Assembly (NCBI GenBank): GCA_001189215.1
Contig: LFCR01000002.1
Coordinates: 10,677-74,676 of the forward strand
Reading direction: 5' to 3'
Length of the DNA stretch: 64,000 nucleotides
From: Parcubacteria bacterium C7867-008
GTDB taxonomy: Bacteria; Patescibacteriota; Minisyncoccia; Phycocordibacterales; Phycocordibacteraceae
Both the position numbers and the translations under genes were made by a program. Numbering within the stretch: position 1 is the stretch's first letter; the number at the start of each line of letters is the position of its first letter. Shown here piece after piece: positions 1 through 64,000 of this stretch. A model generated the notes under the pieces. The model worked only from the letters and a program-made list of their open reading frames with translations. It made no database searches and had not been told where the DNA came from.

Positions 1-237
1 GGTTTACCGCAACGTAGCTGATGCGTGGGCGTACGGTACGAGAACGATTCTTACCATGTCCACGAAGTTTAGGCATCTTCTTGATGAGGTCACGCATCTC
101 AGGACGCTTCTTGTGACCAGCACGTGCATTCTGACCCTTGGTACCACGACCAGAAGTCTTTCCACGAGTACCGCCACGTCCGACACGAGCGGAAGTGATG
201 CGAGGAGTCTTGGGTGCGAGTGTGTTTATCTGCATAA
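1..237 (-). CDS. rplO: 50S ribosomal protein L15, N-terminal part (gene continues past window start)
   Basis: revcomp of 1-237 reads MQINTLAPKTPRITSARVGRGGTRGKTSGRGTKGQNARAGHKKRPEMRDLIKKMPKLRGHGK, the canonical L15 N-terminus; ATG at 235-237. Confidence 0.85.
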
Positions 238-244
238 AAATGTC

Positions 245-853
245 TTAGCCTTTGAGCTGCTTGAGTGCGGCGATGGTGGCGCGGGCGATGGTGAGCTTGT
301 TCTTAGAACGAGTCTGGATCTTTGCAATCACGTTGGTGACACCAGCGTGCTCAAGTACCACACGCATTGCTGAGCCAGCAACAATACCGCGACCTGGAGA
401 TGGAATCATCTCTACCGTGCTTGATGCATACTTTGCGTGTACCTCATGTGCGATAGAGCGTTCCTTGGTAAGAGGGACTGTGAAGAGTGCCTTCTTTGCA
501 GCACGTACTGCCTTATCGATAGCAAGTGCGGTATCTGCTCCCTTTCCAACACCAACACCAACACGTCCCTTCTTGTCTCCGATAACTACGGTAACGCTGA
601 ATGAGAAACGACGACCTCCTGCCATAACACGAGCAACACGACGTACTTCAAGCGTAGCCTGTTCGAACTCGCTGCGCTCACGGGGAGCACGTTCGCGAGG
701 ACGACCACCAGGACGTCCACCTGGGCGACCACCTGCACCGCGAGCACCGCGCTGCGGACGGGTGTCTGCAGGAGCTGCTTCAACAGGTGCAGCCTCAATA
801 GGTGCTTCGGTTGGAACGATCTCGTTCTCGGTCATAGTAGTAGTGTCAGTCAT
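245..853 (-). CDS. rpsE: 30S ribosomal protein S5 with Pro/Gly/Arg-rich N-terminal extension
   Basis: GGRRFSFSVTVVIGDKKGRVGVGVGKG and C-terminal S5 motifs; position between L18 and L15. Confidence 0.95.
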   Translation of the reverse strand: MTDTTTMTENEIVPTEAPIEAAPVEAAPADTRPQRGARGAGGRPGGRPGGRPRERAPRERSEFEQATLEVRRVARVMAGGRRFSFSVTVVIGDKKGRVGVGVGKGADTALAIDKAVRAAKKALFTVPLTKERSIAHEVHAKYASSTVEMIPSPGRGIVAGSAMRVVLEHAGVTNVIAKIQTRSKNKLTIARATIAALKQLKG

Positions 854-859
854 AAAATA

Positions 860-1204
860 TTAGAAAGCGAGACCTGATTCACGGGCAGCATCCGCAAGCT
901 TCTTAACCTGAGCAGCGTATGCATAGCCACCGCGATCGAATACGACCGTAGTGATGCCTGCTTTTACTGCACGCTCAGCAACCGCCTTCCCTACTGCAGC
1001 AGCCTGAAGGGTCTGTGCACCTGGGAATTCGCGGCCATGTGCAGCAGCAATAGTACGTCCTGCAACATCATCGATAATCTGTGCAGATACGAAACGGTTT
1101 GAGCGATGGATCGCAAGGCGTGGACGAACAGCCGTTCCAGAAACCTGAGAACGAATGCGCTTGTGTCGTCGTGCGCGAAGCACTTGTTTGCTGATAGTAG
1201 TCAT
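860..1204 (-). CDS. rplR: 50S ribosomal protein L18
   Basis: translation [17 protein letters not shown]...[28 protein letters not shown] matches L18; operon position. Confidence 0.95.
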
Positions 1205-1210
1205 AGTGGA

Positions 1211-1744
1211 TTAGACGGCTTTCTTGCCCTGCTTACGGCGGATTACTTCGTCATCATACTTAATACCCTTACCAAGATATGGTTCCGGTGGCTTGATTCC
1301 GCGTATCTCAGCAGCGAACTGGCCAACCTTCTGCTTGTCTGCACCCTCAATAGTCATTGTGGTCTTAACAACACCAACGGTGATACCTTCAGGAATCTTA
1401 ACTACAACTGGGTGTGAGAAACCAACTGCGAATACGAGCTCACTTCCCTTTAGTTCAACCTTGTATCCAACACCGTTAAGGATGAGTACCTTCTTGAACG
1501 GAGTCTCTACGCCCTGCATCATTGCAATAACGTGTGCAGCGAATGTTCCGGTTAGTGCCTTTGCAAGTTTGCTTGAGTTGTTTGGAGTGATGACAACACC
1601 TTCATCTGTAACATTGATAGAAATAGAAGAATGTACAGAACGAGAGAGAGTCTCCTTTGCTCCTTTTACGGAAAGCATGCCATCACCTGCGGTAACGGTT
1701 ACTTTTGAAGGAATCTGGATTGGTTTCTTTGCAAGACGGCTCAT
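1211..1744 (-). CDS. rplF: 50S ribosomal protein L6
   Basis: MSRLAKKPIQIP...two L6 repeats; ORF track extends to 1858 but homology starts at ATG 1744. Confidence 0.9.
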   Translation of the reverse strand: MSRLAKKPIQIPSKVTVTAGDGMLSVKGAKETLSRSVHSSISINVTDEGVVITPNNSSKLAKALTGTFAAHVIAMMQGVETPFKKVLILNGVGYKVELKGSELVFAVGFSHPVVVKIPEGITVGVVKTTMTIEGADKQKVGQFAAEIRGIKPPEPYLGKGIKYDDEVIRRKQGKKAV

Positions 1745-1754
1745 AAATAATGTA

Positions 1755-2147
1755 TTACCAGATCTCGAAGAGATTCTCACCTCCTGCACGTACCTTGCGT
1801 GCTTCCTTGTCTGTAAGGATTCCCTTTGGAGTTGAGATGATGCGAGCACCAAGACCATTCTTTACGGCATGTGCTTCAGTAGAAGAAACATAGAGACGAC
1901 GACCTGGCTTAGAGATACGCTTTACGTCAGTGATCTTGTGATTACCACGCGCATCATAGGCGAGAGTAACTTCGATCTGGAACGGTGCCTTCTTGGTAAC
2001 CTCAACACGCTCTACGAAGCCAAGCTCCTTAAGCTTGTTAGCAATCTCTTCAATATGCTTGGAATGAGGAGCAGACACCATCGTGTTACCGATAGCTCCT
2101 GCATTCTTTAGACGGATTATAAAATCTCCTACGCGGTCAGATACCAT
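1755..2147 (-). CDS. rpsH: 30S ribosomal protein S8
   Basis: MVSDRVGDFIIRLKNA...ISTPKGILTDKEARKVRAGGENLFEIW typical S8. Confidence 0.9.
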   Translation of the reverse strand: MVSDRVGDFIIRLKNAGAIGNTMVSAPHSKHIEEIANKLKELGFVERVEVTKKAPFQIEVTLAYDARGNHKITDVKRISKPGRRLYVSSTEAHAVKNGLGARIISTPKGILTDKEARKVRAGGENLFEIW

Positions 2148-2158
2148 ACAAAAAATAA

Positions 2159-2428
2159 TTACCAAGAAGCTTTCTTAACACCCGGAATCTTACCCTCACG
2201 TGCCATCTCGCGGAACTGGATGCGAGAAAGACCGAATGTACGCATATAGCCACGACCACGACCAGTGATAGCACAACGATTCTTGATACGTACTGGGGAA
2301 GAGTTCTTCGGAAGAGCCTGTAGACCTTCCCAGTCACCCGCAGCCTTAAGAGCCGCCCGCTTTTCAGCGTACTGCGCGACAAGCTTCACCTTCTTGGCGT
2401 TGCGAGCGATTTGGGATGTTTTAGCCAT
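2159..2428 (-). CDS. rpsN: 30S ribosomal protein S14 (long, non-zinc type)
   Basis: [13 protein letters not shown]...[21 protein letters not shown]. Confidence 0.9.
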
Positions 2429-2539
2429 ACGAAAAATAGCTCCGGAGAGCGTGCAAGTAATGTATCAGTTAGTATTTAGCGTGTCAAACAGCGGAGGACC
2501 CAGTCAGAACGAGTGTCTGATTGGGTCCCCTTGTTTGGC

Positions 2540-2890
2540 TTACCAGCTGAGGTGAATAGGTACCAGGAATGGTGCTTCCTGATCGATTTCGGACCGCGCA
2601 ATCGTCCTGAAAGTGGCCCGGACAGTAATCCCGACCTTTTGCACCTCCCGTATCAGCGCGTCGAGGAACTTCCGGAGCTTCCCCTCCACGAAGTGGCCGG
2701 CCTCAGACGTAAGGAACCAAATAACAGTTTCATCCTTTCCTGAGTCTGCTGCGGCCTTCTGATACTGAAGCAGATCGCTCGCGAACCACTCGCGGGCGAC
2801 CTGAACTGGATCCCGATCGTCGAGCTGGATCCCGATGGGATCTCCAGCTATCGCTGCGTCAAATATGTCAGGTGATTTAGTCAAGATCAT
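2540..2890 (-). CDS. hypothetical 116-aa protein inserted between rpsN and rplE
   Basis: uninterrupted ORF, visibly GC-richer than the flanking r-protein genes, no r-protein similarity. Confidence 0.45.
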   Translation of the reverse strand: MILTKSPDIFDAAIAGDPIGIQLDDRDPVQVAREWFASDLLQYQKAAADSGKDETVIWFLTSEAGHFVEGKLRKFLDALIREVQKVGITVRATFRTIARSEIDQEAPFLVPIHLSW

Positions 2891-2982
2891 ATCTCCACCG
2901 CTTATGTTTCAGTCTGTCAGCAGCTAACCATCTAAGTATACCAATGTCAAAAAAGACCCCTTTGCGGGGCCCTTTGTTTTTC

Positions 2983-3522
2983 CTATACACCAACCTTGAG
3001 TGGTATGCCGAGGTGTCGGTAGAAGGCTTCTGCCTCCTCCTTACCTTTTGCGGTGGTTACGAGTGTGATAGCAAGACCAAACACATCCTTGAGATCCTCT
3101 TCGCTTGTTTCAGGGAAGATGCTGTTCTCACGGATACCAATGGTGAGGTTACCCATTGCATCGATAGCACTTGCATTAAGACCACGGAAGTCACGAGTAC
3201 GTGGAAGTGCGATGTTTACGAGCTTGTCGAGGAAGTCGCGCATACGGTCCCCACGAAGGGTTACCTGGTATCCAACTACTTCACCCTCACGAAGCTTGAA
3301 TGATGCAATAGACTGGCGTGCAGCGCGCTCAGATGGCTTCTGGCCGGTGATACGAGCAAGACGATCTGCCACAACCTTGTTGCGGTTCTTGTCACGAGCC
3401 TTTCCAACGCCCGATGATACGACGATCTTAAGAAGGCGTGGTGCTGCCATCGGATTGGTGTATCCGAAGGTACCCTTGAGGGTATCGTATGCGTTCTTCT
3501 GCTTTTCTTTGGTAATAATCAT
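2983..3522 (-). CDS. rplE: 50S ribosomal protein L5
   Basis: MIITKEKQKNAYDTLKGTFGYTNPMAAPRLLKIVVSSGVG... typical L5. Confidence 0.95.
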   Translation of the reverse strand: MIITKEKQKNAYDTLKGTFGYTNPMAAPRLLKIVVSSGVGKARDKNRNKVVADRLARITGQKPSERAARQSIASFKLREGEVVGYQVTLRGDRMRDFLDKLVNIALPRTRDFRGLNASAIDAMGNLTIGIRENSIFPETSEEDLKDVFGLAITLVTTAKGKEEAEAFYRHLGIPLKVGV

Positions 3523-3532
3523 AAAAGTGTAA

Positions 3533-3850
3533 TTACGAGAGTGTCGTGTTGCTCTTCTTTGCTACACGAACCATCTTTCCGTCTTCCTTAGTACGAGCAA
3601 TGCGAGTTCCCTTCTTGCTCTTAGGATCGAGGAACATAACGTTAGATGCATCAATAGCACGTGGACGCTCAACGATAGAGCCAGACTGCTGTCCGCCGCG
3701 ACCACCCTTGAGGTGACGCTTTACGAGTGCAACACCGTCAATAACCACCTGACCAGTTGCAGGAAGTGCACGAGTGATAGTGCCAGTACGGCCCTTATCC
3801 TTTCCTGATACTACGATCACCTGATCTCCTTTTTTGAGTTTCATCTTCAT
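3533..3850 (-). CDS. rplX: 50S ribosomal protein L24
   Basis: KLKKGDQVIVVSGKDKGRTGTI KOW motif. Confidence 0.9.
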   Translation of the reverse strand: MKMKLKKGDQVIVVSGKDKGRTGTITRALPATGQVVIDGVALVKRHLKGGRGGQQSGSIVERPRAIDASNVMFLDPKSKKGTRIARTKEDGKMVRVAKKSNTTLS

Positions 3851-3861
3851 AAATAAATAGG

Positions 3862-4239
3862 TTAGATGACTTCAGGTGCGATAGACGCGATGTTCTGCCA
3901 TCCGCGTTCGATAAGGTCGCGAGGTACTGGACCGAATACACGATTGCCCTTAGGTCCCATCTCCTTACCCTGCTTCTCGATGAGAACAACTGCGTTGTCA
4001 TCAAAGCGGATGTAGGAACCGTTTGCACGGCGATATGCCTTGCGCTGACGTACTACAACAGCCTTGTAGATGTCCTTCTTCTTTACTGCCTTACGAGGCT
4101 CTGCTGTCTGAACAGACACCACAACGACGTCTCCGATTTCTGCATAGCGACGCTTTGAACCACCGAGCACCTTGAAGACGCGCGCTACTTTAGCGCCTGA
4201 GTTGTCTGCGACGGTGACGATGGATTGTGGCTGCAACAT
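3862..4239 (-). CDS. rplN: 50S ribosomal protein L14
   Basis: MLQPQSIVTVADNSGAKVARVFKVLGG... Confidence 0.95.
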   Translation of the reverse strand: MLQPQSIVTVADNSGAKVARVFKVLGGSKRRYAEIGDVVVVSVQTAEPRKAVKKKDIYKAVVVRQRKAYRRANGSYIRFDDNAVVLIEKQGKEMGPKGNRVFGPVPRDLIERGWQNIASIAPEVI

Positions 4240-4256
4240 AGTAAATAAGTTAAATG

Positions 4257-4499
4257 CTATTTCGCGATAGCGAAGTGCTTGTTCTTAGAGATTGGACGGC
4301 ACGCGACGATTGTTACGTCATCTCCTACCTTCACCGTGTTCTCTGGGTCATGCACAAGGTATTTCTTCGTGCGTACCTGGTACTTCTTGTACTTAGGGTG
4401 CTTCACGTAGCGAGATACTGCAACGGTTGCCGTATCCTTCATGGCCGTCTTTACGACAGTTCCGCGGAAGGTCTGGGGGCGAGTAGTGGTTGTTTCCAT
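4257..4499 (-). CDS. rpsQ: 30S ribosomal protein S17
   Basis: RPQTFRGTVVKTAMKDTATVAVSRYVKHPKYKKY... Confidence 0.9.
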   Translation of the reverse strand: METTTTRPQTFRGTVVKTAMKDTATVAVSRYVKHPKYKKYQVRTKKYLVHDPENTVKVGDDVTIVACRPISKNKHFAIAK

Positions 4500-4507
4500 A
4501 GTAAATG

Positions 4508-4720
4508 TTATGCAGCTGCTTCTTCTGATACAGCACCGCGAGTACCGAGCTCGTAGAGTACACGTGCGATCTCCTTACGGATGCGTGAATGTGCATTCGT
4601 ATCTTTCGGACGAGCGCCGACAGATGCGAAACGAGTTGATCGAAGTTCTTCGCGCTTCTCAGCAAGCATCTTCTTGAGCTCTTCGGTCTTCTTCTCGGTG
4701 AGGGTAATTTTCTTTGCCAT
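4508..4720 (-). CDS. rpmC: 50S ribosomal protein L29
   Basis: 70-aa helical protein KKTEELKKMLAEKREELRSTRF, position between L16 and S17. Confidence 0.9.
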   Translation of the reverse strand: MAKKITLTEKKTEELKKMLAEKREELRSTRFASVGARPKDTNAHSRIRKEIARVLYELGTRGAVSEEAAA

Positions 4721-4729
4721 ACGTAAATT

Positions 4730-5152
4730 CTAGCTGCGGGTGATGACACTTGTCTTAAGAGGAAGCTTTGCAGCAGCGCGACGCATTGCGTCACGAGCCA
4801 CACCATCCGCTACACCATCGAGTTCGAAGAGAACACGTCCCGGACGTACTTCGAATACGAAGTGCTTCGGATCACCCTTACCCTTACCCATCTTCAGACC
4901 AGCTGCCTTCTCGGTGATTGGACGATCTGGGAAGATACGGATCCAAAGCTTTCCTCCCTTACCTGTTGCACGAGTGAGCACTTTACGTGCTGCTTCGATC
5001 TGGTTAGAAGTGATGCGGCTTGGGGTGATTGCCTTCATGCCGTATGCACCGAAAGATACCGTGGTACCACGCGTGTCTGGACGTGCGAGCTTTTCAGGGC
5101 TCTTGCGCATGGTCTGCCACTTTCGGTGTTTTACTTTCTTAGGAAACAACAT
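4730..5152 (-). CDS. rplP: 50S ribosomal protein L16
   Basis: MLFPKKVKHRKWQTMR...GKGKGDPKHFVFEVRPGRVLFEL. Confidence 0.95.
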   Translation of the reverse strand: MLFPKKVKHRKWQTMRKSPEKLARPDTRGTTVSFGAYGMKAITPSRITSNQIEAARKVLTRATGKGGKLWIRIFPDRPITEKAAGLKMGKGKGDPKHFVFEVRPGRVLFELDGVADGVARDAMRRAAAKLPLKTSVITRS

Positions 5153-5158
5153 ACGCGT

Positions 5159-5857
5159 TTATTTAGAGCGAGCGTTAGAAGAACCTGCTGGTGCATTATC
5201 TGCAGCGAACTGATCGCCGAGATAGATCCACACCTTGATGCCGATAACACCGTACGGAAGAAGTGCTTCCTGATGAGCGTAATCAATATTTGCACGGAAG
5301 GTCTGAAGTGGAATACGACCACGCTTGATCTGCTCTGTGCGAGACATATCAGCGCCACCAAGACGACCAGACACTACGATGCGAACACCGATAACGTCAC
5401 GGACGGCCATTACCTTCTCTACCGTCTGCTTAAGCACACGACGGAATGGCATACGCTTCTCAAGTCCTTCAACCACCATCATGCCTACTACTGCAGCAGA
5501 AGTTTCTGGCTGTCGGATCTCCATGATGTCTAGCTTGATCGTACGACCATGTTTAGAAGCAACCTTCTGTACTGCCATAGTGAGTTCCTTGCGGAGCTTT
5601 GTGGCATTCTCGCCAGAACGACCAATCACGAGGCCAGGGCGCGCGGTGTGGAGGATCACACGGACTTCAGCTGAAGATCGTTCGATCTCGATCTCTGCAA
5701 TGTGCATGTTACGAAGCTTCTTCTTGAGGAATGCACGGATAGTCTCATCAACGAGAATGTTCTCGCGATACGTCTTCTTGTCTGCAGCAAACCAACGGCT
5801 TCGCCAATCGCGAATGATGCCAAGTCGGTGTGCGTAAGGATGTACGGTGTGAGTCAT
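5159..5857 (-). CDS. rpsC: 30S ribosomal protein S3
   Basis: MTHTVHPYAHRLGIIRDWRSRWFA... KH domain ... Confidence 0.95.
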   Translation of the reverse strand: MTHTVHPYAHRLGIIRDWRSRWFAADKKTYRENILVDETIRAFLKKKLRNMHIAEIEIERSSAEVRVILHTARPGLVIGRSGENATKLRKELTMAVQKVASKHGRTIKLDIMEIRQPETSAAVVGMMVVEGLEKRMPFRRVLKQTVEKVMAVRDVIGVRIVVSGRLGGADMSRTEQIKRGRIPLQTFRANIDYAHQEALLPYGVIGIKVWIYLGDQFAADNAPAGSSNARSK

Positions 5858-6120
5858 GGTATTGAAAAGGGCATGTACTTAACGAGCATACCTGCGCTGT
5901 TAACCGTGATGTTCTGAACACGGAGAGCTGCTTCGTCTTCACCCTGCTGCTTAGCATTAGCTACCGCAGACTGGATGAGCTTAGCGATAGGTAGAGATGC
6001 ACGCTTCGGAAGGAACGCGAGGGCATTAAGCGCATCCTGCACTGACTTACCCTTAACAAGGTCCGTAACGAGACGTACCTTGCGAGGAGACTGGTTGTAG
6101 CTAGTGAGTTCTGCTTTCAT
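5854..6120 (-). CDS. rplV: 50S ribosomal protein L22 (short, 88 aa; C-terminal GRA..KRTSHI segment absent)
   Basis: MKAELTSYNQSPRKVRLVTDLVKGKSVQDALNALAFLPKRA...; stop overlaps rpsC ATG (ATGA); no continuation in other frames. Confidence 0.85.
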   Translation of the reverse strand: MKAELTSYNQSPRKVRLVTDLVKGKSVQDALNALAFLPKRASLPIAKLIQSAVANAKQQGEDEAALRVQNITVNSAGMLVKYMPFSIP

Positions 6121-6123
6121 ACC

Positions 6124-6474
6124 TTATTTCTTCTTTGCGGTTGCAGCAGGTGCTGCCTTAGCAGCCTTTGCAGCTGCGATTTCAGAGTCTTTCTTCTTCT
6201 GCTCGAGTTCCTTCTGCATCTTACCGCCGTGACGGATGAATTTCTTGGTTGGTGAGAACTCGCCAAGGCGGTGCCCCACCATTTCCTCAGAAACAAGCAC
6301 TTCAAGGTGCTTCTGGCCATTATGGACACCAATGGTAAAGCCCACCATTTCTGGAGAGATCATGCTGGCACGTGCCCACGTCTTAATGACGCCTGCAGTT
6401 GATGCCTTAGCGTTGGATACCTTTTTGAGGAGTTTTACGTCCACGTAAGGGCCTTTCTTGAGTGATCGAGACAT
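6124..6474 (-). CDS. rpsS: 30S ribosomal protein S19 with about 28-aa Lys/Ala-rich C-terminal tail
   Basis: [19 protein letters not shown]...[13 protein letters not shown] then ...[17 protein letters not shown]; ORF track start 6495 is upstream of the homologous ATG 6474. Confidence 0.9.
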
Positions 6475-6481
6475 GCGAAGT

Positions 6482-6502
6482 AAAAACCCGCGCAAGCGCG
6501 AG
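6482..6502 (-). promoter_or_regulatory. GC hairpin plus U-tract (minus-strand cucgcg-cuug-cgcggg-uuuuu) about 10 nt upstream of the rpsS ATG; terminator or attenuator-like leader element
   Basis: plus strand AAAAACCCGCGCAAGCGCGAG; near-identical AAAAACCCGCGC element also precedes rpsL (20948-20966). Confidence 0.4.
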
Positions 6503-6593
6503 ATAGGTAAAATCTATATGAAACTAAGTGTCAAATTTAGGGGGTCGTGGTAGGGTCGTAGCAGGAAGCACCATGACATGAGGGGTTTGCGAA

Positions 6594-6971
6594 ATGTCCG
6601 GAGGGCACGGGAATATCATCCAATTTGAGCTGAAACTTGAATTAGAGGGGAAAATATCGCTTGGCACATACCGAGTCTATGACAACCAGGGTAATGCCTT
6701 TACAACCCTTTTCCTGAGCCTGAGAAGGGATGGCTGGGTTCTGTCTACAGAAAGCCTCAGGAAGCTGTTGCTCGTTCTGCTCACGCACACACGAGTCTCG
6801 CTTAATGAAGTGGTGGTTGATGCTTTGTGTTACTACCGCAAGTTGAGCTACGCCGAGAAGGCAGCTCTTGGTGGCGCGATTGATTCAGGCACCGGAATCA
6901 AATTCTATGTGTACGACGGTTGTGATCTATACAGCAACACTCCAGGCGCCTGCATCGCAAGTTTGATGTAA
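6594..6971 (+). CDS. hypothetical 125-aa protein
   Basis: ORF with GAGGGG Shine-Dalgarno 7 nt upstream of the ATG; opposite strand to the ribosomal operon. Confidence 0.4.
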   Translation: MSGGHGNIIQFELKLELEGKISLGTYRVYDNQGNAFTTLFLSLRRDGWVLSTESLRKLLLVLLTHTRVSLNEVVVDALCYYRKLSYAEKAALGGAIDSGTGIKFYVYDGCDLYSNTPGACIASLM

Positions 6972-7049
6972 ATACTAGCCAAGGAGCACGAATGGGGTCT
7001 TGCGGAAACGCAGGACCCTTCCGTTTTTTCTCATGATGCGGAGCTATAC

Positions 7050-7886
7050 TTGGAACATATGGAATATACAGAAATGAATAACAAGCATAAGGCACTGATC
7101 GGTGTAGGAGCCCTTGTACTTATCTTTCTTATCTTTGCTATCTGGTACATGGCTACCCATCAAGCTCCTGCTCCTGTTGGGCCTGTTATAGCAACCTCCA
7201 CTCCAGTGACCACAAGCAGCAGTACACAGACCATTACTGATAACAGCCAATATTACGAGATCAAAGCGACTTATCCTGCTTCTACCCTTCTCAAACAAAC
7301 AACTAGTGAACGAGCCGATACTGAAGCGGTATCCATAATGAAAACATTCGTTGAACAGGAAATCGCTCGATTTAAAGACAATGGAAACTTTGCCAACTTA
7401 ACTCAAGAGGATATCCAGATACAGGGTCTGGGAAATGGCCGCAAATACACTCTCGATGCTGAGTATCAGACATACCAAGGAAAACACACGGTCTCCTACG
7501 TATATACGATAAACCTCGATACCCTTGGAGCACACGGAAACAGCTATTACCGGGTATTCACCTTCGATACTGCAGCAGGCCAGAGTCTTGAGCTGGATGA
7601 CCTCTTTGTCTCAAACAGTGGGTACCTGGAGAAACTCAGTAACATTAGTCGTGTTGATCTACCTGGTGTCATTAGTGCTAAGTTTGGTGAGAGTCCAGAC
7701 ATGGAAGATATTAAGAGTGGTACTACTGCAGACGCTGAAAACTTCCAGAGTTGGTACATAGAAGGTACAAACCTTGTACTTATATTTCCTCCCTATCAGG
7801 TTGGTCCTTACACAATTGGAACCACACTCCTCCCTATTCAACTTTCTCGTCTAGGTGACATGCTTAAAGCAACCTACGTTCCCTAA
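7050..7886 (+). CDS. membrane-anchored DUF4163/DUF3298-like (RsiV/PdaC-type) protein
   Basis: N-terminal TM helix (ALIGVGALVLIFLIFAIWY), Ser/Thr linker, then a two-domain body resembling anti-sigma-V RsiV-like proteins; TTG start with GGAG 6 nt upstream (alternative ATGs at 7059 and 7074). Confidence 0.55.
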   Translation: MEHMEYTEMNNKHKALIGVGALVLIFLIFAIWYMATHQAPAPVGPVIATSTPVTTSSSTQTITDNSQYYEIKATYPASTLLKQTTSERADTEAVSIMKTFVEQEIARFKDNGNFANLTQEDIQIQGLGNGRKYTLDAEYQTYQGKHTVSYVYTINLDTLGAHGNSYYRVFTFDTAAGQSLELDDLFVSNSGYLEKLSNISRVDLPGVISAKFGESPDMEDIKSGTTADAENFQSWYIEGTNLVLIFPPYQVGPYTIGTTLLPIQLSRLGDMLKATYVP

Positions 7887-7969
7887 CTACACCTTCTTCA
7901 ACCGCACCAGTTCTACGAGCGTTGCCTGCACGTTCAGAACGAGGCTCTGTGTGTTGAGAACTATCTTCT

Positions 7970-8215
7970 CTAGAGAGAGAGAAACCTGTCTTCCAGTTTC
8001 TTGAATCTTAGATCAACTTTATCGAACCGTTGATCGATCTGAATGAACCCCTGGTCAATCTTTGAGAATCTTTCATCCACATGCTCGCGAAGAGCATCTA
8101 TACGATCATCAGAGATATCACATCGATCATGTAACGACACAATCTGATCCATTACGTCATAAAGTGTTGGTTCTGTCGTATCAGTCTGAATAACGGATTC
8201 GATTGTGTGTGGCAT
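7970..8215 (-). CDS. hypothetical 81-aa coiled-coil protein with 11-residue RF-x-K-x-D repeats
   Basis: ERFSKIDQGF/IQIDQRFDKVD/LRFKKLEDRFL periodic repeats. Confidence 0.4.
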   Translation of the reverse strand: MPHTIESVIQTDTTEPTLYDVMDQIVSLHDRCDISDDRIDALREHVDERFSKIDQGFIQIDQRFDKVDLRFKKLEDRFLSL

Positions 8216-8276
8216 ACAGATTGCATTAGTGGTGAGTACCTATTAAGGCTAGCAACCTATGCTCATAAACAACGAA

Positions 8277-8301
8277 GAAACCCGTCCACAGGACGGGTTT
8301 C
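8277..8301 (-). terminator. intrinsic terminator after rplB (11-bp stem gaaacccgtcc/ggacgggtttc, loop aca, followed by a modest U-rich run on the minus strand)
   Basis: perfect inverted repeat 27 nt downstream of the rplB stop. Confidence 0.6.
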
Positions 8302-8327
8302 TTCTAAAGGAAAACTTTATATCTTCC

Positions 8328-9173
8328 TTAGCTGCGCTTCTTTCCAACCTTACGGCGAGAAACAATAAATACGTTTGAGTATTTCTTCGGTGTACGAGTC
8401 TTCTGACCCTTACCGGTTGGCTTGCCCCACATGCTCTTAGCACGGCGGAGACCACGACCCTGCTTGCCTTCACCACCTCCGTGTGGGTGATCAACTGGGT
8501 TCATGGCGGTACCACGAACCGTAGGACGAATACCGAGCCAGCGGCTGCGACCTGCCTTACCAATATTTACAAGGCGACTGTTCTCGTTACCAACTGCGCC
8601 AATGGATGCGTAGCAGAGATCAGATACCTTACGAATCTCGCTTGAAGGAAGCTTGACCTGAGCGTATCCAGCATCATGTGCAACGATCTCAGCATAGTTA
8701 CCTGCAGAGCGTACGAGACGTGCTCCTGCACCAACTTTAAGTTCGATGTTGTAGATGAAGGTACCAGATGGGATCTTACCGATCGGCACGCGGTTACCAG
8801 CTTTGATAGGCGCATTCTCTCCAACAATGAATGTATCTCCAACCTTGGTGTCCTTGGGAGCAAGCACATAGCGACGCTCACCATCTGCGTAGAGAGCAAT
8901 AGAGATGAATGCGGTGCGATATGGATCGTACTCAATAGTCTCGATGCGAGCTGGAATATCCTTCTTATTGTATGAGAAATCAATCTCACGGTAGCGACGC
9001 TTGTGTCCACCACCCTGATGACGAGTGGTGATGCGTCCAGCATTGTTGCGACCAGCCTGGCGCTTCTTTGAAGAAAGAAGGCTCTTTGTTGGTTTGTCAC
9101 CAGAAAGAAGCTTCTTGTACGGAAGCGTCGTCATGCTGCGACGGCTTGGGGATGTTGGCTTGTAGGTCTTCAT
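8328..9173 (-). CDS. rplB: 50S ribosomal protein L2
   Basis: ...GRNNAGRITTRHQGGGHKRRYR...NPVDHPHGGGEGK... Confidence 0.95.
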   Translation of the reverse strand: MKTYKPTSPSRRSMTTLPYKKLLSGDKPTKSLLSSKKRQAGRNNAGRITTRHQGGGHKRRYREIDFSYNKKDIPARIETIEYDPYRTAFISIALYADGERRYVLAPKDTKVGDTFIVGENAPIKAGNRVPIGKIPSGTFIYNIELKVGAGARLVRSAGNYAEIVAHDAGYAQVKLPSSEIRKVSDLCYASIGAVGNENSRLVNIGKAGRSRWLGIRPTVRGTAMNPVDHPHGGGEGKQGRGLRRAKSMWGKPTGKGQKTRTPKKYSNVFIVSRRKVGKKRS

Positions 9174-9193
9174 AAATAAGTGCTTACTCGATA

Positions 9194-9556
9194 CTAGAAT
9201 TCAATGGAGTCACCCTTCGCAAGGTACACATACGCCTTGTGACGACGTGCACGGGTACCAGTGCCACGGCGAGTGCGGAGTGAGACAGACTTCGCAGGAA
9301 GATTCGTGACGTTCACCTTACGTGGTGTTACGTTGTAGACCTTCTCAATAGCAGCGGCAACCTCCAGTTTCGATGCATCAGCAGGAATCTGGAATACATA
9401 CACACCGTTGCCAGAAGAAAGAAGCGCCTTCTCTGAGAGCCATGGTGCAACAAGGACGTTCGCAAGACGGCCATCATCGTTCTTCGATACCGGCTGCTTT
9501 GAGCGGACCGATTCCTTCTTAGACTTCTTCTTGGTGTCAGATGAGAAAAGAGGCAT
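9194..9556 (-). CDS. rplW: 50S ribosomal protein L23 with Lys-rich N-terminal extension
   Basis: LLSSGNGVYVFQIPADASKLEVAAAIEKVYNVTPRKVNVTN... L23 core. Confidence 0.85.
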   Translation of the reverse strand: MPLFSSDTKKKSKKESVRSKQPVSKNDDGRLANVLVAPWLSEKALLSSGNGVYVFQIPADASKLEVAAAIEKVYNVTPRKVNVTNLPAKSVSLRTRRGTGTRARRHKAYVYLAKGDSIEF

Positions 9557-9566
9557 ACGAGTAGAG

Positions 9567-10328
9567 TTACTTTGCGAGACGTGTTGCGAGTACCTGAAGT
9601 GATTCTTCAGGACGCTCGATCACGAGGAACTTTTTATTCATGAGGTCGACCGGATTGAGGTTACGCACCTCTTCCGTCATGAGGCTGCCGATGTTGCGGA
9701 ATGAACGAGCAGCCACAGTGTCCTTCGAAGCGAAGGCAACGATTGCTGCATTCTTACGCTTAGTTACGAGTGTTGGCTGTCCTGCACCGTTCGCAATTGC
9801 TACAAGCATTGCCTTTGCATCCTTGGTCTTTGGTGTAGAGAACTCAAGCTTATCAACGAAGATGATTTCACCATCCTTCCACTTGCGTGAGAGTACGGTT
9901 GCGAGTGCTGCCACACGCATCTTCTTGTTGATCTTCACTGAGTAATCTTTCTCAGCACGTGGGCCATGAGTCACACCTCCACCCTTCCAGATTGGAGAAC
10001 GGTTAGATCCGTGACGTGCACGTCCAGTTCCCTTTTGCTTCCATGGCTTCTTACCACCACCAGATACTTCACCGCGGAATTTAGTGTGTGCAACGGTAGG
10101 ACGAGCATTAGCCTGCATACCGATAACAACCTGGTGTACGAGGTCTGCATTCCACTTCTTGCCGAAGAGCTCTTCAGGAAGTGTGATGGTACTTCCCTTT
10201 GCACCTCCTGCAGTCCAGATAGTAGCTTCCATGCTCACGGTCTTCTTAGACGCAGCAGCGACTGGAGCGGTCTTTGCGACTGCCTTCTTTGCTGGTGCTT
10301 TCTTGGTTGTTGCTTTGGTAGTAGCCAT
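9567..10328 (-). CDS. rplD: 50S ribosomal protein L4 with Lys/Ala-rich N-terminal extension
   Basis: ...KPWKQKGTGRARHGSNRSPIWKGGGVTHGP... L4 signature. Confidence 0.9.
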   Translation of the reverse strand: MATTKATTKKAPAKKAVAKTAPVAAASKKTVSMEATIWTAGGAKGSTITLPEELFGKKWNADLVHQVVIGMQANARPTVAHTKFRGEVSGGGKKPWKQKGTGRARHGSNRSPIWKGGGVTHGPRAEKDYSVKINKKMRVAALATVLSRKWKDGEIIFVDKLEFSTPKTKDAKAMLVAIANGAGQPTLVTKRKNAAIVAFASKDTVAARSFRNIGSLMTEEVRNLNPVDLMNKKFLVIERPEESLQVLATRLAK

Positions 10329-10339
10329 ACGTATGAAAA

Positions 10340-10957
10340 TTATGCAGAGATGATCTCTACGAGGGAGCCACGTGCTCCGGGGATAGCGCCAGAGATGATG
10401 ATCTCACCCTTAGCAGCATCCACGTGAAGCACCTTAAGGCTTGGCACCGTGACGCGATCACCACCCATGCGTCCACCCATGCGCATACCCTTAGCTACAC
10501 GACCGCCAGCGCGACCACCGCCACCGATAGAACCTACTTCACGCTCAGAGTGCTTCTGACCGTGTGAACGACGACCTCCCTTGAAGCCGTAGCGCTGCAC
10601 ACCGCCTGCAAATCCCTTACCCTTGCTGGTTCCAGCGATGGTAACTCCATCCCCTACAGCGAATGAATCGAGAGTAATCTCACTACCAACCGTGAAGTCT
10701 GCAGGATTCTCAACACGGAACTCTTTGATAACCTTGAACGCCTTTCCCTTGGTGTGGCCAAGTACTGCTTTAGAAACGCGGCTTTCCTTCTGATCGTCGA
10801 ACGCAACCTGGATGGCATTGTATCCATCAGCACCATCCGCAGTCTTAACCTGCGTAACGGTAAGTGGGGTCGTCTTGAGGACGGTACCAGCCTTAACATC
10901 CCCATTCTCCTGGAAGATTTGGGTCATGCGCTCTTTGCGTGCGAGAAGGAATTTCAT
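10340..10957 (-). CDS. rplC: 50S ribosomal protein L3
   Basis: ...FKGGRRSHGQKHSEREVGSIGGGGRAGGRVAKGMRMGGRMGGDRVTV... Confidence 0.95.
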   Translation of the reverse strand: MKFLLARKERMTQIFQENGDVKAGTVLKTTPLTVTQVKTADGADGYNAIQVAFDDQKESRVSKAVLGHTKGKAFKVIKEFRVENPADFTVGSEITLDSFAVGDGVTIAGTSKGKGFAGGVQRYGFKGGRRSHGQKHSEREVGSIGGGGRAGGRVAKGMRMGGRMGGDRVTVPSLKVLHVDAAKGEIIISGAIPGARGSLVEIISA

Positions 10958-11140
10958 GTAAAAAGTGAAAACGCGCCCTATTGAAAGTGTCTGTGGGAAT
11001 TCGGGGCGATCCGTTCACCTGGATCTTCCCTGTGCCTGACGGGGCCAGCAACGATCCCTTCAATGGCGCCCTGCCAGATGGAGGCGAGATCAAGCCCGTT
11101 CTCTGCTAGACGATGAGTCTGGCACCTGACACGCAAATAC

Positions 11141-11180
11141 GGTCCCGGTAGCGCAAGCTGCCGGGACTTTGCTTTATATA
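11141..11180 (+). terminator. 12-bp hairpin capped by a GCAA (GNRA) tetraloop followed by UUUGCUUUAUAU on the plus strand; terminator-like element in the rpsJ-rplC spacer
   Basis: GGTCCCGGTAGC-GCAA-GCTGCCGGGACT then TTTGCTTTATATAAA; no plus-strand CDS upstream. Confidence 0.4.
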
Positions 11181-11373
11181 AACAGATAGACCACCCCCAA
11201 GGGAGTAGTCCATACGGCAGCTTATTAATTGACTCGAGTCCCCCAAGGAGAACAGGTCAAAATGATGAGATTTAATCTCCGAAGCTACTCCAGCACTATA
11301 CATAGGAGGCACTAAAGAATGCATGAAGAGAGGTCGGTCCCGCAGGTCCGACCTCTTCTCACAGTAAGAAACA

Positions 11374-11751
11374 TCAGCCTCTGGGAATTTCAAGCGCAGC
11401 CGTCTTGATGAACGCGTCGCTGACCGCAAATAGACCACCACCTAGATCATAGATAAAGAATTCCCCTTCTCCTGAGCTGAATCCTTCTCTGAGAAACAGG
11501 AGCCCATCGAACATGGTTTCCGGAACCCAGTCCTGGAACAGGTAATATCCAATGAGCTGATCTTTGGTGAAAGAAACCCAGTAGTTGAGGTACTGGAAGA
11601 ACTTCACCAAACGCCCCGCTGAGAGTCGCGCGGTTTCACTACCCACCTGACCACATAAGGAACCGTCTGGACGTGTCCTGATGACAGCGGGACGGATTGG
11701 GAACGTTGCCTTTGCAGGCTCTTCACATACGATGCATATTGGGCTATTCAT
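11374..11751 (-). CDS. hypothetical 125-aa protein (C-terminal FIYDLGGGLFAVSD motif)
   Basis: ORF in the rpsJ-rplC spacer, same strand as the operon; motif loosely resembles SMI1/KNR4 (SUKH) GGG motif. Confidence 0.3.
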   Translation of the reverse strand: MNSPICIVCEEPAKATFPIRPAVIRTRPDGSLCGQVGSETARLSAGRLVKFFQYLNYWVSFTKDQLIGYYLFQDWVPETMFDGLLFLREGFSSGEGEFFIYDLGGGLFAVSDAFIKTAALEIPRG

Positions 11752-11848
11752 TCAAGTACCTTTCCAAAACAATCTATTTGGAACGTATCACGGGGCGAGA
11801 AAAAGAAAAGTGCGCCCATTGCTGGGTGCACTCATTCATGCGGACACA

Positions 11849-12118
11849 CTACAAGTACCCGCTCGCTTGCTGTGTGCTCATCTTCAGACGTCGTGCTAGC
11901 CCATAGTGCTGCCACTCAAGCCTGCGTAGCCATCCCGTTACTTGATCTTCGCCATTCATGCGGTCTTCGAATCCACCAAGACACGTCGGTCGATAGTCGC
12001 GCACAGCAGCAAGCTGAGCTCTTACTTCTACAATACTGCGATTAACTCTACGAAGGCTTGAGATGAGCTTGCGCCGCTTAAGTGCTCTGCGGAATCGTAA
12101 CCATCGTCTTATAGACAT
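11849..12118 (-). CDS. hypothetical small basic protein (89 aa, MSIRRWLRFRRALKRRK...)
   Basis: AGGAAA Shine-Dalgarno 8 nt before ATG 12118; lies directly after the rpsJ terminator. Confidence 0.4.
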   Translation of the reverse strand: MSIRRWLRFRRALKRRKLISSLRRVNRSIVEVRAQLAAVRDYRPTCLGGFEDRMNGEDQVTGWLRRLEWQHYGLARRLKMSTQQASGYL

Positions 12119-12164
12119 GTTGGGTTTCCTTTCTGGAAGAACCATATCAGGTATGACAAAAAGA

Positions 12165-12193
12165 AAAAGCTCGGCGGTATGCCGAGCTTTTTC
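12165..12193. terminator. bidirectional intrinsic terminator directly after rpsJ (aaaaagctcggc/gccgagcttttt, loop ggtat)
   Basis: perfect 12-bp A/T-flanked palindrome 20 nt past the rpsJ stop. Confidence 0.65.
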
Positions 12194-12211
12194 TTTAGTC
12201 TGTTCTTTCGA

Positions 12212-12565
12212 TTAGACCATCTTCACGTCGATGGTAACACCAGACGGAAGGTTGAGGTTCGTAAGCGCTTCGATGACCTTCGCGTTTGGCGAGAGGATAT
12301 CGATGAGACGCTTATGAATGCGCATCTCGAACTGCTCGCGTGCATCTTTGTGGACGAACGTAGAGCGGTTAACGGTCCAGCGCTTGATCTCAGTTGGAAG
12401 CGGTACCGGGCCCACAATCTTCGCATCGAAGCGATTTGCGGTATCCATGATCTGCTTCACCGAGAGGTCGAGGATCTTATGCTCGTACGCACGCACGCGG
12501 ATGCGAAGCTTTGGCTCAGCACCAGGTGCTGCCTCGGTCTTCTTTGCTTTGGTAGCGGTAGCCAT
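12212..12565 (-). CDS. rpsJ: 30S ribosomal protein S10 with N-terminal Ala/Lys-rich extension
   Basis: ...LRIRVRAYEHKILDLSVKQIMDTA...PNAKVIEALTNLNLPSGVTIDVKMV. Confidence 0.9.
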   Translation of the reverse strand: MATATKAKKTEAAPGAEPKLRIRVRAYEHKILDLSVKQIMDTANRFDAKIVGPVPLPTEIKRWTVNRSTFVHKDAREQFEMRIHKRLIDILSPNAKVIEALTNLNLPSGVTIDVKMV

Positions 12566-12588
12566 ACGAGTAAGGATCTAGAGGGCTA

Positions 12589-13791
<1,203 letters not shown>

Positions 13792-14016
13792 AGAATTTGT
13801 AAGTTACTGGTAGGTAAAAATAATTTGCCGCCGCGCCTGCCTGCGCCTTACAAAAGGCAGACAGGCGACCAAGGCTCCGGCGATACCCGCGCAGCGCCTT
13901 CCAGCCACCCCTGCCCCGTTATGGAGAGGAATATCGAAAAGAGCGCCGATCTCGCGTTATGTATAAAGTACCGGAGGCAGAATTAAAGGTCAAGCAATGA
14001 GCTCCTTGCCCGGTTC

Positions 14017-16326
14017 TTAAGTATGGTTGAATAGGCTCAAAAGCCACGTAAACGGAAAGAGGAGATAGTGAATCAGCTGACTGAAGAATTCTCCCGCGCC
14101 TGAAGCAAATACCGCCGCAAGACGCGTCTCCTTAGGCTGGGGTGCGAATGCTGAAGGTCGCGTTCCGCCACCCACACCTGCACCAGTCCCAGTTAGAACG
14201 GATCCCGACTTGGCTGAGAAATCGTATGAATTGCCGGATGGATCGAAGCTGGCATAGGCCGCAACGTTATCCGGTACCACAATGTCGTTTACTTCCGGGG
14301 TTGAACCTTCATTGATAAATCCTCGTGCGGAATTGTTGGACATCACTACGTTAGAAGGGATTGGGTCAGATGCCGTCCTTCGCTTGACCGCTATCCATGT
14401 CGCTCTTCCATTGTCGGTATAGTTTACCGCCGTATTGTGGTCTATAACGCTATCTTTTACGTTGTACCAAGAGAGACCGTGCCACACCGACGTTATGACC
14501 ACATTATTACTTATCGTAAAGTTTATCAGTGGGCCATCAAATGATGCGATTCCCTGCATGCCACCTATAAGCGGCCGATTTGGATCAGTAGTCTCCTGCA
14601 CCCAGTTGTGGTCGATTACCACGTTACTAAATACGGCTCCATTCGTGAATACTTGGATACCATCGTCATGATTAGGATCACCCTGTGACTGATCCACATA
14701 CTCATCAAGGATGGTGTTATTGGAGACAATCATATCAGAACCATTCGGCACGATTCCATCTGCTGAGAAATTCTGAATGACGTTGTCCTTGATTATTCCT
14801 TTTACACTGTTCGCAGGTGCTGTGCCTCCACTGACGCCCGTATTCATGCCGATGCCGCCACGAACATTCTTTATGTGGTTGCGAAGTATAGATAGACACG
14901 GCCCTCCCTTAAGAGTCACGCCGCTTCTTGTACCATTCATCCATTTGTCTACACTCCAACCGGAACTGTTTTTCGCTGTATAGAAATTACCATCTGCGAT
15001 TATGATGTTTGAAACATTGCCACCATAAACCATCACGCCACTTGGAGTAGCTATTGAAGTCATCTCAGGCTTCGTTACAATCCATTTCTTTGCATCATAA
15101 AACTCTAAGCCATCCATGATCGCACCGCTCTCGAACTCTATCCAGAACCATGCGGTCGGATTGTTATATGGTGCTACATTCGCGCTAATCTTCGCTTTTG
15201 GATGATTGCCTGACATAAGCACAATATGATCTCCGGGTTTAACTACTCGTGCTGCCATCATTGCATTCAGCGTTTTGAAAGGACGCACTCTTGTTCCATC
15301 CCCGGTATCTAGTCCAACCACTGGATCAACATAAAGGGTACGTAGATAATTCCTGTCTGGCGCTTCGCATCCTGAATACACTTGGTATGAACCTGAGAGT
15401 GTGGATGGGGCAGGAGGAGGGGTTGGAGTTGGTACCGGCGTTGGGGTAGGGGTAGGGGTTGGCGTGGGAGTTGGTGTCGGTACAGGTGTAGGAGTGGGTG
15501 TAGGAGTTGGGGTCGGAGTAGGGCTTGGAGCAGGGGTAGGCGCCGGAGTGGGAGTTGATGTAGGAGTGGGAGTACCAACACGGGTAGTAATTTCTACTGT
15601 CTTACTAGTACTCCCTCCTGTGCCCTTACACGTAATACCGTAGACTGTATTTTTGCTTATAGATATATCTGCAGAACCATTTGTTTTGTATCCAGCATCA
15701 AAGCCTGCCCCCACACATGACGTTGCTCTATCAGTCTTCCAAGAAAGAGTTACGGTTGATCCAACCAGCACATTTGTTTGATTTGCAGTAAAGGTAACTG
15801 TGGGTCCAGAAGAAGTGGTGGGTGTTTGAGAAGTAGCTACCGGTGTGACAGTTGGAGTTTCAGTTGGCTTTGTACTTCCAGAACCCTTGGGTGCGCTTGG
15901 AGTTGCTATAGCGACTGGTTCCTCTTTCACTACTGGGCTAATGCCAGATACTGGAATGAGCGAAGGCACATCCCGCAGCAGTTCATATTCTTTTAGCGTA
16001 TCTGTAACAGCTACTGGTTCACCTTTTATTGCTGGTACCGCAATACGCGTTACAAGACCATACGCACCTGGAGCAGATATGAGTAATACGAGTATAAGAA
16101 ATATTTGAAAGAATGATCCCTTCGAATTAGTTTTGCTGGGCACAAAAGATTGATGTATACCCGATGGCACTGCGAATGAAGATTTCTGCAACGCAATAAT
16201 TGCAAGCGCACCATGTATATCTTCCGCGGAATACCCTTTTGCAGTGAAGTCCTTCAGCATCTTCTCTTCACTTTCTCCAAGTTGGTGTCTATTGGATAGA
16301 AGTGCCAGAAGTTCTTTGTCTGCCAT
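14017..16326 (-). CDS. membrane-anchored surface protein: cytoplasmic N-terminus, one TM helix, Pro/Thr-rich linker, right-handed parallel beta-helix (pectate-lyase-like) domain
   Basis: [23 protein letters not shown]; (TP)n linker; repeated beta-helix rungs [61 protein letters not shown]; ORF track start 16344 is GTG, first ATG at 16326. Confidence 0.65.
15400..15560. repeat. tandem low-complexity repeat encoding the (Thr-Pro)n linker of the surface protein
   Basis: repeated GTTGG/GTAGG hexamer-like units; reverse strand gives a spurious [12 protein letters not shown]. Confidence 0.7.
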
Positions 16327-16701
16327 ATATTGAAATAGTAGCACTAGGTAGCAAGAAAGAAGGGCGGCCCTTTGGGGGCCGCCGCGAGCACTATCTATTG
16401 CTCGTCGTGTGTATCAGGAACCGCGCCTGCCCATTCCGCGCTGTTGCGCGAGATGATCAGGACCATAGCTGCTGCTCCGTGCGTGACCAACATTGTGGCC
16501 CCAGATCGTTGCGCCGCCTTGCACTTCACCCTGCTGCTGCTGCTGCGGGCCGAGTGTTTCGAAATGCTGCGGCTGTTGCGGTGACCTCACCGCACGAGCG
16601 TCAGGTTGGATGTCCGCCATGGCAGTTCTCCCTATGACCTGCACTAACCATAGCACTGTACTTCTCTATTCTTTGCTGAAAAATTCGAAAGGGGGATATC
16701 T

Positions 16702-17169
16702 CTAGCAGTGAATATTACTAAGCGCTGTGTTAGTGGTTGTTGCACTTCCGTCAAAATCAACACAGAAGTATCCTCCACGCTGGAGCGGAATCGATGCAGC
16801 CCACACGCCAGGGCTTGGAATCTTTTGATAAACCGTTATTACCCCTGGTGCATCAACCTTTTTGTATAGTGACCCGCTTGGATAACAGGATGCTGAGACT
16901 GAATTTACTGCGTTCAATCCAACAGCCCGGTCGAACATGGCACCAGGTGTCGAGGTGGAGTCACACACAGAGTAGTAATCACCGTTTGTTTCGAAATAGA
17001 TCTGTGCAGCTGTTCGCATTTCAGATAGTTGCTGCTTTATTGCTCCATCAGCAGCCCTTTCACGCGCCTTACCAAGCGCAGACATGACGATAGAAGCCAA
17101 TGTCCCAAGTATGGCGATCACCACAAGGAGCTCAATGAGAGTGAATCCGAGCGAGGCACGTCTGCTCAT
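16702..17169 (-). CDS. type IV pilin (major pilin-like, class III prepilin signal)
   Basis: MSRRASLG/FTLIELLVVIAILG prepilin cleavage/methylation motif with Glu at +5; 155 aa, C-terminal Cys pair. Confidence 0.85.
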   Translation of the reverse strand: MSRRASLGFTLIELLVVIAILGTLASIVMSALGKARERAADGAIKQQLSEMRTAAQIYFETNGDYYSVCDSTSTPGAMFDRAVGLNAVNSVSASCYPSGSLYKKVDAPGVITVYQKIPSPGVWAASIPLQRGGYFCVDFDGSATTTNTALSNIHC

Positions 17170-17201
17170 ATACGAGAAATTGTACCACTGCGTATAAATC
17201 T

Positions 17202-17248
17202 AAAGAGAAAGGCCACTGTAGTAGTGGCCTTTCTCTTTAGATTTATTT
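17202..17248. terminator. strong bidirectional intrinsic terminator between fusA and the pilin gene (16-bp perfect stem aaagagaaaggccact/agtggcctttctcttt)
   Basis: perfect inverted repeat with 5-nt loop, T-runs on both sides. Confidence 0.75.
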
Positions 17249-17254
17249 TATCTC

Positions 17255-19402
17255 TTACTTACGAGCTGCAATGATTTCCTGAGCAACGTTGCTTGGAACG
17301 ATCTCATAGTGATCGAATTCCATAGTCATAGATCCACGACCTTCTGTCATAGAGCGAAGAGTTGTGGTGTATCCGAACATTTCAGAGAGCGGTACCTTAG
17401 CGTTAACCACCTTATTCATGCCACGATCTTCCATACCTTCGATAGCACCACGCTTTCCTGAAAGGTTCCCGGTGATATCACCCATGAACTGTTCAGGGAC
17501 CACCACCTCAACACGCATGATCGGTTCGAGGATAACGGGCTTAGCTTTAAGTGCTGCCTCCTGGAATGCCTGAGATGCTGCGATCTTGAAAGCGATTTCA
17601 GAAGAGTCCACATCGTGATACGAACCGTCGTAGAGATCTACCGATACGTCTACGATTGGGTACCCAGCGAGAATACCGCGATGGAGTGATTCACGAATAC
17701 CCTTCTCAACAGCAGGGATGTATTCCTGAGGAATAACACCTCCCTTAATGTTGTTGATGAATTCGAAGTGGTCCTCGCGCTTAACGTTCTTGAGTTCTTT
17801 AGCATCTGGATCAAGTGGTTCAAGGTGCTTGAGCTTGATCTTAACGTGTCCGTATTGACCCTTACCTCCTGTCTGCTTGATGTACTTGTTGTCTACATCG
17901 GCAGTACCCGTGATAGTTTCGCGGTATGCCACCTGCGGCTTACCAACGTTTGCGCCAACATTGAATTCACGTTGCATACGGTCCACAAGAATCTCGAGGT
18001 GCAGCTCACCCATACCTGCGATGATAGTCTCTGATGTTTCTTCATCAGATGTGATCTTGAAGGTTGGGTCTTCATCCGAAAGCTTCTTGAGTGCCATACC
18101 CATCTTTTCCTGGTCTGCCTTAGTCTTCGGCTCAATGCGAAGAGACACCACTGGTTCTGGGAATACAATCTGCTCAAGGATGATTGGATTCGCTTCATCA
18201 CAAAGGGTGTGTGAAGTCTTTGTATCCTTAAGACCTACGAATGCTGCAATCTCTCCGGTGAATACCTTTTCAACTTCCTCACGCTTATCTGCCTGAAGAC
18301 GAACGATACGTCCAATACGTTCCTTGCTACCCGTGTTTGCGTTGTAGATATAGGAACCAGCTGCAACGGTACCTGCGTACACACGGAAGAATGTAAGTGC
18401 TCCCACGAATGGGTCTGTCTGAAGCTTGAAAGCGAGCGCTGTGAATGGCTCTTCATCAGAAGGCTTACGCTGAATCTCTTCATCCGTCTTAGGATTAATA
18501 CCCTTTACTGGAGGAAGATCGAGTGGAGATGGAAGATAATCAACAACCGCATCGAGCACAAGCTGCACACCCTTGTTCTTAAGCGCAGAACCGGTGTATA
18601 CGGGGAAGATCTCGTTTGCAATCACTGCCTTACGGAGTGTTGCCTGCAGTTCAGCGTATGATGGTTCGTTGCCTTCGAGGTATGCCTGCATCTGTGCTTC
18701 GTCATTCTCAACAATGCGCTCTACAAACTCAGCATGATACTTCTCAGCTTCAGCTTTGTACTGCTCAGGAATTTCTCCTTCAATAACATCCTCACCCATG
18801 TTGCCTGTGAAGGTATATGCCTTCATGCCAAGCAGATCGATAACACCTTCGAAGTCTCCTTCTGCACCCATAGGGAGCTGTGCACGAACTGCCTTCTTTG
18901 AAAGACGATCAAGAATAGACTTGTATGAATCCTCGAATGATGCGCCAGTACGGTCGAGCTTGTTGATGAAACAAACACGAGGCACACCTGCTTCGTCTGC
19001 ATAGCGCCAGTTAGTTTCAGACTGTGGCTCTACACCAGCTACACCGTCGAATACGACGATCGCGCCGTCGAGCACACGCATGGAGCGCTTCACTTCTGCA
19101 GTAAAGTCGATGTGTCCTGGCGTGTCGATCACGTTGAAGCGGTACTTCTTAGCGATATCCTTCTTGTCCTTCTCATTGGTACGTGTCCAGAAACACGTAA
19201 TAGCAGCAGAGGTGATCGTGATACCACGTTCACGTTCCTGCTCCATCCAGTCGGTGGTGGTTCCACCATCGTGCACTTCACCAATCTTGTGCTGGGAACC
19301 AGTGTAGAAAAGCACACGCTCAGACGTAGTGGTTTTACCCGCGTCCACGTGGGCGACGATACCGAAGTTGCGCACTTTGTCGAGAGGATAATCGCGATTC
19401 AT
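17255..19402 (-). CDS. fusA: elongation factor G
   Basis: [26 protein letters not shown]...; 715 aa. Confidence 0.97.
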
Positions 19403-19424
19403 ATAATAAGTAGATAAATAAATG

Positions 19425-19440
19425 GAAAAGCCCGCCAGGG
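19425..19440 (-). promoter_or_regulatory. short GC hairpin plus U-tract (gcccuggcgggcuuuu) 25 nt upstream of the fusA ATG
   Basis: plus strand AAAAGCCCGCCAGGGC. Confidence 0.3.
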
Positions 19441-19465
19441 CGTTAGCTATAAGATACGTTTTTAG

Positions 19466-19514
19466 AGGTAAAAAGGCAAGAATCAGGGGCGCCGAGCAAG
19501 TTACTCGACGCCCC
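19466..19514 (-). terminator. GC-rich hairpin (ggggcgccgag/ctcgacgcccc, 10 of 11 bp paired) followed by a U-rich tract on the minus strand
   Basis: seen in sequence; follows the small GC-rich minus-strand ORF 19542-19727. Confidence 0.45.
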
Positions 19515-19541
19515 GTTGATTGATTAGCGATCAGGCCCTGT

Positions 19542-19727
19542 CTAAGGATTTGCCATCATTCTCAGACGGCGACTGATCTGACTTGCGGCGCTTGCTCGTG
19601 CAGCAAGGTCGCGGTCCCTCGCAAAGGCGCGATTCTCGGGACGAACTGACCTTCCAGCCTTTGCTCGAACTGCGCTTACCTCTTCAGGAGTTGGTCGTGT
19701 TCCACCTCTTTTTTGAGTTTCGCCCAT
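19542..19727 (-). CDS. doubtful small Arg-rich ORF (61 aa) in GC-rich patch
   Basis: only an ORF plus a downstream terminator; low-complexity translation. Confidence 0.2.
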
Positions 19728-19843
19728 GTACTACCCCACCAGTTAGTGTTGCCTGTAGTGAAAATACGATTTTAGTACTGTTTAGTCAAATTAGGTTACG
19801 CACAGGTTGCATCCATACAGCACGGTGCTACTCTCACTGAGGT

Positions 19844-20137
19844 TTGTACGGGGAAACAGTTATGACCGAAGTGACCACCGAACGCCGGCCTTCTTTCGCC
19901 GAATGCTTTCCTGGAATTACCATCACCAACTTGGACTTGATGGCCTTACCCGAAGGACTTCGTCCTGAACATCGGGGTAATTGGTTCGCAGACGGCCCCA
20001 AGGGGCAGCTCATCGTCGGGAGCGTCGTGAAGGGAGACGTTCTTTGTTGGACCACTTGCTGCAGGGACACCGGGAAGCACGATTGCATTAAACGGCTCGA
20101 AACTGAACTACTCAGTAATGGGTTCGTGAAGAAATAA
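19844..20137 (+). CDS. hypothetical 97-aa Cys-containing protein (alternative start 19862)
   Basis: ORF converging on the terminator at 20155-20180; no recognised family. Confidence 0.3.
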   Translation: MYGETVMTEVTTERRPSFAECFPGITITNLDLMALPEGLRPEHRGNWFADGPKGQLIVGSVVKGDVLCWTTCCRDTGKHDCIKRLETELLSNGFVKK

Positions 20138-20154
20138 GATTCTGAAGGAAAACG

Positions 20155-20180
20155 AAAGCGCGCCAATCCGGGCGCGCTTT
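20155..20180. terminator. intrinsic terminator (aaagcgcgcc/ggcgcgcttt) 25 nt downstream of rpsG, also closing the plus-strand ORF
   Basis: 10-bp GC stem, U-rich flank on the minus strand (cguuuucc). Confidence 0.55.
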
Positions 20181-20204
20181 AACGTTTCTATGTGATTGAG
20201 GAGA

Positions 20205-20654
20205 TTACCAAGCGAAGTGAGCGAATGCCTTGTTGGCGTCTGCCATGCGGTGCATGTCGTCCTTCTTCTTGATTGCTGCACCTTCGTTCTTTACATCAGC
20301 AAGTTTGTCTGCCATAGGCTTACCTTTCTTAGCGCGTGCTGCGTTGATGAGCCATCGGTATGCAAGAGATACACGGCGCTGCTGAGGTACCTCGCGTGGA
20401 ACCTGGTAGTTTGCACCACCGACACGACGTGAACGAACCTCCATGAGTGGTGATACGTTACGGATCGCAGTCTCAAATGTTTCGAGTGGATCAAGATCCT
20501 GTTCCTTGATCTTGTTAAGGGCTCCGTACACAACGGCACGAGCAGTATCCTTCTTACCGTCCCACATTACGGTGTTGATGAAGCGAGAGATTGCTTCAGA
20601 ACCGTACTCTTGGTCCGGGCGGCGAGGATGCTTATTTTTTAGGGGATGTCGCAT
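20205..20654 (-). CDS. rpsG: 30S ribosomal protein S7
   Basis: ...RFINTVMWDGKKDTARAVVYGAL...EVRSRRVGGANYQVP...HRMADANKAFAHFAW. Confidence 0.95.
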   Translation of the reverse strand: MRHPLKNKHPRRPDQEYGSEAISRFINTVMWDGKKDTARAVVYGALNKIKEQDLDPLETFETAIRNVSPLMEVRSRRVGGANYQVPREVPQQRRVSLAYRWLINAARAKKGKPMADKLADVKNEGAAIKKKDDMHRMADANKAFAHFAW

Positions 20655-20656
20655 GA

Positions 20657-20938
20657 TTAAAAATTAAAGAGCTCCTGAAGGTTGTGTCCTTCACCTGGAA
20701 TGTATGCAGTAACTTCCATACCGTTCGTGAGACGTACACGAGCGATCTTACGGATAGCAGAGTTTGGCTTGCGAGGGGTCTTTGTAGTCACCTTGGTGCA
20801 CACGCCACGCTTGAATGGAGCAGCGTAGAACGTAGGGCGGTTCTTCAGTGCATTGAAGCCACGACCAAGAGCCACCACCTTTGTTTTGCGGGTGACCGGC
20901 TTGCGAGACTTCTTTGTGAGCTGATTAAGCGTTGCCAT
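20657..20938 (-). CDS. rpsL: 30S ribosomal protein S12, apparently C-terminally truncated (93 aa; lacks the [24 protein letters not shown]... segment)
   Basis: matches S12 through ...[47 protein letters not shown] then LFNF-stop; S7 ATG follows 2 nt later; no continuation in other frames. Confidence 0.8.
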
Positions 20939-20947
20939 GTGGTGAAT

Positions 20948-20966
20948 GAAAAACCCGCGCTGCGGG
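20948..20966 (-). terminator. hairpin plus U-tract (gcgcggguuuuuc on the minus strand) between the oxygenase gene and the rpsL ATG
   Basis: plus strand AAAAACCCGCGCTGCGGG; same AAAAACCCGCGC core as the element before rpsS. Confidence 0.45.
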
Positions 20967-20999
20967 ATAGGGAGACTATATAAGAATAGGCCAGAGTCC

Positions 21000-21938
21000 C
21001 TACTCTTTGGAAAGTAAGCCGAGCGCTGCCAAGCGGTCGAGGAGAAATTCCCCCGCTGTCTGAAAGTGATAGATTTCCAGGTCTGAAGGGCCCAGATGGG
21101 CCAACGGAACGATACTGGTGTCGCCTCGCACGTGGCCGAAATGTGGCACAGAGAACCTTTCGAGGCCGGGCTGGCAGACTACACGGTGCTTTCCAGACCG
21201 GTATCTGCCACCGGTCAAATGCTCGAGCATGTCGCCCACATTCACGATCAGAACATTGGGGTTCGTGATATGAGCAGACATCCACTCACCCTCGTGCCAG
21301 AGCTGGAGCCCTGGCTCTCGAGCGAGCAGCAGCGTGAGCATGTTGATGTCCGTGTGCGCTGCCGCACACATCCCAACAATATTCCCTCCCCGCCGTATCG
21401 CGGCGTCATCGTCTTGCGGATTATCGTGTGCAGGATAATGAAGCGCTCGCGTAAGGCTGTCACCCTCCAGAAAGTCGAAATGATTCCCTGGTAAACCGAG
21501 CGACAGGGCCACACCCTGCATGACCAAGCGATACACCCGAGTGAATTCCTCGTACAACATCTGTTGCGTCAGGGTGAACGAAGGAAGTTCTTCCACATCC
21601 GGGCACTCACCCTTATGCGTGTGCCAGAAATGTTTCAGATCTTCGGTGGCCGCTCCTTCAGCGCGTTCAATGTTCATTGGTGTATATCCCATCTGGCCGT
21701 GAGATCCGGGGACAATGTACTTCGAGCGCTGTTCAGGAGTGAGCTGCGTGAAGAACGCATGCATTGCTCTCGTCGCCTTTTCAATTAGCTGTTGCGAGAT
21801 GCCGTGATTCTCCAGGAAGAGAAAACCTGTCTGGCCAAATGCTTTACGAAGACTTTCCACGAACAAATCAACACGTTCAGGATCACCGGACGTCAGTGAG
21901 CCGAGGTTCAACGTGAGAATGGGAGCACTCTTTGACAT
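21000..21938 (-). CDS. 2-oxoglutarate/Fe(II)-dependent oxygenase (isopenicillin-N-synthase-like family)
   Basis: [10 protein letters not shown] ... H motif pattern and overall 2OG-FeII_Oxy layout; start taken at [13 protein letters not shown]. Confidence 0.7.
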
Positions 21939-22099
21939 TGCTAAGACCCTTTGATTAGCCGGCAGCGCCGAGCGTGAAAACGTTATCCGCATGCAGCCTA
22001 ACAATGTAGGAGGGATACGTAAATCCCCAGATAATTATCAGTGAATATTTACTTCCCTCTTACGGTCCTCATATCACCTTTTGGCTAGAGTGCGGTCAT

Positions 22100-25051
22100 A
22101 TGAATACCATCATTTCCACCTTCTTCCGTTCTCTTGTGTCTGCATTCCTACTTATATCTCTGATACTAGAAATGATCCTACCTGGTATCGCTGAGGCAGC
22201 AGTAACTCCCCCTACTGACCCTCCTATATATGCTGAGTTCAACTTCACATATCCATATTGGTATCACCCGGTGATTGGTGGGGGCCAAGATGCAGTGAAA
22301 TTTGGCGACACCGTTCAAACAAGTGGATTGGTTCGTAGTGACGCAAAAATCACGAGCATAACAATTGATGCAACAGAACTAGGAATCTCTGAATTAATTG
22401 AATACCCCGTACTGTATAACCCTACTGAACAACTCTATCCATTTGGAGCAGCATTACATGTTAGAACACACGCAAACGGTACTGCAAAACTACGCGTCAC
22501 AATTATCGATGAACATGGCAACAAGAATATACAGGTACAGACATTGAAACTTGATAACACGCCCGCAGTCATTCGTATTGATGACACGCGTTACGCAACA
22601 ACCTCAGGTGCAACGGGCACGTTACTGGTATCTGGTTCACTTGATGAAAACGAAACAAAACTCTATGCCTATGACTATCGCTATGTACTCTACGGTGCTG
22701 ATCACACCGAAATTGATAGCGGGAGTCTTGAACAGCGCGCAGAAGGTGTCCAAGCATTTACTGATCTACCAAAAGGTCCTTTTACTGATTATTCAGTACG
22801 ACTTGGTTCCTATCCGCTCGATCGTCATCCGGAGGCAGTATATGTAGCAATACGCTTGGTTATGCGTGATGGTGCAGGAAATGACACCGTTGCATTTGGA
22901 CCAATGGTCGCGCTATCTGGAACAACCACTCCCACTCTTCCAGAGATACCGCATGGAACTGGTGTATCGAGTGTTCTATTTCTTCCAGGTATTGAAGGAA
23001 GTCGTCTATATCGAACTACTGATGGATGCTCACCAACCCAAAGCTCATGTGTTGAACAAAAACTGTGGGATCCATCAGGAACTACGGATGTGCGTGATCT
23101 GTACCTAAACGAGAATGGCACTAGTGTTCGCCCAGACATATACACAAAGGCGGGAGATTCAATAAACAATGTCTTGTTATTTAAATTCTATGAATCATTC
23201 GCAAAGGATATGGATTCCTTTCGAAGTGCTGGGGCGATGACTGAATGGCGTTCTGTTGCGTATGACTGGCGACTATCCCTCAACGACGTTGTTTCAAAAG
23301 GTGCACAGCACGATTCACGCATCTACTACAGCGAGGCAACCAGCACGCCGTATATAGTACAAACGCTACGTGAACTGGCGTCTCGTTCGAAGACGGGAAA
23401 AGTGACGATTGTTGCCCATTCAAATGGTGGTCTCGTTGCAAAGACCTTGCTTGAAAAGATTGGAGCCACAGAGACAGCGCGATTGATAGACAACGTGATA
23501 CTGGTAGGAACACCCCAAAGTGGTGCACCTCAATCAATTGCCGGTCTTTTACATGGATACGGTACGGCACTTCCTGCGGACTGGTGTTCAACTTGGGCCG
23601 TAGTGGGAGCACTGTGTTCTAAGAATGTGTCGCGTACACGCGCACGAGCACTAGCAGAGAACATGCCCGGTACTTATCACCTTCTTCCTTCACTTTCCTA
23701 TTTCGATCTGGTGCGTGACGCCTTACATCCACTCATCGCTTTCACTACGAACAATGCATACCGTGCGGAACGAACAGCCTATGGTCGCACTATCGATTCT
23801 GAAAGTGAACTGTTTAAATTCCTCACCGCACAGGAAGGTGGAAGAACAAAACCTATTCCGAGTGAACTATCGAAACCAAATGTATTAAATGCATTACTAC
23901 TCTCATACACACACGACACACATGGAGTGATTGATGCGTGGACGCCACCTCCAAGCGTGCAGGTATATCAGATTGGTGGTTGGGGCATAGACACACTATC
24001 TGGAATTGAATACTACGACCGCAAGAAACCTAGTGGTGCTCCGGGTGAGACTGTCGTTGCGTATCGCCCTGCATTTGTAGAGGATGGTGACGCTACGGTA
24101 CCAATCCCCAGTGCACTACTCATGCCGGTAGCATCAAATGTAAAACGCTACTGGTTAGATCTGTCTGGCTCAGCACTTCTTGCATCCCTTGCAGGCATTC
24201 GTCACGCCAACCTCCTTGAATCTGATCAACTGCGTGTGTTTATTGGAAATATACTTCTTGCAAAACAGACTACGCTTCCCCGCTCAATAACCACCACACA
24301 GCCAGCAACGATAAATCCTAAAAAGAAATTACTCTTCATGCTGCGCGGACCAGCCACACTGCATGCCTATGATCGAAATGGAAGACACACCGGACAAAGT
24401 GTGGATGGTCCACTTGAAGAAAGTATTCCTGGGACAACATACGGAGAGATTGGTGAAACTAAATATATTCTTGCCGTAGCGGACGACACCTACCAAATCG
24501 TTGCACGAGGATTTGAAGCAGGTATTGCAAGTCTTGAAATTGAAGAGCAGAGCGAAGACACATCCATTGCATCAAGCACATATGAAACAACAACTAGTAT
24601 GAGTAGCGAAGTATCACTAACGATTACAAACGGTATTGAAGGAACAATAGGATTTGAGGATACCGAATCCACTTCAACCATCCCTGTTCTTTCACCGATT
24701 CAAGAGGAGAATGGTGAACGTCATTCTGGAAAAAGTTCTTCATTGCACAGCACATCTAGTACCGAACTAATAATTAGTGAGACACCACGGCATGTTCCTG
24801 CACCCGTTAGTATTGAGATTCCAGTTGGATCTGATGCTGAAACTGCTAAAGAAGAAGTGGTTTCAACTACAAGCACATCGTCTGTGGTACCACTGACAGC
24901 ATCTACCGAACTTTCGGTATCTCGTAAAAGAAATTCACGCATGACCGCCAGTGCACTGGTACCTGTACAAGACTTTGTCTACGAATTACTTGCAGCAATC
25001 TTGAAACTACTTAGTTCTATACTGTCGCTTATCTCAAGTATCTGGAAGTAA
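22100..25051 (+). CDS. large secreted alpha/beta-hydrolase (LCAT/PGAP1-like lipase or esterase fold) with Ser/Thr-rich region and C-terminal hydrophobic anchor
   Basis: signal peptide; LFLPGIEGSRL and TIVAHSNGGLVAK (GxSxG nucleophile elbow); C-terminal LAAILKLLSSILSLISSIW. Confidence 0.65.
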   Translation: MNTIISTFFRSLVSAFLLISLILEMILPGIAEAAVTPPTDPPIYAEFNFTYPYWYHPVIGGGQDAVKFGDTVQTSGLVRSDAKITSITIDATELGISELIEYPVLYNPTEQLYPFGAALHVRTHANGTAKLRVTIIDEHGNKNIQVQTLKLDNTPAVIRIDDTRYATTSGATGTLLVSGSLDENETKLYAYDYRYVLYGADHTEIDSGSLEQRAEGVQAFTDLPKGPFTDYSVRLGSYPLDRHPEAVYVAIRLVMRDGAGNDTVAFGPMVALSGTTTPTLPEIPHGTGVSSVLFLPGIEGSRLYRTTDGCSPTQSSCVEQKLWDPSGTTDVRDLYLNENGTSVRPDIYTKAGDSINNVLLFKFYESFAKDMDSFRSAGAMTEWRSVAYDWRLSLNDVVSKGAQHDSRIYYSEATSTPYIVQTLRELASRSKTGKVTIVAHSNGGLVAKTLLEKIGATETARLIDNVILVGTPQSGAPQSIAGLLHGYGTALPADWCSTWAVVGALCSKNVSRTRARALAENMPGTYHLLPSLSYFDLVRDALHPLIAFTTNNAYRAERTAYGRTIDSESELFKFLTAQEGGRTKPIPSELSKPNVLNALLLSYTHDTHGVIDAWTPPPSVQVYQIGGWGIDTLSGIEYYDRKKPSGAPGETVVAYRPAFVEDGDATVPIPSALLMPVASNVKRYWLDLSGSALLASLAGIRHANLLESDQLRVFIGNILLAKQTTLPRSITTTQPATINPKKKLLFMLRGPATLHAYDRNGRHTGQSVDGPLEESIPGTTYGEIGETKYILAVADDTYQIVARGFEAGIASLEIEEQSEDTSIASSTYETTTSMSSEVSLTITNGIEGTIGFEDTESTSTIPVLSPIQEENGERHSGKSSSLHSTSSTELIISETPRHVPAPVSIEIPVGSDAETAKEEVVSTTSTSSVVPLTASTELSVSRKRNSRMTASALVPVQDFVYELLAAILKLLSSILSLISSIWK

Positions 25052-25684
25052 TTACGCACCAATCAAGAAACGGAAAACATGTGTCACAAAATATGAGAAC
25101 GGTGCTGCAAGGAAATAACTGAAGACCAGCAACACAACAATAAGTGTTATGACACCTCCCTGACGAAGTCGTTCTTCAAATTCAAGAAACGCCATGGCGT
25201 TCTTCGGAGGAATAAGTCCACGAAGGAAAGTGTACCCATCAAGCGGCGGAATAGGGATCAGATTAAAGAGGCCAAGATAGAGATTCACGAGTGTAACAAT
25301 AGAGGCAAGTGCGGCAAACGATTCCATGCCGTTTGCAAAGGCAAATCGAGCCAGAAGTGCAAAAAACACTGCAAGCAGAAGGTTAGTGCCCACTCCAGCT
25401 ACTGCAACAAATGCTTCACCGTAGCGCTGATTCCTTAGATTAAAAGGGTTATATGGGACCGGTTTTGCCCAACCAAACAAGAATCCTGAGTTTGTTAGAA
25501 CCAAAATAGCAGGCAGAATAACGGAACCAATGGGGTCTAAATGACGAATAGGATTGAGTGTGAGGCGTCCTGCCAGCTTTGCTGTTGGATCTCCCAACGC
25601 GTATGCCGCGTACGCATGAGCAACCTCATGGATTATGACTGACATTATAAGGACAGCGATGGTGAAAAAGGCCTCTGGTTGCAT
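25052..25684 (-). CDS. site-2 protease family (M50) zinc metalloprotease
   Basis: HEVAHAYAA ... LDG motifs, multi-TM. Confidence 0.8.
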   Translation of the reverse strand: MQPEAFFTIAVLIMSVIIHEVAHAYAAYALGDPTAKLAGRLTLNPIRHLDPIGSVILPAILVLTNSGFLFGWAKPVPYNPFNLRNQRYGEAFVAVAGVGTNLLLAVFFALLARFAFANGMESFAALASIVTLVNLYLGLFNLIPIPPLDGYTFLRGLIPPKNAMAFLEFEERLRQGGVITLIVVLLVFSYFLAAPFSYFVTHVFRFLIGA

Positions 25685-25715
25685 GTGAAGAATGATATGG
25701 TACCATGCGGAAACT

Positions 25716-25958
25716 ATGGCACGAAGCTGCGCAATTACAGGAAAGACTACTCAGGTAGGCGGACGGTACTCTAACCGTACGCGTGCTACTGAGTTCAATC
25801 CAACCGGAAAGGTACGACGTCATGCTAATCTTCAGAAGCGTAATATCTTCGTTCCTGAACTCGGTCAGAGCTTCCTCATTGATATTTCAACTTCTGCGCT
25901 CCGCACCATCAAAAAGAACGGTGCATACGCGACACTTCGCAAAGCAGGTCTTATCTAA
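25716..25958 (+). CDS. rpmB: 50S ribosomal protein L28
   Basis: MARSCAITGKTTQVGGRYSNRTRATEFNPTGKVRRHANLQKRNIFVPE... Confidence 0.85.
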   Translation: MARSCAITGKTTQVGGRYSNRTRATEFNPTGKVRRHANLQKRNIFVPELGQSFLIDISTSALRTIKKNGAYATLRKAGLI

Positions 25959-26001
25959 GAGCAACGAAAGAAAAACCGCCTCTACTTGGGGCTGTTTTTC
26001 T

Positions 26002-26868
26002 TTATCTCTGTGTCTTTGTTTGTACCGCTACTCCGTCACTCACAAAGCGAATAGTTCCTGAATCAATAGTCGAATAAACAGTTGCACCTTCCCTTTGTAT
26101 TCGTTCAAGTACTTCAGGATTTGGATGTCCATATGTATTTCCCTTCCCTGCTGAAATAGCGACTATGGATGGTTGCACCGCCGTAAGCCATACAGCATCT
26201 GTAGAATGTTTTGATCCGTGGTGACCTGCTTTTAATACATCACTTTCTAGTCCCTCAGTACCATACCGACTCATAAGGTAGTCCTCCTGTTCTGATGGAA
26301 GATCGCCAGTTAAAAGAAAAGAGGTATCTCCGTACACTACACGCATCGTCACAGAGCCTGCATTAGTTTCTCCTTTGGACACATCGTGATCTGGGTACAA
26401 GACATCTGCGTACGCAGTACCCCCAAGATGAATACGCATTCCTCTACGAGCAATAAAACTCTTGGCATTTGGTTCACGCATAACGGAATCTTCAACGGTA
26501 TGCGTGATGGCTGTGTCGTTTGAGATACCTGGACTTAAGAAATATGAAATAACATACGTACCAAATACTCCCGGAAGTCCTGCAATATGGTCTTTATCTG
26601 GGTGTGTCTCAACAACGAGATCTATGGATCTATCCAGTATTCCTATTTCTTTTGGTAGTTGTCGAGACACCGAACGATCGGGGCCAGCATCTATAAGCAT
26701 TTGAATACCAGTGGGACCTTGTACTAAAATTGAATCTCCCTGCCCAACATCAAGAATCGAAACACGTAATGACTGATCGTTGTGTACAAATACTGTATGC
26801 CACACAAACACGTTCATAGCAGTAGCTACTGCAATGATGCACACTAGCGCGCCATAGGAGATTCGCAT
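26002..26868 (-). CDS. ComEC/Rec2-related protein, metallo-beta-lactamase domain only, with N-terminal TM helix
   Basis: ILDVGQGDSILVQ...VVETHPDKDHIAG...KAGHHGSKHS MBL motifs. Confidence 0.8.
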   Translation of the reverse strand: MRISYGALVCIIAVATAMNVFVWHTVFVHNDQSLRVSILDVGQGDSILVQGPTGIQMLIDAGPDRSVSRQLPKEIGILDRSIDLVVETHPDKDHIAGLPGVFGTYVISYFLSPGISNDTAITHTVEDSVMREPNAKSFIARRGMRIHLGGTAYADVLYPDHDVSKGETNAGSVTMRVVYGDTSFLLTGDLPSEQEDYLMSRYGTEGLESDVLKAGHHGSKHSTDAVWLTAVQPSIVAISAGKGNTYGHPNPEVLERIQREGATVYSTIDSGTIRFVSDGVAVQTKTQR

Positions 26869-26871
26869 GGG

Positions 26872-27231
26872 CTAGTGCACCGTTTCATTCGGTATATTGA
26901 GCTGATCAAGTATTTCATCTAATGCATTCACATCAGACAGATCAATTGACTCAGATGTCTCTGCAGCCTTTTCCAGGAATGCGCGATATCTCGCATTTAT
27001 CGCAGTTTTCTCATCTCCATCGAGCCAACGACTCATCGCTTCCTCGCGAATGGCGCTACTTACGGCACGGGGTTCACGTTCATCCATTTGCACACCAGGA
27101 TGCGATCGTCGGTACAGACGTAGCGCGAGCATTGCTTGAAGCTTAAATCCAGCTTCTGAAATAAGTACGTGTACATCACGGGACTCTGAGTGTTGAATCG
27201 GGCGTTCCGGTAATGCTTCGCTCATAGACAT
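26872..27231 (-). CDS. hypothetical 119-aa acidic protein
   Basis: ORF only. Confidence 0.35.
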   Translation of the reverse strand: MSMSEALPERPIQHSESRDVHVLISEAGFKLQAMLALRLYRRSHPGVQMDEREPRAVSSAIREEAMSRWLDGDEKTAINARYRAFLEKAAETSESIDLSDVNALDEILDQLNIPNETVH

Positions 27232-27348
27232 AAGTATATCTTGTTGCCAGATAGGAATCTGCAGATCTCAGCAAGCTTTTATATAGGGCTTATTTTGTAC
27301 TTATTTTTAAAAGCGTATACTTATATCTATCTCATAACCAGCCGAACC

Positions 27349-27945
27349 ATGACCTACATCGCACGAACATTTAACCTTCCAGAGCTTAAAGGACTTTCCA
27401 AGAAACAGATTGATATACACCTTGCTCTCTATGAGGGGTATGTAAAACACACGAATCTTATTACCGAGAAGATTGAGAAGCTCCGAGAAGAAGATGCTGA
27501 AGGTAACGCGTACCTTATGGCAGAACTACGTCGCCGTCTTGGATTTGAGTTTGATGGCATGCGTATGCACGAGTATTATTTCGAACAATTCGAAGGAGAT
27601 ATGACATCTCAGGATTCAAGTCATCCGCTTACGGAAGCAGTAACCGACCGCTACGGTTCATGGGAAAAGTTTATTGCACACATCAAGGAAGTGGCTGGCA
27701 CGCGTGGTATCGGTTGGACGGTCGTATATTACGATCCACGCGGTCGTGCAATCCACACGGTTTGGGTCAATGATCATGAAGTTGGTCAGCTTGCAGGACT
27801 CCCTATCTTACTTGCGCTTGATATGTGGGAGCACGCATACATGGTTGATTACGTTCCTGCAGATAAGAAATCATACGTAGAAGCATTTCTTGATAACGTA
27901 AACTGGTGCGTTCCAGAAGGTCGTTTCCTCGATGCAGTAACCTAA
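27349..27945 (+). CDS. Fe/Mn superoxide dismutase family protein
   Basis: C-terminal DMWEHAYMVDY...NVNW signature; N-terminal LPELKG...IH..Y..YV; start at MTYIARTFNLPELKG. Confidence 0.7.
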   Translation: MTYIARTFNLPELKGLSKKQIDIHLALYEGYVKHTNLITEKIEKLREEDAEGNAYLMAELRRRLGFEFDGMRMHEYYFEQFEGDMTSQDSSHPLTEAVTDRYGSWEKFIAHIKEVAGTRGIGWTVVYYDPRGRAIHTVWVNDHEVGQLAGLPILLALDMWEHAYMVDYVPADKKSYVEAFLDNVNWCVPEGRFLDAVT

Positions 27946-29471
27946 TACGCAGTTCCATAGAATCGCCCCGCACTCTCTGTGTGCGGGGCGATTTCTTTTT
28001 GCTTCCATACCCACCACCCTAAAATTCCATACGTAGGGATCAGTAACCACGCAGAGAATGCTGGAATGATGACGTTTGCAAATGGTACCGATGCACCAAT
28101 CTCAGCAATATGGATCACATACGTGAGTAGTAGATATGCGGGAACGCCAGCTATGAGTGCAATCAGGGGTGCATAGCTTGAGAACAGAAATGCGCACACT
28201 GCACTAAGTGCCGATGCAGCCATAGCAGCAGGCAGTACGGGCATAGCAAGAAGATTTGCCGGTATGGCAACGAATGAAAGATTACCACTCTGGTACAACA
28301 AGACCGGGAGTACTGCTGCTTGTGCTGCAAGTGTAGTGGCAACCATCTCGTGAAGGGTCGGGTTATGAATCCAATGAAGTCGATTGCCGATATGAGTCGA
28401 ACCGAGTATCAACCCAAGTGTTGCCATAAAAGAGAGTTGTAGGCCGGGATCAAATACCAGTAACGAAGGATTAACCAGAAGCATAAGTACGAGTGCAACA
28501 AAGAGCGAACGTAGTACGTCATACGTTCGAGCAGCACCACGAGCAAATAGTGCAATGAGTGCCATGATACCCGCACGCACGGCTGCCGTTCCTGCACCAG
28601 CGGCAAGTACAAAAAGTGCTATCACCAGAGCAGCAAGTATGAGCGCGGTCTTCTTAGGTAGTTTTCGTAAAACAACAAGAACACCTTCAGCAACAATCAT
28701 GACGTTGTATCCAGAGAGCACAACAATCTGAAGCATCCCGGTAATCGTAAACGCATCAAGGAGTTGTGCACCTAATCCCTGCTTCCCCCCTGCAAGGATC
28801 CCTATAGCAAGCGCACTCTCTGGTTCAGGAATCGATTGTCGTATCGCACGAACAAAACCATCTTTTACATATTCAAGACTACGGAGAAATACAAACCATG
28901 GGCGCGTATCACGACCAACAATCTCAACGTTTGCAGGAGACGCTAAACCAAACACACCGTCTTTCGCAAGAAATTGATCGTATCGAAACACTCTTCCTCC
29001 ATCACCATCAAAAGGTTCGGGTGATTTTATGGTTCCTGTTACACGAACACGATCTCCCACATGATAGGTGTCTCGCAAAGATGCGCTTGCAATGATGCGT
29101 GTTGATTCTCCACCCTGTTCGATTTCAACCGTTAGCCGGTTACTAGATTCTCGTGTGTCTGGAGGAACAACTATCACCCCTTCAACAACAGACTTAGTAC
29201 CAAGAAGTGACGCGAATGGATATGGAATGCGGGTGGGCACGTAGTGGGTACGAATAGTCCCAATGCCAAACGCAACCAACGCAACACATAGCACGAATAG
29301 ATATTGATGTTTAAGTTCTAAAGTTTTCCTGAAGGTGAATAGTTGTACTCCACAGAAAAATCCTAGGAGGAGAAATACTATTGAGACAGTAGTAGGTATC
29401 GAGTGCACTGATTCTAAAAAGATGCCAGACAAGAATCCACTTACTGCAGCATAAAAGTACGGTGCACCCAT
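27942..29471 (-). CDS. comEC: ComEC/Rec2 membrane channel part (DUF4131 plus competence domain), lacking the MBL domain
   Basis: about 10 TM helices, OB-like N-terminal region, competence-domain layout. Confidence 0.75.
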   Translation of the reverse strand: MGAPYFYAAVSGFLSGIFLESVHSIPTTVSIVFLLLGFFCGVQLFTFRKTLELKHQYLFVLCVALVAFGIGTIRTHYVPTRIPYPFASLLGTKSVVEGVIVVPPDTRESSNRLTVEIEQGGESTRIIASASLRDTYHVGDRVRVTGTIKSPEPFDGDGGRVFRYDQFLAKDGVFGLASPANVEIVGRDTRPWFVFLRSLEYVKDGFVRAIRQSIPEPESALAIGILAGGKQGLGAQLLDAFTITGMLQIVVLSGYNVMIVAEGVLVVLRKLPKKTALILAALVIALFVLAAGAGTAAVRAGIMALIALFARGAARTYDVLRSLFVALVLMLLVNPSLLVFDPGLQLSFMATLGLILGSTHIGNRLHWIHNPTLHEMVATTLAAQAAVLPVLLYQSGNLSFVAIPANLLAMPVLPAAMAASALSAVCAFLFSSYAPLIALIAGVPAYLLLTYVIHIAEIGASVPFANVIIPAFSAWLLIPTYGILGWWVWKQKEIAPHTESAGRFYGTAY

Positions 29472-29525
29472 GCCAGAAGCATAGACGCGCGATGTTCAAA
29501 TTACCGTAATGGGATTCTAAAGAAA

Positions 29526-29948
29526 CTATGACTTTCTATCCATTGCCTTGTTAGCAAGTTCATCTGCATCTTTGTTCTTCTCGCGTGGAACATGTTCGAA
29601 ATGCACCGTACCGAAGTTACGAGCAAGAACATTCTTCACTGAAAGGTACCGAGGAATAAGATTTGGGTGTTTCACTTTGTATGCACCCTTCAACTGTTCA
29701 ATAACGAGTTTACTGTCCATGCGAATTCGCAGTGACATGTGTTGAAAATATCCATCAGGATAGTGCTCGTGTAGTTTCACGAGACCACGCAGTACTGCTT
29801 CGTACTCAGCAACGTTATTCGTTGCAGTTCCAAGATAGTCAGCAACTTCCACTACCCTTTTGCCAGCGGTATCAAAGACTACTGCACCCGCACCTGCATG
29901 ACCTGGGTTACCGCGTGACCCACCATCTGCGTATAGCGTAAATTCCAT
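29526..29948 (-). CDS. rnhA: ribonuclease HI
   Basis: LYADGGSRGNPGHAGAGAVVF...NNVAEYEAVLRGL... Confidence 0.85.
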   Translation of the reverse strand: MEFTLYADGGSRGNPGHAGAGAVVFDTAGKRVVEVADYLGTATNNVAEYEAVLRGLVKLHEHYPDGYFQHMSLRIRMDSKLVIEQLKGAYKVKHPNLIPRYLSVKNVLARNFGTVHFEHVPREKNKDADELANKAMDRKS

Positions 29949-29957
29949 GAAACCAGT

Positions 29958-31712
29958 TTACCCTATCGAAACGAGCCGCATACGCACCGGCTGACCACGG
30001 GTATAGGTGTCTCGTTCAAGAGTACCGAGTATGGTAGCTGGCTTCCCTGTTACTAAGCGCTCATGGTCCTTACCGAGCTCTCTTCGCGCAAAGAATGTTA
30101 TTGCTTCAATCTCCGTGCAATTGAATCCGTCATCGCGTGTAACACGAACGCGAAGATGTTCTTCCCCCTTTCCGAACCATGAAACCTGCGTAACCACACA
30201 ATCCTGTAACGCAAATACTGGTTTAGGATTCTCCATACCAAAGGGTGCAAGCTTCTCCGTTCGAATGAGTAGTGTAGAAAGTTCGTCAGCTGCAGTGATG
30301 GCATGATCTGCTAGTGAGACGCTATCTGTTAGAGATATCGGGGACAGTGTTGCATATGCGGTACATAGTCGCTCTTCAAACGTAAACACTGCATCATCCT
30401 TGAGTGTGAAACCACCTGACGCTGCATGACCTCCTGCCTCTACGAATATATCTTCTGCACGTGCCATAAGTTCCACAACAGACACTCCTTTACGTCCTGC
30501 ACGACAAGAACCCTTTGCGGTCGTGGAACCTTCACGACCCCAAAGAAAGACTGGTCGCTCATATTCCTCGGCTAGTGAGTTCGCTACCAAACCAAGGAGT
30601 CCTGGACGCCAGTCCGGATCACCCATAGCAATCACGGGAGGGAGCTCACCATTATTCTCTTCCTTCTTACGTTCAAGACGTTCACGTGCTGCTCGTGTAA
30701 CTGCCGCGCCTGATGCTTTACGACTTCTGTTCACTTTCTCAAGTCCTTTTGCGAGTTCGTCGGCACGTACTTCATCAGTGGTGGTAAATAATTCAAACGC
30801 ATCACGAGGATCTCCCATGCGTGATGCTGCATTCACTCGTGGAGCAATCATAAAACCAACATCGTCTTCTGTTATAAATCGTTGATTCACGCGAGCAACA
30901 GTGCAGAGTTTTTGTAACCCAATTCGTGGAGACTTGCGCATCACCAGTAGTCCATATTTTGCGATCACACGATTCTCTCCCGTAAGCGGAACCATATCTG
31001 CAATGGTTGAGAGTCCTGCCATATCAAGAAGCCATTTCTCCCATCCAACAGGAATGGCATCACGCCCTTTGAAACCGGTAGCCAGAACAGCACATACGAG
31101 TTTCCATGCGAGACCTCCTCCACAAAAATCACGATAGATATTTGTTTCTCCTTCTTGCTTAGGATCTATCACCGCATACGCAGGAGGAAGTTCTTCGGTA
31201 CCATCTTGGTTTCGTCGTGGAAGGTGATGGTCTGTGACAATAACATCAATACCGAGAGACTGCGCGAACGCAACGTGCTCAACATCAGCGATACCACAAT
31301 CCACCGTGATGATGAGTGTCGTACCCTCATCTTTAAGTTTCTGTATTCCAATCTGATTGAGACCAAATCCTTCGAGGTGTCGATGAGGAATATAGTTAGT
31401 AAAGTTTGCACCAGCCTTCTTAAAGAAGTCGTGCATGAGTGTACCCCCAGGTATACCGTCGCAATCATAATCACTCCACACCGTAATACGTTCCTGATTA
31501 TCAATTGCCTTAGCAATACGCGTTGCTGCACGAGACATATTGAGAATATGCATTGGGTCTCCAATATGTGCATCGTAGTTAGGAGAGAGAAATGCTTCAG
31601 CAGCTTCAGGTGTCTCTATACCACGTCTAGAAAGTAGCCCGGCAGTAAAGTCGTCATAGGCGCCAAGCGCATCTCGCACCGCACCCTCTAGGGACTTATG
31701 GAAAGATGGCAT
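29958..31712 (-). CDS. recJ: single-stranded-DNA-specific exonuclease RecJ
   Basis: DHH motifs (DYDCDGIPG, ITVDCGI, VTDHH), DHHA1 and C-terminal OB region. Confidence 0.9.
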   Translation of the reverse strand: MPSFHKSLEGAVRDALGAYDDFTAGLLSRRGIETPEAAEAFLSPNYDAHIGDPMHILNMSRAATRIAKAIDNQERITVWSDYDCDGIPGGTLMHDFFKKAGANFTNYIPHRHLEGFGLNQIGIQKLKDEGTTLIITVDCGIADVEHVAFAQSLGIDVIVTDHHLPRRNQDGTEELPPAYAVIDPKQEGETNIYRDFCGGGLAWKLVCAVLATGFKGRDAIPVGWEKWLLDMAGLSTIADMVPLTGENRVIAKYGLLVMRKSPRIGLQKLCTVARVNQRFITEDDVGFMIAPRVNAASRMGDPRDAFELFTTTDEVRADELAKGLEKVNRSRKASGAAVTRAARERLERKKEENNGELPPVIAMGDPDWRPGLLGLVANSLAEEYERPVFLWGREGSTTAKGSCRAGRKGVSVVELMARAEDIFVEAGGHAASGGFTLKDDAVFTFEERLCTAYATLSPISLTDSVSLADHAITAADELSTLLIRTEKLAPFGMENPKPVFALQDCVVTQVSWFGKGEEHLRVRVTRDDGFNCTEIEAITFFARRELGKDHERLVTGKPATILGTLERDTYTRGQPVRMRLVSIG

Positions 31713-31752
31713 CGTCTGCACAGTGTACCAAAACGCGGTATCATTCACGCAT

Positions 31753-32166
31753 ATGGAAGAAACTATTTTCATGAAAATTATTAAACGTGAGATTCCTGCG
31801 GAAATCGTCTATGAGGATGAACTCACTCTAGCGTTCCTTGATATTGCGCCAAATAACCCGGGCCACACACTTGTTGTTCCCAAGAAAGCCACACAGAACG
31901 TATTCGACGTGGACTCAGCAACGTGGGCAGCAGTGCTAGAAACAGTACGAAAGATTGCTCCAGCAGTGCGTGATGGCGCTGGTGCCACTGGCGTTAACAT
32001 CCAATCGAACCACGGCGTAGACGCAGGGCAAGAGGTGTTTCATCTACACATTCACATCATTCCTCGCTTCACGAAGAAAGAGTTTCAGTTCTGGCCAAAG
32101 ATTGAGTATGGTCCGGGCGAAGCATCAGCTGTGGCAGATAAGATTCGTGCCAACATCAGTACTTAG
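31753..32166 (+). CDS. HIT family (histidine triad) protein
   Basis: PNNPGHTLVVPK ... HLHIHIIPR. Confidence 0.85.
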   Translation: MEETIFMKIIKREIPAEIVYEDELTLAFLDIAPNNPGHTLVVPKKATQNVFDVDSATWAAVLETVRKIAPAVRDGAGATGVNIQSNHGVDAGQEVFHLHIHIIPRFTKKEFQFWPKIEYGPGEASAVADKIRANIST

Positions 32167-33299
32167 CCAAGTACTTCAATTCCTGGGAGAGTTCCCTTTG
32201 CAAGAAAGTCCAACATTGCTCCACCACCCGTAGAAATAAAAGAGAACCGATCACTAAGTCCCAATTTCTCTACGGCAGCAACCGTATCACCTCCTCCTAG
32301 AATTGAGTACGCATCAGATTGTGCGATTACTTTTGCGAGCTCTTCAGTAGCATCAACAAATCCTTTCTCATAGTTACCGAGCGGTCCGTTCCAGAGAATA
32401 GTCTTTGCACCCACTGCAATCTTTGCAAGTGCCGCTACCGTCTTTGGTCCATCATCAAGTATGGCTTCGTTCTTTGGTACCTCGTTAAGTCCAACGACAT
32501 GTCCACTACTACGTGTTGATCCTGGCTCGGCAGTTATCTCATCAAGGGGGAGCATGAGACGCGGATTCGTAAGGAGTGAACGTATTTCACGTTCATCTGC
32601 ATCTGCTGAAAGAAGCGAAGACCCTACCGTCTTACCACTCACGCGCATAAAATCATTTGCGAGTGCTCCACCCACAAATACACGGTCATATCTCTCTAGA
32701 AGACGAACTAGTACTGGTTCCTTTGTGGCAAACTTAGCCCCTCCAATGATCGCAAGCGAAGGAGATCCTGGTGTTAGTGCTTTTTCTAGGTGTTTTACTT
32801 CCTCTTCTACTAATAAACCTGCATAGGATGGAAGTAGTTCTGGTACCCCAACCACCGACGCGTGTTCACGATGACAGACATCAAAGGCGTCTTCTACAAA
32901 CACATCGGCAAGTTCAGCAAGTGCTACTGCAAACTTTGGATCATTCTTAGTTTCTCCTACACTTCGACGGAGGTTCTCCATCATCAACACGTCACCTGGA
33001 TTCATGGCGCGAACTGCAGCTCGTGCTTCAGGCCCCGTGGAAACCGGACAAAACGAAAGACGCGGCACAAATGCTTTCATTGCCTCACATACTGGTTCGA
33101 GCGTTTCAGTTCCTTTCTCTCCCAGATGACCAATTAGTATCACTCGTGCATGACGTGATCGAAGGTATTCAATGGTAGGAATGGCACTACGGAGGCGAAA
33201 GGTATTAGCTACCTTGCCATCTGCAATCGGTACATTTAATGCAGCACGTACCAGCACAGGAATATTAGTTAGTTCAGGGATGTCTCGGACACTTCTCAT
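32163..33299 (-). CDS. pgk: phosphoglycerate kinase
   Basis: RVILIGHLG...; C-terminal GGGDTVAAV...STGGGAMLDFL. Confidence 0.9.
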   Translation of the reverse strand: MRSVRDIPELTNIPVLVRAALNVPIADGKVANTFRLRSAIPTIEYLRSRHARVILIGHLGEKGTETLEPVCEAMKAFVPRLSFCPVSTGPEARAAVRAMNPGDVLMMENLRRSVGETKNDPKFAVALAELADVFVEDAFDVCHREHASVVGVPELLPSYAGLLVEEEVKHLEKALTPGSPSLAIIGGAKFATKEPVLVRLLERYDRVFVGGALANDFMRVSGKTVGSSLLSADADEREIRSLLTNPRLMLPLDEITAEPGSTRSSGHVVGLNEVPKNEAILDDGPKTVAALAKIAVGAKTILWNGPLGNYEKGFVDATEELAKVIAQSDAYSILGGGDTVAAVEKLGLSDRFSFISTGGGAMLDFLAKGTLPGIEVLG

Positions 33300-33307
33300 A
33301 TGTATGC

Positions 33308-33550
33308 ATGATACCCCACGACGGTACGCTATACTTTCCTTATATGGATCCTGTACTTGAAGCACGACTTACCACTCTTGAACAAAAGATTGATGCGGTG
33401 TATGTGTCTACAGAAAAGACTCGGAAGTATTTCATGTGGACCATGATTATCTCCATTGTGTTGTTTGTTCTTCCTCTTATTGGCGCAGCGTTGCTAGTTC
33501 CAACTTTCCTCAGCAGTTACACCAGCAGCATTGACGCACTTACACTCTAG
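33308..33550 (+). CDS. hypothetical small membrane protein
   Basis: ORF with one TM helix; weak. Confidence 0.3.
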   Translation: MIPHDGTLYFPYMDPVLEARLTTLEQKIDAVYVSTEKTRKYFMWTMIISIVLFVLPLIGAALLVPTFLSSYTSSIDALTL

Positions 33551-34264
33551 TTATTTCTTCAATTGTTTCGAGACATCTTCGAACCATAGTTCGTATCCTT
33601 CAGAAGAAGGGTGGAGCCCATCTGCTGCTAGGTATATTTTTGGGCTGGCACTAATAGTTTTTGTTGTTGGTAAAATACCAAAGTTTATATATTCACCAAT
33701 TCCAGCACGCGCTACTGCAGCAATAAACTCTCTGTGATGTTCATTATTCAAGTACGTGTGTATCCATCTGACCGGGGGAGGAAATAGCGTTGCACCACCC
33801 ACATCACCTGCTGAAATAATAATGACCTGTTCTGCTTGGGGAAGCTGCCTCAATGCAGCTTCAAGTTGTATCCCAGACTTCTTAGGATCATGGAATTGAA
33901 TGATGTCGTTCCCACCAATCTGAATAAGAATCAAATCGTAATGAGTCAGCTGTGCCTGCGCAATCTGTCCCGGAAGATCTGCGGTCAGTGCACCAGATTT
34001 TGCATTATTCTCTACATACGTCATGTCCGCATACGTACTGAGACGACCAGCGAGTGATTCCTCTGGGTGTGTAGCACCAACACCTACGGCCGTACTGTCA
34101 CCAAGAATAAGAAACGTTTTTGTGTGATCCTCTGAACGCAACTGGAATGATACTGCGTTATGAATAAGTTTCTTTGAAACTTGCACGGTCATATAAAAGT
34201 GCACTGCCCACGCAGCAACACTAATAACAATAAGTACCAGGAGTACAAGTAGGATGAGTTTCAT
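33551..34264 (-). CDS. SGNH/GDSL-family hydrolase, membrane anchored
   Basis: ILGDSTAVG ... GGNDI ... DGLHPS blocks. Confidence 0.8.
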   Translation of the reverse strand: MKLILLVLLVLIVISVAAWAVHFYMTVQVSKKLIHNAVSFQLRSEDHTKTFLILGDSTAVGVGATHPEESLAGRLSTYADMTYVENNAKSGALTADLPGQIAQAQLTHYDLILIQIGGNDIIQFHDPKKSGIQLEAALRQLPQAEQVIIISAGDVGGATLFPPPVRWIHTYLNNEHHREFIAAVARAGIGEYINFGILPTTKTISASPKIYLAADGLHPSSEGYELWFEDVSKQLKK

Positions 34265-34268
34265 CCGC

Positions 34269-35003
34269 CTATGATACCGCTTTTATGAGTGAGGTTAAAT
34301 TCTGAACGTCAGTACTTGCTCTCCCTACTAGAAACCCGTCTATACCACTTCCTGCAGCAAGAGAACGTGCATTTCCTGCTTCAACAGAACCACCGTATAG
34401 CACTTGATTAACGGATGGATATTCACCAAGTACTTTTCGTATATACAGAATCATCTCACTAAGATCTTCTGGTGTGATCACACCTGTTGCTTGTGGACCA
34501 ATTGCCCATACTGGCTCATACGCAATGATGACTTGAGTTCGTTCTTTAGCAGAAAGTGCACTGAAGACAGCCGTGATTTGCGCTCGTATGAATTGGAGAT
34601 ATTGAGCATCTGCATCTCGTTCATGCTCCCCTACGCAGAGTATAGGGGTCATACCGTGTGCGAGTACGTGCTGGGTCTTTGAACGAACCACATCGTCATT
34701 CTCACCACGAGCGCGACGCTCTGAATGTCCAACAATCACGTACCGCGCACCGAGTGCCTGTGCAGCTGCAGCAGTAATCTCACCCGTTGCAGCACCTCCG
34801 GTAGAGTCTGAAATATCCTGTAGTGCAAAAGCAACTTTTGATCGATTACCGGGAGCGAGCAATCCAAGATACGGAGCAGATGGGGCTAGTACGATACGAA
34901 TACCCTTACGTCCTGCAACACGCTTTGCTGCAGCAAATAGTGCCTTTGCTTTTTGAGGAGATTCAATATACGCCTTCCAGTTACCTACGAATAGCATACG
35001 CAT
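34269..35003 (-). CDS. tpiA: triosephosphate isomerase
   Basis: FVGNWK ... VIVGHSERR ... AYEPVWAIG ... YGGSV. Confidence 0.9.
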   Translation of the reverse strand: MRMLFVGNWKAYIESPQKAKALFAAAKRVAGRKGIRIVLAPSAPYLGLLAPGNRSKVAFALQDISDSTGGAATGEITAAAAQALGARYVIVGHSERRARGENDDVVRSKTQHVLAHGMTPILCVGEHERDADAQYLQFIRAQITAVFSALSAKERTQVIIAYEPVWAIGPQATGVITPEDLSEMILYIRKVLGEYPSVNQVLYGGSVEAGNARSLAAGSGIDGFLVGRASTDVQNLTSLIKAVS

Positions 35004-35021
35004 AATCGTAGCATGCGACCT

Positions 35022-36488
35022 CTATTCCTCGTGCCAGTCGACAAACTTATAAATACTAGAGGTTATTGGCGTAAATGGAGGAGGGTTAGTAGACAGGGCA
35101 CGATCAAAGGCATCAATACGTGAGGCGTAGCCAGATAGTCTTGTACCACTACAGCCAAATCCTGAATAAGACCACAGGGTGTCGCTGCGTTTATTAGCAA
35201 CCGTGGTGCCATGAATGGAGAGCGCTCCACGAATATCATTCGGTGCATTACTGCATGGATACAAGTTTCTTCCAAACGAACCGGATTGTGCAATGAAGAC
35301 ACCAGTGAGAGTCATGTTAAAGGGAGAGTTTGGCGGGATGAGAACGTCATTGGAAGCAATGGCGGTAAGTCCTGACGTACCACTTGGATTACTGTAGGTT
35401 ATGTTGTTTGGAAGATAGATGTTTGGATTAACACCTGGTGTGGTTACATTTGCGGCAATCACCGTTACAGAAGTTGGGATCGCTCCCTCGATCCAGGTAT
35501 TATCTTCAACAAAGATAAGACCGCAGTCGGTAGAAAGTGTATAGGTATTTACCAATGTTTCAGTGGCAATACGTGAGTAGTCTGCCTGGAGTGAGGTAAC
35601 ACTTGGATTACTGATTGGTATAGAGGGTGTGTTGGTTTCGTTTGTCACACGATATACCGTTACTGTTCCTCCACTGTTGAACACGAGGTGGTACCCCTTC
35701 CCTGCATTAACACCGGTAGTACCTGTACTGGTGCGCGGGAAATATAATGCACCCCCTCCAGCAAGTGCGAGTGTCTTGAGACTGGTGAAGTCTGCAGCAA
35801 TTGCGGCAAAGTCTACTTGCGGTGTTGGGTAACTCCAATACTCAGGGTGTGGGCCCGTTCCGAACACACCCGGTTTGACTACTGATGGCGAACACCCAAA
35901 ACTTGCAGTACAACTCCACGTTGAAAGTGAACTACTGACGGATGAGTTTGCTACTCCATCGAGACGCACACCTCCGTTGGTGTGATACGGACCATTAATG
36001 ATGCGCTCATCGCTTGCCCAGTCACTACTGTTGAGAACATATGAATACTCAGCGACTGTTGGCTGTGCATATTTTGCATATACCGTACGTGACACATTTG
36101 AACCATCATTGGGTGAACCTGTTGAGGTTATATCGATAGACCTAATCTGACCACATGACATATGCCCTGCAATACCAAGTGTTATGGTGCCAGTCGTACC
36201 ACCTTCTGGATCAGTGAATGGAAGACTATACGGTCCTGGTGCACCAGTACCGTTCTGAAGATCTGTTGGGAAGTGCGCAAGATGCCATCGGTAATACTCG
36301 AGACCCGCTTCTGCCATAGCGAGCGCTTTACTGCGACCCGTACTTGCAGACTGTGCGTGATTCTCAGTCAGTACAAAGCTTGAGAGTGAACCTAGCACCG
36401 TAAGGAAAATTGAACCGAAGACGAGTGCAAGCAGCATGAGGTACCCTCCACGAGGATGTCCATGAAGATAAGATGTGGTTCGTTTCAT
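35022..36488 (-). CDS. membrane-anchored hypothetical protein in pseudopilin cluster (PilX-like by position only)
   Basis: N-terminal TM, Ser/Thr/Gly-rich extracellular body; no prepilin motif. Confidence 0.45.
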   Translation of the reverse strand: MKRTTSYLHGHPRGGYLMLLALVFGSIFLTVLGSLSSFVLTENHAQSASTGRSKALAMAEAGLEYYRWHLAHFPTDLQNGTGAPGPYSLPFTDPEGGTTGTITLGIAGHMSCGQIRSIDITSTGSPNDGSNVSRTVYAKYAQPTVAEYSYVLNSSDWASDERIINGPYHTNGGVRLDGVANSSVSSSLSTWSCTASFGCSPSVVKPGVFGTGPHPEYWSYPTPQVDFAAIAADFTSLKTLALAGGGALYFPRTSTGTTGVNAGKGYHLVFNSGGTVTVYRVTNETNTPSIPISNPSVTSLQADYSRIATETLVNTYTLSTDCGLIFVEDNTWIEGAIPTSVTVIAANVTTPGVNPNIYLPNNITYSNPSGTSGLTAIASNDVLIPPNSPFNMTLTGVFIAQSGSFGRNLYPCSNAPNDIRGALSIHGTTVANKRSDTLWSYSGFGCSGTRLSGYASRIDAFDRALSTNPPPFTPITSSIYKFVDWHEE

Positions 36489-36489
36489 A

Positions 36490-37092
36490 CTAGTTGCGAA
36501 GATTACGAAGCGTTACTGTTTCCGAAAGATTGAATGTATTCGGTGCACGATTCGGGTTGAGATCGATCCATATAGATATTGTAACCGCTGATACCGCTGC
36601 AACATTGGTCGAAGTAGCGGAAAGCGGCACACCAGAATCATCATAGTACGTAAAGATTGGACTGGACGTTGCATTACGTACGTACACAGCAACTGTCGTC
36701 GTTGCTTCAGGGCGTCCTGCATAGGAAGGCGGCGTACCCGCAGAATCCGTCACTCCACGGTACAGCGTTCCATTTGAAAGATAGTAGCGGACCTTTTCAA
36801 CCGAATTGTCATTATCAAGATCACTGAAGAATGTCAGAGACGACGTTGCTGCAGCACTAATTGGATACGTCCCATCATTACCGTATGATGCCTCACGAAT
36901 TGAATGGATGGCGTCCAGCACAGAGCGACGTGCATTATCAAGCGCAGCAGTCTGCTCAAGTAGAAATGCATTCTTCTGGTAGAAGAATTGCATCATGCCA
37001 CTGAGTGCGACACCAATACTAGTAAGCAGTGCAAGCACCACCATGGTCTCTACCAGTGAAAGACCTTTAGAATTTTTAGATCGAGTCTGCAT
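36490..37092 (-). CDS. type IV pilin-like protein (minor pilin or pseudopilin)
   Basis: MQTRSKNSKG/LSLVETMVVLALL prepilin motif with Glu at +5. Confidence 0.7.
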   Translation of the reverse strand: MQTRSKNSKGLSLVETMVVLALLTSIGVALSGMMQFFYQKNAFLLEQTAALDNARRSVLDAIHSIREASYGNDGTYPISAAATSSLTFFSDLDNDNSVEKVRYYLSNGTLYRGVTDSAGTPPSYAGRPEATTTVAVYVRNATSSPIFTYYDDSGVPLSATSTNVAAVSAVTISIWIDLNPNRAPNTFNLSETVTLRNLRN

Positions 37093-38791
37093 AGAAAGTA
37101 TGGCCCAGGATATTTACTCCTGATGTATTGGTAGAGCTATATCCCGGCTTGCTGCTTTGAATAGTGTACGCAGACGATGCAGTGATAGAACCGAAGTATG
37201 CTCCACCGCACGCACTCGTTGTAACGGTCTCCGTAAATCCGGGGCGTGAGAGTATTACCGTTGCTCCTGATACGGCAGCTCCCGCTGAATCACGCACAGA
37301 TACAAGCAATGAGTTGGTGCTTGCAGGACCAAGATACAATGCTGTCTCACTCGTGGTATTTGGTGAAATAGTATAGGGTGGCGCGTTACAAGCATCGATA
37401 GTGTCGTACCCAGACACACCAAGCTGGTATGCATCCCACTCAAGTGACAGAGTATTACTACCACCTGAACCAGTAGTGGTGGCGATCGTTGTTTTATATA
37501 TGGAGACTCCTGTTCCTGTTGAGCCAATCGTCTTTCCCCCAAAGAGCATGAAGTCTACATTTGGTACAGGAACTGGCCCTCGCTGATAAGCAATACCCCA
37601 GTCTTGCAACTCTGGTGTTGCAAGTACATCGGTAGTTGTTAGATCAACTATCAGTGAAAGTGACGGATATGTTGTGGTTGAAACTACGGAGAGATCAACG
37701 GGCGCAGTAAATCCAACCGCATTACCCGGAAGTACTGCATCAGGAAGAATCGTTCCCGTGCCATCTGCAACATGCACCACTGCCGACGTTCCTGCAGGCA
37801 GAACAGTGGTGGAACTCGCTGAAGACCATGCGTACAAATACGGAGGACTGAGTGGTGTCATGAGCACACTGCCACTTGGGCTGTACCCTGGACCACTAGT
37901 GCTTAGGACCACAGAACCTCCAGATAGTACTGTATTGGTGAAAGTAGTAATGCCTGCAGCTACCGAGAACGTATCAGCATATGAACTTGTTGCGACTGGC
38001 GTATATGTGCGGACCGTGAGATGAGAAAGTATATCGATAGCAAATGTACTGGTCGTGGTCATATCCTTTGTAACCGTGAGATATCCTGGTGTTGGATTCT
38101 GGTTGGTCGCGTCACGCAAATAGGTTTGCGCTGAAGAATAGCCAGATTTAGAAACATACACCTGATACTGCGTAGAAGTGGCAGCACCCGGAAGATACAC
38201 AATACCGTCCACATCTGAGAATGTGGTCAGATCCACTGTTGGAGAAGTGCTTGCGTTAACGATGCGTACCGAAGCGCCAGACAGAGGTGCACTTATGGCG
38301 TTCACTATAACAAGTCTGAGCGTACCTCCACCGGTACTAGTCTCCATACCCAGAGGACTGTAGTTAGAAATCATATCAACCGTGCGACTCCTTCCTCCTG
38401 CGATATAGGTAACCGTTACCTTGATACGTTTATAGTCTGTGATGATGCCATTAGTATCAGCACCAGCAAGACCATCTCCAGGATCATCTTCATACGCAAT
38501 GAATGTGCGAACACCATATGCAGTTCCATTACTCGTTGTTGTGGAGTATTGCGGTACGGTACCTGCAGGAATACCGCCAACCGTTCCAACCGAGCTGTAG
38601 CTTAGTGAACGCACATATTCAATCTGACTATCTGCAACTGCCGTTGCAATAGCTTTTGCTTTCGTTAGTTGTGCCACTGAAACAGATGCACGAAGTAAGC
38701 CGAAGAGCGCAAGAAATATAATGAGCACGAGTGCCGTACCGACAATCACGTCGACGAATGACATTCCGCGCATCGGACGGTTCATATGCAC
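37076..38791 (-). CDS. large pseudopilin-like protein with carboxypeptidase-regulatory-like beta-sandwich repeats
   Basis: MRG/MSFVDVIVGTALVLII prepilin-type N-terminus (Asp at +5); GASVRIVNA...VDGIVYL and GATVILSRPG... repeats. Confidence 0.6.
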   Translation of the reverse strand: MHMNRPMRGMSFVDVIVGTALVLIIFLALFGLLRASVSVAQLTKAKAIATAVADSQIEYVRSLSYSSVGTVGGIPAGTVPQYSTTTSNGTAYGVRTFIAYEDDPGDGLAGADTNGIITDYKRIKVTVTYIAGGRSRTVDMISNYSPLGMETSTGGGTLRLVIVNAISAPLSGASVRIVNASTSPTVDLTTFSDVDGIVYLPGAATSTQYQVYVSKSGYSSAQTYLRDATNQNPTPGYLTVTKDMTTTSTFAIDILSHLTVRTYTPVATSSYADTFSVAAGITTFTNTVLSGGSVVLSTSGPGYSPSGSVLMTPLSPPYLYAWSSASSTTVLPAGTSAVVHVADGTGTILPDAVLPGNAVGFTAPVDLSVVSTTTYPSLSLIVDLTTTDVLATPELQDWGIAYQRGPVPVPNVDFMLFGGKTIGSTGTGVSIYKTTIATTTGSGGSNTLSLEWDAYQLGVSGYDTIDACNAPPYTISPNTTSETALYLGPASTNSLLVSVRDSAGAAVSGATVILSRPGFTETVTTSACGGAYFGSITASSAYTIQSSKPGYSSTNTSGVNILGHTFYADSI

Positions 38792-38816
38792 CTATGATAC
38801 CGCGCCGACGCTTGAA

Positions 38817-39437
38817 TTACGTAAGTTCAAAACGGAACATCCGTTCAAGAACATCAATACTTCCTGGAATAAGATTGAAGAGCATGGGGAAGACGTAGAA
38901 GAAGATGCTTCCACCAATAAAGAATGGCGCACACAATATACCGAGAATATAAGAAACGGGAGTAAGTGTCATACGGATATGCGCCTGCTTCAAGAACCGT
39001 GATGAAAGTTCATGATGTAGCTCAGGACGCTTTAGCACATGTAGGAACATAGCTTTCGCTAACAGACTCACTATTAAGATAGTGAAGCCGTAAATGATTG
39101 CAGCTACAGAACTGTATGGGTGTTCACCAACCATATGCGCAACAAATGGAATGAAGACTACAAACAACAGGTAGAGGAGATTGAGAAGATTCAGTCCACG
39201 ATCAACTTTCTTTGTAAGGGTGTGAAATAGATAGTTGTGGTTGATCCAGAACACACTGATAACCAGGAAGCTCAGTGCAAAGCTGGCAAACAACGGCCAC
39301 AACTCAGCCAATTGCATGAGTAGCTCTTGATTGCTTATTTCACCAGCAAATTCCGGTAGCTTTATATCAATAACAAGTATGGTGAGAACGATTGCAAAGA
39401 CGCCGTCACTCAGAAATTCAACGCGTGTTTTATCCAT
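38817..39437 (-). CDS. DUF1211/TMEM175-family membrane protein (putative K+ channel)
   Basis: RVEFLSDGVFAIVLTILVIDIK and second repeat. Confidence 0.7.
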   Translation of the reverse strand: MDKTRVEFLSDGVFAIVLTILVIDIKLPEFAGEISNQELLMQLAELWPLFASFALSFLVISVFWINHNYLFHTLTKKVDRGLNLLNLLYLLFVVFIPFVAHMVGEHPYSSVAAIIYGFTILIVSLLAKAMFLHVLKRPELHHELSSRFLKQAHIRMTLTPVSYILGILCAPFFIGGSIFFYVFPMLFNLIPGSIDVLERMFRFELT

Positions 39438-39498
39438 ACCGGAAGCATAGCAGATAGAGTTCATGGCTTATACTTGCCCTATCAATAACTATATTTGT

Positions 39499-39849
39499 AT
39501 GTTCAAAGGACTTCGCTCAGTAATATATCCGTCCACAGACTTAGAGGCAGACAAGAAATTCTGGGAAGAGGTTACGGGAATAAAACCTTATTTTGATCAA
39601 CCGTATTACGTTGGTTTCGATATTAATGGATCAGAATTAGGTCTTGATCCAAACGCCTCAAAAGAAGGTCTAACCTACCCTGTTACGTATTGGCGCGTAG
39701 TAGATACGAAAGTCGCATCAGAAAAGATCCTAGCGAGCGGTGCATCTATTAACTCAGAAGCTAAAGATGTTGGTGGTGGCATGATGATGGCTACCTTTAA
39801 AGATAAGGCAGGCAATATATTCGGTATCATCGAACACGGTTCAGAATAA
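39499..39849 (+). CDS. VOC (glyoxalase/bleomycin-resistance fold) family protein
   Basis: about 117-aa beta-alpha-beta fold pattern, ...GNIFGIIEH. Confidence 0.65.
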   Translation: MFKGLRSVIYPSTDLEADKKFWEEVTGIKPYFDQPYYVGFDINGSELGLDPNASKEGLTYPVTYWRVVDTKVASEKILASGASINSEAKDVGGGMMMATFKDKAGNIFGIIEHGSE

Positions 39850-39853
39850 AAAA

Positions 39854-40645
39854 TCAGGCCACCCGTCGGGGTGGCCTGCGCACAGAGGGAGAGGACAGAG
39901 CCCTCGTCACCTTTGGCGGAATGAACATGACGTGGAACACTTTTTGCCTATGTTCCTCCGTTGCTTCGACGACGTTCTGTCGTTCGAGCTGTTTGAATTT
40001 CGTTCGCAGCCACCGAAGCTCACGCTCCGAGAGGCCGATCTTAGCGATGTCGACCGTTGCGCCGGTCGGGTGCGAAGATCGACGCGGCCCTGTTTTGGAC
40101 ACTGCCGCATTTCCGTTCTTCCTCCCCAGCTGCTGCTGTCGCTCCGTGGAGCGGACGGCAGAGTTGATCTGCAGAGGGTGGTGGAACGTCGAGTAGAAGT
40201 CGCCACTCAGGTTCAGTAACGCAGTGTTCACGTAAGGGCGGACGTAACGATACTTTTTCTTGAGTCGATGATCCACCCTGAGCGCCCGATTCGTTGAAAT
40301 CGGGACCAACGCACCGCTCTTCTTGAGCGCGGCGAGCTGTCGTTCATTCAGTCGAGAGAAGTCGGCCAGATCCGCGACGCGGTTCTGCTTCCGGAGCGCT
40401 GCAGCCGATCCCTTGAGAGGGTCAACACGGCGTGGTGGACACTTCACCGCCTTATGGCCCTTGCGCGCCTTGGAAGGAACGCATTTGGCTGCGAGGGTCT
40501 TGTGCCCTTTGCCGTGATTAGCGGACTGAGCTTGCTTGGCTGCGACAGGAGCTGCCGCAAGCATCAGGCTCAGAGCGAGTGCGAGGACAACTTTCAAATT
40601 CGTCTCCAGTTTTGTGCCTATACGGAGTGTATAGACTACATCCAA
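39854..40645 (-). CDS. secreted peptidase M15 (VanY-like D-Ala-D-Ala carboxypeptidase) family protein, GC-rich
   Basis: signal peptide; SAVRSTERQQQL (SxxRSxxxQxxL) and SSHPTGATVDIA (HxxGxAxD) motifs. Confidence 0.55.
   Translation of the reverse strand: MDVVYTLRIGTKLETNLKVVLALALSLMLAAAPVAAKQAQSANHGKGHKTLAAKCVPSKARKGHKAVKCPPRRVDPLKGSAAALRKQNRVADLADFSRLNERQLAALKKSGALVPISTNRALRVDHRLKKKYRYVRPYVNTALLNLSGDFYSTFHHPLQINSAVRSTERQQQLGRKNGNAAVSKTGPRRSSHPTGATVDIAKIGLSERELRWLRTKFKQLERQNVVEATEEHRQKVFHVMFIPPKVTRALSSPSVRRPPRRVA
39855..39878 (-). terminator. intrinsic terminator (caggccaccc/gggtggcctg) overlapping the 3' end of the M15 peptidase ORF, U-run on the minus strand
   Basis: 10-bp perfect stem, atttttttatt follows on the minus strand. 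Confidence 0.6.
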
Positions 40646-40682
40646 TATCTATTATCATACATAATAGGATAATGTCAAGTAC

Positions 40683-41816
40683 CTACTGTACGGTCTTGTT
40701 GAGGAATTCGTGGACTCCTAAATAGGCTATGAGGGTATCAAATGGCAGGGTCTCTAGTCGAGCAACTTCTGCATTTAGGAACTGTATAGACTGAGCAAAC
40801 GGCTTATCTAGCTCATCCGCTTCCCCTTCAAAATATCTAAATTCCTTTGCGATCTCTGCTTTAAGTCCCTCTGGTTCAATACCGTTCAATTCATCAAGAA
40901 AATGTCTTTTGCGACTCTCTGCAAATCCTGGCTGTATTTGCATGGTGCCTAACAGCTTAAGCCGATACGCTTCTTCATTATCACCAACCGTACCTAATCG
41001 GATTGCTTCAATAATATTACTGTTATCTTCAATAGCGAGCTGACGTCCACTCTTAAGAAGTTTCTCTGATCCATCGATACCAAAGTCTGCAAGATCTGCG
41101 AGTGCGAGATAGCGTGTGGTGAGTGGGGTTTCTTTGGTTAGGAGTTTCTGAGTTACTCCCTCTTCCAGACTGAAACTTGGGATGGTGACATTAATAATTT
41201 CGACATCCTGATCAGGATCAACGGTATATACCGCTTCTTTACCAGCTTTTATAAGTGCATTGTTTGCAGCTTCTTTTACTGTGGTGATGCGCGCAGCACT
41301 GCGCTTTTCACCATCTCCAGTCTTTCGCTTGCGGAGACCCTTCTCCGTACGTTCAAATACATGTTCTGCATCATGCCCAGCAGCTGCAAGAATTGCATTT
41401 GCTTTTTCTTCTGACGAAATACGCCCTGATTGAAATGTATTTGTTATCTGTATGAATCGTTCAACCCGTGCTGTTACCAACTCACTGTGTTCCCTATTAT
41501 GAAATGCGAGCTTTACGTCTTGATTTTCGGGACTACCATACTTCACTTCAACAAGATCAAGAAGAATCTCGCGAGTTACTTCTGTTATCTTCTCTCGTAG
41601 TGCGTCACCTTCAAGACCTTCCAGTGCACCTTCACCAAGAAGTGTAGCTATCTTCACATCAACTGATTCAGTTAATGCTTTACTCTCACGTTCCTGACGA
41701 TCATTAGGATCTTCTAAATAGGAAGGAATCTTTTCTGCACCTGCAGTTTCAGGTGTTGCTACTTGTTTCGCAGCTTTAGGTGTTTCGTGTATTCCGTTGA
41801 AGCCTCCTTCACTCAT
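40683..41816 (-). CDS. hypothetical protein with HD-like His/Asp motifs
   Basis: AFHNREHS ... AAAGHDAEHV; otherwise unassigned. Confidence 0.45.
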   Translation of the reverse strand: MSEGGFNGIHETPKAAKQVATPETAGAEKIPSYLEDPNDRQERESKALTESVDVKIATLLGEGALEGLEGDALREKITEVTREILLDLVEVKYGSPENQDVKLAFHNREHSELVTARVERFIQITNTFQSGRISSEEKANAILAAAGHDAEHVFERTEKGLRKRKTGDGEKRSAARITTVKEAANNALIKAGKEAVYTVDPDQDVEIINVTIPSFSLEEGVTQKLLTKETPLTTRYLALADLADFGIDGSEKLLKSGRQLAIEDNSNIIEAIRLGTVGDNEEAYRLKLLGTMQIQPGFAESRKRHFLDELNGIEPEGLKAEIAKEFRYFEGEADELDKPFAQSIQFLNAEVARLETLPFDTLIAYLGVHEFLNKTVQ

Positions 41817-41925
41817 GGCCTGATGGTATCACATTGATGCAGCCTAAAAGATAGCTGATAAATATTGACAAGCATATAATTATACGTATTATATGTTCAG
41901 GTCTTACTGTTCCAGGGGAATAGAC

Positions 41926-42075
41926 ATGGGTCGCTCGATTATGACGGTCAAAGGCTGGAAAGCCATAGTGATGGGTGCATACCATCTGGCGGAATACGCC
42001 CGCGACTACTACTTCAGCCGACACGGCGTCTGCACCGGCGTCAGTGACGAATACCTCACCGGCCGATACCGGTAA
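41926..42075 (+). CDS. hypothetical small protein (49 aa)
   Basis: AGGGGAA Shine-Dalgarno 5 nt upstream, hairpin terminator downstream. Confidence 0.35.
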   Translation: MGRSIMTVKGWKAIVMGAYHLAEYARDYYFSRHGVCTGVSDEYLTGRYR

Positions 42076-42087
42076 ACAACCACCAAC

Positions 42088-42130
42088 AACCCACTGCGGA
42101 GTCCCACCCGCCAGTGGGTTCTCTGTTTGT
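42088..42130 (+). terminator. intrinsic terminator (aacccactgcgg / ccgccagtgggtt, then ctctgtttgtat)
   Basis: long imperfect GC stem plus T-rich tail. Confidence 0.5.
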
Positions 42131-42138
42131 ATAGCGAA

Positions 42139-43353
42139 CTAAATTTCACTCGAGAGCGAGTAGATAGGAGCGATCATCGCGAGCGCGAACACACCAACGA
42201 ATGCACCAATGAAGAGCATGAGCATCGGTTCGATGATGGTTGAGAGATCCTTAGTGCGATCTTCCACATCCACTTCATAGTATTCAGCTACCTGTCCAAG
42301 CATGTCTGATACCTTACCGGTCTCCTCACCCACCGCGATCATGTCGGTAAAGAGGATGGGATAGAGCTTTGGATATGATTCAAATGTCGCCGAAAGCGGT
42401 TCACCTTTCTTTACGCGTTCTGCTGCTTCAACAAGTACGTGGCCGAATACATTGTCTCCAACCACTTCAGATGCGATCTGTATTGCGGATAGCATTTCAA
42501 CGCCAGAAGATAGGAGTGAAGAAAGCGTACGTGCAGCACGTGCACCCATAGTCTCACGGGTCAGTTCACCAATAACAGGAATACGCAGTGCAACCGTAAG
42601 CATGACCGCGCTACCTACCTTTGATTTTATGAACGACATAAACCCACCAATCACCACAACAAATCCGATGACCACTATAATCACATTCTTAACCACAAAG
42701 TCAGACATATCAATGATTACGCGTGTGGCAAGGGGCAGTTCGCTACCAAACGAGGCAAAGGTGCTTGCGAGTGTTGGTACCACGAAGATGAGCATGAGCA
42801 CACCGATGATCGCGATAGCCACGAGAATGATCGATGGATAGATCATTGCTCCCTTTACCTTCTTGGTGAGTTGCTCGGATCGATCCATCTGACGAGCCAC
42901 CACTTTAAGTGCTTCAGAGAGTTTTCCTGACTCCTCACCTGCTTTGGTCATCGCAATAAAGAGCGGTGAGAATACTTTCGGGAACTGCTGGAGTCCCTCG
43001 TGGAAAGAAAGACCTGACTTCACGGATGACTCAAGCGAAGTCGTAATCGTCTTAAGATATTTATTGTTTGACTGCCTCTCGATAACAGAGAGCGCACGTG
43101 AAAGCGTGAGGCCTGCAGAAAGCATCGCAGAAAGGTTCTTCGTGAACGTGATGCGCTGCTCATTCTTGATGCGACCATGACCAAACTGAATACTGCCGAG
43201 TGACGAAAGACCACCACTCTTTGCTTCTTCTACGGAAATAACACTCTCACCCGCTTTCTCAATGTCTTCGTATACAGCAAAACGAGTTGGCGCTTCAATA
43301 ACACGCTTAGATTGTGATCCATCGGCCTGCTTTACTACGACCTGGAATTTCAT
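42139..43353 (-). CDS. pilC: type IV pilus assembly protein PilC (GspF family)
   Basis: two T2SSF repeats, 3 TM segments. Confidence 0.9.
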   Translation of the reverse strand: MKFQVVVKQADGSQSKRVIEAPTRFAVYEDIEKAGESVISVEEAKSGGLSSLGSIQFGHGRIKNEQRITFTKNLSAMLSAGLTLSRALSVIERQSNNKYLKTITTSLESSVKSGLSFHEGLQQFPKVFSPLFIAMTKAGEESGKLSEALKVVARQMDRSEQLTKKVKGAMIYPSIILVAIAIIGVLMLIFVVPTLASTFASFGSELPLATRVIIDMSDFVVKNVIIVVIGFVVVIGGFMSFIKSKVGSAVMLTVALRIPVIGELTRETMGARAARTLSSLLSSGVEMLSAIQIASEVVGDNVFGHVLVEAAERVKKGEPLSATFESYPKLYPILFTDMIAVGEETGKVSDMLGQVAEYYEVDVEDRTKDLSTIIEPMLMLFIGAFVGVFALAMIAPIYSLSSEI

Positions 43354-43380
43354 ATCGCTATCGTAGCACGCGTGTGCACG

Positions 43381-45132
43381 CTATTCAGAAATAACCCGAA
43401 GAACTTCTTCCAAAGAAGTGACACCGCGCGCTGCTTTATACAACCCATCTTCCAGCATGGTGAGCATTCCTTCCTTGCGCGCCTGTTCTTCAATCGCATC
43501 TGGTGCAGCATTGTGAATAATAAGGTCACGAATGGTTGATGAGACTGACAATACCTCATGAATACCGATACGACTCTTGTATCCATCTTCACATTCAGCA
43601 GATGCTTTAGGGCGGAAGAACGGAATCTGATCAATACTTGTTCCCTTTGCAACAAGTTTCTCGTCAATGAGAGACTGTAGTGCTGATTCAAACTTATCTT
43701 TCGTGGCAATCTTTCCACGTGCAGTTGCATCTGGCGTATAGGTTTCCTTGTCTTCGCAAAGACGTCGCACCAGACGTTGTCCCACGATCAACCGCAGTGT
43801 TGAAACAAGGAGAAACGGCTCAACACCCATATCCATAAGGCGTGGGATGGCACCGGACGCTGAGTTGGTGTGGATAGTAGAAAGTACCACGTGTCCCGTA
43901 AGTGCAGCATTGATAGCAAGTGATGCCGTCTCCTTGTCGCGAATCTCACCCACCATGATGATGTTTGGATCCTGACGAAGAAGTGCACGCAGACCGTCGG
44001 CAAATGTAAAGCCAATCGCAGGATTCACCTGCGTCTGATTCACACGCTTCATCTGATACTCGATCGGATCTTCAATCGTTGAGATGTTTACATCAGGTTG
44101 ATTGAGAATATCCAGAATCGTATACAGCGTTGTTGTCTTACCAGAACCTGTAGGACCAGATACGAGAATGATACCGGTGGTGGTTTTCATTGCTCCATGT
44201 ATGCGCTCCATGGTCTCTCCGTGGAATCCAAGAGACTCGAGACTGAACCCTTCTCCTGTCTCGCGAAGCAAACGCATAACAATCTTCTCTCCATAATAGG
44301 TTGGGAGCAGCGACACACGGAAGGAAACCTTATCTGCATCGGTCTCCATCTTGAAACGACCGTCTTGTGGAAGACGCTTCTCATCGAGCTTTAGATTAGA
44401 GAGCACTTTAATACGTGCGGTGATACCAGACGTTGCCTGTTTTGGAAGCGTCATCGCATCGTGAAGCGTCCCATCGATACGATATCTAACGAGTACCTCC
44501 ATCTCCATGGGTTCAATGTGAATATCTGACGCACCCTGTATGATCGCGTGACGGAGCAAGGTATCAACAATACGTACGATAGGCAGATCTTCTGCCATCT
44601 TCTTAAGTTCATCACCAGACTTCTCTTCACCATCTGCTTCTCGCACTAGAGTAAGTTTTCCAGCTTCAGTGGTAATGAGATCACCGAACTCCTCTTTCAA
44701 GGATTTCTGATACTGCATCAACGAATGCTTGATAGAGTCATCATCGGTAAGACGAGGAAGAATCTTAAGACCTGTCTTCTTACGTACGGAATCAATAGCA
44801 GGTAGATCCTCGGTATCGAGCATCGCCACTTCAAGTTCCTGTCCATTCCTACGGAACCCGATAATATTGTGCGTACGCGCGATTGGTTCAGGAATGAGCG
44901 TAAGTATTTCAAGCGGAATCTTTAAATCCTTGAGATTAACAAACGGAATACCAAGCACGTAAGCCTTAATACGACGGAGTGCATCTGTAGTGAGCGCACC
45001 TTGCGATACGAGAATGTCTCCGAGAGATTGTTTGCGTTGTTTCCCTTCCGCTTCTGCAGCTTCAACCTCCTGCCGTGCAACAAGGCCGGAGTCTAGAATA
45101 AATGCTTTTAGTTCGCTTTCAGCAACTTGCAT
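43381..45132 (-). CDS. pilB: type IV pilus assembly ATPase PilB (GspE family)
   Basis: Walker A GPTGSGKTT, Asp and His boxes, tetracysteine motif. Confidence 0.9.
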   Translation of the reverse strand: MQVAESELKAFILDSGLVARQEVEAAEAEGKQRKQSLGDILVSQGALTTDALRRIKAYVLGIPFVNLKDLKIPLEILTLIPEPIARTHNIIGFRRNGQELEVAMLDTEDLPAIDSVRKKTGLKILPRLTDDDSIKHSLMQYQKSLKEEFGDLITTEAGKLTLVREADGEEKSGDELKKMAEDLPIVRIVDTLLRHAIIQGASDIHIEPMEMEVLVRYRIDGTLHDAMTLPKQATSGITARIKVLSNLKLDEKRLPQDGRFKMETDADKVSFRVSLLPTYYGEKIVMRLLRETGEGFSLESLGFHGETMERIHGAMKTTTGIILVSGPTGSGKTTTLYTILDILNQPDVNISTIEDPIEYQMKRVNQTQVNPAIGFTFADGLRALLRQDPNIIMVGEIRDKETASLAINAALTGHVVLSTIHTNSASGAIPRLMDMGVEPFLLVSTLRLIVGQRLVRRLCEDKETYTPDATARGKIATKDKFESALQSLIDEKLVAKGTSIDQIPFFRPKASAECEDGYKSRIGIHEVLSVSSTIRDLIIHNAAPDAIEEQARKEGMLTMLEDGLYKAARGVTSLEEVLRVISE

Positions 45133-45154
45133 AGAGTACGTACATAAAAGTATA

Positions 45155-45182
45155 GCGCGCCGCGAAACAAATCGCGGCGCGC
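45155..45182 (-). terminator. GC hairpin (gcgcgccgcga/tcgcggcgcgc) after the TetR gene
   Basis: 11-bp perfect stem; modest U-run on the minus strand. Confidence 0.45.
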
Positions 45183-45208
45183 ATAGTGATGATGTCGGGA
45201 AAACACGC

Positions 45209-45775
45209 TTACCCGAACAGCGGGCTCAGCCGCGCACTAAGTTCTTGTCTCATGAGTCCCGGCATATCACTCGTGTACGGCACTGGTCTGCAGAGATCAC
45301 AATGGATACTCAAGATCGCACCGCCGATTGACGGTGAGACCGTGGCAAACTCTTCAAGCACACGCACCGCTTCGGCGATACGCTCGTTGACCAGATTCAT
45401 GACCGCTTCACTTCCTGCGTACGCGCAACTGAGTTGCGAACGCAGGATATTCAGTCGTGCAGATTCGTAGTCTATGCTGAGGATACTGATGATGGTCTCC
45501 GAGGGAGACAGCTGCGACGCATCAAGTGACCGGGCCACACTGTCATATTCCAGAAGGTCATCCTTTGAAATGACCACAAAAACCTCTTCCTTGCCCCCGA
45601 AGGAGTTAAAAACGGCACCTGTAGACATCCCACAGGTGGCGACCACATCCCGAATAGTGGTCCCCTCATAGGGTCGTTCGGAGAAGAGCTTCCGGGCAGC
45701 GCTGAGCACTTTGTTACGCGTTTCGCGTTTGGCATCTGCTCTGGTGACGCCCGGAGACAACTTCTGATTAGCCAT
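45209..45775 (-). CDS. TetR/AcrR family transcriptional regulator, GC-rich
   Basis: TRNKVLSAARKLFSERPYEGTTIRDVVATCGMSTGAVFNSF HTH. Confidence 0.75.
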   Translation of the reverse strand: MANQKLSPGVTRADAKRETRNKVLSAARKLFSERPYEGTTIRDVVATCGMSTGAVFNSFGGKEEVFVVISKDDLLEYDSVARSLDASQLSPSETIISILSIDYESARLNILRSQLSCAYAGSEAVMNLVNERIAEAVRVLEEFATVSPSIGGAILSIHCDLCRPVPYTSDMPGLMRQELSARLSPLFG

Positions 45776-45957
45776 TTGACAAATTCCCTGTTTCTGTTGA
45801 TCTGGGGAAACCATACCCTTTCTCCTTTATTGACGCAATACCTATATATGGTATGTTATGGGTATCTGGAATGTCCGCTCTTGCGGGCCTTTCTTTTTAG
45901 AAATCCGTGCGTGTGCGAAAATCATATTTATAGGGCGTACAACTAAATAACGAAGGT

Positions 45958-47406
45958 ATGTTGGATCTAAAAACAATCAACTCTGTGTTCGGGGAATTTG
46001 AAGATCGTGGAATCACCCGCGAGATCATGATGGAAGCTATCGAAAGTGCAATGGCTACCGCATATAAGAAGGAGTACGGAAAGCGTGGTCAAGTTATCCG
46101 CGCCATGGTGGATATGAATAGTGGCACCGTTGGCTTTGAGCAGATAAAGACTATTGTGGACGATTCACTCGTTCGCTTCCCTGACGAAGACGAACTCGCT
46201 GCTGAAGAACAAGCACCTATCCGTCAGTACTTCCCTCACGAAGGTGAAGAGGTCGTACCAGAAGGTGAACTTCCTCGCTACGATGCCGAGAAGCACATGC
46301 TTCTGGAGGATGCGAAGCGTATTAAGCGCGATGCTGAGCTCGGTGGAGAGATTGTGTTCCCTCTTGAGCCACAGGACGACTTCGGTCGCATTGCGGCACA
46401 AACGGCAAAGCAGGTGGTAATCCAGAAGATTCGCGAAGCAGAGAAGAAATCTCAGCTTGAGGAGTTTGAGCACAAGAAGGGTGAGGTAGTTACTGGTATC
46501 GTGCAGCGCGTAGAGCGTGGCGCGATCTTTATCGACCTTGGTCGTGCAACCGGTATCATCCCCTACGAGGAGCAAATTCCTGGTGAGCGCTACCGTTCTG
46601 GTGAGCGAATCTCCGCATACCTCTATAACGTTGATGAGGGATTCCGTGGCGTATACCTCCGTCTCTCTCGTTCACATCCTAAGTTCATCATTAAACTCTT
46701 CGAAATGGAGGTACCTGAGCTCGCGTCAGGAGCTCTTGAAGTAAAGGGTATTGCTCGTGAGGCAGGTAGCCGAACGAAGATTGCAATCGCGTCTGTTGAT
46801 CCGCACGTTGATCCTGTTGGCTCACTCGTTGGTCAGCGTGGTGTTCGTGTCTCAACCGTTATGGGTGCTATCGGTGGTGAGCGCATCGACATCATTGAAT
46901 GGTCTGAGGATCAGGCAGCATACATTAAGGAGTCTCTATCACCCGCTACTGTTATGGAAGTGGAGCTTGATGAGGCAGGTCATCGTGCAGCTGTTACTGT
47001 TTCTGATGATCAGCAGTCTCTCGCAATCGGCCGCGGCGGACAAAATGTTCGTCTTGCTGCGAAGCTCACTGGTTGGAACATTGATATCGCCTCAACAGGT
47101 GGCGACAATGTAGTCGAAGCAGACACTAATGAAGGCGCATCCGTAGAACGTGTCGAGAACGGTGAAGAAGCTATTGTTGAGGCTGAAGCAGCACTCGAAG
47201 AAGCTGAGGAAGCATTCGAGAATGATCCTGCCAAGGAGGCTGGCGTTGATGCTGGTGAGACTGAATCAGTTATTACTGGTGATGAAGACACTTCAGAAAC
47301 AACGCTTCCTATGGAAGAAGAGGTTGCTCTCACAGACAACGCTTCTCTTTCAGATGAGCTTGAGGCTCGTGACGAAAGCACCGAAACCCTAAAAGATAAC
47401 GCGTAA
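45958..47406 (+). CDS. nusA: transcription termination/antitermination factor NusA with acidic C-terminal tail
   Basis: N-terminal domain, S1, two KH domains. Confidence 0.9.
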   Translation: MLDLKTINSVFGEFEDRGITREIMMEAIESAMATAYKKEYGKRGQVIRAMVDMNSGTVGFEQIKTIVDDSLVRFPDEDELAAEEQAPIRQYFPHEGEEVVPEGELPRYDAEKHMLLEDAKRIKRDAELGGEIVFPLEPQDDFGRIAAQTAKQVVIQKIREAEKKSQLEEFEHKKGEVVTGIVQRVERGAIFIDLGRATGIIPYEEQIPGERYRSGERISAYLYNVDEGFRGVYLRLSRSHPKFIIKLFEMEVPELASGALEVKGIAREAGSRTKIAIASVDPHVDPVGSLVGQRGVRVSTVMGAIGGERIDIIEWSEDQAAYIKESLSPATVMEVELDEAGHRAAVTVSDDQQSLAIGRGGQNVRLAAKLTGWNIDIASTGGDNVVEADTNEGASVERVENGEEAIVEAEAALEEAEEAFENDPAKEAGVDAGETESVITGDEDTSETTLPMEEEVALTDNASLSDELEARDESTETLKDNA

Positions 47407-47411
47407 CGCAC

Positions 47412-47930
47412 ATGAATCTTCTTCACGACATTCCTGCAGGTTCGAAGGATGAAATGAACGTCATCATTGAGATCAACAAGGGTTCGAAGAATAAGTATGA
47501 AATAGATAAGGAGACCGGTATCATCGCGCTTGATCGCGTGATGCATTCTGCACAAGACTATCCATTCGACTACGGCTTTGTACCGCAGACACTTTGGGAT
47601 GATGGTGATGCACTTGATGTGGTACTTCTCACGACCTATCCTCTCTTCCCTGGCCTACTCGTAACCGCCCGTCCTGTTGGCATCATGCACATGATTGATG
47701 GTGGTGAGGCAGATGAGAAGGTTATCGCTGTTCCGGTAGGTGATCCGCGCTTTGCAGACGTAAAAGATCTTGCAGACGTAAACGCGCACACCCTTAAGGA
47801 AATTGCGCACTTCTTCGCTACCTATAAGCAACTTCAGAAAAAGGAGGTGCAGGTTGGTGAGTTTGAAGGCGCAGATGTTGCGAAAGCAGCGTTTGAACGA
47901 GCACAGCAGCTCTACACAGAGAAGAAATAA
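47412..47930 (+). CDS. ppa: inorganic pyrophosphatase
   Basis: ...DYPFDYGFVPQTLWDDGDALDVVLL... Confidence 0.9.
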   Translation: MNLLHDIPAGSKDEMNVIIEINKGSKNKYEIDKETGIIALDRVMHSAQDYPFDYGFVPQTLWDDGDALDVVLLTTYPLFPGLLVTARPVGIMHMIDGGEADEKVIAVPVGDPRFADVKDLADVNAHTLKEIAHFFATYKQLQKKEVQVGEFEGADVAKAAFERAQQLYTEKK

Positions 47931-47942
47931 ACTCAATTCATT

Positions 47943-48221
47943 TTGGGTTATGGAATGATGCCCCTATACTTAGGGGCATCATTCTTATATATGGAAGACA
48001 CCACAAACCCAACCCCTGTTACTATCGAAGCTCCCGTAATGCCCGCGGCAAGTACTGCAGCAGCAGCTCCTGAAATGAAAAAGACAAACAAGTCGTGGGG
48101 AGCACTTATTGTGATCTTCCTTATTCTTGCTGTTGTAGTGATCGGTGCCTTCTACGCATGGGGCGAACGTGTTGCGCAACAAGCAGACGCACTACCGGTT
48201 CCAACCGAAACAGTTAACTAG
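47943..48221 (+). CDS. hypothetical small membrane protein
   Basis: ORF with one TM helix; start uncertain. Confidence 0.3.
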   Translation: MGYGMMPLYLGASFLYMEDTTNPTPVTIEAPVMPAASTAAAAPEMKKTNKSWGALIVIFLILAVVVIGAFYAWGERVAQQADALPVPTETVN

Positions 48222-48861
48222 AGCGTCTTCGGAAACGAACACAAATCTTGTTTGCAAGAACAATTACAACACCAAACACCAAGAAGAACGGCACGAATGC
48301 TGCACACGCGTGCAGCATTCGTTCGTAACTACCAAGACGTACGGGATCAAGAAAGAAGTACGGATACGTACCGGTATACAGTCCAAGAATCTGTACTACT
48401 GCTGCATATACCGCGGTGAGCATGATCCAGTACAAGATTGAGAACCATCGCACGTTGTTTTTGGGCGGGAAGACTATCCAATCAATCGCTACGACAATGG
48501 GAATAATTTGATGGAATAACATGTTTGCCCAAGGAAGTGCATATGCAATGTGATCCATGGCGCCAGGACCACGCAGAAAGAAGGTGTACGTAACACCCGT
48601 AGCAACAATACAGAACACACTGAAGCCACGAACCCATTCAAATCGTTTTGAGAATGCTCCGTTACGAACAGTTGCAAACGCCTCAGCACTCAACACGAGT
48701 GCGACCAATATGTTACTGAGAATTGTGAAGTAGCTAAAGAAGAGGCCAACGTATTGCGTGGTGAATCCCCCAACACTAGCGCCATAGGTAAACTGCGCAA
48801 CAAGTGCAACCGTTATAAGAGTGGCGAATAGAAACTGATAGATACTACGGAATTTGATCAT
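48214..48861 (-). CDS. Pr6Pr-family integral membrane protein
   Basis: six predicted TM helices, FAR-17a/AIG1-like pattern. Confidence 0.55.
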   Translation of the reverse strand: MIKFRSIYQFLFATLITVALVAQFTYGASVGGFTTQYVGLFFSYFTILSNILVALVLSAEAFATVRNGAFSKRFEWVRGFSVFCIVATGVTYTFFLRGPGAMDHIAYALPWANMLFHQIIPIVVAIDWIVFPPKNNVRWFSILYWIMLTAVYAAVVQILGLYTGTYPYFFLDPVRLGSYERMLHACAAFVPFFLVFGVVIVLANKICVRFRRRSS

Positions 48862-48944
48862 GCATTGGGTAGTATACCGGAGCTAATAAGTTCAGCTATA
48901 CTTAGCGGCACGGAGTTCATCCGCTTACCTTCTTACCTTCATCC

Positions 48945-49736
48945 ATGAAATCATCCATATCTATAGGAGTTATTGCAGCGCTTGCATTAGCTGTTACTTC
49001 AACACCAGTCGCACACGCAATAGTTACCAATTACCAAGTGAACGTTGATGTCCCAGGGGTATCCGTTAAAACCGTAAATGGCACCGCAACCGTAAAGGTG
49101 GATGGTGTTGGTACAGTAAATGGAAACGGCACGGTGGACATTAATACCGGAGACATGATGGTGAGCACCAGTGACGCCATGGTGAACGTACAGACGCCTG
49201 GTCTCGTTGTTAAGACCACAGGAGGAGCTGATGTGAATCTTGGGTATGGGGGACAGACTCTCAGTACCGTAGTAGAGAGTGGCGTTGATGCTTCAAGTGC
49301 AAAGACTATCGCATCTCTTGAGGGAAATGCTGCCACATACATCAAGACACAAGAAGATGTTGATGCATATGGAAAGATTGTCGTTGAAAGCACTCCTCAA
49401 GTGCAGAATGTTGAAGCACGAGCCAGTGGTGTGAATGTTAGCTACGCACAGAAAGGAAAACTTTTCGGGTTCATTCCTGTAACCATGAATGCGCATGTGA
49501 GTGTTGATGCGTCTGGAAATGTCTCGGTGAAACTTCCTTGGTACCACGTACTTGTTATGAGTGAGGGCGATACTATCGCAACTTCTGTAGAGACCCGTAT
49601 TGCAGCAGCGAAGTCTACCGAAGAGGTAACCGTAACAGGTGAAGCTGAACTAAATCCAGTGGAACAGGCTCGTATTACGCACTATGTAACCGAGGTACTC
49701 ATAAGTGACGGTTCAGTTGAAATAAACGTTAAATAG
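48945..49736 (+). CDS. secreted hypothetical protein (Val/Thr/Gly-rich)
   Basis: signal peptide ...ALALAVTSTPVAHA; strong terminator downstream. Confidence 0.5.
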   Translation: MKSSISIGVIAALALAVTSTPVAHAIVTNYQVNVDVPGVSVKTVNGTATVKVDGVGTVNGNGTVDINTGDMMVSTSDAMVNVQTPGLVVKTTGGADVNLGYGGQTLSTVVESGVDASSAKTIASLEGNAATYIKTQEDVDAYGKIVVESTPQVQNVEARASGVNVSYAQKGKLFGFIPVTMNAHVSVDASGNVSVKLPWYHVLVMSEGDTIATSVETRIAAAKSTEEVTVTGEAELNPVEQARITHYVTEVLISDGSVEINVK

Positions 49737-49750
49737 CCACGTTGGTTCGA

Positions 49751-49787
49751 AAGAAGGACTCCTGCATGCAGGAGTCCTTCTTTTTTG
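49751..49787 (+). terminator. intrinsic terminator, 16-bp perfect palindrome aagaaggactcctgca/tgcaggagtccttctt plus TTTTTT
   Basis: seen in sequence. Confidence 0.8.
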
Positions 49788-49835
49788 GTACCATTCCTTA
49801 TTATGGCTACCAAAACATCATCTTCCCCGTCTTCG

Positions 49836-50414
49836 ATGCTCGTTCCTATGGTGCTCGAGAAATCACAGTTCGGTGAGCGTGCATACGATATATACTCTCG
49901 CCTTCTCCGCGACCGTATCATCTTCCTTGGCGGCCCTATCGATGATGATGTAGCAAACCTCATCATTTCTCAGCTTCTCTTCCTTGAGACAGAAGACCCT
50001 AAGCGTGATATCTGGCTCTACGTGAACTCACCGGGTGGTCACGTGCACTCTGGTCTCGCTATTGTTGACGCAATGAACCATGTAAAACCAGATGTCGCTA
50101 CCGTTGCTATCGGTATGGCAGCCTCTATGGGTTCTATCATTCTCGCCTCAGGTGCTAAAGGAAAGCGTTTCGCTCTTCCAAACGCAGACATCATGATCCA
50201 TCAGCCACACGGTGGTGCAGAAGGACAGGCTGCTGATATTGAGATTAGCGCGCGTCGTATTCTCTCTCTGCGTGAACGTCTCAACAAAATCCTTGCCAAA
50301 ACAACCGGTCAACCACTTGAGAAGATAACGCGTGATGTTGATCGTGACTTCTATCTTTCAGCTGATGAAGCGAAGAAGTACGGCATCGTAGATCAGGTGT
50401 ACAAGACTAAGTAG
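49836..50414 (+). CDS. clpP: ATP-dependent Clp protease proteolytic subunit
   Basis: [24 protein letters not shown]...GMAASMGS...MIHQP; alternative start 49803; ORF-track start 49785 lies in the terminator T-tract. Confidence 0.9.
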
Positions 50415-50416
50415 GT

Positions 50417-50857
50417 ATGATCCATCTAGAGCGGCCAGCAGACTTCAACCCTAGGTTTGAAGTAGTGAGCTGCGTTCTAGAACATAATGGTTCGTTCCTG
50501 TTACTCCACCGCCACGCACACAAACCCCAAGGCAATACCTGGGGTCTTCCGGGAGGTAAAGCGGAACCTGAAGAAGACATCCAGACCGCTATTGCACGAG
50601 AAGTATTCGAAGAGACGGGATACGTTGCTTCACCAGAGGTCTTTATCCATTCCCATGAACTCCTCGTAACGCATGATGGATACGATTTCGTGTATCACGT
50701 CTTTGGTCATACCCTGTCGAACCCGTATGAAGTACAAGTAGAGGAGGCTGCACACCAAGGGTATCGTTGGGTATCGCTTGAAGAAGCATTGGAACTCCCT
50801 CTCATGCCAGATGAAGACCAAAGTATCCTACAGTTTTACCGAACCCGTGAAGCGTAG
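50417..50857 (+). CDS. NUDIX hydrolase
   Basis: Nudix box GLPGGKAEPEEDIQTAIAREVFEETG. Confidence 0.8.
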   Translation: MIHLERPADFNPRFEVVSCVLEHNGSFLLLHRHAHKPQGNTWGLPGGKAEPEEDIQTAIAREVFEETGYVASPEVFIHSHELLVTHDGYDFVYHVFGHTLSNPYEVQVEEAAHQGYRWVSLEEALELPLMPDEDQSILQFYRTREA

Positions 50858-50932
50858 TAAGGTGCACCTGTTCCCTCTTATTTGATCCCTAACCCTTTGT
50901 AGACCTATTGGGCACGACCTACGAAGGACTGA

Positions 50933-52468
50933 ATGTATATGTCTATAAAATTAGTATTGATTCTGCTGGCCATTTCAGGCACAGCAGGTATCGCGCTTGG
51001 CTATGTCTTGCGTCTCCTTATCGCACTGGGACAACGTGGTTCTCTCGAGCTTGAAGTGAAGCAGCGTATGCTCGAAGCGAAGGAGCGTGCCAGTCGTATC
51101 ATCGCTGAAGCTGAAGCTCGTGGTGAAGAAATAGAAAAAGAAGCTACCGCTCCCCTTAAAGAGCGTGAAACTCGTATAGAGTCCTATGCTAATCGCCTTT
51201 CAAAGCGTGAAGAGTTTCTTGATGAGCGCGAACAGGGTCTTTCTGAACTAAGTGAGCAGGTGAAGATGCGTGAGAATGAAGCAGCAAACCTGAAACGAGA
51301 GGCTGCAGCACTTATTCAAAGCGAACAGGCAGAACTTGCACGTATTGCGGAACTTTCTGAAGAAGAGGCTCGTACAAAACTATTGAGTAACATAGAGCAA
51401 TTGCATGAGAAAGCGATTCTCGCACGTATTCAGAAGCTTGAGACTAACGGCCGTGAGCGTATTGAAGAAACTGCACGTGGCATTCTTCTCACCGCCATTC
51501 ATCGCATGGGCAATGCAGTGAACACAGAGGTGATGACACTGTCTGTGCAACTCCCCTCAGAAGAACTCAAAGGAAAGGTTATCGGCAAAGAGGGCCGTAA
51601 CATAAAGGCCTTTGAACGCGCTACCGGTGTAGACGTCATCATCGATGAAGCACCAGACCGTATTACTCTTTCTTCCTTTGATCCGCTACGTCGCCATATC
51701 GCCAAGATAGCGCTTGAACGCCTTATCGAAGATGGCCGTATCCAGCCTGCAAAGATTGAGGAGATCGTTGAGAAGGCAAAGCAGGAAGTTGAGACCATCA
51801 TTAAGCAAAAGGGTGAGGAAGCAGCGTATGAGGTTGGCATTGTTGGTCTCGACTCACGCCTTATTACCCTTCTCGGTCGTCTGCACTTCCGTACCAGCTA
51901 CGGACAGAACGTCCTACAGCACTCTATTGAAATGGCACACATTGCTGGCATGCTCGCAGCAGAACTTGATGCAGATGCTGAGGTTGCACGCACTGGTGCT
52001 CTCCTTCATGACATTGGAAAAGCCGTAGATCATGAGGTACAAGGCACTCATGTTGAGATTGGTCGCCGTATCCTTGAGAAGTTCGGTGTAGACAAGAAGG
52101 TTATTCAGGCGATGCAGGCACATCATGAGGAATATCCGTATGAAACACCTGAGTCAATCATCGTGCAGGTTGCAGATAGCATCTCTGCAAGTCGCCCAGG
52201 TGCACGCAGAGACACCATTGAGCGGTATCTAGAGCGTCTTGGTGATCTTGAGCGCATAGCAAAGGGATTTGAAGGTGTTGAGAAGGTGTATGCGATACAA
52301 GCAGGACGTGAAATACGTATCTTTGTTAATCCAGGTAAGGTATCAGACCTTGAAACACATAAACTTGCGCGAGAAATTGCTGCACGTATTCAAGAAGAGC
52401 TTAAATATCCGGGAGAAATTAAAGTGAATGTGATTCGTGAGAACCGTGTGGTTGAATTCGCACGCTAA
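50933..52468 (+). CDS. rny: ribonuclease Y
   Basis: N-terminal TM, coiled coil, KH, HD domain (LLHDIGKAVDHE). Confidence 0.9.
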   Translation: MYMSIKLVLILLAISGTAGIALGYVLRLLIALGQRGSLELEVKQRMLEAKERASRIIAEAEARGEEIEKEATAPLKERETRIESYANRLSKREEFLDEREQGLSELSEQVKMRENEAANLKREAAALIQSEQAELARIAELSEEEARTKLLSNIEQLHEKAILARIQKLETNGRERIEETARGILLTAIHRMGNAVNTEVMTLSVQLPSEELKGKVIGKEGRNIKAFERATGVDVIIDEAPDRITLSSFDPLRRHIAKIALERLIEDGRIQPAKIEEIVEKAKQEVETIIKQKGEEAAYEVGIVGLDSRLITLLGRLHFRTSYGQNVLQHSIEMAHIAGMLAAELDADAEVARTGALLHDIGKAVDHEVQGTHVEIGRRILEKFGVDKKVIQAMQAHHEEYPYETPESIIVQVADSISASRPGARRDTIERYLERLGDLERIAKGFEGVEKVYAIQAGREIRIFVNPGKVSDLETHKLAREIAARIQEELKYPGEIKVNVIRENRVVEFAR

Positions 52469-52488
52469 CCACACTTGACAGATTCTAT

Positions 52489-52514
52489 AAAAATCACCCT
52501 TATGGGTGATTTTT
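52489..52514 (+). terminator. intrinsic terminator after rny (aaaaatcaccc-ttat-gggtgattttt)
   Basis: 11-bp stem plus T-run. Confidence 0.7.
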
Positions 52515-52542
52515 CGCTATCCCCCTTATATTTCCTAGCCTA

Positions 52543-52570
52543 TTGCGTTATATCCCTCATTTTCTATACT
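52543..52570 (+). promoter_or_regulatory. candidate sigma70-type promoter for hup (TTGCGT-16-TATACT)
   Basis: hexamer match and spacing only. Confidence 0.3.
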
Positions 52571-52622
52571 TTCCGCACAGACCTCCCTTGGAGGACTTAG
52601 CCCTAAACCCCAATAGATTCGT

Positions 52623-52829
52623 ATGAACAAGGCAGATATCGTGATGAAGGTGCAGGATGTGCTCGGCGGAACGAAAGCTGATGCAGAGCGCGCTGTAGAG
52701 ATGGTTATCGAAAGCATCGTAGGTGGCCTCAAGGCTGGTGACGAAGTATCGATTGCAGGTCTCGGCATTTTCCGTGCAAAGCCTCGTGCTGCACGTATGG
52801 CACGTAACCCTCGCACAGGTGAGTTCTAA
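52623..52829 (+). CDS. hup: HU/IHF-family DNA-binding protein, apparently C-terminally truncated (68 aa)
   Basis: MNKADIVMKVQDVLGG...GLGIFRAKPRAARMARNPRTGE then stop; about 22 C-terminal residues of the DNA-binding arm are missing. Confidence 0.7.
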   Translation: MNKADIVMKVQDVLGGTKADAERAVEMVIESIVGGLKAGDEVSIAGLGIFRAKPRAARMARNPRTGEF

Positions 52830-52864
52830 AAGGAAAAGCCCCGCTAAGCGGGGCTTTTCCTTTT
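52828..52864. terminator. bidirectional intrinsic terminator between convergent hup and TrmB genes (17-bp perfect palindrome aaaaggaaaagccccgc/gcggggcttttcctttt)
   Basis: seen in sequence. Confidence 0.8.
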
Positions 52865-52866
52865 AT

Positions 52867-53634
52867 CTACACGAGTGGCCAAAGATTCTTAAACACCTCC
52901 CGTTGATCATGCGCCATGAGCTTGTCATGGATTTCAACAAGGTAAAACGGTTTTGTACGGGTATTAATCATGATTAGATAGTCTCCCACAATCCACGTGG
53001 TGGAGAGGAAGTCAGCTGCCTCTCCCCAGAACTTAATATTTCGATTCTTAAGGTGTCCACGTGATTTAGCAAATTGGACTTCAATTGGCGCACGATTACT
53101 TAACAGCTTAAGGTCAATACCTTCTGGCCAACGGAGCCAGTACCAACTTATCCATTCGTTGTAGTGTTCAACAAAAGTATGGTCTTGGAATCCCCACCAG
53201 GTGCGCTCATCGGTAGCGAGCAAGTTAGCATCCCAGACTTCTGCTTGTTGATGGAGAAAAGAAGATATCTTTGATTCTTCAATAAATCGAACGGTTGGGA
53301 CCGGATACGCAGTCTTAGCTGAAATCTTGGAAAGCTCAGCTGCTACTTTCTTTAATGTCTCCTCCTTAAGGACCAGCTTTTGTCTCTCACCTTCAATAAG
53401 TCCAATGATCTCGTCAGGAGTTGATGGCATAAACACACGAGGTCTTCGTGTTGAGTCTTCCGTAAGTAAACCCTTCTCTACTAACGAACGTGCAACGCTA
53501 TATGCTGTAGTGCGTTTCATCTGCGCCGCCTTAGCAAGACCTGCTGGTGCCAACGGGCCATTTTGAAGAATAGCTTGGTATAGAGCCAATTCGCTGTCAT
53601 TTAAATTAAGCGATTCAAGTAGTTTCTCGTCCAT
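52867..53634 (-). CDS. TrmB-family transcriptional regulator
   Basis: N-terminal winged helix LALYQAILQNGPLAPAGLAKAAQMKRTTAYSVARSLVEKGLL; TrmB-type C-terminal domain. Confidence 0.65.
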   Translation of the reverse strand: MDEKLLESLNLNDSELALYQAILQNGPLAPAGLAKAAQMKRTTAYSVARSLVEKGLLTEDSTRRPRVFMPSTPDEIIGLIEGERQKLVLKEETLKKVAAELSKISAKTAYPVPTVRFIEESKISSFLHQQAEVWDANLLATDERTWWGFQDHTFVEHYNEWISWYWLRWPEGIDLKLLSNRAPIEVQFAKSRGHLKNRNIKFWGEAADFLSTTWIVGDYLIMINTRTKPFYLVEIHDKLMAHDQREVFKNLWPLV

Positions 53635-53663
53635 TCCAAAAGCATATCTGTTGTCTAATGTTT

Positions 53664-53690
53664 GTCAACAAATGTCCGACATTTGTTGAC
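53664..53690. promoter_or_regulatory. 27-bp perfect palindrome GTCAACAAATGTC-c-GACATTTGTTGAC in the divergent TrmB / small-membrane-protein promoter region; candidate operator
   Basis: seen in sequence. Confidence 0.45.
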
Positions 53691-53742
53691 CGATGTTACT
53701 TTTATGACATGATTCGATCAGAAATCAATAGGAGCAATTTAA

Positions 53743-53985
53743 ATGAATGAGCTGGAAGAAGACGAAACCACCACGGTGATTCACAAGCTCTGGCTGAGTT
53801 TCATGATGTTCACATTTTCAGGCATATGCGGGTTCTGCTTCTGGACTGAAGGTGTGCAGAAACACGTAATGCTTCAACTGATCATGGGGCCTATCTCCGC
53901 GCTGATCTTTCTCTTTGTGAGTGCCCTCTGCTTCTGGCTGGCTCTAAGGCAACTCAAAAGAAGGAGCCAGAAGAGGGCGACGTAG
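53743..53985 (+). CDS. hypothetical small 2-TM membrane protein
   Basis: ORF downstream of the palindrome. Confidence 0.4.
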   Translation: MNELEEDETTTVIHKLWLSFMMFTFSGICGFCFWTEGVQKHVMLQLIMGPISALIFLFVSALCFWLALRQLKRRSQKRAT

Positions 53986-54073
53986 GTCGCCCTTCCCATT
54001 CAGACGCTGAAACACTTCTGCGTCTGATAGGAAACTTGAACCTTTCATCACCAAACCCCAGGAGGGTCCGATC

Positions 54074-54760
54074 ATGCGTACGCAAGGTATCATCGCTATC
54101 GCCACCACGATCATCACAATCCTGCTTGCACCCTCGGCATTTGCCGAATGCAGCAACACGATCTACGGCAAAGTCGCTACTGGCTACATTCTGAAGGATG
54201 TCGGTGTGACAGCATCCGATCAACCGGTGGCACAGGGTGGATATACTCGCACCTGCGGAAAGCTTTCCAGTGACATCTTCTTAAGTACCGGTCCGCAACA
54301 AAAGACTGCTCATGAAGTCGATTTCTCTGGCTTCTACGACGACCAGTACGGGCCAGTGAAAATTCAACTGTCTGGTCAGTACTACTTCGTAAACCTGGGT
54401 CACTCGCTCACGAAACCGAAAGATGATATCGCTGAGTTCTATGCTGATGCATCTGTTCCGATTTCTCTTGCGGGTGTGACGATCTCTCCGCTAATACGTG
54501 TTGTTCAGATCGTTGGAGTGAAAACTCTGCCAAGCGAAACTCTTCTTCAAGGTGGCGGACGTATATCCGTACAGTTAAATGAGCGCACATCGTTCAACGC
54601 AGAGATCCGTAAGTCCAGAAGCTCCAGACACTACTCTGTGTGGCGTTCATCCGCTACGCTCTCGAACAAAATCTCGAAGAGCACATCTATCAACGTTGGT
54701 TGGGAGAATACAGATCGTACTGATTCTGTCTTCTCGATCGGCGCCTCGCGCAGTTTCTAG
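54074..54760 (+). CDS. secreted hypothetical protein (beta-rich)
   Basis: AGGAGGG Shine-Dalgarno 6 nt upstream; signal peptide IAIATTIITILLAPSAFA. Confidence 0.5.
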   Translation: MRTQGIIAIATTIITILLAPSAFAECSNTIYGKVATGYILKDVGVTASDQPVAQGGYTRTCGKLSSDIFLSTGPQQKTAHEVDFSGFYDDQYGPVKIQLSGQYYFVNLGHSLTKPKDDIAEFYADASVPISLAGVTISPLIRVVQIVGVKTLPSETLLQGGGRISVQLNERTSFNAEIRKSRSSRHYSVWRSSATLSNKISKSTSINVGWENTDRTDSVFSIGASRSF

Positions 54761-54763
54761 AGG

Positions 54764-55015
54764 GTGTTGGACATGAGTAAAGATCCGTGCGAGGAACTTG
54801 ATGGCCTCCTTTGTCAGTATGTTTGTGAGATCTTGGTGGGTGAACCATTGGAGCGAATCCAAGAGCACCTAAAAGTCTGCACTGGCTGCCAGGAACTCCT
54901 TACATACTTGCAGGAAGGACGAGCTGCTGATTATGCAGCAGATCCTGAATGGGCCGCACTGGTGGCAAAAGATCGACAAGGTGTCATTGCCACACGTAAA
55001 TCTAAGCTCAATTGA
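54764..55015 (+). CDS. small zf-HC2 (anti-sigma-factor-type zinc finger) protein
   Basis: C-x18-H-x3-C-x2-C arrangement (CEILVGEP...HLKVCTGC). Confidence 0.5.
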   Translation: MLDMSKDPCEELDGLLCQYVCEILVGEPLERIQEHLKVCTGCQELLTYLQEGRAADYAADPEWAALVAKDRQGVIATRKSKLN

Positions 55016-55018
55016 GCT

Positions 55019-55052
55019 GCCGCGCTGCTAGTCAGCGCGGCTTTGTTTTATT
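55019..55052 (+). terminator. intrinsic terminator (gccgcgctg-ctagt-cagcgcggc-tttgtttta)
   Basis: seen in sequence. Confidence 0.7.
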
Positions 55053-56232
55053 CAAAATACTTCCTCTTCTTTAATTTCTCAGGCAAATAACTCTCTTCGT
55101 CATACATCTCATACCCCTTACCGTACTCAAGATCTTTCATAAGCTTCGTGGGTGCATTACGGATGTGTTTTGGTACCGGAAGATTACCCATCTTCTTTAT
55201 ATCTGCTTGTGCAGCGCGTAGTGCATCGTATGCAGAACGATCTTTCTTTGCTTGAGCTAGGTATGCAACACCATGAGCAAGATTTATTGCACATTCTGGA
55301 TATCCAATTACTTCGCATGCTCTAAACACTGCATTAGCCACCACTAGTGCTGTTGGTTGTGCCACGCCTATATCTTCTGAAGCGAAGATAACCATCCTGC
55401 GCGCGATAAAGAGTGGGTCTTCACCTGCTTCAACCATGCGTGCTAGATAATACACAGCAGCATCTGGTTGGGACGCGCGCATGCTTTTTATGAATGCACT
55501 GATAGTGTCGTAGTGTTCGTCACCCTTTTTGTCGTAGCGAAGATGCGGAGATTCTAGTGCTTTATTAAGAGTGTCAACGGTTATCTTTCCATAGAGACTG
55601 GTGGTGCTGTCTAGGAGAGTAAGGGCACGCCGTGCGTCCCCATTCGCATATCCCATCAACCATTCAAATGCATCCCTGCCGAGCTTTAGTTTGGCGCGCT
55701 TCACAATAGCTCGTAATGATTCTTCTGAAAGTGGTTCTAGTACAAACACTCTGCAACGAGACAGGAGTGCAGGTATCACTTCGAAGGAAGGGTTTTCTGT
55801 GGTTGCACCAATAAGTGTTAGCTTCCCACTTTCAACATACGGAAGAAGAAAGTCTTGCTGACTTTTATTAAACCGATGTATCTCATCTAGAAACAATACT
55901 TTTGGGCGCTCAGGTGCGAACACATCATCCGAGAACGGTTCTTGAAATGTGTTCTTCCCTCCCCTACCCTTTGCTGCTCCATCTACTATCTGACGAATGT
56001 CTTCCTTCCCCGCAGAAACGGCTGAGAGCTCGTATAGATCTGCATCTAATGCTTTGGCATAGATGCGTGCAATGGTCGTCTTACCGGTCCCTGGAGGGCC
56101 CCACAACAGGAACGAGAATCGATGTCTCTTCTCTATTGCAACTCGTATCGGCTTCCCTTCTCCTACCAAATGCTCTTGGCCCACGAACTCATCAAGAGTC
56201 TTAGGCCTGAGACGTGCTGCAAGAGGTTCCAT
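55048..56232 (-). CDS. rarA: replication-associated recombination protein A (RarA/MgsA AAA+ ATPase)
   Basis: LLWGPPGTGKTT, LFLDEIHRFNKSQQD, MgsA C-terminal domain. Confidence 0.9.
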   Translation of the reverse strand: MEPLAARLRPKTLDEFVGQEHLVGEGKPIRVAIEKRHRFSFLLWGPPGTGKTTIARIYAKALDADLYELSAVSAGKEDIRQIVDGAAKGRGGKNTFQEPFSDDVFAPERPKVLFLDEIHRFNKSQQDFLLPYVESGKLTLIGATTENPSFEVIPALLSRCRVFVLEPLSEESLRAIVKRAKLKLGRDAFEWLMGYANGDARRALTLLDSTTSLYGKITVDTLNKALESPHLRYDKKGDEHYDTISAFIKSMRASQPDAAVYYLARMVEAGEDPLFIARRMVIFASEDIGVAQPTALVVANAVFRACEVIGYPECAINLAHGVAYLAQAKKDRSAYDALRAAQADIKKMGNLPVPKHIRNAPTKLMKDLEYGKGYEMYDEESYLPEKLKKRKYFE

Positions 56233-56303
56233 ACATAAAGGGTACGCCGGTGTATCTGAAAATCAATCGAACACCATACCAAAACTCGTGATACCCTACC
56301 CTC

Positions 56304-56924
56304 ATGAAGAAGGTCTATATTGTTGGCATCCTGACGACTATTGTGCTTATTTTAGGTGTTTTCTACTTCGCTCAAAATAATTCTGGAGTAGATTTAACTA
56401 CTGTTACAGTGCAATTTCTTCCTGATAACAGTACGTACGGCAAAGGGACATTAACTCCACAGCAACAGCAAATTAAAGATGTAGCGTTTTCTCTCCTGCA
56501 AAAGTTTAACCATGCGAGCGAAGAGAATCGAGATGGCTATACCCTTCTTGGCGTCGGCCATACATACGTCGTAATGCGATACTATCCAGCAACCTCATTA
56601 TTCCCACGCGATTATGTGATTGATCTAAAAAAGAGAACCGTGCACGGACTTGAAACAGGCTATTCATTCCAAACCCGTGACACTATTGTCTACATATTTT
56701 CAAAGCGTATAGCGTACCTAAAACTGGACCAAGGATTTAGTATCGAACTACCAAATTCACTCTTGGGTGCTGATGAAACCTACGAGCCTAGCGACGGTCT
56801 TTTACCTAAACCAGAAGTAATCCAAACGGAAAGTTCTTTTGCCGTGTCTATTTTTACTAATGAATCTGAATATGGAAGTGTTGAGCATAAGAAGGTTCGC
56901 GAACAAACGTTTCAAATACCTTAA
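56304..56924 (+). CDS. hypothetical membrane-anchored protein, AT-rich
   Basis: N-terminal TM helix; start of a low-GC block. Confidence 0.45.
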   Translation: MKKVYIVGILTTIVLILGVFYFAQNNSGVDLTTVTVQFLPDNSTYGKGTLTPQQQQIKDVAFSLLQKFNHASEENRDGYTLLGVGHTYVVMRYYPATSLFPRDYVIDLKKRTVHGLETGYSFQTRDTIVYIFSKRIAYLKLDQGFSIELPNSLLGADETYEPSDGLLPKPEVIQTESSFAVSIFTNESEYGSVEHKKVREQTFQIP

Positions 56925-58697
56925 TTAATCCTCCCAGACAGTCGGTGTCTCCTTAGCGTTCTGAAGTGAGGAGTGGGCAACAATACTAACCATGTGTTCC
57001 TCTTTAACGTGATGCATTTGTGCAAGCTCTTTCTTATATTCAACCCATCGCTCTAGCAGATGTTTCTGCGACATCTTATCTAAATCATAGATACCCGGCG
57101 TCTGTTCACCAATCGAGAGAAGATGTGCAGCCTGCATGGCACCGATATACAATAGACAGCGAGTAAGAACAATATCTTCATCTGGTGTTGAATCTTTGAT
57201 GCGATCAAAGTTAATGGGATAGCCACCATTAAGTATTTTTAGATCTAAATCATCGTGAACCGTAACGATTTGGGTGCCATAAACATCTGAAGTTGGTTCA
57301 GCTAGTTTGAGTAACGATCCAAACTCCACATCTGCAGAGGATGCACTCACAAGAACTTTAGAGCCTGAAACACGTTCAAGGGCAGTACCAACAATTGAAT
57401 CAGTACCCACGGTTCCGACTATTAAATCGCACTTGTTTAGAAGTACATCAATTGAGCTTATGGAATTCTCTGGTACCGAGTCACTTGAGTGATAGGTTGG
57501 GTCATAACAAAGTACGGTTCTTCCCATTGCAGTAAGCGCTCTTTGCACTGCTCCACCAATACTACCTACACCTAGAATGCCTATCTGTTTTGAATCAGAA
57601 ATAGCACCTAGTTCATTTAGTTTCTTAACAACAGAGATTCCAATGAATTCGGATTCAATCAACTTCTTAATACCCGAAGAAGCAACGCTAATTATTGGTG
57701 GAGTCTTTATGGTGCTTCCCTCAACACGAGTGATCCCTCGTTGAGTTTGTTCAACACCAACAATTTGTACTCCCTCTAACTCCTTCCAGGGTATTGAGTG
57801 CCAGAGATCTCCACCATCATCCACAATTAGAAGCTTCTTAAAACGGTACTTCTTTTGGCTCTCAATAACCTTCCTCCACAACACTTCAATACTTTTCTGT
57901 GTAGCGAATTCATACGGCATACCTGCCTCCATATGCACTTTCGTTACGTCGTATCCAGATCTAACAAGATCATTAAATACTGAGCGTATGGTTGAGTATG
58001 GCTTTTCAAGAATATATATACGCCCAGGCGCTACGAGATGTGAAAGATGTCTAAAGAATGGAGAGCTATTGGGCAGTAAGTGGGTATGCACAATAATTGC
58101 GCAATCAGGAAGTCTTGATCGTGTTGTATGATCCGCTGCCCAATCAAGCAGAGGGAGAGAACTAATGGGCTGTGGTACGTGATCTGCTCGTGCCAATGCT
58201 ATGAAGTAGTTTCTGAATTCAGAAGCTTGTGCTGTTTCCTCTTGGAGTAGGGACGAACCAAAGTACATAACATCGCACTCCGTGTCTGCAATTAGTGTCC
58301 ACTCTCCTATTTGGCGAGAACGCTTAGTTAAAAGCCAGTCACTTGTTTCGAATAGTCCAATGAAATCTCCTGGTCCGAGAGTCTTAGTCCCCTTTCCTGC
58401 TTTTAACACAACAATATTTCCTCTTAGCACCACCCCAAGTGGGACATGCGCATATTGTAGGTCTGGATTAGAATCAATATCACAAGCTGTTAGTACTCCA
58501 TCGTTAACAACTTCTACACCTTTGCAATATTCAGCGACAAGAACCTTCCCACGCTTCTTTGCAAGGAATACCTGAAGCGCATTAGCATTAGCTACCGGTA
58601 TCTTGTGATATCCAACAGAAGTATCAGACGAAATACGTTCTAGTACACGCTGTACTACTTGCAGATCAGCCTCTTTCCATGAAACAGGTATGTTCAT
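56925..58697 (-). CDS. fusion protein: N-terminal cyclic-nucleotide-binding-like domain plus C-terminal S-adenosyl-L-homocysteine-hydrolase-like domain (with NAD-binding Rossmann region)
   Basis: GPGDFIGLFE cNMP-binding motif; KLLIVDDGGDLWHS (AdoHcyase DDGGD signature); IGILGVGSIGGAVQRALTAMGRTVLCYDP Rossmann. Confidence 0.5.
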   Translation of the reverse strand: MNIPVSWKEADLQVVQRVLERISSDTSVGYHKIPVANANALQVFLAKKRGKVLVAEYCKGVEVVNDGVLTACDIDSNPDLQYAHVPLGVVLRGNIVVLKAGKGTKTLGPGDFIGLFETSDWLLTKRSRQIGEWTLIADTECDVMYFGSSLLQEETAQASEFRNYFIALARADHVPQPISSLPLLDWAADHTTRSRLPDCAIIVHTHLLPNSSPFFRHLSHLVAPGRIYILEKPYSTIRSVFNDLVRSGYDVTKVHMEAGMPYEFATQKSIEVLWRKVIESQKKYRFKKLLIVDDGGDLWHSIPWKELEGVQIVGVEQTQRGITRVEGSTIKTPPIISVASSGIKKLIESEFIGISVVKKLNELGAISDSKQIGILGVGSIGGAVQRALTAMGRTVLCYDPTYHSSDSVPENSISSIDVLLNKCDLIVGTVGTDSIVGTALERVSGSKVLVSASSADVEFGSLLKLAEPTSDVYGTQIVTVHDDLDLKILNGGYPINFDRIKDSTPDEDIVLTRCLLYIGAMQAAHLLSIGEQTPGIYDLDKMSQKHLLERWVEYKKELAQMHHVKEEHMVSIVAHSSLQNAKETPTVWED

Positions 58698-58707
58698 GAG
58701 TACCTGG

Positions 58708-59433
58708 TTACGAACCCTTCTTTAGAGAACACGTATACACCTGACAGTTGTAGTTAAAGTCTGGGCCACTGTATGCAGGATCATTCCAGTCATTCTTTTC
58801 TTCAAAGTCATCTATCTTAAGGTTGTTTGTTTCAAGTGCTTTCTTAAAGCGAACAACATCTCCGGACTGTGAGAAACCTAGATACAATTTGCCATCTTCC
58901 TTAAGGAAATGTTTAACCTCTGCTAGAAGGGTTTCCATGGCGTAGTAATCAGCATCTATAACACCCTTCTCGAGATCATTTGCTGGAACACCGTTATGGT
59001 ATGGAAGATTAAATATGATCGAATCATATGCAATCTTTGGAACGTTTGAGAACACATCTGAAACCACAGCCACAGCATTTGTGAGCTTAAATTTCTCAAA
59101 GTTAATCTTAGTATTTTCAATAGCCGCAGGATTAATATCAGCTGCAGTGATAGATTTTGCACCACGCAGACCAACAAACACTGAAACGAGACCAGACCCA
59201 GGACCTAGCTCAAGTACATTCTGCCCTGAAAAGTCTTTTGGGATGTAATCAATCATGTACACACCTGCCCAGTCGTACTTGGGCGACATTACACCAGGTA
59301 GTACAGTAATTTCCTCGCCAAATACTGTTACGTCGTATGGGGCAGTATGTGTATTAACCTTATTCAAGTATGGACGTGTGGTTAGGTGAATCTGATCATC
59401 ATCGAGAGCGGTAAGATATTCTTTTTCGTTCAT
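58708..59433 (-). CDS. class I SAM-dependent methyltransferase, MTS/HemK-RsmC-like (NLPY motif)
   Basis: motif I VLELGPGSGLVSV; motif IV IIFNLPYH; 10 nt upstream of the fusion gene. Confidence 0.75.
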   Translation of the reverse strand: MNEKEYLTALDDDQIHLTTRPYLNKVNTHTAPYDVTVFGEEITVLPGVMSPKYDWAGVYMIDYIPKDFSGQNVLELGPGSGLVSVFVGLRGAKSITAADINPAAIENTKINFEKFKLTNAVAVVSDVFSNVPKIAYDSIIFNLPYHNGVPANDLEKGVIDADYYAMETLLAEVKHFLKEDGKLYLGFSQSGDVVRFKKALETNNLKIDDFEEKNDWNDPAYSGPDFNYNCQVYTCSLKKGS

Positions 59434-59472
59434 GGCCCAAATTTAACTTTAGTTTTCAGAAAAGTCAATTTA

Positions 59473-59559
59473 TAGTCATTAGTATATTCATATATATAAA
59501 TGACTAAATACATTGATATTTAATGATTTATTAGATAATATAGTCATAAATATATGACT
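59473..59559. promoter_or_regulatory. AT-rich divergent promoter region with two inverted repeats built on AGTCAT/ATGACT (TAGTCATT-N18-AATGACTA at 59473-59506; AGTCAT-aaatat-ATGACT at 59542-59559, overlapping the regulator's ATG)
   Basis: seen in sequence. Confidence 0.4.
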
Positions 59560-60297
59560 GTTAAAAATCAGAATCATCTGGAAAATGCTTTAAAGGTTGG
59601 TCTTTCTGCTAAAGCAGCAAGTGTATATGTAACGCTTCTCGAAGCCGGTTCTGCACTTAGTCCGAAAGCACTTATCATTAGAACCTCTCTTCATCGACAG
59701 TACGTATACGACGCACTATATGAACTGGAAGAACGCAGACTCATTAGTACATCTGGTGAGAAGAGAGCAATTAAGTATTTGGCCACTAGCCCAGATAGAT
59801 TGCTTCAAGATGTAGAAAAGCAGCGCCTAGAAACTATTGATGGCGTACAAGCGCTTATGAAGCTGTACGATCACTCCCCTGCTGGTTTCGTTGAAATTAT
59901 ACGCGGCAGCAAAGCAGCCATTGAGAGTGAATTCAAAATGATTACTGAAGCAAAGAGGGGTGATTATCTAGATATCGTTGGAGGGGCTGGCATGAGCTTT
60001 GTTCAACTTTTTGAAGGCCGTATTGAGGAATGGGAGCAGCTGCGTAAAGAGAAGCAAATTAAACTACGCTATATCGGTACTGATGAAGATGTTCGACACA
60101 ATAAAGAGATTAGCGTTATACAGAATGAATCACGTGCCATACCGGGTATCGGTAACATCGTTAATGTTTGTATACGCCCCGAAAGCGTAAGTTTTAATAT
60201 CTACGAACCCGAGATCGTAACAGTTCGTGTACGCAATCAAGCTGCTGTATTAAGTCAGCGAGCACTATTCGAAGTGCTTTGGAATGTGGCTAAATAG
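59554..60297 (+). CDS. TrmB-like winged-helix transcriptional regulator
   Basis: N-terminal GLSAKAASVYVTLLEAGSALSPKALIIRTSLHRQYVYDALYELEERRLI resembles the TrmB HTH. Confidence 0.55.
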   Translation: MTVKNQNHLENALKVGLSAKAASVYVTLLEAGSALSPKALIIRTSLHRQYVYDALYELEERRLISTSGEKRAIKYLATSPDRLLQDVEKQRLETIDGVQALMKLYDHSPAGFVEIIRGSKAAIESEFKMITEAKRGDYLDIVGGAGMSFVQLFEGRIEEWEQLRKEKQIKLRYIGTDEDVRHNKEISVIQNESRAIPGIGNIVNVCIRPESVSFNIYEPEIVTVRVRNQAAVLSQRALFEVLWNVAK

Positions 60298-60324
60298 TTA
60301 CCGTAACGCACTGTAGTAAATTTG

Positions 60325-60395
60325 TGCGGGATAGGAGAATCGAACTCCTGTCTGCTCTTTGGAAGAGAGCCATTTTACCATTAAACTAATCCCGC
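60325..60395 (-). tRNA. tRNA-Gly (anticodon UCC); no encoded CCA
   Basis: revcomp GCGGGAT TA ... GCTCT-CTTCCAA-AGAGC ... AGGAG-TTCGATT-CTCCT-ATCCCGC-A folds as a cloverleaf with 7-bp acceptor stem, U33, TTCGATT T-loop. Confidence 0.85.
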
Positions 60396-61066
60396 TCTTT
60401 TATTTTCTCTAACGCTACCTCACTCCAAACCTGAATCTTTCTCGCGAATCTTACCCCGAATTCCTTTCTTCCACGAGCCCGTACATTTATATGCAGGGTT
60501 CCAAATGGAAGCTTTTTAAATGTCCTGTTCTTCTTTTTGCTTCTTAGATCAAGAATAGTCTTTTGGAACTGGGACTCTGGAATCGTAGTCGCTTGAGACC
60601 AAAATTGCAAACATTGAGAGTTATCTAGATCAGGATATATATACATACGAGCCGTAAATTGATCAGTCTCAACTCCCAACAATCTGAACCAAGCCACCAT
60701 ACAACGCATTACCTCAGGGTTTGAATTACTTACAGCGACTATTCCATTTGTTTTTGACCCTTCACCTAAGTAGATCGCGAGTCCAAATATGAATAAATCT
60801 CTATTGGTTATTTCACCAATTTCCACTAAAACAGTCTCGCGTAATTCATTTAGCTCCGTTTTGAGTACTTGTGCTCGTTTTTCTCCCGCAGCTGCTCTCG
60901 CTTTTCCATAGAGTTTAATGACTTCTTCATTTGGTTTATATGGAACTTTACTCAGCCAATTACTTAGAGTGCTTTTAGGTATACCTAACTCCTTCGAAAT
61001 ATACAGATATGAATATCCCTGTTTTCGTAAATCAATTGCAGTTTCACGTGTTGGCAGATTATGCAT
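60386..61066 (-). CDS. HTH plus LAGLIDADG-like (degenerate) homing-endonuclease-like protein; 3' end overlaps the tRNA-Gly 5' end by 10 nt
   Basis: N-terminal HTH YSYLYISKELGIPKSTLSNWL; IFGLAIYLGEGSK resembles the LAGLIDADG dodecapeptide. Confidence 0.45.
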   Translation of the reverse strand: MHNLPTRETAIDLRKQGYSYLYISKELGIPKSTLSNWLSKVPYKPNEEVIKLYGKARAAAGEKRAQVLKTELNELRETVLVEIGEITNRDLFIFGLAIYLGEGSKTNGIVAVSNSNPEVMRCMVAWFRLLGVETDQFTARMYIYPDLDNSQCLQFWSQATTIPESQFQKTILDLRSKKKNRTFKKLPFGTLHINVRARGRKEFGVRFARKIQVWSEVALEKIKERD

Positions 61067-61143
61067 ACGCTGTAGAGGTAGCGTAACAATTCAGTGATCA
61101 ATACTTGATAAGGAGAAAATCAAATATTCCTTAACCTATCTTT

Positions 61144-62379
61144 TTGAACGTTCTGTTGTACCCTACAGCTATGAAAGTGGTAGTTCTAGGGATGGTTGCT
61201 GCGCTGGTATTCAGTGCAGGGGCTGCGTATCTAGTATTCGTACCAAATAGCCAGAAGCCAATTCCTATAGCAACACTCACTGCTGCAGCTGGTTCCACGA
61301 TCTACGACACATCCAGTATCGTGGAACTGTTTCGTCAGCTGTTCGTTCTTCAACAGAAGGTGAAGGAACTGCAACCACCACTGGCGACTACAACAATTCC
61401 CTTTGCTCCCAACGTTGGAACGACCACTACAAGCAAGAAGGCTCCAGTAAAGGCCGTGAAACCTGTTGCGCCAAAAGTTGTGGCACCAGTGAACACAGAA
61501 ACGAAGCTTGGCCTTGCGCTCCCTAAACTACGCAGTGCAATCGTAAATATTGTCTGTATCCCAAACAAAGCAGGTACAGGGCTACGAGGTATCTCTGGTA
61601 CCGGTGTCATTATCGACTCACGTGGCATTATTTTGACCGTGGCACACGTTGCGCAGTATGAATTGATTGCAGCTGCACGTCCTGATCTCCTTACGTGTGT
61701 GGTACGTACTGGTAGTCCAGCTGCTTCTGCGTATTTTGCTAAACCTATATATGTTTCACAGGACTGGATTGATCGTAATTCGAAACTACTTTCCTCTTCT
61801 GATCCCCGTGGAACGGGTGAGGATGACTTTGCACTGCTTGCCATAACTGAAACAGCCACCAAGACTCCCCTGCCAGCCAGCTTCCCTTCTGTTTCACTAG
61901 CTAACAACACACCAACTCTCAAACAGGGTGTTGTTATAGGTTCGTATGGTGCTGAGTTTCTAAGTACAGAAACTATCCGTTCTGGCATATTCCCCACCCT
62001 CGTATTCGCATCCGTTAAAGATCGTCTCACCTTTGGTTCTCAGATGGTTGATCTGATATCTCTTGGTGGCGGGGCTGCTGCACAAGAAGGGTCTTCAGGA
62101 GGAGGTGCAGTGAACGAAGACGCGCAATTAGTTGGGCTGATCACCTCACGTTCTAACGCAGCAAACCTAAACGATCGCGATCTGCGTGCTATCACAAACA
62201 CTTACCTGCAAAGCGCATTCCGTGAAGAGACTGGTGAGTCTATAGACTCATTCCTTTCTACAGATAGAAAATCTCTGGTGAGCGATTATGCGTCTGACGC
62301 CACAAAACTCGGGGCCATGCTCGTAAAGGTAAACCGTATCACCAATCAGGTTTCAATCTCAACCCCAACAGGATTGTGA
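61144..62379 (+). CDS. membrane-anchored trypsin-like (S1 family) serine protease
   Basis: catalytic triad context TVAHV ... DFALL ... QEGSSGGGAV. Confidence 0.65.
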   Translation: MNVLLYPTAMKVVVLGMVAALVFSAGAAYLVFVPNSQKPIPIATLTAAAGSTIYDTSSIVELFRQLFVLQQKVKELQPPLATTTIPFAPNVGTTTTSKKAPVKAVKPVAPKVVAPVNTETKLGLALPKLRSAIVNIVCIPNKAGTGLRGISGTGVIIDSRGIILTVAHVAQYELIAAARPDLLTCVVRTGSPAASAYFAKPIYVSQDWIDRNSKLLSSSDPRGTGEDDFALLAITETATKTPLPASFPSVSLANNTPTLKQGVVIGSYGAEFLSTETIRSGIFPTLVFASVKDRLTFGSQMVDLISLGGGAAAQEGSSGGGAVNEDAQLVGLITSRSNAANLNDRDLRAITNTYLQSAFREETGESIDSFLSTDRKSLVSDYASDATKLGAMLVKVNRITNQVSISTPTGL

Positions 62380-63122
62380 TCTGAACCATGAAGTTCTGGG
62401 TGTACCCACGCTCTGCACGCCTTAACCCCATCTGAAAGAAGAATATGATCAAGTTGTGACCGTGAGAAATTGTGTGTCACTTTCCCTTTCAAAGGATTCT
62501 TAAGTTTCACACCTTCAAATCGTTCTTCAAACAAATCACGTTCTGGGTACCACGGTACCGCTTGTGACAGAGGTGCGCCAAGCAGCCAGTTAAGTATCTT
62601 CATTGGACCGTATTCAATCACATTGAAATCTCCACACACAATTGCTGGTAGCTCTGGCTGGATGTGCCCCACTACTGCTTCGAACTCCTGTGCACGATTG
62701 TGTGGGCCCCAGAGCGTTAAGTGCACTGAGAATATTCTTGTCAGAACACCGTTACCTAAATCAATATCTGCATACACGGCACCGCGCTCTGTTACAAAAG
62801 ACCACTGAAACATGCGCATAAATCCTATGAACAGCCGTGTATGTAGTGGAAATCCGAAATCGAAGAATTGCAAAGTTCCTTGATTGGCAATCGAATGTTT
62901 TGAAAGTATTGCTACATAATTCTTTTCTTGTCTTTTATCAGACATCAATCGTATTACATCTACATGATAGGTAAGATGAAAGGGCATCTTCTTAATATAT
63001 GCGAGAAGTTCTGGTGTTACTTCTTGCAAGCAGAGCACATCAAAATCCAGATTATCAATAAACTTGCACATTTCCTTGAACTTAGTGTTGTAGCAATAAA
63101 CGTTCCAGGAATATATTTTCAT
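62346..63122 (-). CDS. endonuclease/exonuclease/phosphatase (EEP) family protein
   Basis: CLQEV ... GDFN ... SDHNPV motifs. Confidence 0.75.
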   Translation of the reverse strand: MKIYSWNVYCYNTKFKEMCKFIDNLDFDVLCLQEVTPELLAYIKKMPFHLTYHVDVIRLMSDKRQEKNYVAILSKHSIANQGTLQFFDFGFPLHTRLFIGFMRMFQWSFVTERGAVYADIDLGNGVLTRIFSVHLTLWGPHNRAQEFEAVVGHIQPELPAIVCGDFNVIEYGPMKILNWLLGAPLSQAVPWYPERDLFEERFEGVKLKNPLKGKVTHNFSRSQLDHILLSDGVKACRAWVHPELHGSDHNPVGVEIET

Positions 63123-63229
63123 GTGTATTAAATAGTACTGCGCAAAACCGATAATTCAATGAAGTCTGTATTGAAAGGACCTTTCATAAATTACCGCAGT
63201 CTGGGTCGACGCTAGAACTTTACTGGCAC

Positions 63230-63565
63230 TTGACAACAAATGAGTACTGTGAGATTATAGCTATGGGTCGGAGGCACTCGATGCCGACCTGCCTTAGGCA
63301 CTTTCCCTAGGAAAGACGCGCCGAAAAGCCTCGATTGGACTTTGCTACCAGTAGCGTAAAGAAATAGGCACTACGTTGATACCGCTTGGGAAACCAAGCA
63401 AAGTTTGAGACGTGTAATTGTTTAGTCTAAGCACTACAGGAACGTTAAAAAGCGATTGACTGCATCCTAGGGCTGCTATCGGTCCGCTCATCAAAACAAC
63501 GCGAAACTCTACGGAGTCTCGCAACAAGGTCGCTACCTCACGGTGCGGCCTTTTTCTTTTATAAA
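63230..63565 (+). ncRNA. candidate structured non-coding RNA of about 300 nt, identity unresolved
   Basis: no ORF above 60 aa on either strand; TTGACA-17-GATTAT promoter-like hexamers at 63230-63258; multiple hairpins (one with a GGGAAACC loop); intrinsic terminator at its 3' end. Confidence 0.3.
63527..63565 (+). terminator. intrinsic terminator (GGUCGC-11 nt loop-GCGGCC followed by UUUUUCUUUU)
   Basis: seen in sequence. Confidence 0.55.
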
Positions 63566-63612
63566 GTTCGATACCTTTAGGCAGGGGTGGCAGCCTGGGA
63601 CGATGTTGGAAC

Positions 63613-64000
63613 CTATTTCACTCTGGCGATGAAATGAAACACATGCCAATGTTTCATTATTCCCGCGGCTGTAGGCTTATCTACCTCTTCCTCCTCAAAT
63701 TCAAGTACCGTTAGCTTTTCCAAAAGCTTTTCAGCTTCAGCACGGGTATGAAAGGTCATTGTGTCCTTTCCCTGCCACTCATCTCGGTCTCCAAAGAATT
63801 GGCCCGTGAAAATTCCACCAGTCTTTAATGATCTAATGATTTCAGACCATACTTTTTCAAATTGATCAGGGTGCAGGAATGGAAGGGTATATTGTGCATT
63901 TACGAGATCATATTCTTTAGCACGAAACGTAAATGACTCCATTTTCTCAACGACGTATGTAAATTTATCTGCTGGAAGTTTATCTGCAATTTCTGTCGCC
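63613..64000 (-). CDS. class I SAM-dependent methyltransferase, C-terminal part (gene continues beyond window end)
   Basis: open frame runs past position 64000 without a stop; translation AGIMKHWHVFHFIARVK end typical of a small MTase. Confidence 0.55.
   Translation of the reverse strand, partial: ATEIADKLPADKFTYVVEKMESFTFRAKEYDLVNAQYTLPFLHPDQFEKVWSEIIRSLKTGGIFTGQFFGDRDEWQGKDTMTFHTRAEAEKLLEKLTVLEFEEEEVDKPTAAGIMKHWHVFHFIARVK

Follow-up and report, generated by a model that had tools for sequence, protein, structure and literature searches.

Truncated rpsL on a scaffold of Parcubacteria bacterium C7867-008 is very probably a local assembly error

The window analyzed here is a stretch of 64,000 nucleotides from contig LFCR01000002.1 of the metagenome-assembled genome (MAG) Parcubacteria bacterium C7867-008, in which the gene order rpsL-rpsG-fusA is kept. 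The rpsL open reading frame (20657..20938, minus strand) encodes a protein of 93 amino acids, consisting of residues 1-89 of ribosomal protein S12 followed by the residues LFNF and a TAA stop codon. The ATG of rpsG, encoding ribosomal protein S7, is found at 20654..20652, 2 nt past the rpsL stop codon. An earlier note on this DNA had reported a 93-residue product with only the N terminus of S12, ending in four odd residues and a stop, and the reading frame together with Pfam and structure alignments bears this out; its placement of the S7 start was likewise correct. The features discussed below are collected in Table 1.

Table 1. Coordinates of rpsL, its neighborhood and the other defective sites in the window (loci of relatives are numbered L001 onward)
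Feature	Position	Strand	Description and basis
rpsL codons 1-89	20672..20938	-	Genuine S12 including the KPNSA loop, ending ...GEGHNLQE; Pfam, solved structures, relatives
LFNF + TAA	20657..20671	-	rpsL-rpsG spacer read in frame; DNA alignments to L001, L004, L005, L011-L013
rpsL -10 box and leader	20939..20982	-	TATAGT at 20975-20980; hairpin CCCGC-AGC-GCGGG at 20954-20966; T5 run at 20949-20953
rpsG (S7), 149 aa	20205..20654	-	15 nt (5 codons, EILLA in closest relatives) missing between 20295 and 20296; alignment
rplV (L22), 88 aa	5854..6120	-	Break between 5868 and 5869 after ...LVKYMP; Pfam PF00237 positions 4-83 of 104
75-nt gap versus JGI assembly	between 20995 and 20996	.	Lost: terminator-like hairpin and T-run directly after the 2OG-oxygenase stop, and rpsL -35 box TTGCAC
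5-nt gap (ACCCG) versus JGI assembly	between 6523 and 6524	.	rpsS promoter spacer: TTGACA-N17-TAGATT in JGI, N12 in the window

We compared the truncated protein with the S12 family. The Pfam profile PF00164 (Ribosom_S12_S23) matches S12 residues 34-89 with profile positions 5-63 of 110 (E = 7.4e-22). The N-terminal half of the domain with its conserved KPNSA loop is thus present in the window, but the complete domain is not, as profile positions 64-110, which comprise the C-terminal strands and the RGGRVKD..GV.Y..VRG loop, are missing. In alignments with solved S12 chains, window residues 1-89 correspond to residues 1-89 of 138-aa chains or to residues 1-76 of 124-aa chains, and each aligned chain goes on for ~48 residues past the break. 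Pfam, the structures and the DNA alignments described below agree that the C-terminal third is absent, as the earlier note had claimed; the loop sequence that it gave for this third does not hold, the loop of this clade reading otherwise. We searched the 64-kb window for the lost portion by tblastn, using E. coli S12, B. subtilis S12 and a C-terminal peptide as queries and admitting E values up to 100. No S12 C-terminal fragment was found elsewhere in the window, the best match (E = 0.14, in the L4 region) being noise like all others.

These searches bear on a split or recoded rpsL, whose C-terminal third would lie elsewhere and be attached at the level of RNA or protein, or be reached by a programmed frameshift. 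In land-plant chloroplasts, rps12 is trans-spliced, the split falling after about codon 38 with the halves of a group II intron on its flanks, and the window resembles this arrangement in that the 5' part of an S12 gene stands alone at one locus. It differs in that the break follows codon 89, no intron RNA was detected and no 3' part is found in the window. An Rfam scan of the window at gathering thresholds returned only a tRNA-Gly at 60325 and no intron or other RNA family, no frame of the window encodes an S12 C-terminal fragment, and as S7 starts 2 nt after the rpsL stop codon, there is no alternative frame. Beyond the truncation itself nothing speaks for a split or recoded gene, and we regard it as extremely improbable.

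We next aligned the locus at the DNA level to those of close relatives, as the earlier note had suggested, and found ~150 nt to be missing from the window. The window follows the relatives codon by codon as far as CAG GAG (Q88 E89) and then resumes with the last 16-17 nt of the spacer, placing the break between 20671 and 20672 with an ambiguity of 1 nt. In the aligned loci, rpsL continues after E89 for 47 more codons and a stop codon, followed by a spacer of ~21 nt to rpsG. The missing DNA hence comprises codons 90-136 (47 in all), the rpsL stop codon and a few bases of the spacer. The closest full-length uS12, a 136-aa protein from Paceibacteria (P0375; MDB5265475.1, HEV7121499.1; locus L011), is identical to the window protein at 86 of 89 residues. 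Its locus shares with the window the rpsL promoter and leader, an LCAT-like gene upstream, rpsG immediately downstream and fusA beyond, but the window reading frame lacks the last 47 residues and the stop codon of its counterpart.

A full-length S12 is the rule among the relatives. All 119 other S12 cluster representatives among the matches listed are full-length, with 130-160 aa and 85-94% identity over the 89 residues. We also scanned species genomes, taking one genome per species and the best 80 loci obtained with a hybrid full-length S12 query; C7867-008 was not among them. All 80 loci match at least residues 1-130 of the query, and S12 reaches 79-90 residues beyond KPNSA in 79 of the 80 species genomes versus 37 in the window. 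In the loci that we read in detail (L001-L005, L011-L013), rpsL is intact, rpsG comes directly after it and fusA lies downstream. The earlier note had raised the possibility that relatives share the short form; we looked for it and found it in no relative among the matches listed. Among the members listed for the 90% identity clusters of S12 (15 of 103 in the relevant S12 cluster) and S7, the best matches are 86/89 and 144/149, respectively, and the listed members thus include no full-length copy of either protein from the same strain.

The relatives' rpsL sequences (L011 2569-2979, L012, L001, L015-L094) also allow for a reading of the decoding-centre loop. In 24 of 80 species genomes, the loop ends in (I/V)VRG, is one residue shorter than the canonical form and lacks its proline. 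The clade has many other variants, among them DIGVRYT, DVGLRYT and DLIGVRYH, and the canonical loop occurs in only 6 of the 80 species genomes.

We investigated whether the retained part of rpsL has decayed. Between codons 1-89 of the window and the closest relative (L011), we count 34 synonymous and 3 non-synonymous changes, corresponding to a dN/dS of 0.018; values across four relatives range from 0.018 to 0.05, and S7 compared with a relative yields ~0.02. The retained S12 codons are under strong purifying selection and show no pseudogene decay, although a pairwise dN/dS is blind to a very recent event, and a very recent rpsL deletion would thus leave no signal in it. The deposited sequence does read as a deletion in rpsL. 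Such a deletion, if real and very recent, would leave the gene dead or crippled and the cell dependent on a second, intact rpsL elsewhere, which could sit outside the bin or the window, given that the MAG is incomplete. However, the window contains neither a second rpsL nor a fragment of one in a genome of ~0.8 Mb, every relative's locus that was read in detail carries its intact rpsL directly before rpsG with fusA downstream, and the relaxed selection expected of a pseudogene with a functional paralogue is not seen in the retained codons. We consider a real deletion backed by a second gene improbable, also in light of the further defects that we describe below.

Indeed, rpsL is not the only damaged gene on this scaffold. 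S7 measures 154-156 aa in all 119 other representatives among the matches listed versus 149 aa in the window. The 15-nt loss that accounts for the shorter protein is exactly in frame, which is what selection acting on a real deletion would give but which also happens by accident in one of three cases. Ribosomal protein L22 lacks the last 24 residues (RAMGRAAPVRRRKSRVLVTLSTSK, ~72 nt), which are present in every aligned relative. Their proteins end in ...KYMPRAMGRAAPVRRRKSRVLVTLSTSK, whereas the window reads ...KYMP followed by FSIP and a stop codon, and this tail overlaps the S3 start codon at 5857. L22 homologues among the matches listed have 105-149 aa, with the exception of a 91-aa match that originates from a 341-nt contig. 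L22 and rpsL share the same pattern, in which a conserved gene loses its 3' end and the scaffold picks up again in the spacer ahead of the following gene, and the L22 truncation probably represents the same kind of assembly error. Nineteen other ribosomal protein reading frames scanned against Pfam show no terminal loss, with L3 set aside owing to a long model that was matched in part.

We compared the window to an independent assembly of the same strain, JGI metagenome 3300001199, whose contigs we recovered by exact-protein look-ups. These contigs cover window positions 6464-10961, 13255-20274, 20929-30051 and 30683-51816 (~41.7 kb) and are 100% identical to it, save for two stretches of 75 and 5 nt that are absent from the window (Table 1). 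Both lie in promoter regions. The rpsL promoter reads TTGCAx-N17-TATAGT in the relatives and in the JGI version, and at both comparable sites the JGI assembly keeps a canonical promoter with a -35 box, a 17-nt spacer and a -10 box, whereas the window version is damaged. If JGI 3300001199 represents another Hanford sample, strain polymorphism could in principle account for the differences of 75 and 5 nt. The ends of the JGI contigs fall at 20929 and 6464, in each case 10 nt inside a gene (rpsL and rpsS, respectively), and at 20274 (contig J055_10004466), where the S7 defect is ~20 nt away; a second assembler thus broke off in the same regions. Neither an S12 35-mer nor an S7-start 29-mer, used in exact-DNA scans, matched a JGI contig containing 20275-20928, the interval that spans the rpsL junction, and this junction is covered by no second assembly. 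A Logan contig from run SRR2043728, which is probably the run behind the SRA entry SRX1041926, equals window 31563-42345 at 100% identity. In exact-protein look-ups, the window S12, S7, S3 and L16 are on record in no other assembly, and the oxygenase matched only the already known JGI contig.

Taken together, stretches of 5, 15, ~72, 75 and ~150 nt are missing at five sites, which are grouped in two short portions of the scaffold with conserved ribosomal genes. Each of the five is unique to MAG C7867-008 and damages features that are kept by every relative among the matches listed, and two of them are directly contradicted by the JGI assembly. A real rpsL deletion would have to coincide with deletions in L22, in S7 and in two promoters, all of them unique to this MAG. 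The same findings weigh against a genuinely short S12, in which case the ribosome would operate with 89 residues of S12, without the last OB-fold strands and the KD..GV.Y loop, and with a short L22 and a short S7 as well. CPR bacteria lack some ribosomal proteins, the genes flanking rpsL are intact and the S7 loss is in frame, all of which would fit such a ribosome. However, the short forms of S12, L22 and S7 are shared by no relative among the matches listed, even at 94% identity, we see no compensating feature, and the promoters of the short genes, which the JGI assembly shows intact, are damaged in the window. In addition, the missing part of S12 holds sites of streptomycin-resistance and fidelity mutations (the K87/P90 region in E. 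coli numbering). A genuinely short S12 therefore appears very improbable to us, and even jointly with a real deletion compensated by a paralogue it is left with only a small share of the probability.

The leaders of rpsL (20949..20982, minus strand) and rpsS (~6475..6520, minus strand) follow one design, in which a -10 box is followed by ~8 nt, a GC-rich hairpin, a T-run, another 8-15 nt and the ATG, with no obvious Shine-Dalgarno sequence. The motif CGGGTTTTT occurs in the window only in these two leaders. We examined the DNA upstream of rpsL in related species (loci including L001, L004, L011, L012 and L015-L094) and found a hairpin with a T-run at most 60 nt upstream of the gene in 45 of 83 species, compared with 31 of 1660 shuffled sequences and 7 of 498 coding windows. 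The stems vary among species (CCCGC/GCGGG, GACCC/GGGTC, ACTCCC/GGGAGT, TAGTCG/CGACTA), and these differing sequences suggest covariation. The hairpin of the rpsL and rpsS leaders has no match in Rfam, and MAFFT together with RNAalifold returned no consensus structure for the rpsL leaders because the stems were not aligned. The hairpin may act as a 5'-terminal stabilizing stem-loop or as an attenuator.

The clusters of ribosomal protein and elongation factor genes are interrupted by non-ribosomal genes at 2540..2890, 6496..8327, 10958..12211, 13792..17254 and 19403..20204. A reading frame of 116 aa lies between rpsN and rplE, rpsS is separated from rplB by a set of genes that includes a DUF3298 gene and lies in part on the opposite strand, and 1.2 kb lie between rplC and rpsJ. 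A Pro/Thr-rich protein of 775 aa and an N_methyl pilin-like gene are located between tuf and fusA. The interval between fusA and rpsG contains a 61-aa reading frame, at a place where a KGG-domain gene is found in relatives, and a 91-aa reading frame on the opposite strand. The JGI contigs confirm this arrangement for 6464-10961 and 13255-20274.

The provenance of the sequence is in line with a technical origin of the rpsL truncation. In public databases, the identical 93-aa S12 is found only as S12 of Parcubacteria bacterium C7867-008, encoded on a contig of 173,687 bp. According to the accessible part of the source paper (Nelson and Stegen 2015, PMC4508563), the MAG derives from groundwater of Hanford well C7867 and from a single TruSeq library, which was run on a HiSeq 2000 for 2x100 reads; the assembler was IDBA_ud v1.1.0 with its default settings. 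Scaffolds with a coverage of 8-42x were binned into genomes, of which C7867-008 consists of six scaffolds totaling 808 kb, with a completeness of 74% by a generic marker set and of 91% relative to a complete OD1 genome (PMC4508563). That part of the paper describes no curation or read-level correction of the MAG. The window itself contains no N. Local errors of this kind have been documented by Chen, Anantharaman, Shaiber, Eren and Banfield (2020, PMC7111523), who found 13 local assembly errors in one CPR genome and warned that skipped curation leads to incomplete gene sequences in databases. Our case resembles the IDBA-UD errors in PMC7111523 in that an uncurated IDBA_ud scaffold of a CPR organism carries genes that are cut where a second assembly breaks or carries extra sequence. 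Those errors were defined by the lack of perfectly matching reads across the junction, ours by comparison with relatives and with a second assembly.

We conclude from these comparisons of sequences that the truncated rpsL very probably reflects a local error in the assembly of this uncurated IDBA_ud scaffold and not a property of the organism. The earlier note had left three readings side by side. Of these, an assembly or sequencing deletion is favored by the defects being unique to this MAG and by the contradicting JGI contigs, and a pseudogene with a functional copy elsewhere finds no support within the window, where there is neither a second copy nor relaxed selection. In the real genome, the locus would most likely contain a 136-codon rpsL ending in ..KPKA, a spacer of ~20 nt and a 154-codon rpsG. 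Past the break, the true rpsL would read ...CTTCAGGAGCACTC... (NLQE, then HS).

We infer the exact assembler step behind the missing stretches as follows. In a sample with many related Parcubacteria, conserved ribosomal protein genes would have been the places where the assembly graph broke up; the short contigs would then have been linked by read pairs, and small gaps of 5, 15, ~72, 75 and ~150 nt would have been closed by joining the ends directly. IDBA scaffolding may behave in this way. We found no convincing repeats at the junctions that would explain a shortcut in the graph. Among 83 relatives, which are not the species co-occurring in the sample, shared 20-mers peak in S12 at the RGGRVKDIG region and are high at the 3' end of S7. 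The signal is weak, and shared k-mers at the missing parts are no more than suggestive of graph fragmentation.

A 9-mer, GAGCTCTTT, is located at the rpsL junction (20666..20674, minus strand) and nowhere else in the window. It also occurs in the 75-nt piece (L007 positions 68-142) that is missing ~320 nt upstream, for which we roughly estimate a chance of ~1%. The shared 9-mer may hint at how the mis-join arose.

Our findings are first of all a flag on data quality. The GenBank entries for S12 (93 aa), L22 (88 aa) and S7 (149 aa) of LFCR00000000 have probably been truncated or shortened by assembly, and at least two promoter regions are damaged in the same scaffold. The S12, L22 and S7 loci of this MAG are thus unreliable for ribosomal-protein phylogenies, for surveys of ribosomal-protein loss in the CPR and as a taxonomic reference. 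The decoding-centre loop of S12 is, to our knowledge, universally conserved, and a short S12, if true, would be a striking exception to this rule. Together with an L22 devoid of its C-terminal strand and an S7 that is five residues shorter, an S12 without its second decoding-centre loop would then amount to an extreme and very recent remodeling of a CPR ribosome, an outcome to which we assign a very low probability. As biology, the truncation most likely has no import, since the S12 of this organism is almost certainly normal.

Follow-up and report, generated by a model that had tools for sequence, protein, structure and literature searches.

Is the AT-rich block at 56304-61066 of the window (the whole 64-kb stretch of DNA analysed here) a single genomic island that integrated at a tRNA gene? 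The initial annotation proposed that it is. With moderate confidence, we arrive at a different answer: the stretch is an old accessory cluster in a variable spot at tRNA-Gly(UCC) together with a separate, tRNA-bound endonuclease-like gene, and not one island. Two unrelated things would flank the tRNA and jointly give one AT-rich stretch.

An AT-rich stretch on both sides of a tRNA gene

The sharp drop in GC content that had marked out this block was seen in windows of two sizes and gene by gene. In 500-nt windows, GC is 0.36-0.45 over approximately 56250-61250 and 0.46-0.50 before it; in 2-kb windows, 56.3-61.1 kb is the GC minimum of the window (0.397-0.427; lowest elsewhere, 0.441-0.447). 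The five genes of the block have GC of 0.389-0.427 and GC3 of 0.32-0.37, compared with 0.480 +/- 0.035 and 0.43 +/- 0.08 for the 43 other ORFs, and a five-gene run of such low GC appeared in 2 of 20,000 gene-order shuffles. On the other hand, the EEP nuclease gene at 62346-63122 is native and syntenic, and its GC of 0.417 is near that of the block; thus, low GC is a weak marker for foreign origin here.

The gene content described initially (a membrane protein, a methyltransferase paired with a cNMP/AdoHcyase-like protein, a TrmB-like regulator and an HTH ORF) agrees with the ORFs and domain matches (Table 1). The block was thought to end at the tRNA, the sole tRNA and sole Rfam match in the window, but it straddles it: 56304-60297 does lie on the 3' side, as claimed, whereas the HTH/LAGLIDADG-like ORF lies on the 5' side. 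Beyond that ORF stands the ancestral neighbour of tRNA-Gly(UCC), the trypsin-like gene, which is syntenic in L006-L009, L081 and 25 loci with the endonuclease-like gene; the ATG at 61171 is probably its true start. In relatives lacking the endonuclease-like gene, the entire trypsin-to-tRNA spacer is ~32 nt. Judging from the letters, the spacer between the two divergent genes in the window would hold the promoters of both, with a TACCTC box 8 nt ahead of an ATG.

Table 1. Features of the tRNA-Gly(UCC) locus and its flanks (window positions)
Feature	Position	Strand	Basis or value
rarA/mgsA, AAA+ recombination factor, conserved left flank	55048..56232	-	Pfam MgsA_C 5e-52, AAA
Spacer between divergent rarA and 206-aa genes	56233..56303	.	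sequence read directly
206-aa protein, N-terminal transmembrane/signal-anchor segment	56304..56924	+	GC 0.403
590-aa protein, N-terminal cNMP-binding-like barrel and SAH-hydrolase-fold NAD domain; operon gene 2	56925..58697	-	AF2 model, Foldseek
241-aa class I SAM-dependent N-methyltransferase, MTS/HemK/RsmC type, NLPY motif; operon gene 1	58708..59433	-	Pfam MTS 2.9e-16
Palindrome 1, AGTCAT/20-nt spacer/ATGACT, in methyltransferase/TrmB-like spacer; putative operator	59474..59505	.	sequence
Palindrome 2, AGTCAT/6-nt spacer/ATGACT, across TrmB-like start codon; putative autoregulatory operator	59542..59559	.	sequence
TrmB-like HTH regulator, 247 aa, divergent from methyltransferase operon	59554..60297	+	Pfam TrmB E=4.3e-5, 23.7 bits
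tRNA-Gly(UCC), fixed point between two variable flanks	60324..60395	-	ARAGORN; Rfam tRNA 71 bits
226-aa protein, HTH and single LAGLIDADG-fold domain, free-standing, homing-endonuclease-like	60386..61066	-	fold, motif, tRNA linkage
Spacer between divergent endonuclease-like and trypsin-like genes	61067..61143	.	sequence read directly
Trypsin-like serine protease, conserved right flank	61144..62379	+	Pfam Trypsin_2

An endonuclease-like gene at the 5' edge of the tRNA

The 226-aa protein matches the LAGLIDADG fold, with a weak match to Pfam Hom_end; none of the curated LAGLIDADG families, Pfam models included, reaches its threshold, and hhalign gave no match to I-CreI. In its LAGLIDADG-like motif, GLxLYxGEGxK, the GEG-x-K part with the acidic residue E102 is invariant. 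The reported overlap of the ORF with the tRNA is real and measures 10 nt: the last two codons and the TAG stop coincide with tRNA nucleotides 2-10, so that the stop is U8-A9-G10.

The family is large, has no name and is linked to tRNA-Gly(UCC) in hundreds of genomes. tRNA-Gly(tcc) follows straight 3' of the ORF in 77 of 80 loci, 41 of which have the stop inside the tRNA; of the three exceptions, two sit at contig ends and the third, L136, has the 5' half of the tRNA. Homologues directly precede tRNA-Gly(UCC) in all 78 evaluable loci, against a background of 1.6% of ORFs in 1.4 Mb with a comparable tRNA neighbour. A sister subfamily stands ahead of tRNA-Ile(tat) (6/6 loci), further members stand ahead of tRNA-Glu(ctc) and tRNA-Gln(ttg), and viral contigs of 141-252 kb carry three distant copies within their tRNA arrays; two-module tandem forms of the protein also occur. 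Given its 5' position and the attachment of its family to this tRNA, the ORF is not the island cargo that it had been taken for.

Presence of the gene differs between close relatives: L098 and L099 carry it, L007 and L008 (RarA 87-91% identical) do not, and it is present in the window and absent from L001-L003. L081, which is outside this RarA presence/absence comparison, also lacks it. Between L008 and L098, homology restarts exactly at tRNA nucleotide 1. In alleles without the gene, the box TGGTATYCT precedes the tRNA by 8 nt, the empty junction being TGGTATYCT, 8 nt and GCGGGATTAGTTTAATGG, and gene-bearing alleles have TCGAAC-N17-TATAAT-N6-ATG ahead of the ORF.

The 226-aa protein is best explained as a homing endonuclease that is free-standing and specific for tRNA genes. 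Its HTH plus single-motif LAGLIDADG family occupies one fixed site, between the promoter and +1 of tRNA-Gly(UCC). The protein may dimerise and cut the empty allele where the tRNA promoter meets the tRNA 5' end, and the repair that follows may copy the gene into the cut site. Gene and tRNA would share one transcript, in which the mRNA is often leaderless; with the stop codon being part of the tRNA, RNase P would strip it from the ORF and might thereby keep nuclease levels low.

A possible, though less probable, alternative is that the protein has been domesticated as a LAGLIDADG plus HTH DNA-binding protein, no longer a mobile nuclease, which is inherited vertically and kept for control of its own promoter and of the tRNA transcribed with it, or for another host function tied to the tRNA. 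The precedent is WhiA, a LAGLIDADG-derived transcription factor with two degenerate LAGLIDADG domains and a C-terminal HTH; to our knowledge, it has no catalytic acids and no linkage to tRNA genes. Several observations count against active homing, among them the sub-threshold LAGLIDADG matches and the missing I-CreI match noted above. Distances between endonuclease-like genes correlate with those between the adjacent trypsin-like genes (Mantel r = 0.84, a value that none of 2000 permutations reached), and inheritance therefore seems mostly vertical, or at least shared with this neighbour. The gene is under purifying selection (dN/dS 0.04-0.10) and uniform in length, which fits a host-maintained function and an active selfish nuclease equally. 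No decayed copies were seen in a search biased to intact ones, and comparison of the tRNA sequences gave no clear sign of co-conversion. Against domestication, the 226-aa protein carries its HTH at the N-terminus, has a single LAGLIDADG domain and keeps an invariant Glu, unlike WhiA with its lost catalytic acids; the gene is cleanly missing in several close relatives, where the tRNA promoter is different; it is AT-richer than its flanks in 47/47 loci; and separate subfamilies are bound to separate tRNAs, with copies in phage tRNA arrays, the habitat of free-standing homing endonucleases.

The homing endonuclease reading has counterparts in phages: T4 SegB and the T5 tRNA-region endonucleases are free-standing homing endonucleases in tRNA gene clusters. 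PMC13096335 calls SegB a phage homing endonuclease. Like them, the gene described here is free-standing, sits at tRNA genes and is present or absent between related genomes, and the tRNA arrays of large viral contigs likewise include its distant relatives. However, the phage enzymes are of the GIY-YIG or HNH type, whereas the 226-aa family joins an N-terminal HTH to a LAGLIDADG fold and resides mostly on Patescibacteria chromosomes; it also differs in being fixed at the promoter/+1 junction of one tRNA, in the ORF/tRNA overlap and in its strong vertical persistence. The single-motif homodimeric LAGLIDADG enzymes I-CreI, I-CeuI, I-MsoI, I-Vdi141I and I-Tsp061I are intron-encoded, within rRNA or protein genes, whereas the putative nuclease here is associated with neither intron nor intein, has the extra HTH and carries the GLxLYxGEGxK motif. 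Within the same phylum, two reports describe enzymes of the same superfamily with stable-RNA gene targets: PMC11270868 has LAGLIDADG endonucleases within rRNA insertions of CPR bacteria, and PMC13011429 has intron-encoded HNH, PD-(D/E)XK and LAGLIDADG endonuclease genes in Patescibacteria tRNA genes. Those genes lie within rRNA or tRNA intervening sequences, and the 226-aa gene adjoins the 5' edge of the tRNA from outside. By term search, the former report mentions neither tRNA nor free-standing genes, and the latter has intron-encoded genes only and mentions neither tRNA-Gly nor an HTH.

The variable interval between the tRNA and rarA

RarA of relatives is 75-86% identical to that of the window. 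By tblastn, RarA identity is 75-83% in the Paceibacterota genomes L003, L006, L007, L008 and L009. All five have tRNA-Gly(tcc) upstream of rarA and on its strand, at a distance of 17-470 nt; in L006-L009, the trypsin-like gene flanks the tRNA on its opposite side. This adjacency, which the check suggested in the initial annotation was meant to reveal, identifies the window's 4.1 kb between tRNA and rarA as extra DNA 3' of the tRNA. The same adjacency occurs in the endonuclease-carrying L098 and L099, and L002, compared with its close relative L003, has a different 9.0-kb insert whose start coincides exactly with the tRNA 3' end. The TrmB-like, methyltransferase and 590-aa genes form a core trio that occupies the same place in L001 (70-76% amino acid identity) and L081, accompanied by different extra genes in each. 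Its DNA identity of 69-71% in these loci is similar to that of flanking genes (69-82%); with the same site in two species, this means that the trio is old and inherited. Most of what the initial annotation had named as refuting an island is thus observed, although the GC dip is weaker in L001. The 206-aa gene has no counterpart in the L001 and L081 intervals and is an addition specific to the window's lineage; its protein gave no match in Pfam, NCBIfam, PADLOC or PHROGs.

We propose that 56233-60323 is part of a gene-flux hotspot in which site-specific recombination machinery is not involved. The core would have entered before the window's lineage split from L001/L081 and been inherited vertically afterwards, and the 206-aa gene would be a later arrival in this lineage alone. 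It is very unlikely that there was no insertion, with the window's arrangement ancestral, the genes lost from relatives with adjacent tRNA and rarA, and low GC due to weak constraint or low expression. This reading agrees with the age of the core module, which equals that of the flanks, and with the shallower GC dip in L001, but in the RarA comparison adjacency is spread over several branches (L003, L006, L007/L008, L009, L098 and L099) and interval contents in the window, L001 and L081 are wholly unlike those of L002, which favours repeated gains over one ancestral cluster.

Integration of all of 56304-61066 as one island by site-specific recombination at tRNA-Gly(UCC) is more improbable still and largely refuted, since the GC minimum, the tRNA-adjacent position and the empty tRNA-rarA arrangement in relatives are outweighed by a block lying on both tRNA sides, core genes in place in L001 and L081 with flank-like divergence, the separate tRNA-tied history of the endonuclease-like gene, a native EEP gene nearly as AT-rich, and the absence of both integrase and direct repeat. 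No integrase or recombinase was found in the window block (Pfam, NCBIfam), in the L081 interval (Pfam) or in ORF translations inspected from the L001 and L002 intervals. The tRNA with 35 nt of flank on each side has no match longer than 12 nt anywhere in the window, and the att-like partial repeat proposed at 56256-56270 reduces to an exact 8-mer, AATCGAAC, at 56265-56272, the sole tRNA match in the rarA/206-aa spacer and one at chance level. What stands of the tRNA-targeted island is the extra 4.1 kb at the tRNA 3' end: as in integrase-mediated islands, variable accessory DNA of low GC starts at the tRNA 3' end and relatives have an empty site. Unlike such islands, the locus has no integrase and no duplicated 3' tRNA segment, and its content is old, shared and apparently accreted piecemeal.

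A candidate regulon in the proposed hotspot

The hotspot core may be a self-contained regulon. The TrmB-like protein scores just below the Pfam cut-off (25.6 bits); its gene stops 26 nt from the tRNA 3' end and is found at the same position in L001 (76% identity), with a 248-aa ORF there in L081. The AGTCAT inverted repeats initially noticed at this gene are real, with four copies in 59474-59559 forming two inverted pairs (28 copies across the whole window); the same divergent spacer retains an AGTCAT/ATGACT pair in L001 and two ATGACT in L081. The protein is probably a repressor bound to both palindromes and controlling the divergent operon, in which a 10-nt gap separates the methyltransferase and 590-aa genes. 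Every NCBIfam match of the methyltransferase falls under its curated cut-off; its PDB relatives are Ta1320, METTL5 and RsmC, and it is 74% identical to its L001 counterpart.

The 590-aa protein has no Pfam AdoHcyase match, but its AF2 model (pLDDT 92) retrieves SAH hydrolases as all top 50 Foldseek PDB matches (E 1.7e-16, TMt 0.73). They also top the PDB profile search, in which the DDGGD, E-x-T, K...E and GxGxxG motifs align. Its N-terminal region matches CRP by hhalign at E 1.6e-4 (probability 50%). With AhcY it shares the two-domain fold (TMt ~0.7) and the aligned motifs (K...(D/E) and the NAD GxGxxG among them); it differs in its low identity (15-20%), in ~170 extra N-terminal residues forming the cNMP-binding-like barrel, in a Ser where SAH hydrolases have His301, which does not align, and in being methyltransferase-paired or -fused in some lineages only. 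The methyltransferase of the operon would act on amino groups (N-), and its partner would be an SAH-hydrolase-like NAD enzyme in which the cNMP-binding-like domain serves as a sensor; this second enzyme probably removes or senses the nucleoside by-product of methylation. The Ser at the His301 position counts against this role, as do distant homologues that are solitary, without a methyltransferase, in unrelated contexts. In P0112 and P0115, an MTS methyltransferase is fused to a 590-aa-type protein, and the homologue P0071 carries a precomputed assignment to the AdoHcyase_NAD family (PF00670).

At the far edge of the hotspot, the rarA/206-aa spacer contains -10-like TACCCT boxes, each 6 nt ahead of an ATG, a placement that suggests leaderless mRNAs.

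The interval between rarA and tRNA-Gly(UCC)

The AT-rich block at 56304-61066 was initially annotated as a candidate integrated island abutting tRNA-Gly(UCC). Only part of this hypothesis holds, and the feature behind it is an ordinary one; the more interesting part is the endonuclease-like gene at the 5' edge of the tRNA, which is an element separate from the hotspot module.

Coordinates of the features discussed, in the window or in comparison loci (L numbers)
Feature	Sequence	Coordinates	Strand	Remark
Second TrmB-like regulator, 255 aa	Window	52867-53634	-	Outside the block
rarA	Window	55048-56232	-	
206-aa protein	Window	56304-56924	+	N-terminal hydrophobic segment
590-aa protein	Window	56925-58697	-	
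MTS-type methyltransferase, 241 aa	Window	58708-59433	-	
TrmB-like protein, 247 aa	Window	59554-60297	+	
tRNA-Gly(UCC)	Window	60324-60395	-	
HTH protein, 226 aa (endonuclease-like)	Window	60386-61066	-	
Trypsin-like protease	Window	61144-62379	+	
EEP nuclease gene	Window	62346-63122		3' end overlaps the convergent trypsin-like gene by 34 nt (62346-62379)
Homologue of the 590-aa protein	L083	6001-7785		Between map and adk
Half tRNA-Gly(UCC)	L136	4686-4728		5' half only
Sister-subfamily gene	L176	3001-3675		10-nt overlap with the tRNA in some loci
tRNA-Ile(UAU)	L176	3666-3739		
Distant tRNA-array member	L169	~3983-4756		Motif GLGLYIGEG(T/S)K
Distant tRNA-array member	L170	3923-4498		Motif GLGLYIGEG(T/S)K
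Distant tRNA-array member	L171	1540-2235		Motif GLGLYIGEG(T/S)K
Distant tRNA-array member	L179	2501-3169		Motif GLGLYIGEG(T/S)K
Tandem two-module form, 532 aa	L181	2501-4099		

The closest relatives in the genome collection are Patescibacteria/Paceibacterota metagenome-assembled genomes whose RarA proteins are 75-86% identical. In relatives L003 and L006-L009, rarA has tRNA-Gly(tcc) on its own strand, 17-470 nt upstream, and in L006-L009 the opposite flank of the tRNA is formed by the divergent trypsin-like gene; thus, about 4.1 kb that separate rarA from the tRNA 3' end in the window are additional. At this position, relative L002 carries a different 9.0-kb gene set, with several TrmB-like regulators, an O-methyltransferase, and DHODH-like and DAP decarboxylase-like proteins, and comparison with its close relative L003 puts the edge of this set exactly at the tRNA 3' end.

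Of the features of an integrase-borne island at a tRNA gene, the empty site between tRNA and rarA in relatives is seen; a recombinase, an att repeat and recent arrival as one unit are not. No tyrosine or serine recombinase was found among the five block proteins with Pfam and NCBIfam or in the L081 interval with the precomputed Pfam table, and none was recognised in the ORF translations of the L001 and L002 intervals, which were inspected by eye only. The proposed att-like repeat amounts to an 8-mer at 56265-56272, which is at chance level: blastn-short of the tRNA with 35 nt of each flank against the whole window gave no match longer than 12 nt, and a repeat search of 54.5-62.5 kb returned only short chance-level matches. 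As for cargo, the PADLOC match is only to the generic methyltransferase domain of mad2, which rejects a defence system, and the PHROGs matches are to HTH or methyltransferase families only, which rejects phage cargo.

The same genes in the same place in related genomes would speak against an island, and this is what was found for a core trio of genes, which encode the TrmB-like regulator, the methyltransferase and the 590-aa protein. The trio occupies the same site in L001 (76, 74 and 70% amino acid identity, respectively) and in L081, with companions that differ in each genome, whereas the 206-aa gene is specific to the window. Recent acquisition of the block as one unit is not supported, because the trio is as diverged as its flanks in L001 and L081 (69-71% DNA identity to the window versus 69-82% for flanking genes). 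We therefore regard 56233-60323 not as an integrase-borne island but as an accessory module that is old and has been inherited vertically, within a hotspot of gene flux on the 3' side of the tRNA. We also conclude that the 206-aa gene is a later addition in the window lineage. The DNA just 3' of tRNA-Gly(UCC) thus turns over without an integrase in these reduced genomes.

The drop in GC content noted in the initial annotation is real: 2-kb windows across the block range from 0.397 to 0.427, the minimum of the window, and elsewhere reach at least 0.441. The five block genes have a mean GC of 0.410, and five consecutive genes that poor in GC arose in 2 of 20,000 gene-order shuffles. The endonuclease-like gene, AT-richer than its own flanks in 47 of 47 loci, alone accounts for the right-hand part of the dip. 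However, the EEP gene has a GC of 0.417 although it is native (syntenic in L081), and its region holds a local minimum of 0.372 (62750-63249). Low GC is therefore unreliable as a mark of recent import in this genome, and the dip is a poor guide to recent transfer.

The core trio and local promoters

The methyltransferase belongs to class I and carries an NLPY (NPPY-like) motif. Being related to Ta1320, METTL5, MJ0882 and RsmC, it is most likely an N-methyltransferase. The predicted structure of the 590-aa protein (pLDDT 92) adopts an S-adenosylhomocysteine (SAH) hydrolase fold over residues ~170-590 (3x2f, E 1.7e-16, TMt 0.73), and SAH hydrolases rank first when its family profile is searched against the PDB. 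The DDGGD, E316-x-T318, K344...E348 and GxGxxG elements align with SAH hydrolases, the histidine position of GH(F)D is a serine, and the Pfam AdoHcyase model does not match the protein. Residues 52-124 align weakly to the cNMP-binding barrel of CRP. The two activities are linked by two homologues of the 590-aa protein that occur as fusions with an MTS methyltransferase. Strict pairing of the two proteins is ruled out, as distant homologues of the 590-aa protein occur alone in housekeeping contexts. In L083, one such homologue lies within the cluster secY-adk-map-infA-rpsM-rpsK-rpsD-rpoA, a ribosomal-protein setting that suggests a housekeeping role in other Patescibacteria.

The 247-aa protein matches Pfam TrmB below the cut-off (E = 4.3e-5, 23.7 bits; gathering score 25.6). 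The AGTCAT repeats described earlier are present as four copies within 86 nt, which form two inverted pairs and lie in the spacer that separates the methyltransferase gene from the TrmB-like gene. One palindrome overlaps the start codon of the TrmB-like gene, and the paired palindromes are kept in L001 and L081. This arrangement suggests that the TrmB-like protein is a repressor that regulates its own gene through the AGTCAT palindromes as putative operators. The trio may then constitute a regulated methylation unit, in which the 590-aa enzyme would bind or degrade the adenosyl by-product under the control of a small-molecule sensor domain. A second TrmB-like regulator (Pfam TrmB, 9.5e-11) is syntenic in relatives L001-L003 and L005, and four further TrmB-like genes lie in the 9-kb variable interval of L002; this family is thus heavily expanded in these genomes.

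When the block was scanned for the sigma-70 consensus, shuffled sequence gave more sites than the block itself. Read by eye, local promoters seem to have a TAYYCT -10 box, often preceded by TG, 6-8 nt before the ATG or tRNA nucleotide +1. Such boxes are found in the window at 56233-56303 and 61067-61175, and upstream of tRNA-Gly(UCC) in L001-L009; with this placement, rarA, the 206-aa gene and the trypsin-like gene would all have leaderless mRNAs.

The endonuclease-like gene at the 5' edge of the tRNA

The reported overlap between the endonuclease-like ORF and the tRNA is exact. The reading frame ends in GAG CGG GAT TAG: the tRNA begins with the final G of GAG as its nucleotide 1, and the stop codon is U8-A9-G10. 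We surveyed the position in 80 metagenome loci encoding homologues that are 39-53% identical: tRNA-Gly(tcc) follows the ORF on the same strand in 77. Two of the three exceptions are at a contig edge, and all 78 evaluable loci place the gene at the 5' edge of tRNA-Gly(UCC). In the third, L136, the tRNA breaks off after the anticodon loop and just its 5' half is present, which could be due to a tRNA-gene intron or an assembly break. In 41 loci, the ORF has its stop codon within the tRNA, chiefly with overlaps of 15 nt (23 loci) or 10 nt (16 loci). Only 1.6% of ordinary ORFs have a comparable tRNA neighbour, and 1.4 Mb of unrelated loci contained no other family members.

The gene is missing from all close relatives of the window (L001-L003, L006-L009 and L081). 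It is present in the window and in L098 and L099, which group by RarA with L007 and L008, both lacking the gene. L008 lacks the gene and L098 has it, and their RarA proteins are 90% identical; a 32-nt spacer in the former is replaced by 774 nt of promoter and gene in the latter, and homology restarts exactly at tRNA nucleotide 1. Upstream of the ORF, loci with the gene show TCGAAC-N17-TATAAT-N6-ATG, a layout that implies a leaderless mRNA. In relatives without the gene, a TGGTATYCT box lies 8 nt before the tRNA, so that the empty junction reads as this box, 8 nt, and then GCGGGATTAGTTTAATGG. A fixed site with presence/absence polymorphism is what is expected of a homing endonuclease.

The tRNA itself is divergent. 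L001, L002, L006, L009 and L081 share an identical tRNA-Gly(UCC) despite RarA proteins only ~77-86% identical, from which the window tRNA departs at 10 of its 72 positions, located at the end of the D-loop and in the anticodon stem, variable region and T-loop. Its anticodon-arm pattern resembles that of the distant gene carriers L128 and L113; in a comparison for co-conversion, its overall identity was 62-63/72 to carriers and non-carriers alike.

Fold, family and possible meaning

In the predicted structure (pLDDT 86), the 226-aa protein consists of an N-terminal HTH (residues 6-38), a long helix and a domain (residues 85-226) with the alpha-beta-beta-alpha-beta-beta-alpha arrangement of the LAGLIDADG fold. 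The motif GLxLYxGEGxK ends predicted helix 88-102, and G95, G101, E102, G103 and K105 are invariant in 56 homologous sequences. Judged by its position, E102 would be the counterpart of the LAGLIDADG catalytic Asp/Glu. No curated LAGLIDADG family scored over threshold (best, Pfam Hom_end, PF05204: E = 0.022, 15.3 bits versus a cut-off of 21.1), and NCBIfam had nothing relevant. Alignment of the family to the single sequence of I-CreI with hhalign gave no signal, Foldseek against BFVD gave no match below E = 0.03, and tblastn searches of GenBank phages with the 226-aa protein and with a phage homologue gave no match.

A profile search collected 4,936 clusters at 50% identity in this HTH/LAGLIDADG-like family, whose members have so far been annotated only as "hypothetical" or "HTH domain" proteins. 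In six of six loci (L173-L178), a sister subfamily (representative P0330, motif LAGLFLYWGEGTK; 3,264 proteins at E <= 1e-10) is flanked by ftsH and tRNA-Ile(tat), with gaps of +7, +1 and -10 nt, at a site that precedes a rluD-like gene and rplS. Another member overlaps tRNA-Glu(ctc) within a tRNA array, and a 290-aa variant overlaps tRNA-Gly(tcc) by 10 nt. Three distant copies are found in dense tRNA arrays of viral contigs of 141-252 kb, and one in a 469-kb contig, where the array includes a tmRNA gene. Term searches of a paper on LAGLIDADG genes in CPR rRNA insertions (PMC11270868) and of one on tRNA-gene introns of Patescibacteria (PMC13011429) revealed no such tRNA-tied gene.

The best-supported reading is that the 226-aa protein is probably a free-standing, HTH-assisted LAGLIDADG homing endonuclease that targets the point where the promoter meets nucleotide +1 of an essential tRNA gene. 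This reading draws on the fold and the invariant acidic motif, on a strict site with cleanly empty counterparts, and on the tRNA-specific subfamilies, the copies in phage tRNA arrays and the AT bias. A gene between promoter and tRNA would ride on tRNA transcription. In loci whose ORF ends within the tRNA, cleavage by RNase P would deprive the mRNA of its stop codon, and this loss would limit the amount of nuclease.

Alternatively, the 226-aa protein could be a domesticated, WhiA-like protein without ongoing mobility, which we consider less likely. On the one hand, three results speak for domestication and against ongoing mobility: length is uniform across the family, dN/dS is ~0.085, and the divergence of the gene tracks that of the adjacent gene (Mantel r = 0.84, reached in 0 of 2000 permutations), which argues for co-inheritance with this neighbour. 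On the other hand, some pairs break the trend (for example, 56% versus 79% identity), and the neighbour could itself be co-converted. WhiA has two degenerate LAGLIDADG domains and a C-terminal HTH and has lost the catalytic acids, whereas the 226-aa protein has one LAGLIDADG-fold domain, an N-terminal HTH and the invariant Glu102.

Extending the homing-endonuclease reading to the whole family, we tentatively propose a very large superfamily of tRNA-gene homing endonucleases, an idea we hold as possible but not yet probable. Each subfamily would be specific to a single tRNA gene (Gly-UCC, Ile-UAU, Glu-CUC or Gln-UUG), recognising the junction of its promoter and 5' end, and exact insertion between promoter and tRNA +1 would take over transcription of an essential tRNA. 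The conserved U8-A9-G10 would be borrowed as a stop codon, and RNase P maturation would destroy the stop of the element's own mRNA. If so, this would be a selfish element that is hard to delete, self-limiting, and common to ultra-small bacteria and jumbo phages.

The family is uncharacterised, has thousands of members and a C-terminal domain without a Pfam model, and is tied almost base for base to the 5' ends of particular tRNA genes in Patescibacteria, other bacteria and large phages. If the proteins cut DNA, they would be a new natural set of HTH-assisted meganucleases with tRNA-gene targets, would offer a route for gene conversion around essential tRNA genes, and would physically couple tRNA processing to translation of a selfish gene. 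If they do not, the LAGLIDADG fold would have been domesticated a second time, in a manner similar to WhiA. Under either reading, many "hypothetical" genes acquire a name and a function that can be tested.

LAGLIDADG enzymes are known to have evolved from single-motif to double-motif forms. This step is mirrored within the family by L181, from a 70%-GC genome, where two HTH plus LAGLIDADG-like modules are joined in tandem 80 nt upstream of tRNA-Gln(ttg).

Follow-up and report, generated by a model that had tools for sequence, protein, structure and literature searches.

Two adjacent genes in a 64,000-nucleotide stretch of DNA (the window) from Parcubacteria bacterium C7867-008 may, in our leading but tentative interpretation, represent the compact form, found in the candidate phyla radiation (CPR), of a conserved three-part module that processes a nucleoside-type small molecule by S-adenosylhomocysteine hydrolase (SAHH)-like NAD chemistry. 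The parts of this module would be a ligand-binding domain with a cyclic-nucleotide-binding (CNB) fold, an NAD-dependent enzyme of the SAHH superfamily, and an MTS-class N-methyltransferase. The observations behind this interpretation are the folds of the proteins, a near-invariant sequence signature, the fusion or adjacency of the parts in other genomes, and ECF-importer-like operons outside the CPR. Recurrence of the pairing across many uncultured bacteria, frequently as a fusion and, beyond the CPR, frequently next to a vitamin-type importer, points to an uncharacterised small-molecule pathway, not to a defence system; the main rival explanation is dedicated removal of SAH.

SAHH is among the most conserved enzymes known, and to our knowledge its fold has very few known branches with a different function. 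The branch analyzed here combines a fixed signature of its own with an obligatory CNB-fold partner, repeated fusions to a highly conserved N-methyltransferase and, outside the CPR, a dedicated ECF-type importer, and it offers a testable way into a new enzymatic activity, a new class of CNB-fold ligands, and the substrate of an orphan ECF S component. CPR bacteria rely on scavenged metabolites, and their genes of this branch may mark a salvage function whose current annotation, "adenosylhomocysteinase" or "NAD(P)-dependent oxidoreductase", is wrong. Such mis-annotation would distort reconstructions of SAM-cycle metabolism in these bacteria.

Gene organization and the divergent regulator

The preliminary description had placed the methyltransferase gene directly upstream of the gene encoding a 590-aa protein, and our analysis reproduced this arrangement, with both ORFs on the minus strand (Table 1). 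The two genes are 10 nt apart, and this spacer contains no terminator-like site. The motifs quoted at that time were recovered as well: GPGDFIGLFE (residues 108–117) and LLIVDDGGDLWHS (residues 289–301) in the 590-aa protein, FNLPYH in the methyltransferase, and a Rossmann NAD site, which corresponds to a GxGxxG loop at residues 373–378 of the 590-aa protein. Both ORFs are genuine genes rather than products of chance. For the 590-aa protein, more than 150 full-length homologs (38–100% identity, about 70 invariant positions) were found, for the methyltransferase 55 homologs, and the predicted structures reach a pLDDT of 89.2 (pTM 0.87) and 94.7 (pTM 0.91), respectively.

Table 1. Positions of genes, domains and motifs in the window.
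Feature	Position	Strand	Remarks
241-aa MTS-class SAM-dependent N-methyltransferase gene	58708..59433	-	motif I and motif IV
Motif I of methyltransferase, ELGPGSG	59191-59205	-	
Motif IV of methyltransferase, NLPY	58999-59010	-	
590-aa fusion protein gene	56925..58697	-	stop codon 56925-56927 included
CNB-fold domain	58152..58565	-	residues about 45-182; motifs YAHVPLG, GDFIGLFET (58344-58370)
SAHH-fold core	56928..58151	-	residues 183-590
H206 of SAHH-fold core	58080-58082	-	
DDGGD	57807-57821	-	residues 293-297
K344..E348	57654-57668	-	
GxGxxG	57564-57581	-	residues 373-378
SASSADVEF	57321-57347	-	residues 451-459
NGGYPINFDR	57201-57230	-	residues 490-499
Divergent AT-rich intergenic region	59434..59553	.	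putative promoter and operator
247-aa TrmB-like winged-helix regulator	59554..60297	+	Pfam TrmB 23.7 bits, just below 25.6 cut-off

The TrmB-like gene is transcribed divergently from the methyltransferase gene and is a conserved neighbor in the clade of the window locus, with homologs in the same position at four further loci (L004, L005, L006 and L023). At locus L025, an N-terminal wHTH is apparently fused to a protein of the order MTase-CNB-SAHH-like. The intergenic region carries TAGTCAT/ATGACTA inverted repeats at 59473-59487 and 59492-59506 and a third copy at 59539-55, an arrangement that suggests a putative operator.

Domain architecture and active-site signature

The 590-aa protein consists of N-terminal helices, a CNB-fold domain and an SAHH-fold NAD enzyme, in this order. 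This combination of folds had been considered to lack a prior description, and our literature search gave no match either: nothing relevant was retrieved on a fusion of SAHH and CNB or on adenosylhomocysteinase in Patescibacteria, nor on SAH hydrolase-like proteins, CD3073, or ECF together with adenosylhomocysteinase.

The earlier assignment of an AdoHcyase-like domain holds for the fold, for the DDGGD motif and for counterparts of the catalytic Lys, Asp and His, but not for a Pfam match or for Glu156, His301, Asn181 and Asn191, four residues that are invariant in SAHH. The predicted structure shows the two-domain SAHH fold, composed of a substrate-binding domain and an NAD Rossmann domain. 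Neither the Pfam models AdoHcyase and AdoHcyase_NAD (PF05221/PF00670) nor the NCBIfam adenosylhomocysteinase model matched the 590-aa protein, and identity to AhcY/SAHH is just 15–20%. Three distant relatives lacking the CNB domain (L030, L032 and L033) score above the PF00670 cut-off.

Based on HMMER and HHalign alignments, five SAHH positions have kept counterparts: Lys186 (K344), Asp190 (E348, a conservative Asp-to-Glu exchange), Thr157 (T318), His55 (H206) and Asp131 (D294). Numbering is that of a human SAHH sequence with the expected 432 aa, and the residue roles are those given for SAHH in the literature. Over 138 divergent representatives at the 50% clustering level, the five residues are conserved to 78–99%, and the GxGxxG loop, Asp399 and many further pocket residues to at least 95%. 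At other positions SAHH residues are replaced: Glu156 by Q317, His301 by S454, Asn181 by A339, Asn191 by S349, Thr158 by Q319, and Thr159 by R320. Thr57 and Glu59 of the adenine site, which align to L208 and N210, are apparently not kept. Although foreign to SAHH, Q317 (113 of 124 sequences), S454 (124/124), K232 (123/124) and also A339 are near-invariant in the family. Further differences from SAHH are the new invariant residues Lys232 and Tyr234, the deletion of Glu243, the added N-terminal CNB-fold domain, and a C-terminal tail that appears to differ from the Lys426/Tyr430 tail of SAHH; for this tail and for the region of the His353-Phe gate, no sequence method gave an alignment. Because this signature is near-invariant in the 138 representatives, non-SAHH residues included, the active-site pattern indicates a constrained enzyme with a chemistry of its own. 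SAH hydrolysis by the 590-aa protein must be regarded as unproven, since four active-site or NAD-site residues of SAHH are replaced by near-invariant others.

By our proposal, the core would retain tightly bound NAD+ and the machinery acting on the ribose 3'-OH (Lys344, Glu348, Thr318, His206 and Asp294), and because this machinery is kept, SAHH-type chemistry could be expected, in which transient 3'-oxidation of a ribonucleoside would permit elimination or addition at C4'-C5'. Around the base and the 5' substituent, the pocket appears to be rebuilt by Ser454, Gln317, the invariant Lys232 and Tyr234, Leu208 and Asn210, so that the enzyme probably acts on a 5'-substituted nucleoside different from SAH, or on a wider range of such nucleosides than SAH alone. 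Simple hydrolysis of SAH would fit the retained ribose and NAD residues equally well.

A similar division applies to the postulated cNMP-binding fold, for which an eight-stranded beta-roll with cassette helix and flanking helices is present in the predicted structure, but neither a Pfam match nor the canonical phosphate-binding cassette. Pfam cNMP_binding (PF00027) did not match the 590-aa protein even at E ≤ 1, and the cassette (G-E-x-A-L ... R-[ST]-A; Gly-Glu...Arg-Ser/Thr-Ala) is not reproduced: in an HHalign alignment with CRP, Glu72 of CRP is unpaired and Arg82-Ser83 lie opposite Thr118-Ser119. Compared with the cNMP_binding domains of CRP, PKA-R, PKG, HCN/SthK and Pycsar effectors, the cassette is ~3 residues longer and has G-x-F-E-T as its family motif where those domains have G-E-L. 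Their Arg-Ser/Thr-Ala element is not conserved across fused and split forms of the family, and the Arg128 region is not kept in the split CNB partner proteins. Since the canonical cassette is not reproduced, control of the 590-aa protein by a cyclic-nucleotide second messenger, as envisaged in the preliminary description, is best treated as unproven. The domain may bind a small ligand, cyclic nucleotide or not, and thereby gate the enzyme or present its substrate.

The methyltransferase has the Pfam MTS domain, the SAM-binding motif I and a class I MTase fold. Its motif IV reads N-L-P-Y instead of [DN]-P-P-[YFW], so that the first Pro is replaced while Asn and Tyr are kept (NAPY at locus L039); the homologs share Asn142, Pro144 and Tyr145 without exception, with Leu143 at least 90% conserved. 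All NCBIfam equivalog cut-offs were missed, with the best score obtained for PRK14968.1-3 (74.7 bits, cut-off 162) and lower ones for RsmC (52.6, cut-off 295) and PrmC (49.4, cut-off 199). The NLPY motif, as opposed to NPPY, separates the protein from PrmC/HemK, HEMK2/Mtq2, PrmA, RsmC/RlmG, METTL5 and Asc-Orf2. An N-terminal invariant segment of its own (TTRPY..K..H..Y...P.M.P.YDWAG) sets it apart from other MTS-class N-methyltransferases, and the family is unusually conserved, with 55–100% identity across phyla. In the proposed module, it would N-methylate the substrate or the product as an adjacent step of the pathway.

Relatives, fusions and importer context

Clustered at 50%, the SAHH-like branch comprises about 200 representatives (E ≤ 1e-30); homologs number roughly 1,200 in all. 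The gene pair recurs elsewhere: many contigs carry the methyltransferase gene as a neighbor, and several lineages have fusions of either order. The methyltransferase gene adjoins the gene for the large protein in the window and at loci L004-6, L034 and L039, precedes it in fusions from L023, L025, P0112, P0115 and P0187, and follows it in those from L021, L022, L024, L028, P0195 and P0200. For 24 of the 55 methyltransferase homologs, the longest contig of the source has the same size as that of a source of a homolog of the 590-aa protein. In a species-representative scan, no methyltransferase adjoined the gene in a clade at 47–56% identity (L001-3 and L007-20).

Neighbors that recur in CPR loci are only the methyltransferase, the TrmB-like HTH and a DUF1294 ORF (three loci); the others are heterogeneous housekeeping genes. 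An example is a cluster of ribosomal genes, where the gene is flanked by map and adk.

Among the Proteobacteria, the Acidobacteria and unclassified bacteria, the CNB domain forms a protein of its own, encoded next to a CNB-less SAHH-like gene, and a homologous CNB-domain partner was found at seven of the seven CNB-less loci with flanks. These split genes of non-CPR bacteria usually share an operon with ECF-importer-like S, T and A genes, which are present at L028, L034, L036, L039 and L043; the L039 operon comprises six genes, and its split CNB protein has 412 aa. The S component scores 99–113 bits against NCBIfam ECF_S_CD3073, under the equivalog cut-off, and the highest scores of the ATPase are those against ECF/CbiO ATPases, likewise under the NCBIfam equivalog cut-offs; the T component had no profile match. 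Locus L043 contains the importer, the CNB protein and the SAHH-like gene and lacks the methyltransferase; the SAHH-like enzyme therefore has a role independent of that methyltransferase. A search of 10 non-CPR loci and of the window from 52 to 64 kb for a riboswitch or leader that could name the ligand returned no Rfam family, a tRNA aside.

With a single gene each for S, T and A next to enzymes acting on the presumed cargo, the non-CPR operons resemble group I ECF transporters such as BioMNY and CbiMNQO. Unlike in these systems, the S component matches just the uncharacterised "CD3073 family", the ATPase of the relatives is extended by about 190 aa at its N terminus, and the ECF genes are missing from the window. 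Non-CPR bacteria would import the small molecule by this dedicated ECF-type transporter, and a CPR cell would acquire it by other means. For the CPR form, the importer context is an extrapolation, because ECF S/T/A genes were found neither in the 64-kb window nor in CPR loci. A more specific version of our proposal, which we put forward as possible though rather doubtful, is that the CNB protein, the SAHH-like enzyme, the N-methyltransferase and the CD3073-type ECF importer constitute an unrecognised salvage or processing pathway for a nucleoside-derived micronutrient or metabolite. The SAHH-like step would then be a reaction new to the SAHH superfamily, an NAD-dependent cleavage or exchange of a non-homocysteine 5' substituent, the CNB fold would be repurposed to bind the metabolite, and the genes of the window would be a streamlined, fused version.

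Alternative explanations

The preliminary description had favored a methylation module with its own SAH removal. Here, a divergent but genuine SAH hydrolase would relieve product inhibition of its partner, possibly by channelling within a complex or fusion, with the CNB domain as an allosteric switch. The partner methyltransferase necessarily yields SAH, the two proteins are fused in both orders, and the 590-aa protein retains the SAHH fold, DDGGD, Lys186, Asp190 (as Glu), His55, Thr157 and the Rossmann site. In addition, the 590-aa gene is the sole match of human AHCY in the 64-kb window, and the database entry identical to the protein (Parcubacteria bacterium C7867-008) is already named "Adenosylhomocysteinase". 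Nevertheless, we consider this explanation somewhat less likely than the leading one: Glu156, His301, Asn181 and Asn191 have given way to Gln, Ser, Ala and Ser, with the Gln, Ser and Ala near-invariant in the family, Thr57 and Glu59 of the adenine site are apparently lost, and Pfam detects no AdoHcyase domain. Moreover, many members have no methyltransferase nearby, including that of L043 beside an importer only, and the ECF operon and the obligatory CNB partner are left unexplained.

The protein shares the combination of an SAHH fold and an extra N-terminal regulatory region with AHCYL1/AHCYL2 (IRBIT), and by analogy to AHCYL1/IRBIT of eukaryotes it could be an inactive regulator that senses adenosine, SAH or NAD and controls the methyltransferase or transporter. 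Several canonical catalytic residues are indeed altered, and AHCYL proteins are among the best sequence (profile E 3e-9 to 8e-9) and structure matches. IRBIT, however, is non-catalytic, and its extension lacks a CNB fold, being disordered and regulated by phosphorylation, whereas the pocket analyzed here is under strong purifying selection. Conservation of the catalytic Lys, its acidic partner, the His, the Asp and the pocket to at least 95% over 138 representatives is typical of active enzymes and makes a purely regulatory role improbable.

Even less probable is the other suggestion of the preliminary description, a Pycsar/CBASS-like defence effector in which a cyclic-nucleotide signal received by the CNB domain would switch on an enzyme altering or depleting SAM, SAH or NAD. 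No cyclase was found next to any of about 40 loci, the phosphate-binding cassette is non-canonical, conservation of partners extends to an importer and an N-methyltransferase, with the non-CPR forms residing in ECF-importer-like operons, and in CPR genomes the gene is surrounded by housekeeping genes such as map and adk. PADLOC gave no match for either the CNB or the SAHH-like part. It reported mad2 over the methyltransferase core (residues 283-416 of 492), mad3 over the ABC core in relatives, and otherwise generic P-loop matches for genes of the window and of the non-CPR clusters. Membership in MADS was rejected, as the mad2 and mad3 matches cover generic MTase and ABC cores only, and the MADS preprint treats MAD1-5 as accessory components without diagnostic value.

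An ordinary D-2-hydroxyacid dehydrogenase, or an unrelated Rossmann protein with DDGGD by chance, which had been named as the outcome that would overturn the original assignment, has next to no likelihood: 2-Hacid_dh_C is the sole Pfam match above threshold (35 bits) and PdxB, PGDH and D-LDH are the best single-sequence PDB and NCBIfam matches, but neither a full-length match over catalytic and NAD domains nor the closest fold was obtained for the dehydrogenases, and the family profile matched SAHH chains at E 5.5e-10, with SAHH as the nearest family by sequence profile.

Operon structure and surroundings

The two minus-strand ORFs of the preliminary description lie exactly where they had been placed (see table), and both are real genes. 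They encode a 241-aa SAM-dependent N-methyltransferase of the MTS class and a 590-aa protein joining a cyclic-nucleotide-binding (CNB)-like domain to an S-adenosylhomocysteine hydrolase (SAHH)-like core. The quoted motifs were recovered as well: GPGDFIGLFE, LLIVDDGGDLWHS and the GxGxxG loop in the 590-aa protein, and FNLPYH in the upstream protein. A database entry from Parcubacteria bacterium C7867-008, annotated "Adenosylhomocysteinase", is identical in sequence to the 590-aa protein. More than 150 full-length homologs (38–100% identity) were found, chiefly in metagenomes of Patescibacteria (the candidate phyla radiation, CPR), and an alignment of 32 homologs contains ∼70 invariant columns. 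Since only 10 nt separate the methyltransferase stop codon from the ATG of the 590-aa ORF and no terminator-like site was found between them, the two genes are very probably co-transcribed.

A TrmB-like winged-helix gene is divergently oriented, and its homologs occupy the same position in four loci from other genomes (L004, L005, L006 and L023). The 120-bp AT-rich region separating the divergent genes carries TAGTCAT/ATGACTA inverted repeats, which could be an operator for the TrmB-like regulator. A second TrmB-like paralog is encoded less than 7 kb away, and in L005 the same TrmB-like protein cluster is found on either side of the module. The TrmB-like gene is directly followed by a tRNA gene (Rfam, 71 bits), which overlaps by ∼10 nt the 3′ end of a 226-aa ORF whose product has an HTH at its N terminus and faintly matches a homing endonuclease (Hom_end). 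A 394-aa P-loop ORF (Walker A GPPGTGKTT) neighbors the module in the window and, in synteny, in L004; its translation resembles an AAA ATPase of the RarA/MgsA type. The G+C content is 0.41–0.44 at positions 56001–64000, compared with ∼0.47–0.53 in the first 22 kb of the window. The operon is situated where G+C is lowest, which may reflect horizontal acquisition.

Features of the window and of homologous loci in other genomes (L numbers)
Feature	Location	Strand	Remark
MTS methyltransferase ORF, 241 aa	window 58708..59433	-	translation
CNB-SAHH-like fusion ORF, 590 aa	window 56925..58697	-	translation
TrmB-like winged-helix gene	window 59554..60297	+	divergent from methyltransferase gene
Divergent intergenic region	window 59434-59553
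Inverted repeat TAGTCATTAGTATAT / ATATATAAATGACTA	window 59473-59487 and 59492-59506		intergenic region
Third copy TATAGTCATAAATATAT	window 59539-59555		overlaps start of TrmB-like gene
TrmB-like paralog	window 52867-53634	-
P-loop ORF, 394 aa	window 55048-56232	-	counterpart L004 7780-8967
tRNA gene	window 60325-60395	-
226-aa ORF	window 60386-61066	-
DUF1294 ORFs	L009 1919-2251; L010 3297-3590; L011 7744-8037
ECF-type ABC ATPases	L034 9537-10667; L036 2899-4119; L039 4434-5738; L043 4499-5710
Caspase-like gene	L001 7743-9524
836-aa ORF	L025 114-2624
Methyltransferase gene	L034 6001-6723		JAEPBN010000003.1

Fold and active site of the 590-aa protein

In the Pfam search suggested by the preliminary description, neither cNMP_binding nor AdoHcyase matched the 590-aa protein. 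The only match was 2-Hacid_dh_C (35 bits, about the first 60 residues of that Rossmann fold), and NCBIfam gave PdxB and PGDH below threshold. Taken alone, these curated-profile results could seem to indicate an ordinary 2-hydroxyacid dehydrogenase, an outcome named beforehand as refuting the fusion; fold and profile evidence exclude it with next to no doubt.

We placed residues relative to human AHCY by HMMER and HHalign alignments, using what we take to be the human sequence (correct length of 432 aa, motifs aligned in register); their roles are those described in the SAHH literature. Retained are His206, Ser235, Glu316 and Thr318 (human His55, Ser83, Glu155 and Thr157), Asp293/Asp294/Asp297 (Asp130/Asp131/Asp134), Lys344 (Lys186), Glu348 (Asp190), Asp456/Glu458 (Asp303/Glu305) and the GxGxxG loop. 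Altered are Thr57/Glu59 (to Leu208/Asn210), Glu156 (Gln317), Thr158/Thr159 (Gln319/Arg320), Asn181 (Ala339), Asn191 (Ser349) and His301 (Ser454), and Glu243 is deleted. By these residues, the SAHH machinery for ribose-diol binding and C3′ oxidation by NAD+ is present, and the parts handling the 5′ substituent and the base appear to be rebuilt.

We analyzed conservation in 138 representatives clustered at 50%, of which 14 carry a fused CNB domain and 124 do not. Among the retained positions, H206 is conserved in 122/124 representatives and S235, K344 and E348 in 123/124 each; among the family-specific ones, K232 and Y234 in 123/124 each, Q317 in 113/124 and S454 in 124/124. N496 and T512 are likewise present in 124/124. 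This near-invariance of both sets points to an active enzyme whose active site is fixed and particular to the family, rather than to an SAHH in decay or a pseudo-enzyme.

The CNB-like domain has two conserved motifs, Y-x-x-[IV]-P-L-G and G-x-[FL]-x-G-x-F-E-[TV]. Because it lacks the canonical Gly-Glu...Arg-Ser/Thr-Ala cassette, and Arg128, a possible mimic of the phosphate-binding Arg, is unaligned in forms with a split CNB domain, cyclic-nucleotide binding is unproven. The proposed cNMP-binding/SAHH-like fusion is partly supported: the CNB motifs and part of the SAHH catalytic residues are present, and the Pfam match, the canonical cassette, Glu156 and His301 are absent.

Partner genes of the SAHH-like core

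The SAHH-like core, used as query in an exhaustive search, returned 1,992 representatives at E ≤1e-3, 1,186 at ≤1e-10 and 205 at ≤1e-30. Beyond the fused forms, we found a large CNB-less group (∼400–450 aa, ∼32% identity), almost all metagenomic, from Acidobacteria, Proteobacteria and unclassified bacteria. Their annotations read hypothetical, "NAD(P)-dependent oxidoreductase" or "S-adenosylhomocysteine hydrolase". In all seven CNB-less loci with usable flanks (L028, L029, L034, L036, L039, L042 and L043), a neighboring gene encodes a homologous protein of ∼400–530 aa, whose N-terminal part shares the CNB motifs and is matched by an HMM of the window CNB domain (E 8e-16 to 3e-4). Hence it is the CNB and SAHH-like parts that make up the conserved pair; CPR bacteria have them fused, other bacteria as separate proteins.

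Five of these seven loci contain three genes of transporter type in the same orientation as the CNB-protein gene, with ECF assignments scoring below curated cut-offs: a multi-TM S-like protein of ∼205–247 aa (matches of 99 and 113 bits to NCBIfam "CD3073 family putative ECF transporter S component", short of its equivalog cut-off of 180), a TM protein of ∼240 aa, and an ABC ATPase with ECF/CbiO ATPases as best matches. L039 harbors a complete six-gene operon, S-T-A-CNB protein-SAHH-like-MTS methyltransferase, and L043 the same type without the methyltransferase. No ECF-like genes were found within the 64-kb window or among the CPR loci. In the non-CPR clusters, the ABC ATPases have a ∼190-aa N-terminal extension without Pfam, NCBIfam or PADLOC match.

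As the preliminary description had suggested, we surveyed gene pairing in 30 loci from scanned species-representative genomes and in looked-up contigs, and found the pairing to be meaningful. Methyltransferase homologs are encoded directly upstream as separate genes in the window, L004, L005 and L006, adjoin the SAHH-like gene in L034 and L039, and are fused N-terminally in L023, L025 and the proteins P0112, P0115 and P0187, or C-terminally in L021, L022, L024, L028, P0195 and P0200. For 24 of 55 methyltransferase homologs, including members of the clade with 47–57% identity, the longest contig is of the same size as that of some homolog of the 590-aa protein. That fusions arose independently in both orders argues strongly for a functional coupling of the two proteins. 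This coupling is not obligatory: many CPR members have no methyltransferase near the CNB-SAHH-like gene, e.g. on a Berkelbacteria chromosome (closed, 929 kb) and on a contig of 541 kb, and none of the 55 homologs matched these two by size.

The 836-aa ORF of L025 appears to be a four-part fusion with a putative DNA-binding domain, combining a winged helix (FeoC/HTH_24 matches at residues 25–68), the methyltransferase, a CNB-like domain (HMM match at 343–467) and the SAHH-like core. The L034 methyltransferase from Ca. Thiodiazotropha endolucinida, a gammaproteobacterial symbiont, is 65% identical to the CPR methyltransferase; its adjacent SAHH-like proteins are ∼30% identical to that of the window. 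This likeness would reflect either extreme constraint or transfer between phyla. In three CPR loci without methyltransferase, a DUF1294 ORF (97–110 aa) lies directly 3′ of the CNB-SAHH-like gene, and on the 541-kb contig a 593-aa caspase-like (Peptidase_C14) gene overlaps its 3′ end.

Proposed function

Based on the rebuilt 5′/base pocket, the obligatory CNB-fold partner, the importer context and the methyltransferase-free operons, we tentatively propose that the module acts in the processing of a small molecule of nucleoside type. Folds, residue conservation, fusions and operon contexts are the observed base of this mechanism. The SAHH-like core would bind NAD+ and catalyze an SAHH-type transient 3′-oxidation of a ribonucleoside, leading to elimination/addition at C4′-C5′; N-methylation would be an adjacent, optional step, and the CNB fold may bind the processed metabolite or a related effector.

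The main rival, put forward in the preliminary description, is that the protein serves to clear SAH for its partner methyltransferase. It is the most economical account of the two-gene operon and of the fusions. We consider it somewhat less likely; it leaves unexplained the importer, the methyltransferase-free forms and why Glu156 and His301 are consistently lost. The conserved pocket makes an inactive regulator resembling IRBIT (AHCYL1, an SAHH-like protein with an N-terminal regulatory extension) improbable. Less probable still is the cyclic-nucleotide-triggered defence effector of earlier speculation: no locus has a cyclase gene next to it, PADLOC matches neither the CNB nor the SAHH-like part, the mad2/mad3 matches concern generic cores of components that the authors of the anti-phage system MADS call non-diagnostic, and the CPR copies are located amid housekeeping genes.

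The preliminary description knew of no such architecture, and in the searchable literature, which is incomplete and whose silence is no proof, we found nothing on a CNB-SAHH fusion, this SAHH-like branch or a CD3073-type ECF cluster. The folds are already known; the architecture, active-site signature and operon were not. The proposed nucleoside-processing module can be tested in well-defined ways, which could reveal a new activity in the SAHH superfamily, a new ligand of CNB folds and what an orphan ECF transporter carries. The label "adenosylhomocysteinase" is flagged as a systematic mis-annotation in CPR genomes.

Follow-up and report, generated by a model that had tools for sequence, protein, structure and literature searches.

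An ORF-free cassette unit with signals for a putative ~300-nt non-coding RNA in Parcubacteria bacterium C7867-008

The region between a methyltransferase gene and an EEP (endonuclease/exonuclease/phosphatase) gene of Parcubacteria bacterium C7867-008, near the end of the window (the whole stretch of 64,000 nucleotides that was analysed), has its own promoter, an intrinsic terminator and no ORF, the features by which bacterial sRNA genes are generically recognized. As judged from these signals, the unit probably makes a non-coding transcript of about 300 nt, and an orphan, strain-specific non-coding cassette transcript is the best reading of the region, at a rough probability of 0.45. The preliminary description had proposed here an ncRNA of about 300 nt that might be RNase P RNA, tmRNA, 6S RNA or a lineage-specific RNA; the sequence signals give good support to a discrete ORF-free transcription unit on the plus strand; the named RNA identities are not supported. 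The unit is a strain-specific singleton, matching no known RNA family and without a relative in anything searched. The coordinates of the features are collected in Table 1.

Table 1. Features of the region and its neighbours (positions in the window)
Feature	Position	Strand	Basis or remark
EEP gene	62346-63122	-	Pfam PF03372, E 1.4e-19
Short EEP upstream region	63123-63193	-	Aligns with relatives only up to ~63138
Degenerate boundary repeat R6, AGTTCTAGCGTCGACCCAGACTGCGG	63194-63219	-	19/26 matches to the array motif, fuzzy motif search
Sigma-70-type promoter, TTGACA, 17-nt spacer, TG-a-GATTAT	63230-63258	+	10/12 matches, upstream TG
Predicted ~300-nt non-coding transcript	63265-63560	+	Promoter and terminator bounds, no ORF
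Predicted 5' stem-loop, GGGUCGG...CCGACC at 63265-63290	63265-63310	+	Fold
Predicted central irregular long hairpin, cap a 6-bp stem with GAAA (GNRA) tetraloop	63348-63440	+	
Terminator-like hairpin 63523-63500, tail TTGTTTTGAT	63490-63523	-	
Intrinsic terminator of the plus-strand unit, stem AAGGUCGC...GCGGCCUU, then UUUCUUUU	63526-63560	+	
Boundary repeat R5, GGTTCCAACATCGTCCCAGGCTGCCA	63588-63613	-	25/26 matches; 0/100 shuffles matched
SAM-dependent methyltransferase, 3' part (neighbouring cassette gene)	63613-64000	-	194 aa in full contig

Locus and coding capacity

No credible ORF was found on either strand at 63123-63612. The plus strand contains no ORF of 30 aa or more, and the longest ORF of the region is a minus-strand frame of 60 aa (63345-63527) with a TTG start. 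The codon-usage log-odds of the six frames ranged from -0.03 to -0.27, all below the 5th percentile (0.045) of the real coding windows of this genome, and the stop density was near the random expectation, which is a rough estimate, in all frames, each plus-strand frame having 3-5 stops in ~87 codons. No gene was placed between the methyltransferase and EEP genes in two independent annotations, the JGI and Logan gene calls. The features of the preliminary description, the 480-bp ORF-free region among them, were all found at the positions given there.

The EEP gene is a core gene that marks the distal edge of a cassette array. Its homologues in the Parcubacteria MAGs L001 and L002 have 80% and 64% identity, respectively, and the synteny with a protease gene and tRNA-Gly is kept in both; the blastn alignment of the window with L001 begins at 63138 and includes only ~15 nt of the sequence that precedes the start codon of EEP. 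On the other side, the methyltransferase is 100% identical to the protein P0121, named 'Parcubacteria bacterium C7867-008', and its homologue with 74% identity on contig L136 occurs in a non-array context, where the next gene follows directly (gene map only).

Transcription signals and predicted fold

The promoter-like TTGACA-17-GATTAT of the preliminary description was found on the plus strand, with a predicted transcription start near 63265, and sits about 300 nt upstream of the intrinsic terminator. When 128 kb, i.e. both strands, were scanned with thresholds of at least 5/6 matches in the -35 hexamer and at least 10/12 overall, 7 matches at 6 positions were obtained, of which two or more immediately precede the start of an ORF; therefore, a chance origin of the promoter is unlikely. 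The plus-strand terminator, described earlier as clean, is likewise confirmed, its stem (63526-63552) reaching -15.8 kcal/mol (z -3.99) and being followed by a T-run to 63560; it was skipped by the automated terminator scan because the loop limit of that scan is 8 nt. The minus-strand hairpin (-13.7 kcal/mol, z -4.4) has 9 contiguous pairs, including one G.U that becomes an A.C mismatch on the plus strand, and probably stops the read-through from the methyltransferase cassette.

The whole predicted transcript (63265-63562) folds with an MFE of -94.9 kcal/mol and a z of -2.64 on the plus strand versus -1.14 on the minus strand; when the two 3' hairpins are left out, z is -1.15 for the remaining RNA body (63265-63495), whose structure is not significant. 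The 5' stem-loop encloses a Shine-Dalgarno sequence GGAGG (63270-63274) and, after a spacer of 6 nt, an ATG (63281), which opens an ORF of only 9 codons up to a TAG at 63308-63310. The hairpin CUUUCC-CUA-GGAAAG folds at 63301-63315, and the cap GCUUGG-GAAA-CCAAGC of the central hairpin at 63384-63399 (z -4.3). The central hairpin gave -28.5 kcal/mol and z -3.07 at 63345-63445, and z -2.1 on the plus and -1.85 on the minus strand at 63340-63450. Of the many stable hairpins claimed before, all those named do fold, but they exceed chance only in part, given the z of the body. The region contains no internal repeats that would suggest a ToxI-like or CRISPR-like array.

Housekeeping RNA identities and homologue searches

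The Infernal/Rfam scan that had been proposed as a check returned no family match in the region at the gathering score, with the whole window as the query, and no RNase P, tmRNA, 6S or SRP match at E<=10 for 63000-63750 (751 nt), where the output was only noise (MIR396, and ctRNA on the terminator). The models RNaseP_bact_a/b and the archaeal, nuclear and type T models of RNase P RNA were all without a match. The short strings AGGAAAG and ACAGGAAC, which resemble CR-I and CR-V of RNase P, do occur; a P4 helix would require, for the CR-I-like AGGAAAGACGCG, a downstream CGCGUCUU that is absent from 63265-63560, in agreement with the earlier failure to build a P4 pairing by eye. ARAGORN found only tRNA-Gly in the window, and neither tmRNA nor 6S or SRP RNA had an Rfam match.

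Among the EEP-anchored relatives L001/L002 and L005-L015, collected from genomes and by exact-protein look-ups at 100-77% identity, and represented by loci covering the syntenic tRNA-Pro-to-EEP region rather than whole genomes, blastn and nhmmer detected no homologue of the unit; the block of EEP, protease and tRNA-Gly is conserved there and the RNA unit is absent. None of the related genomes examined has the segment at the syntenic site, as would not be expected of a housekeeping RNA. It could be supposed that a divergent RNase P RNA, tmRNA, 6S RNA or SRP RNA of a candidate-phylum lineage was missed by the covariance models, and the CR-I/CR-V-like strings would fit with this. However, with no Rfam match at E<=10, no tmRNA by ARAGORN, no P4 complement, no copy of the segment at the syntenic site in L001, L002, L005, L008, L012 and L015, and a position inside a strain-specific mobile array, the housekeeping-RNA reading is effectively refuted and its residual probability is negligible. 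A lineage-specific RNA is the only identity left of those listed, although as an unconserved singleton. The absence of a covariance-model match and of conservation in relatives had both been named in the preliminary description as counting against its candidate, and both were found.

The only other copies of the unit are on the contigs L003 and L004, 100% identical and from the same population. In 133 loci totalling ~700 kb (L003/L004 excluded), including 120 repeat-bearing contigs, no homologue was found by blastn, nhmmer or tblastx; only the repeat-adjacent ~30 nt of the unit match, and the best tblastx E is 0.19. There was no blastn match to the unit in phages and plasmids, and two scans of viral contigs with 18- to 20-mers from the RNA gave a single match, a chance phage terminator hairpin. 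Against the 64-kb window, blastn (word size 9, E<=1) returned the self match only and no trans target.

The cassette array and the layout of its units

The ORF-free region is the tRNA-distal unit of an array of ~3 kb that is inserted between tRNA-Pro and the EEP gene, and whose units are bounded by the direct ~30-nt repeat GGTTCCAACATCGTCCCAGACTGCCAGC. The complete unit between the repeats R6 and R5 spans 63220-63587 (~370 bp); the stop codon of the methyltransferase ends on the first G of R5, and R6, the most degenerate boundary repeat of the array, corresponds to positions 3086-3111 of L003. In the closest relatives, tRNA-Pro lies 55 nt from the same EEP gene and the unit is absent; the occupancy of the site varies among close relatives, empty sites included.

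The array repeat is present on at least 120 metagenome contigs and is co-oriented within every locus, with a median unit of ~510 nt. One protein gene is carried by 117 of 126 array units (93%), leaving a gene-less minority of ~7%, and the 122 cassette proteins fall into 113 clusters; 62% of the coding cassettes share the orientation of the repeat and 38% are reverse-oriented. Upstream of the arrays in 13 loci is tRNA-Gln or tRNA-Pro, the array being co-oriented with the tRNA and directly 3' of it, and in L003 tRNA-Pro is followed by a copy of the tRNA-Gln 3' end, GGTTCGATCCCTAGTCTCCCAGCA; L008 and L005 contain similar copies. The units are single small cargo genes without their own tyrosine recombinase or mobility genes. 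A Phage_integrase adjoins only 2 of ~60 arrays (90 flanking proteins); on L118, a tyrosine recombinase (5434-6471) is separated by 19 nt from the last repeat. No Phage_integrase-family match is recorded for any called gene of the 13.6-kb contig.

Several known kinds of element were considered for the repeat and rejected. It is not an attC site, as the logo of 228 distinct instances is one asymmetric conserved block of ~33 nt, and the 45 nt flanking it on each side contain no conserved partner; nor a Xer/dif-like site, its arms being not palindromic (by eye); nor a REP or uptake sequence, the 64-kb window having a single copy (<=3 mismatches), which lies at the array; nor a sigma-70 promoter for downstream genes, its distance to -10-like boxes being variable. 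For some reverse-oriented cassettes, the repeat supplies a TTGGAA -35 box. No match to the repeat was found in viral contigs, and literature searches turned up no account of the motif or of arrays of this kind in candidate-phylum bacteria.

In close agreement with the reverse-oriented coding cassettes, the ORF-free unit is laid out as repeat, promoter ~10 nt inside, short leader, body, and terminator near the next repeat. The distance between its -35 hexamer and the outer repeat end is 38 nt, and in the ten reverse-oriented coding cassettes with a strong promoter this offset is 34-48 nt, with 35 and 38 the commonest. These ten are among 44 reverse-oriented coding cassettes (10/44 with a consensus-grade promoter of their own), and in all nine that were examined a terminator closes the cassette as well; this terminator abuts the repeat directly in those compared, versus 27 nt from the boundary repeat in the ORF-free unit. 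A Shine-Dalgarno-like element and a start codon occur at the same relative position after the -10 box in reverse-oriented coding cassettes of other arrays.

Alternative explanations and possible role

The prior favours a protein cassette because 117/126 array units carry a protein gene. The unit may be a dead cassette that once encoded a small protein (<=~80 aa) from the SD-ATG at 63270-63283 and had its ORF destroyed, its signals being leftovers without a selected RNA function; this is the main rival, somewhat less probable than the favoured reading. The canonical SD-N6-ATG, with only 9 codons after it, stands where the coding cassettes start and resembles the vestige of a gene start. Among the units of the array, this one is also the distal-most, with the most degenerate boundary repeat (19/26), and in tRNA-seeded islands the distal material is the oldest (10.1101/2020.12.28.424599), so that it is presumably the oldest of the array. 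The non-significant structure of the RNA body fits as well, and a clearly nonsense-mutated, recently inactivated cassette is known from another array (L076, ATG-ACC-TGC-TAG followed by >50 open codons). However, unlike that cassette, in which the ORF is still visible, the unit has no residual open frame, every frame scores as non-coding, and tblastx across the array-bearing loci found nothing. Such a full neutral erasure of the ORF should have eroded the promoter, SD-ATG and terminator too, and all three are intact. The non-coding reading is favoured by the lack of any ORF beside an intact promoter and terminator, by the layout and by the better fold of the plus strand; the lack of a homologue anywhere searched and the z of the body stand against it.

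Three further alternatives are weaker. That the transcript is a micro-peptide mRNA with a long 3' UTR, encoding the 9-aa MPTCLRHFP (63281-63310) behind the SD or 15 aa from an ATG at 63263, is improbable: the SD-spacer-ATG geometry is ideal, 23 nt downstream of the -10 box as in coding cassettes, but the SD and ATG are inside the predicted 5' stem-loop, a 3' UTR of 250 nt after a 9-codon ORF is unusual, ORFs so short arise by chance, and there are no homologues with which to compare the peptide. Still less credit is due to a small protein from the 60-aa minus-strand ORF, which is the longest of the region, has GAGG 9-12 nt upstream and is oriented like the repeat, as most coding cassettes are. 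A phmmer search with the 80-codon minus-strand frame, the only long open one, gave 0 matches in 1.84 billion representative proteins; the codon-usage score of the ORF (-0.08) is below the 5th percentile of coding windows, it was left uncalled by the JGI and Logan gene callers, and a strong terminator-like hairpin fills its codons 2-9. It also ends 125 nt short of the next repeat, unlike the forward cassettes examined (L003, L008), where the stop codon reaches the repeat or is only a few nt away from it. The suggestion that the region serves the EEP gene as a 5' leader, as foreseen in the preliminary description, or as a promoter region is compatible with its place directly upstream on the map, but is very improbable and was set aside. 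In the relatives, EEP is expressed from a gene whose start codon is only ~55 nt away from tRNA-Pro, homology starts only ~15 nt upstream of that codon, the signals of the unit are on the opposite strand, and the boundary repeat separates the unit from EEP.

Under the reading of an orphan non-coding cassette transcript, the ORF-free region would be one complete unit of a mobile array between tRNA-Pro and EEP, and its transcription would yield a discrete plus-strand RNA of ~300 nt (63265-63560) with the 5' stem-loop and the GNRA-capped central hairpin. Any action of this RNA would be local, in cis. Its last ~70 nt (63490-63560) would be antisense to the 3' end predicted for the transcript of the convergent methyltransferase cassette, and its whole length to any array read-through toward EEP, a geometry that suggests a convergent or antisense insulating transcript at the boundary of array and core gene. 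A cis-antisense or insulator role, by analogy with the regulatory gene-less cassettes of Vibrio superintegrons, may be conjectured purely from this geometry.

A wider proposition is that the array represents an integrase-less system of cassette capture, not described before, in Parcubacteria and other candidate-phylum bacteria, seeded at tRNA-Gln/tRNA-Pro, with a conserved ~30-nt asymmetric site partly similar to the tRNA-Gln 3' end, and that the ORF-free unit is its genuine structured, function-selected RNA cargo of ~300 nt; such a cargo might, for example, regulate or insulate cassette expression or take part in cassette recombination. Taken jointly, these claims are doubtful.

Significance and comparison with known systems

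The candidate RNA alone is a low-priority orphan, the analysis of which removes a false lead to RNase P, tmRNA or 6S, and the unit adds one example of a gene-less cassette with a complete transcription unit. The array system is the more interesting by-product, and the context may matter more than the RNA. Bacteria of the candidate phyla radiation have small genomes, in which classical mobile elements were thought to be scarce. In the arrays described here, hundreds of single-gene units of diverse content lie next to tRNA genes on at least 120 metagenome contigs and are delimited by a 30-nt site that is highly conserved. Should the units be truly mobile cassettes, they would provide a route of gene flux in candidate-phylum bacteria, integron-like in outcome and not in site or recombinase, and the ORF-free units would be natural places to seek the regulatory or mechanistic RNAs of the system.

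With bacterial RNase P RNA (Rfam RF00010 / RF00011), the unit shares the size of ~300 nt and two CR-I/CR-V-like strings, but it lacks the covariance-model match, the P4 helix and the conservation in relatives. It resembles orphan intergenic bacterial sRNA genes by the sigma-70 promoter, the ORF-free body of ~300 nt, the intrinsic terminator and the horizontally acquired DNA, and differs from them in having neither conservation nor, within the 64-kb window, an identifiable target complementarity.

In integron arrays, some of the cassettes that lack a gene have a documented regulatory activity, as promoters or by antisense (10.1101/2023.11.21.568050, also PMC11014356; PMC6557892). As in ORF-less integron cassettes, a unit of ~370 bp without an ORF and with promoter signals belongs to a minority class (~7% here) in an array of co-oriented, repeat-delimited single-gene cassettes, and may have a regulatory or antisense effect on its neighbours; the array as a whole has the co-oriented sites and the short, mostly single-gene and highly diverse units of the integron type. 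However, the site here is ~30 nt and asymmetric instead of the imperfect-palindrome attC (R''-L''...L'-R'), the arrays have no adjacent integron integrase, and 38% of the coding cassettes are reverse-oriented, about a quarter of these (10/44) with their own consensus-grade promoter. In a further difference from ORF-less integron cassettes, the unit cannot drive a downstream cassette because of its own strong terminator.

Tycheposon-type arrays of tRNA-seeded islands (10.1101/2020.12.28.424599) differ in other respects: the units here hold one gene each (~0.3-1 kb) and have no integrase, replication or packaging modules, the repeat within the array is a 30-nt motif that is conserved and resembles the tRNA end only in part, and a tyrosine recombinase stands beside only 2 of ~60 arrays. 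What is common to both is an array directly 3' of a tRNA gene and co-oriented with it, a first site that is a partial tRNA copy (the tRNA-Gln 3' end), and a variable occupancy with empty sites.

Expression signals without a gene

The unit between the genes for an endonuclease/exonuclease/phosphatase (EEP) and a methyltransferase has the complete set of expression signals of a cassette but contains no gene (Table). The promoter and the plus-strand terminator that had been proposed there from the sequence are both real, and the claim that the region is ORF-free holds as well: no plus-strand ORF of at least 30 aa is present in 63123-63612, the longest ORF of the region has 60 aa and lies on the minus strand, no gene is called in two independent annotations of identical contigs, and in codon usage each of the six frames has log-odds (-0.03 to -0.27) under 0.045, the 5th-percentile value for genuine coding windows in the same genome. 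The plus-strand frames of the unit carry 3-5 stops each over ~87 codons, which by estimate is about the level of random sequence. With a stricter scan of both strands of the 64-kb window, seven promoter-quality hits were obtained at six positions, at least two of them directly before ORF starts; therefore, the consensus is probably in use by the organism, and the chance origin of a promoter within a 400-bp stretch is unlikely. The observation made in the preliminary description was confirmed.

Coordinates of the features of the gene-free stretch and of the array loci (window positions unless a locus is named)
Feature	Position	Strand	Details
EEP gene	62346-63122	minus	flanks the gene-free stretch
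Gene-free stretch	63123-63612		between two minus-strand genes (EEP, methyltransferase)
ORF-free unit	63220-63587		bounding repeats 63194-63219 and 63588-63613
Promoter	63230-63258	plus	TTGACA-17-GATTAT with upstream TG; 10/12 matches in promoter scan
Terminator-like hairpin	63500-63523	minus	9 contiguous pairs, one G.U; then TTGTTTTGAT tail
Intrinsic terminator	stem 63526-63552, T-run to 63560	plus	-15.8 kcal/mol, z -3.99
SAM-dependent methyltransferase gene, 3' part	63613-64000	minus	other flank of the gene-free stretch
tRNA/array-start regions	L003 5-120; L008 2321-2430; L005 4250-4345; L016 7773-7960; L079 8-130
XerC/D-type tyrosine recombinase genes	L118 5434-6471; L019 6297-7247	minus	Phage_integrase and SAM-like N-terminal domain

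The insertion and its array

A protein of 'Parcubacteria bacterium C7867-008' matches the methyltransferase at 100% identity. EEP homologues with 80% and 64% identity were found in two Parcubacteria MAGs, where the EEP-protease-tRNA-Gly synteny is kept but the homology breaks off ~15 nt before the EEP start codon (window ~63138). In both MAGs and in a 77% relative, tRNA-Pro is only ~55 nt from EEP, whereas this distance is ~3.1 kb in L003 and L004, the contigs 100% identical to the window that reach 2.3 kb past its end; this places the ORF-free region in an insertion that the relatives are without. Other relatives have different contents at the same site, with the same repeat in L008, a degenerate form in L005, and a single small membrane ORF with no detectable repeat in L012 and L013; in the empty-site relatives L001 and L015, a degenerate tRNA-Gln-end version (AGTTCGATAGGGTAGTATCAAC) lies 25 nt upstream of EEP. 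Elsewhere in the window, a 226-aa HTH-domain ORF (60386-61066) shares the 10 nt at its stop end with the 5' end of tRNA-Gly(UCC) (60324-60395), which is encoded on the same strand; the equivalent position holds a 226-aa gene in L012 and none in L008.

From tRNA-Pro to EEP, L003 consists of six units with direct copies of GGTTCCAACATCGTCCCAGACTGCCAGC between them (array span 93-3111), and a tRNA-Gln 3'-end-like site (GGTTCGATCCCTAGTCTCCCAGCAA) immediately follows tRNA-Pro. Five repeat copies deviate from the 28-nt core at no more than two positions, with a maximum of one mismatch in the first 26 nt, while the sixth, the distal boundary beside EEP, matches at 19 of 26 positions. One unit holds a histidine-phosphatase-like gene, three hold small genes of unknown function and another holds the methyltransferase; the ORF-free unit is the last of the six.

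Repeat arrays in metagenomes

The metagenome scan with GTTCCAACNNNNNCCCAGNCNGCCA returned at least 120 stretches (L016 onward, such as L067, L076, L132, L073 and L106), many of the contigs carrying 2-10 copies; in total, 228 distinct repeat instances lie on at least 120 metagenome contigs. Among the matches listed, the copies are co-oriented in every locus, and the 126 inter-repeat units are mostly of 220-1000 nt (median ~510 nt); in 117 of them, over half of the length is taken up by a single ORF (73 in the repeat orientation and 44 opposite). Among the same listed matches, 122 unit proteins fell into 113 clusters, the sole recurrent ones being NUDIX hydrolases (7) and acetyltransferase-like proteins (3), labelled by eye from the sequences without a profile test, and the contigs showed no sharing at the nucleotide level. 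The conserved site is one asymmetric block of ~33 nt (A.aaagGTTCCAACATCGTCCCAGACnGCCAGCaa) without a conserved partner, and the repeat was therefore rejected as attC.

In eight loci (L016, L036, L042, L074, L078, L096, L105 and L132), the array starts just 3' of a tRNA-Gln gene of the same orientation, and in a ninth, L079, tRNA-Gln is ~7 kb upstream of the array; the same arrangement with tRNA-Pro is found in the window's lineage and in L118. The first array site copies the tRNA-Gln 3' end (GGTTCGATCCCTAGTCTCCCAGCA) after tRNA-Pro in L003, L008 and L005 and after tRNA-Gln in L016 and L079. The flanks are ordinary chromosomal genes, and a tyrosine recombinase is nearby in two loci only, its gene ending 19 nt from the last repeat in L118; near the remaining ~60 arrays, a large share of them on short contigs, none was detected. 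In L106, a LOOT RNA (Rfam RF03000, 68 bits; 952-1065) and a reverse-transcriptase gene (RVT_1; 2662-3666) precede a five-repeat array at distances from a few hundred bases to 3 kb.

The ORF-free unit among coding cassettes

Among the matches listed, a reverse-strand consensus promoter (at least 9/12 matches) was found in 10 of the 44 coding cassettes opposite to the repeat and in only one of the 73 forward ones. In these ten reverse cassettes, the -35 box starts 34-48 nt from the outer repeat end, most commonly at 35 and 38; downstream of the promoter come a short leader, an element resembling a Shine-Dalgarno sequence and the start codon, and the terminator abuts the next repeat. Nine such units examined in detail have their own promoter and terminator. 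The layout of the ORF-free unit is nearly the same, with the -35 box at offset 38 and GGAGG-N6-ATG 23 nt past the -10 box, whereas its terminator is 27 nt from the next repeat and its ATG opens only nine codons. Array units without an intact gene occur elsewhere: L069 (581-857) has a 221-nt ORF-free unit with a terminator, and the reverse cassette L076 1105-1489, in which the promoter, SD and ATG-ACC-TGC-TAG precede over 50 open codons, has the look of a recent pseudogene due to a single nonsense mutation, its ORF being still plain.

Folding and homologues

Compared with shuffles, the full predicted transcript has z -2.4 to -2.6 on the plus strand and -1.1 to -1.2 on the minus strand, most of the plus-strand signal being supplied by two 3' hairpins (body 63265-63495, z -1.15). 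A GNRA-capped 6-bp hairpin (63384-63399) reaches z -4.3, and a long irregular hairpin around it -2.1 to -3.1. The hairpin at 63500-63523, which has an A.C mismatch on the plus strand at the G.U position, is read by us as a probable minus-strand terminator halting read-through from the methyltransferase gene; on this reading the two terminators are convergent and the transcripts would overlap by ~70 nt. Such back-to-back terminators within 63490-63560 would imply that transcription of the methyltransferase cassette, in which stop codon and repeat overlap, ends inside the neighbouring unit. The action proposed for the transcript of the ORF-free unit derives from geometry: it would converge on the 3' end of the methyltransferase and be antisense both to that end and to any read-through toward EEP. 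The A-rich 63358-63369 (AAAGAAAUAGGC) is 92% complementary over 12 nt to 63548-63559 (terminator 3' arm and U-tract); this pairing could form an alternative structure or may be due to chance.

Homologues of the unit were found neither by blastn and nhmmer in L001/L002 and the further EEP-anchored relatives, nor with tblastx added in 133 loci of ~700 kb (L003/L004 excluded), nor in phages and plasmids; the scans of viral contigs with its 18- to 20-mers gave one hit, a chance phage terminator. A methyltransferase homologue of 74% identity has a non-array context, with another gene directly after it (the locus was not searched with the RNA). As an RNA, the unit is an unconserved singleton.

Readings of the unit

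We tentatively read the unit as the source of a non-coding cassette transcript (probability about 0.45): the strong promoter, the SD-ATG and the terminator are intact while any residual coding signal is wholly absent, the folding is biased to the plus strand and includes the GNRA hairpin, and gene-less regulatory cassettes are known in Vibrio superintegrons (10.1101/2023.11.21.568050) and oral integrons (PMC6557892). The label of candidate ncRNA given in the preliminary description is reasonable in this respect, although unproven. A dead protein cassette is a less likely but serious rival: 93% of the units among the matches listed are coding, the SD-ATG looks vestigial, the unit has the distal place, presumably the oldest, beside the most degenerate repeat, and the RNA body is not significantly structured.

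Most of the remaining probability is shared by a micro-peptide, a minus-strand small protein, an EEP leader and a housekeeping RNA, a small residue being left to no reading. The 80-codon minus-strand frame gave no phmmer hits in 1.84 billion representative proteins. The identities named earlier (RNase P RNA, tmRNA, 6S RNA), together with SRP, were rejected: Rfam 15 yielded tRNA-Gly alone at the gathering score over the whole window and no RNase P, tmRNA, 6S or SRP match at E<=10 in a 751-nt search, ARAGORN found no tmRNA, and the RNase-P-like strings of the unit lack the partner needed for P4.

Relation to known systems

The candidate RNA by itself is of modest importance, and the cassette-array system merits study in its own right. 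No description of the repeat motif or of such arrays was found in the searchable literature; the nearest concepts to these repeat-delimited arrays are the integron cassette arrays and the tRNA-seeded additive islands (10.1101/2020.12.28.424599).
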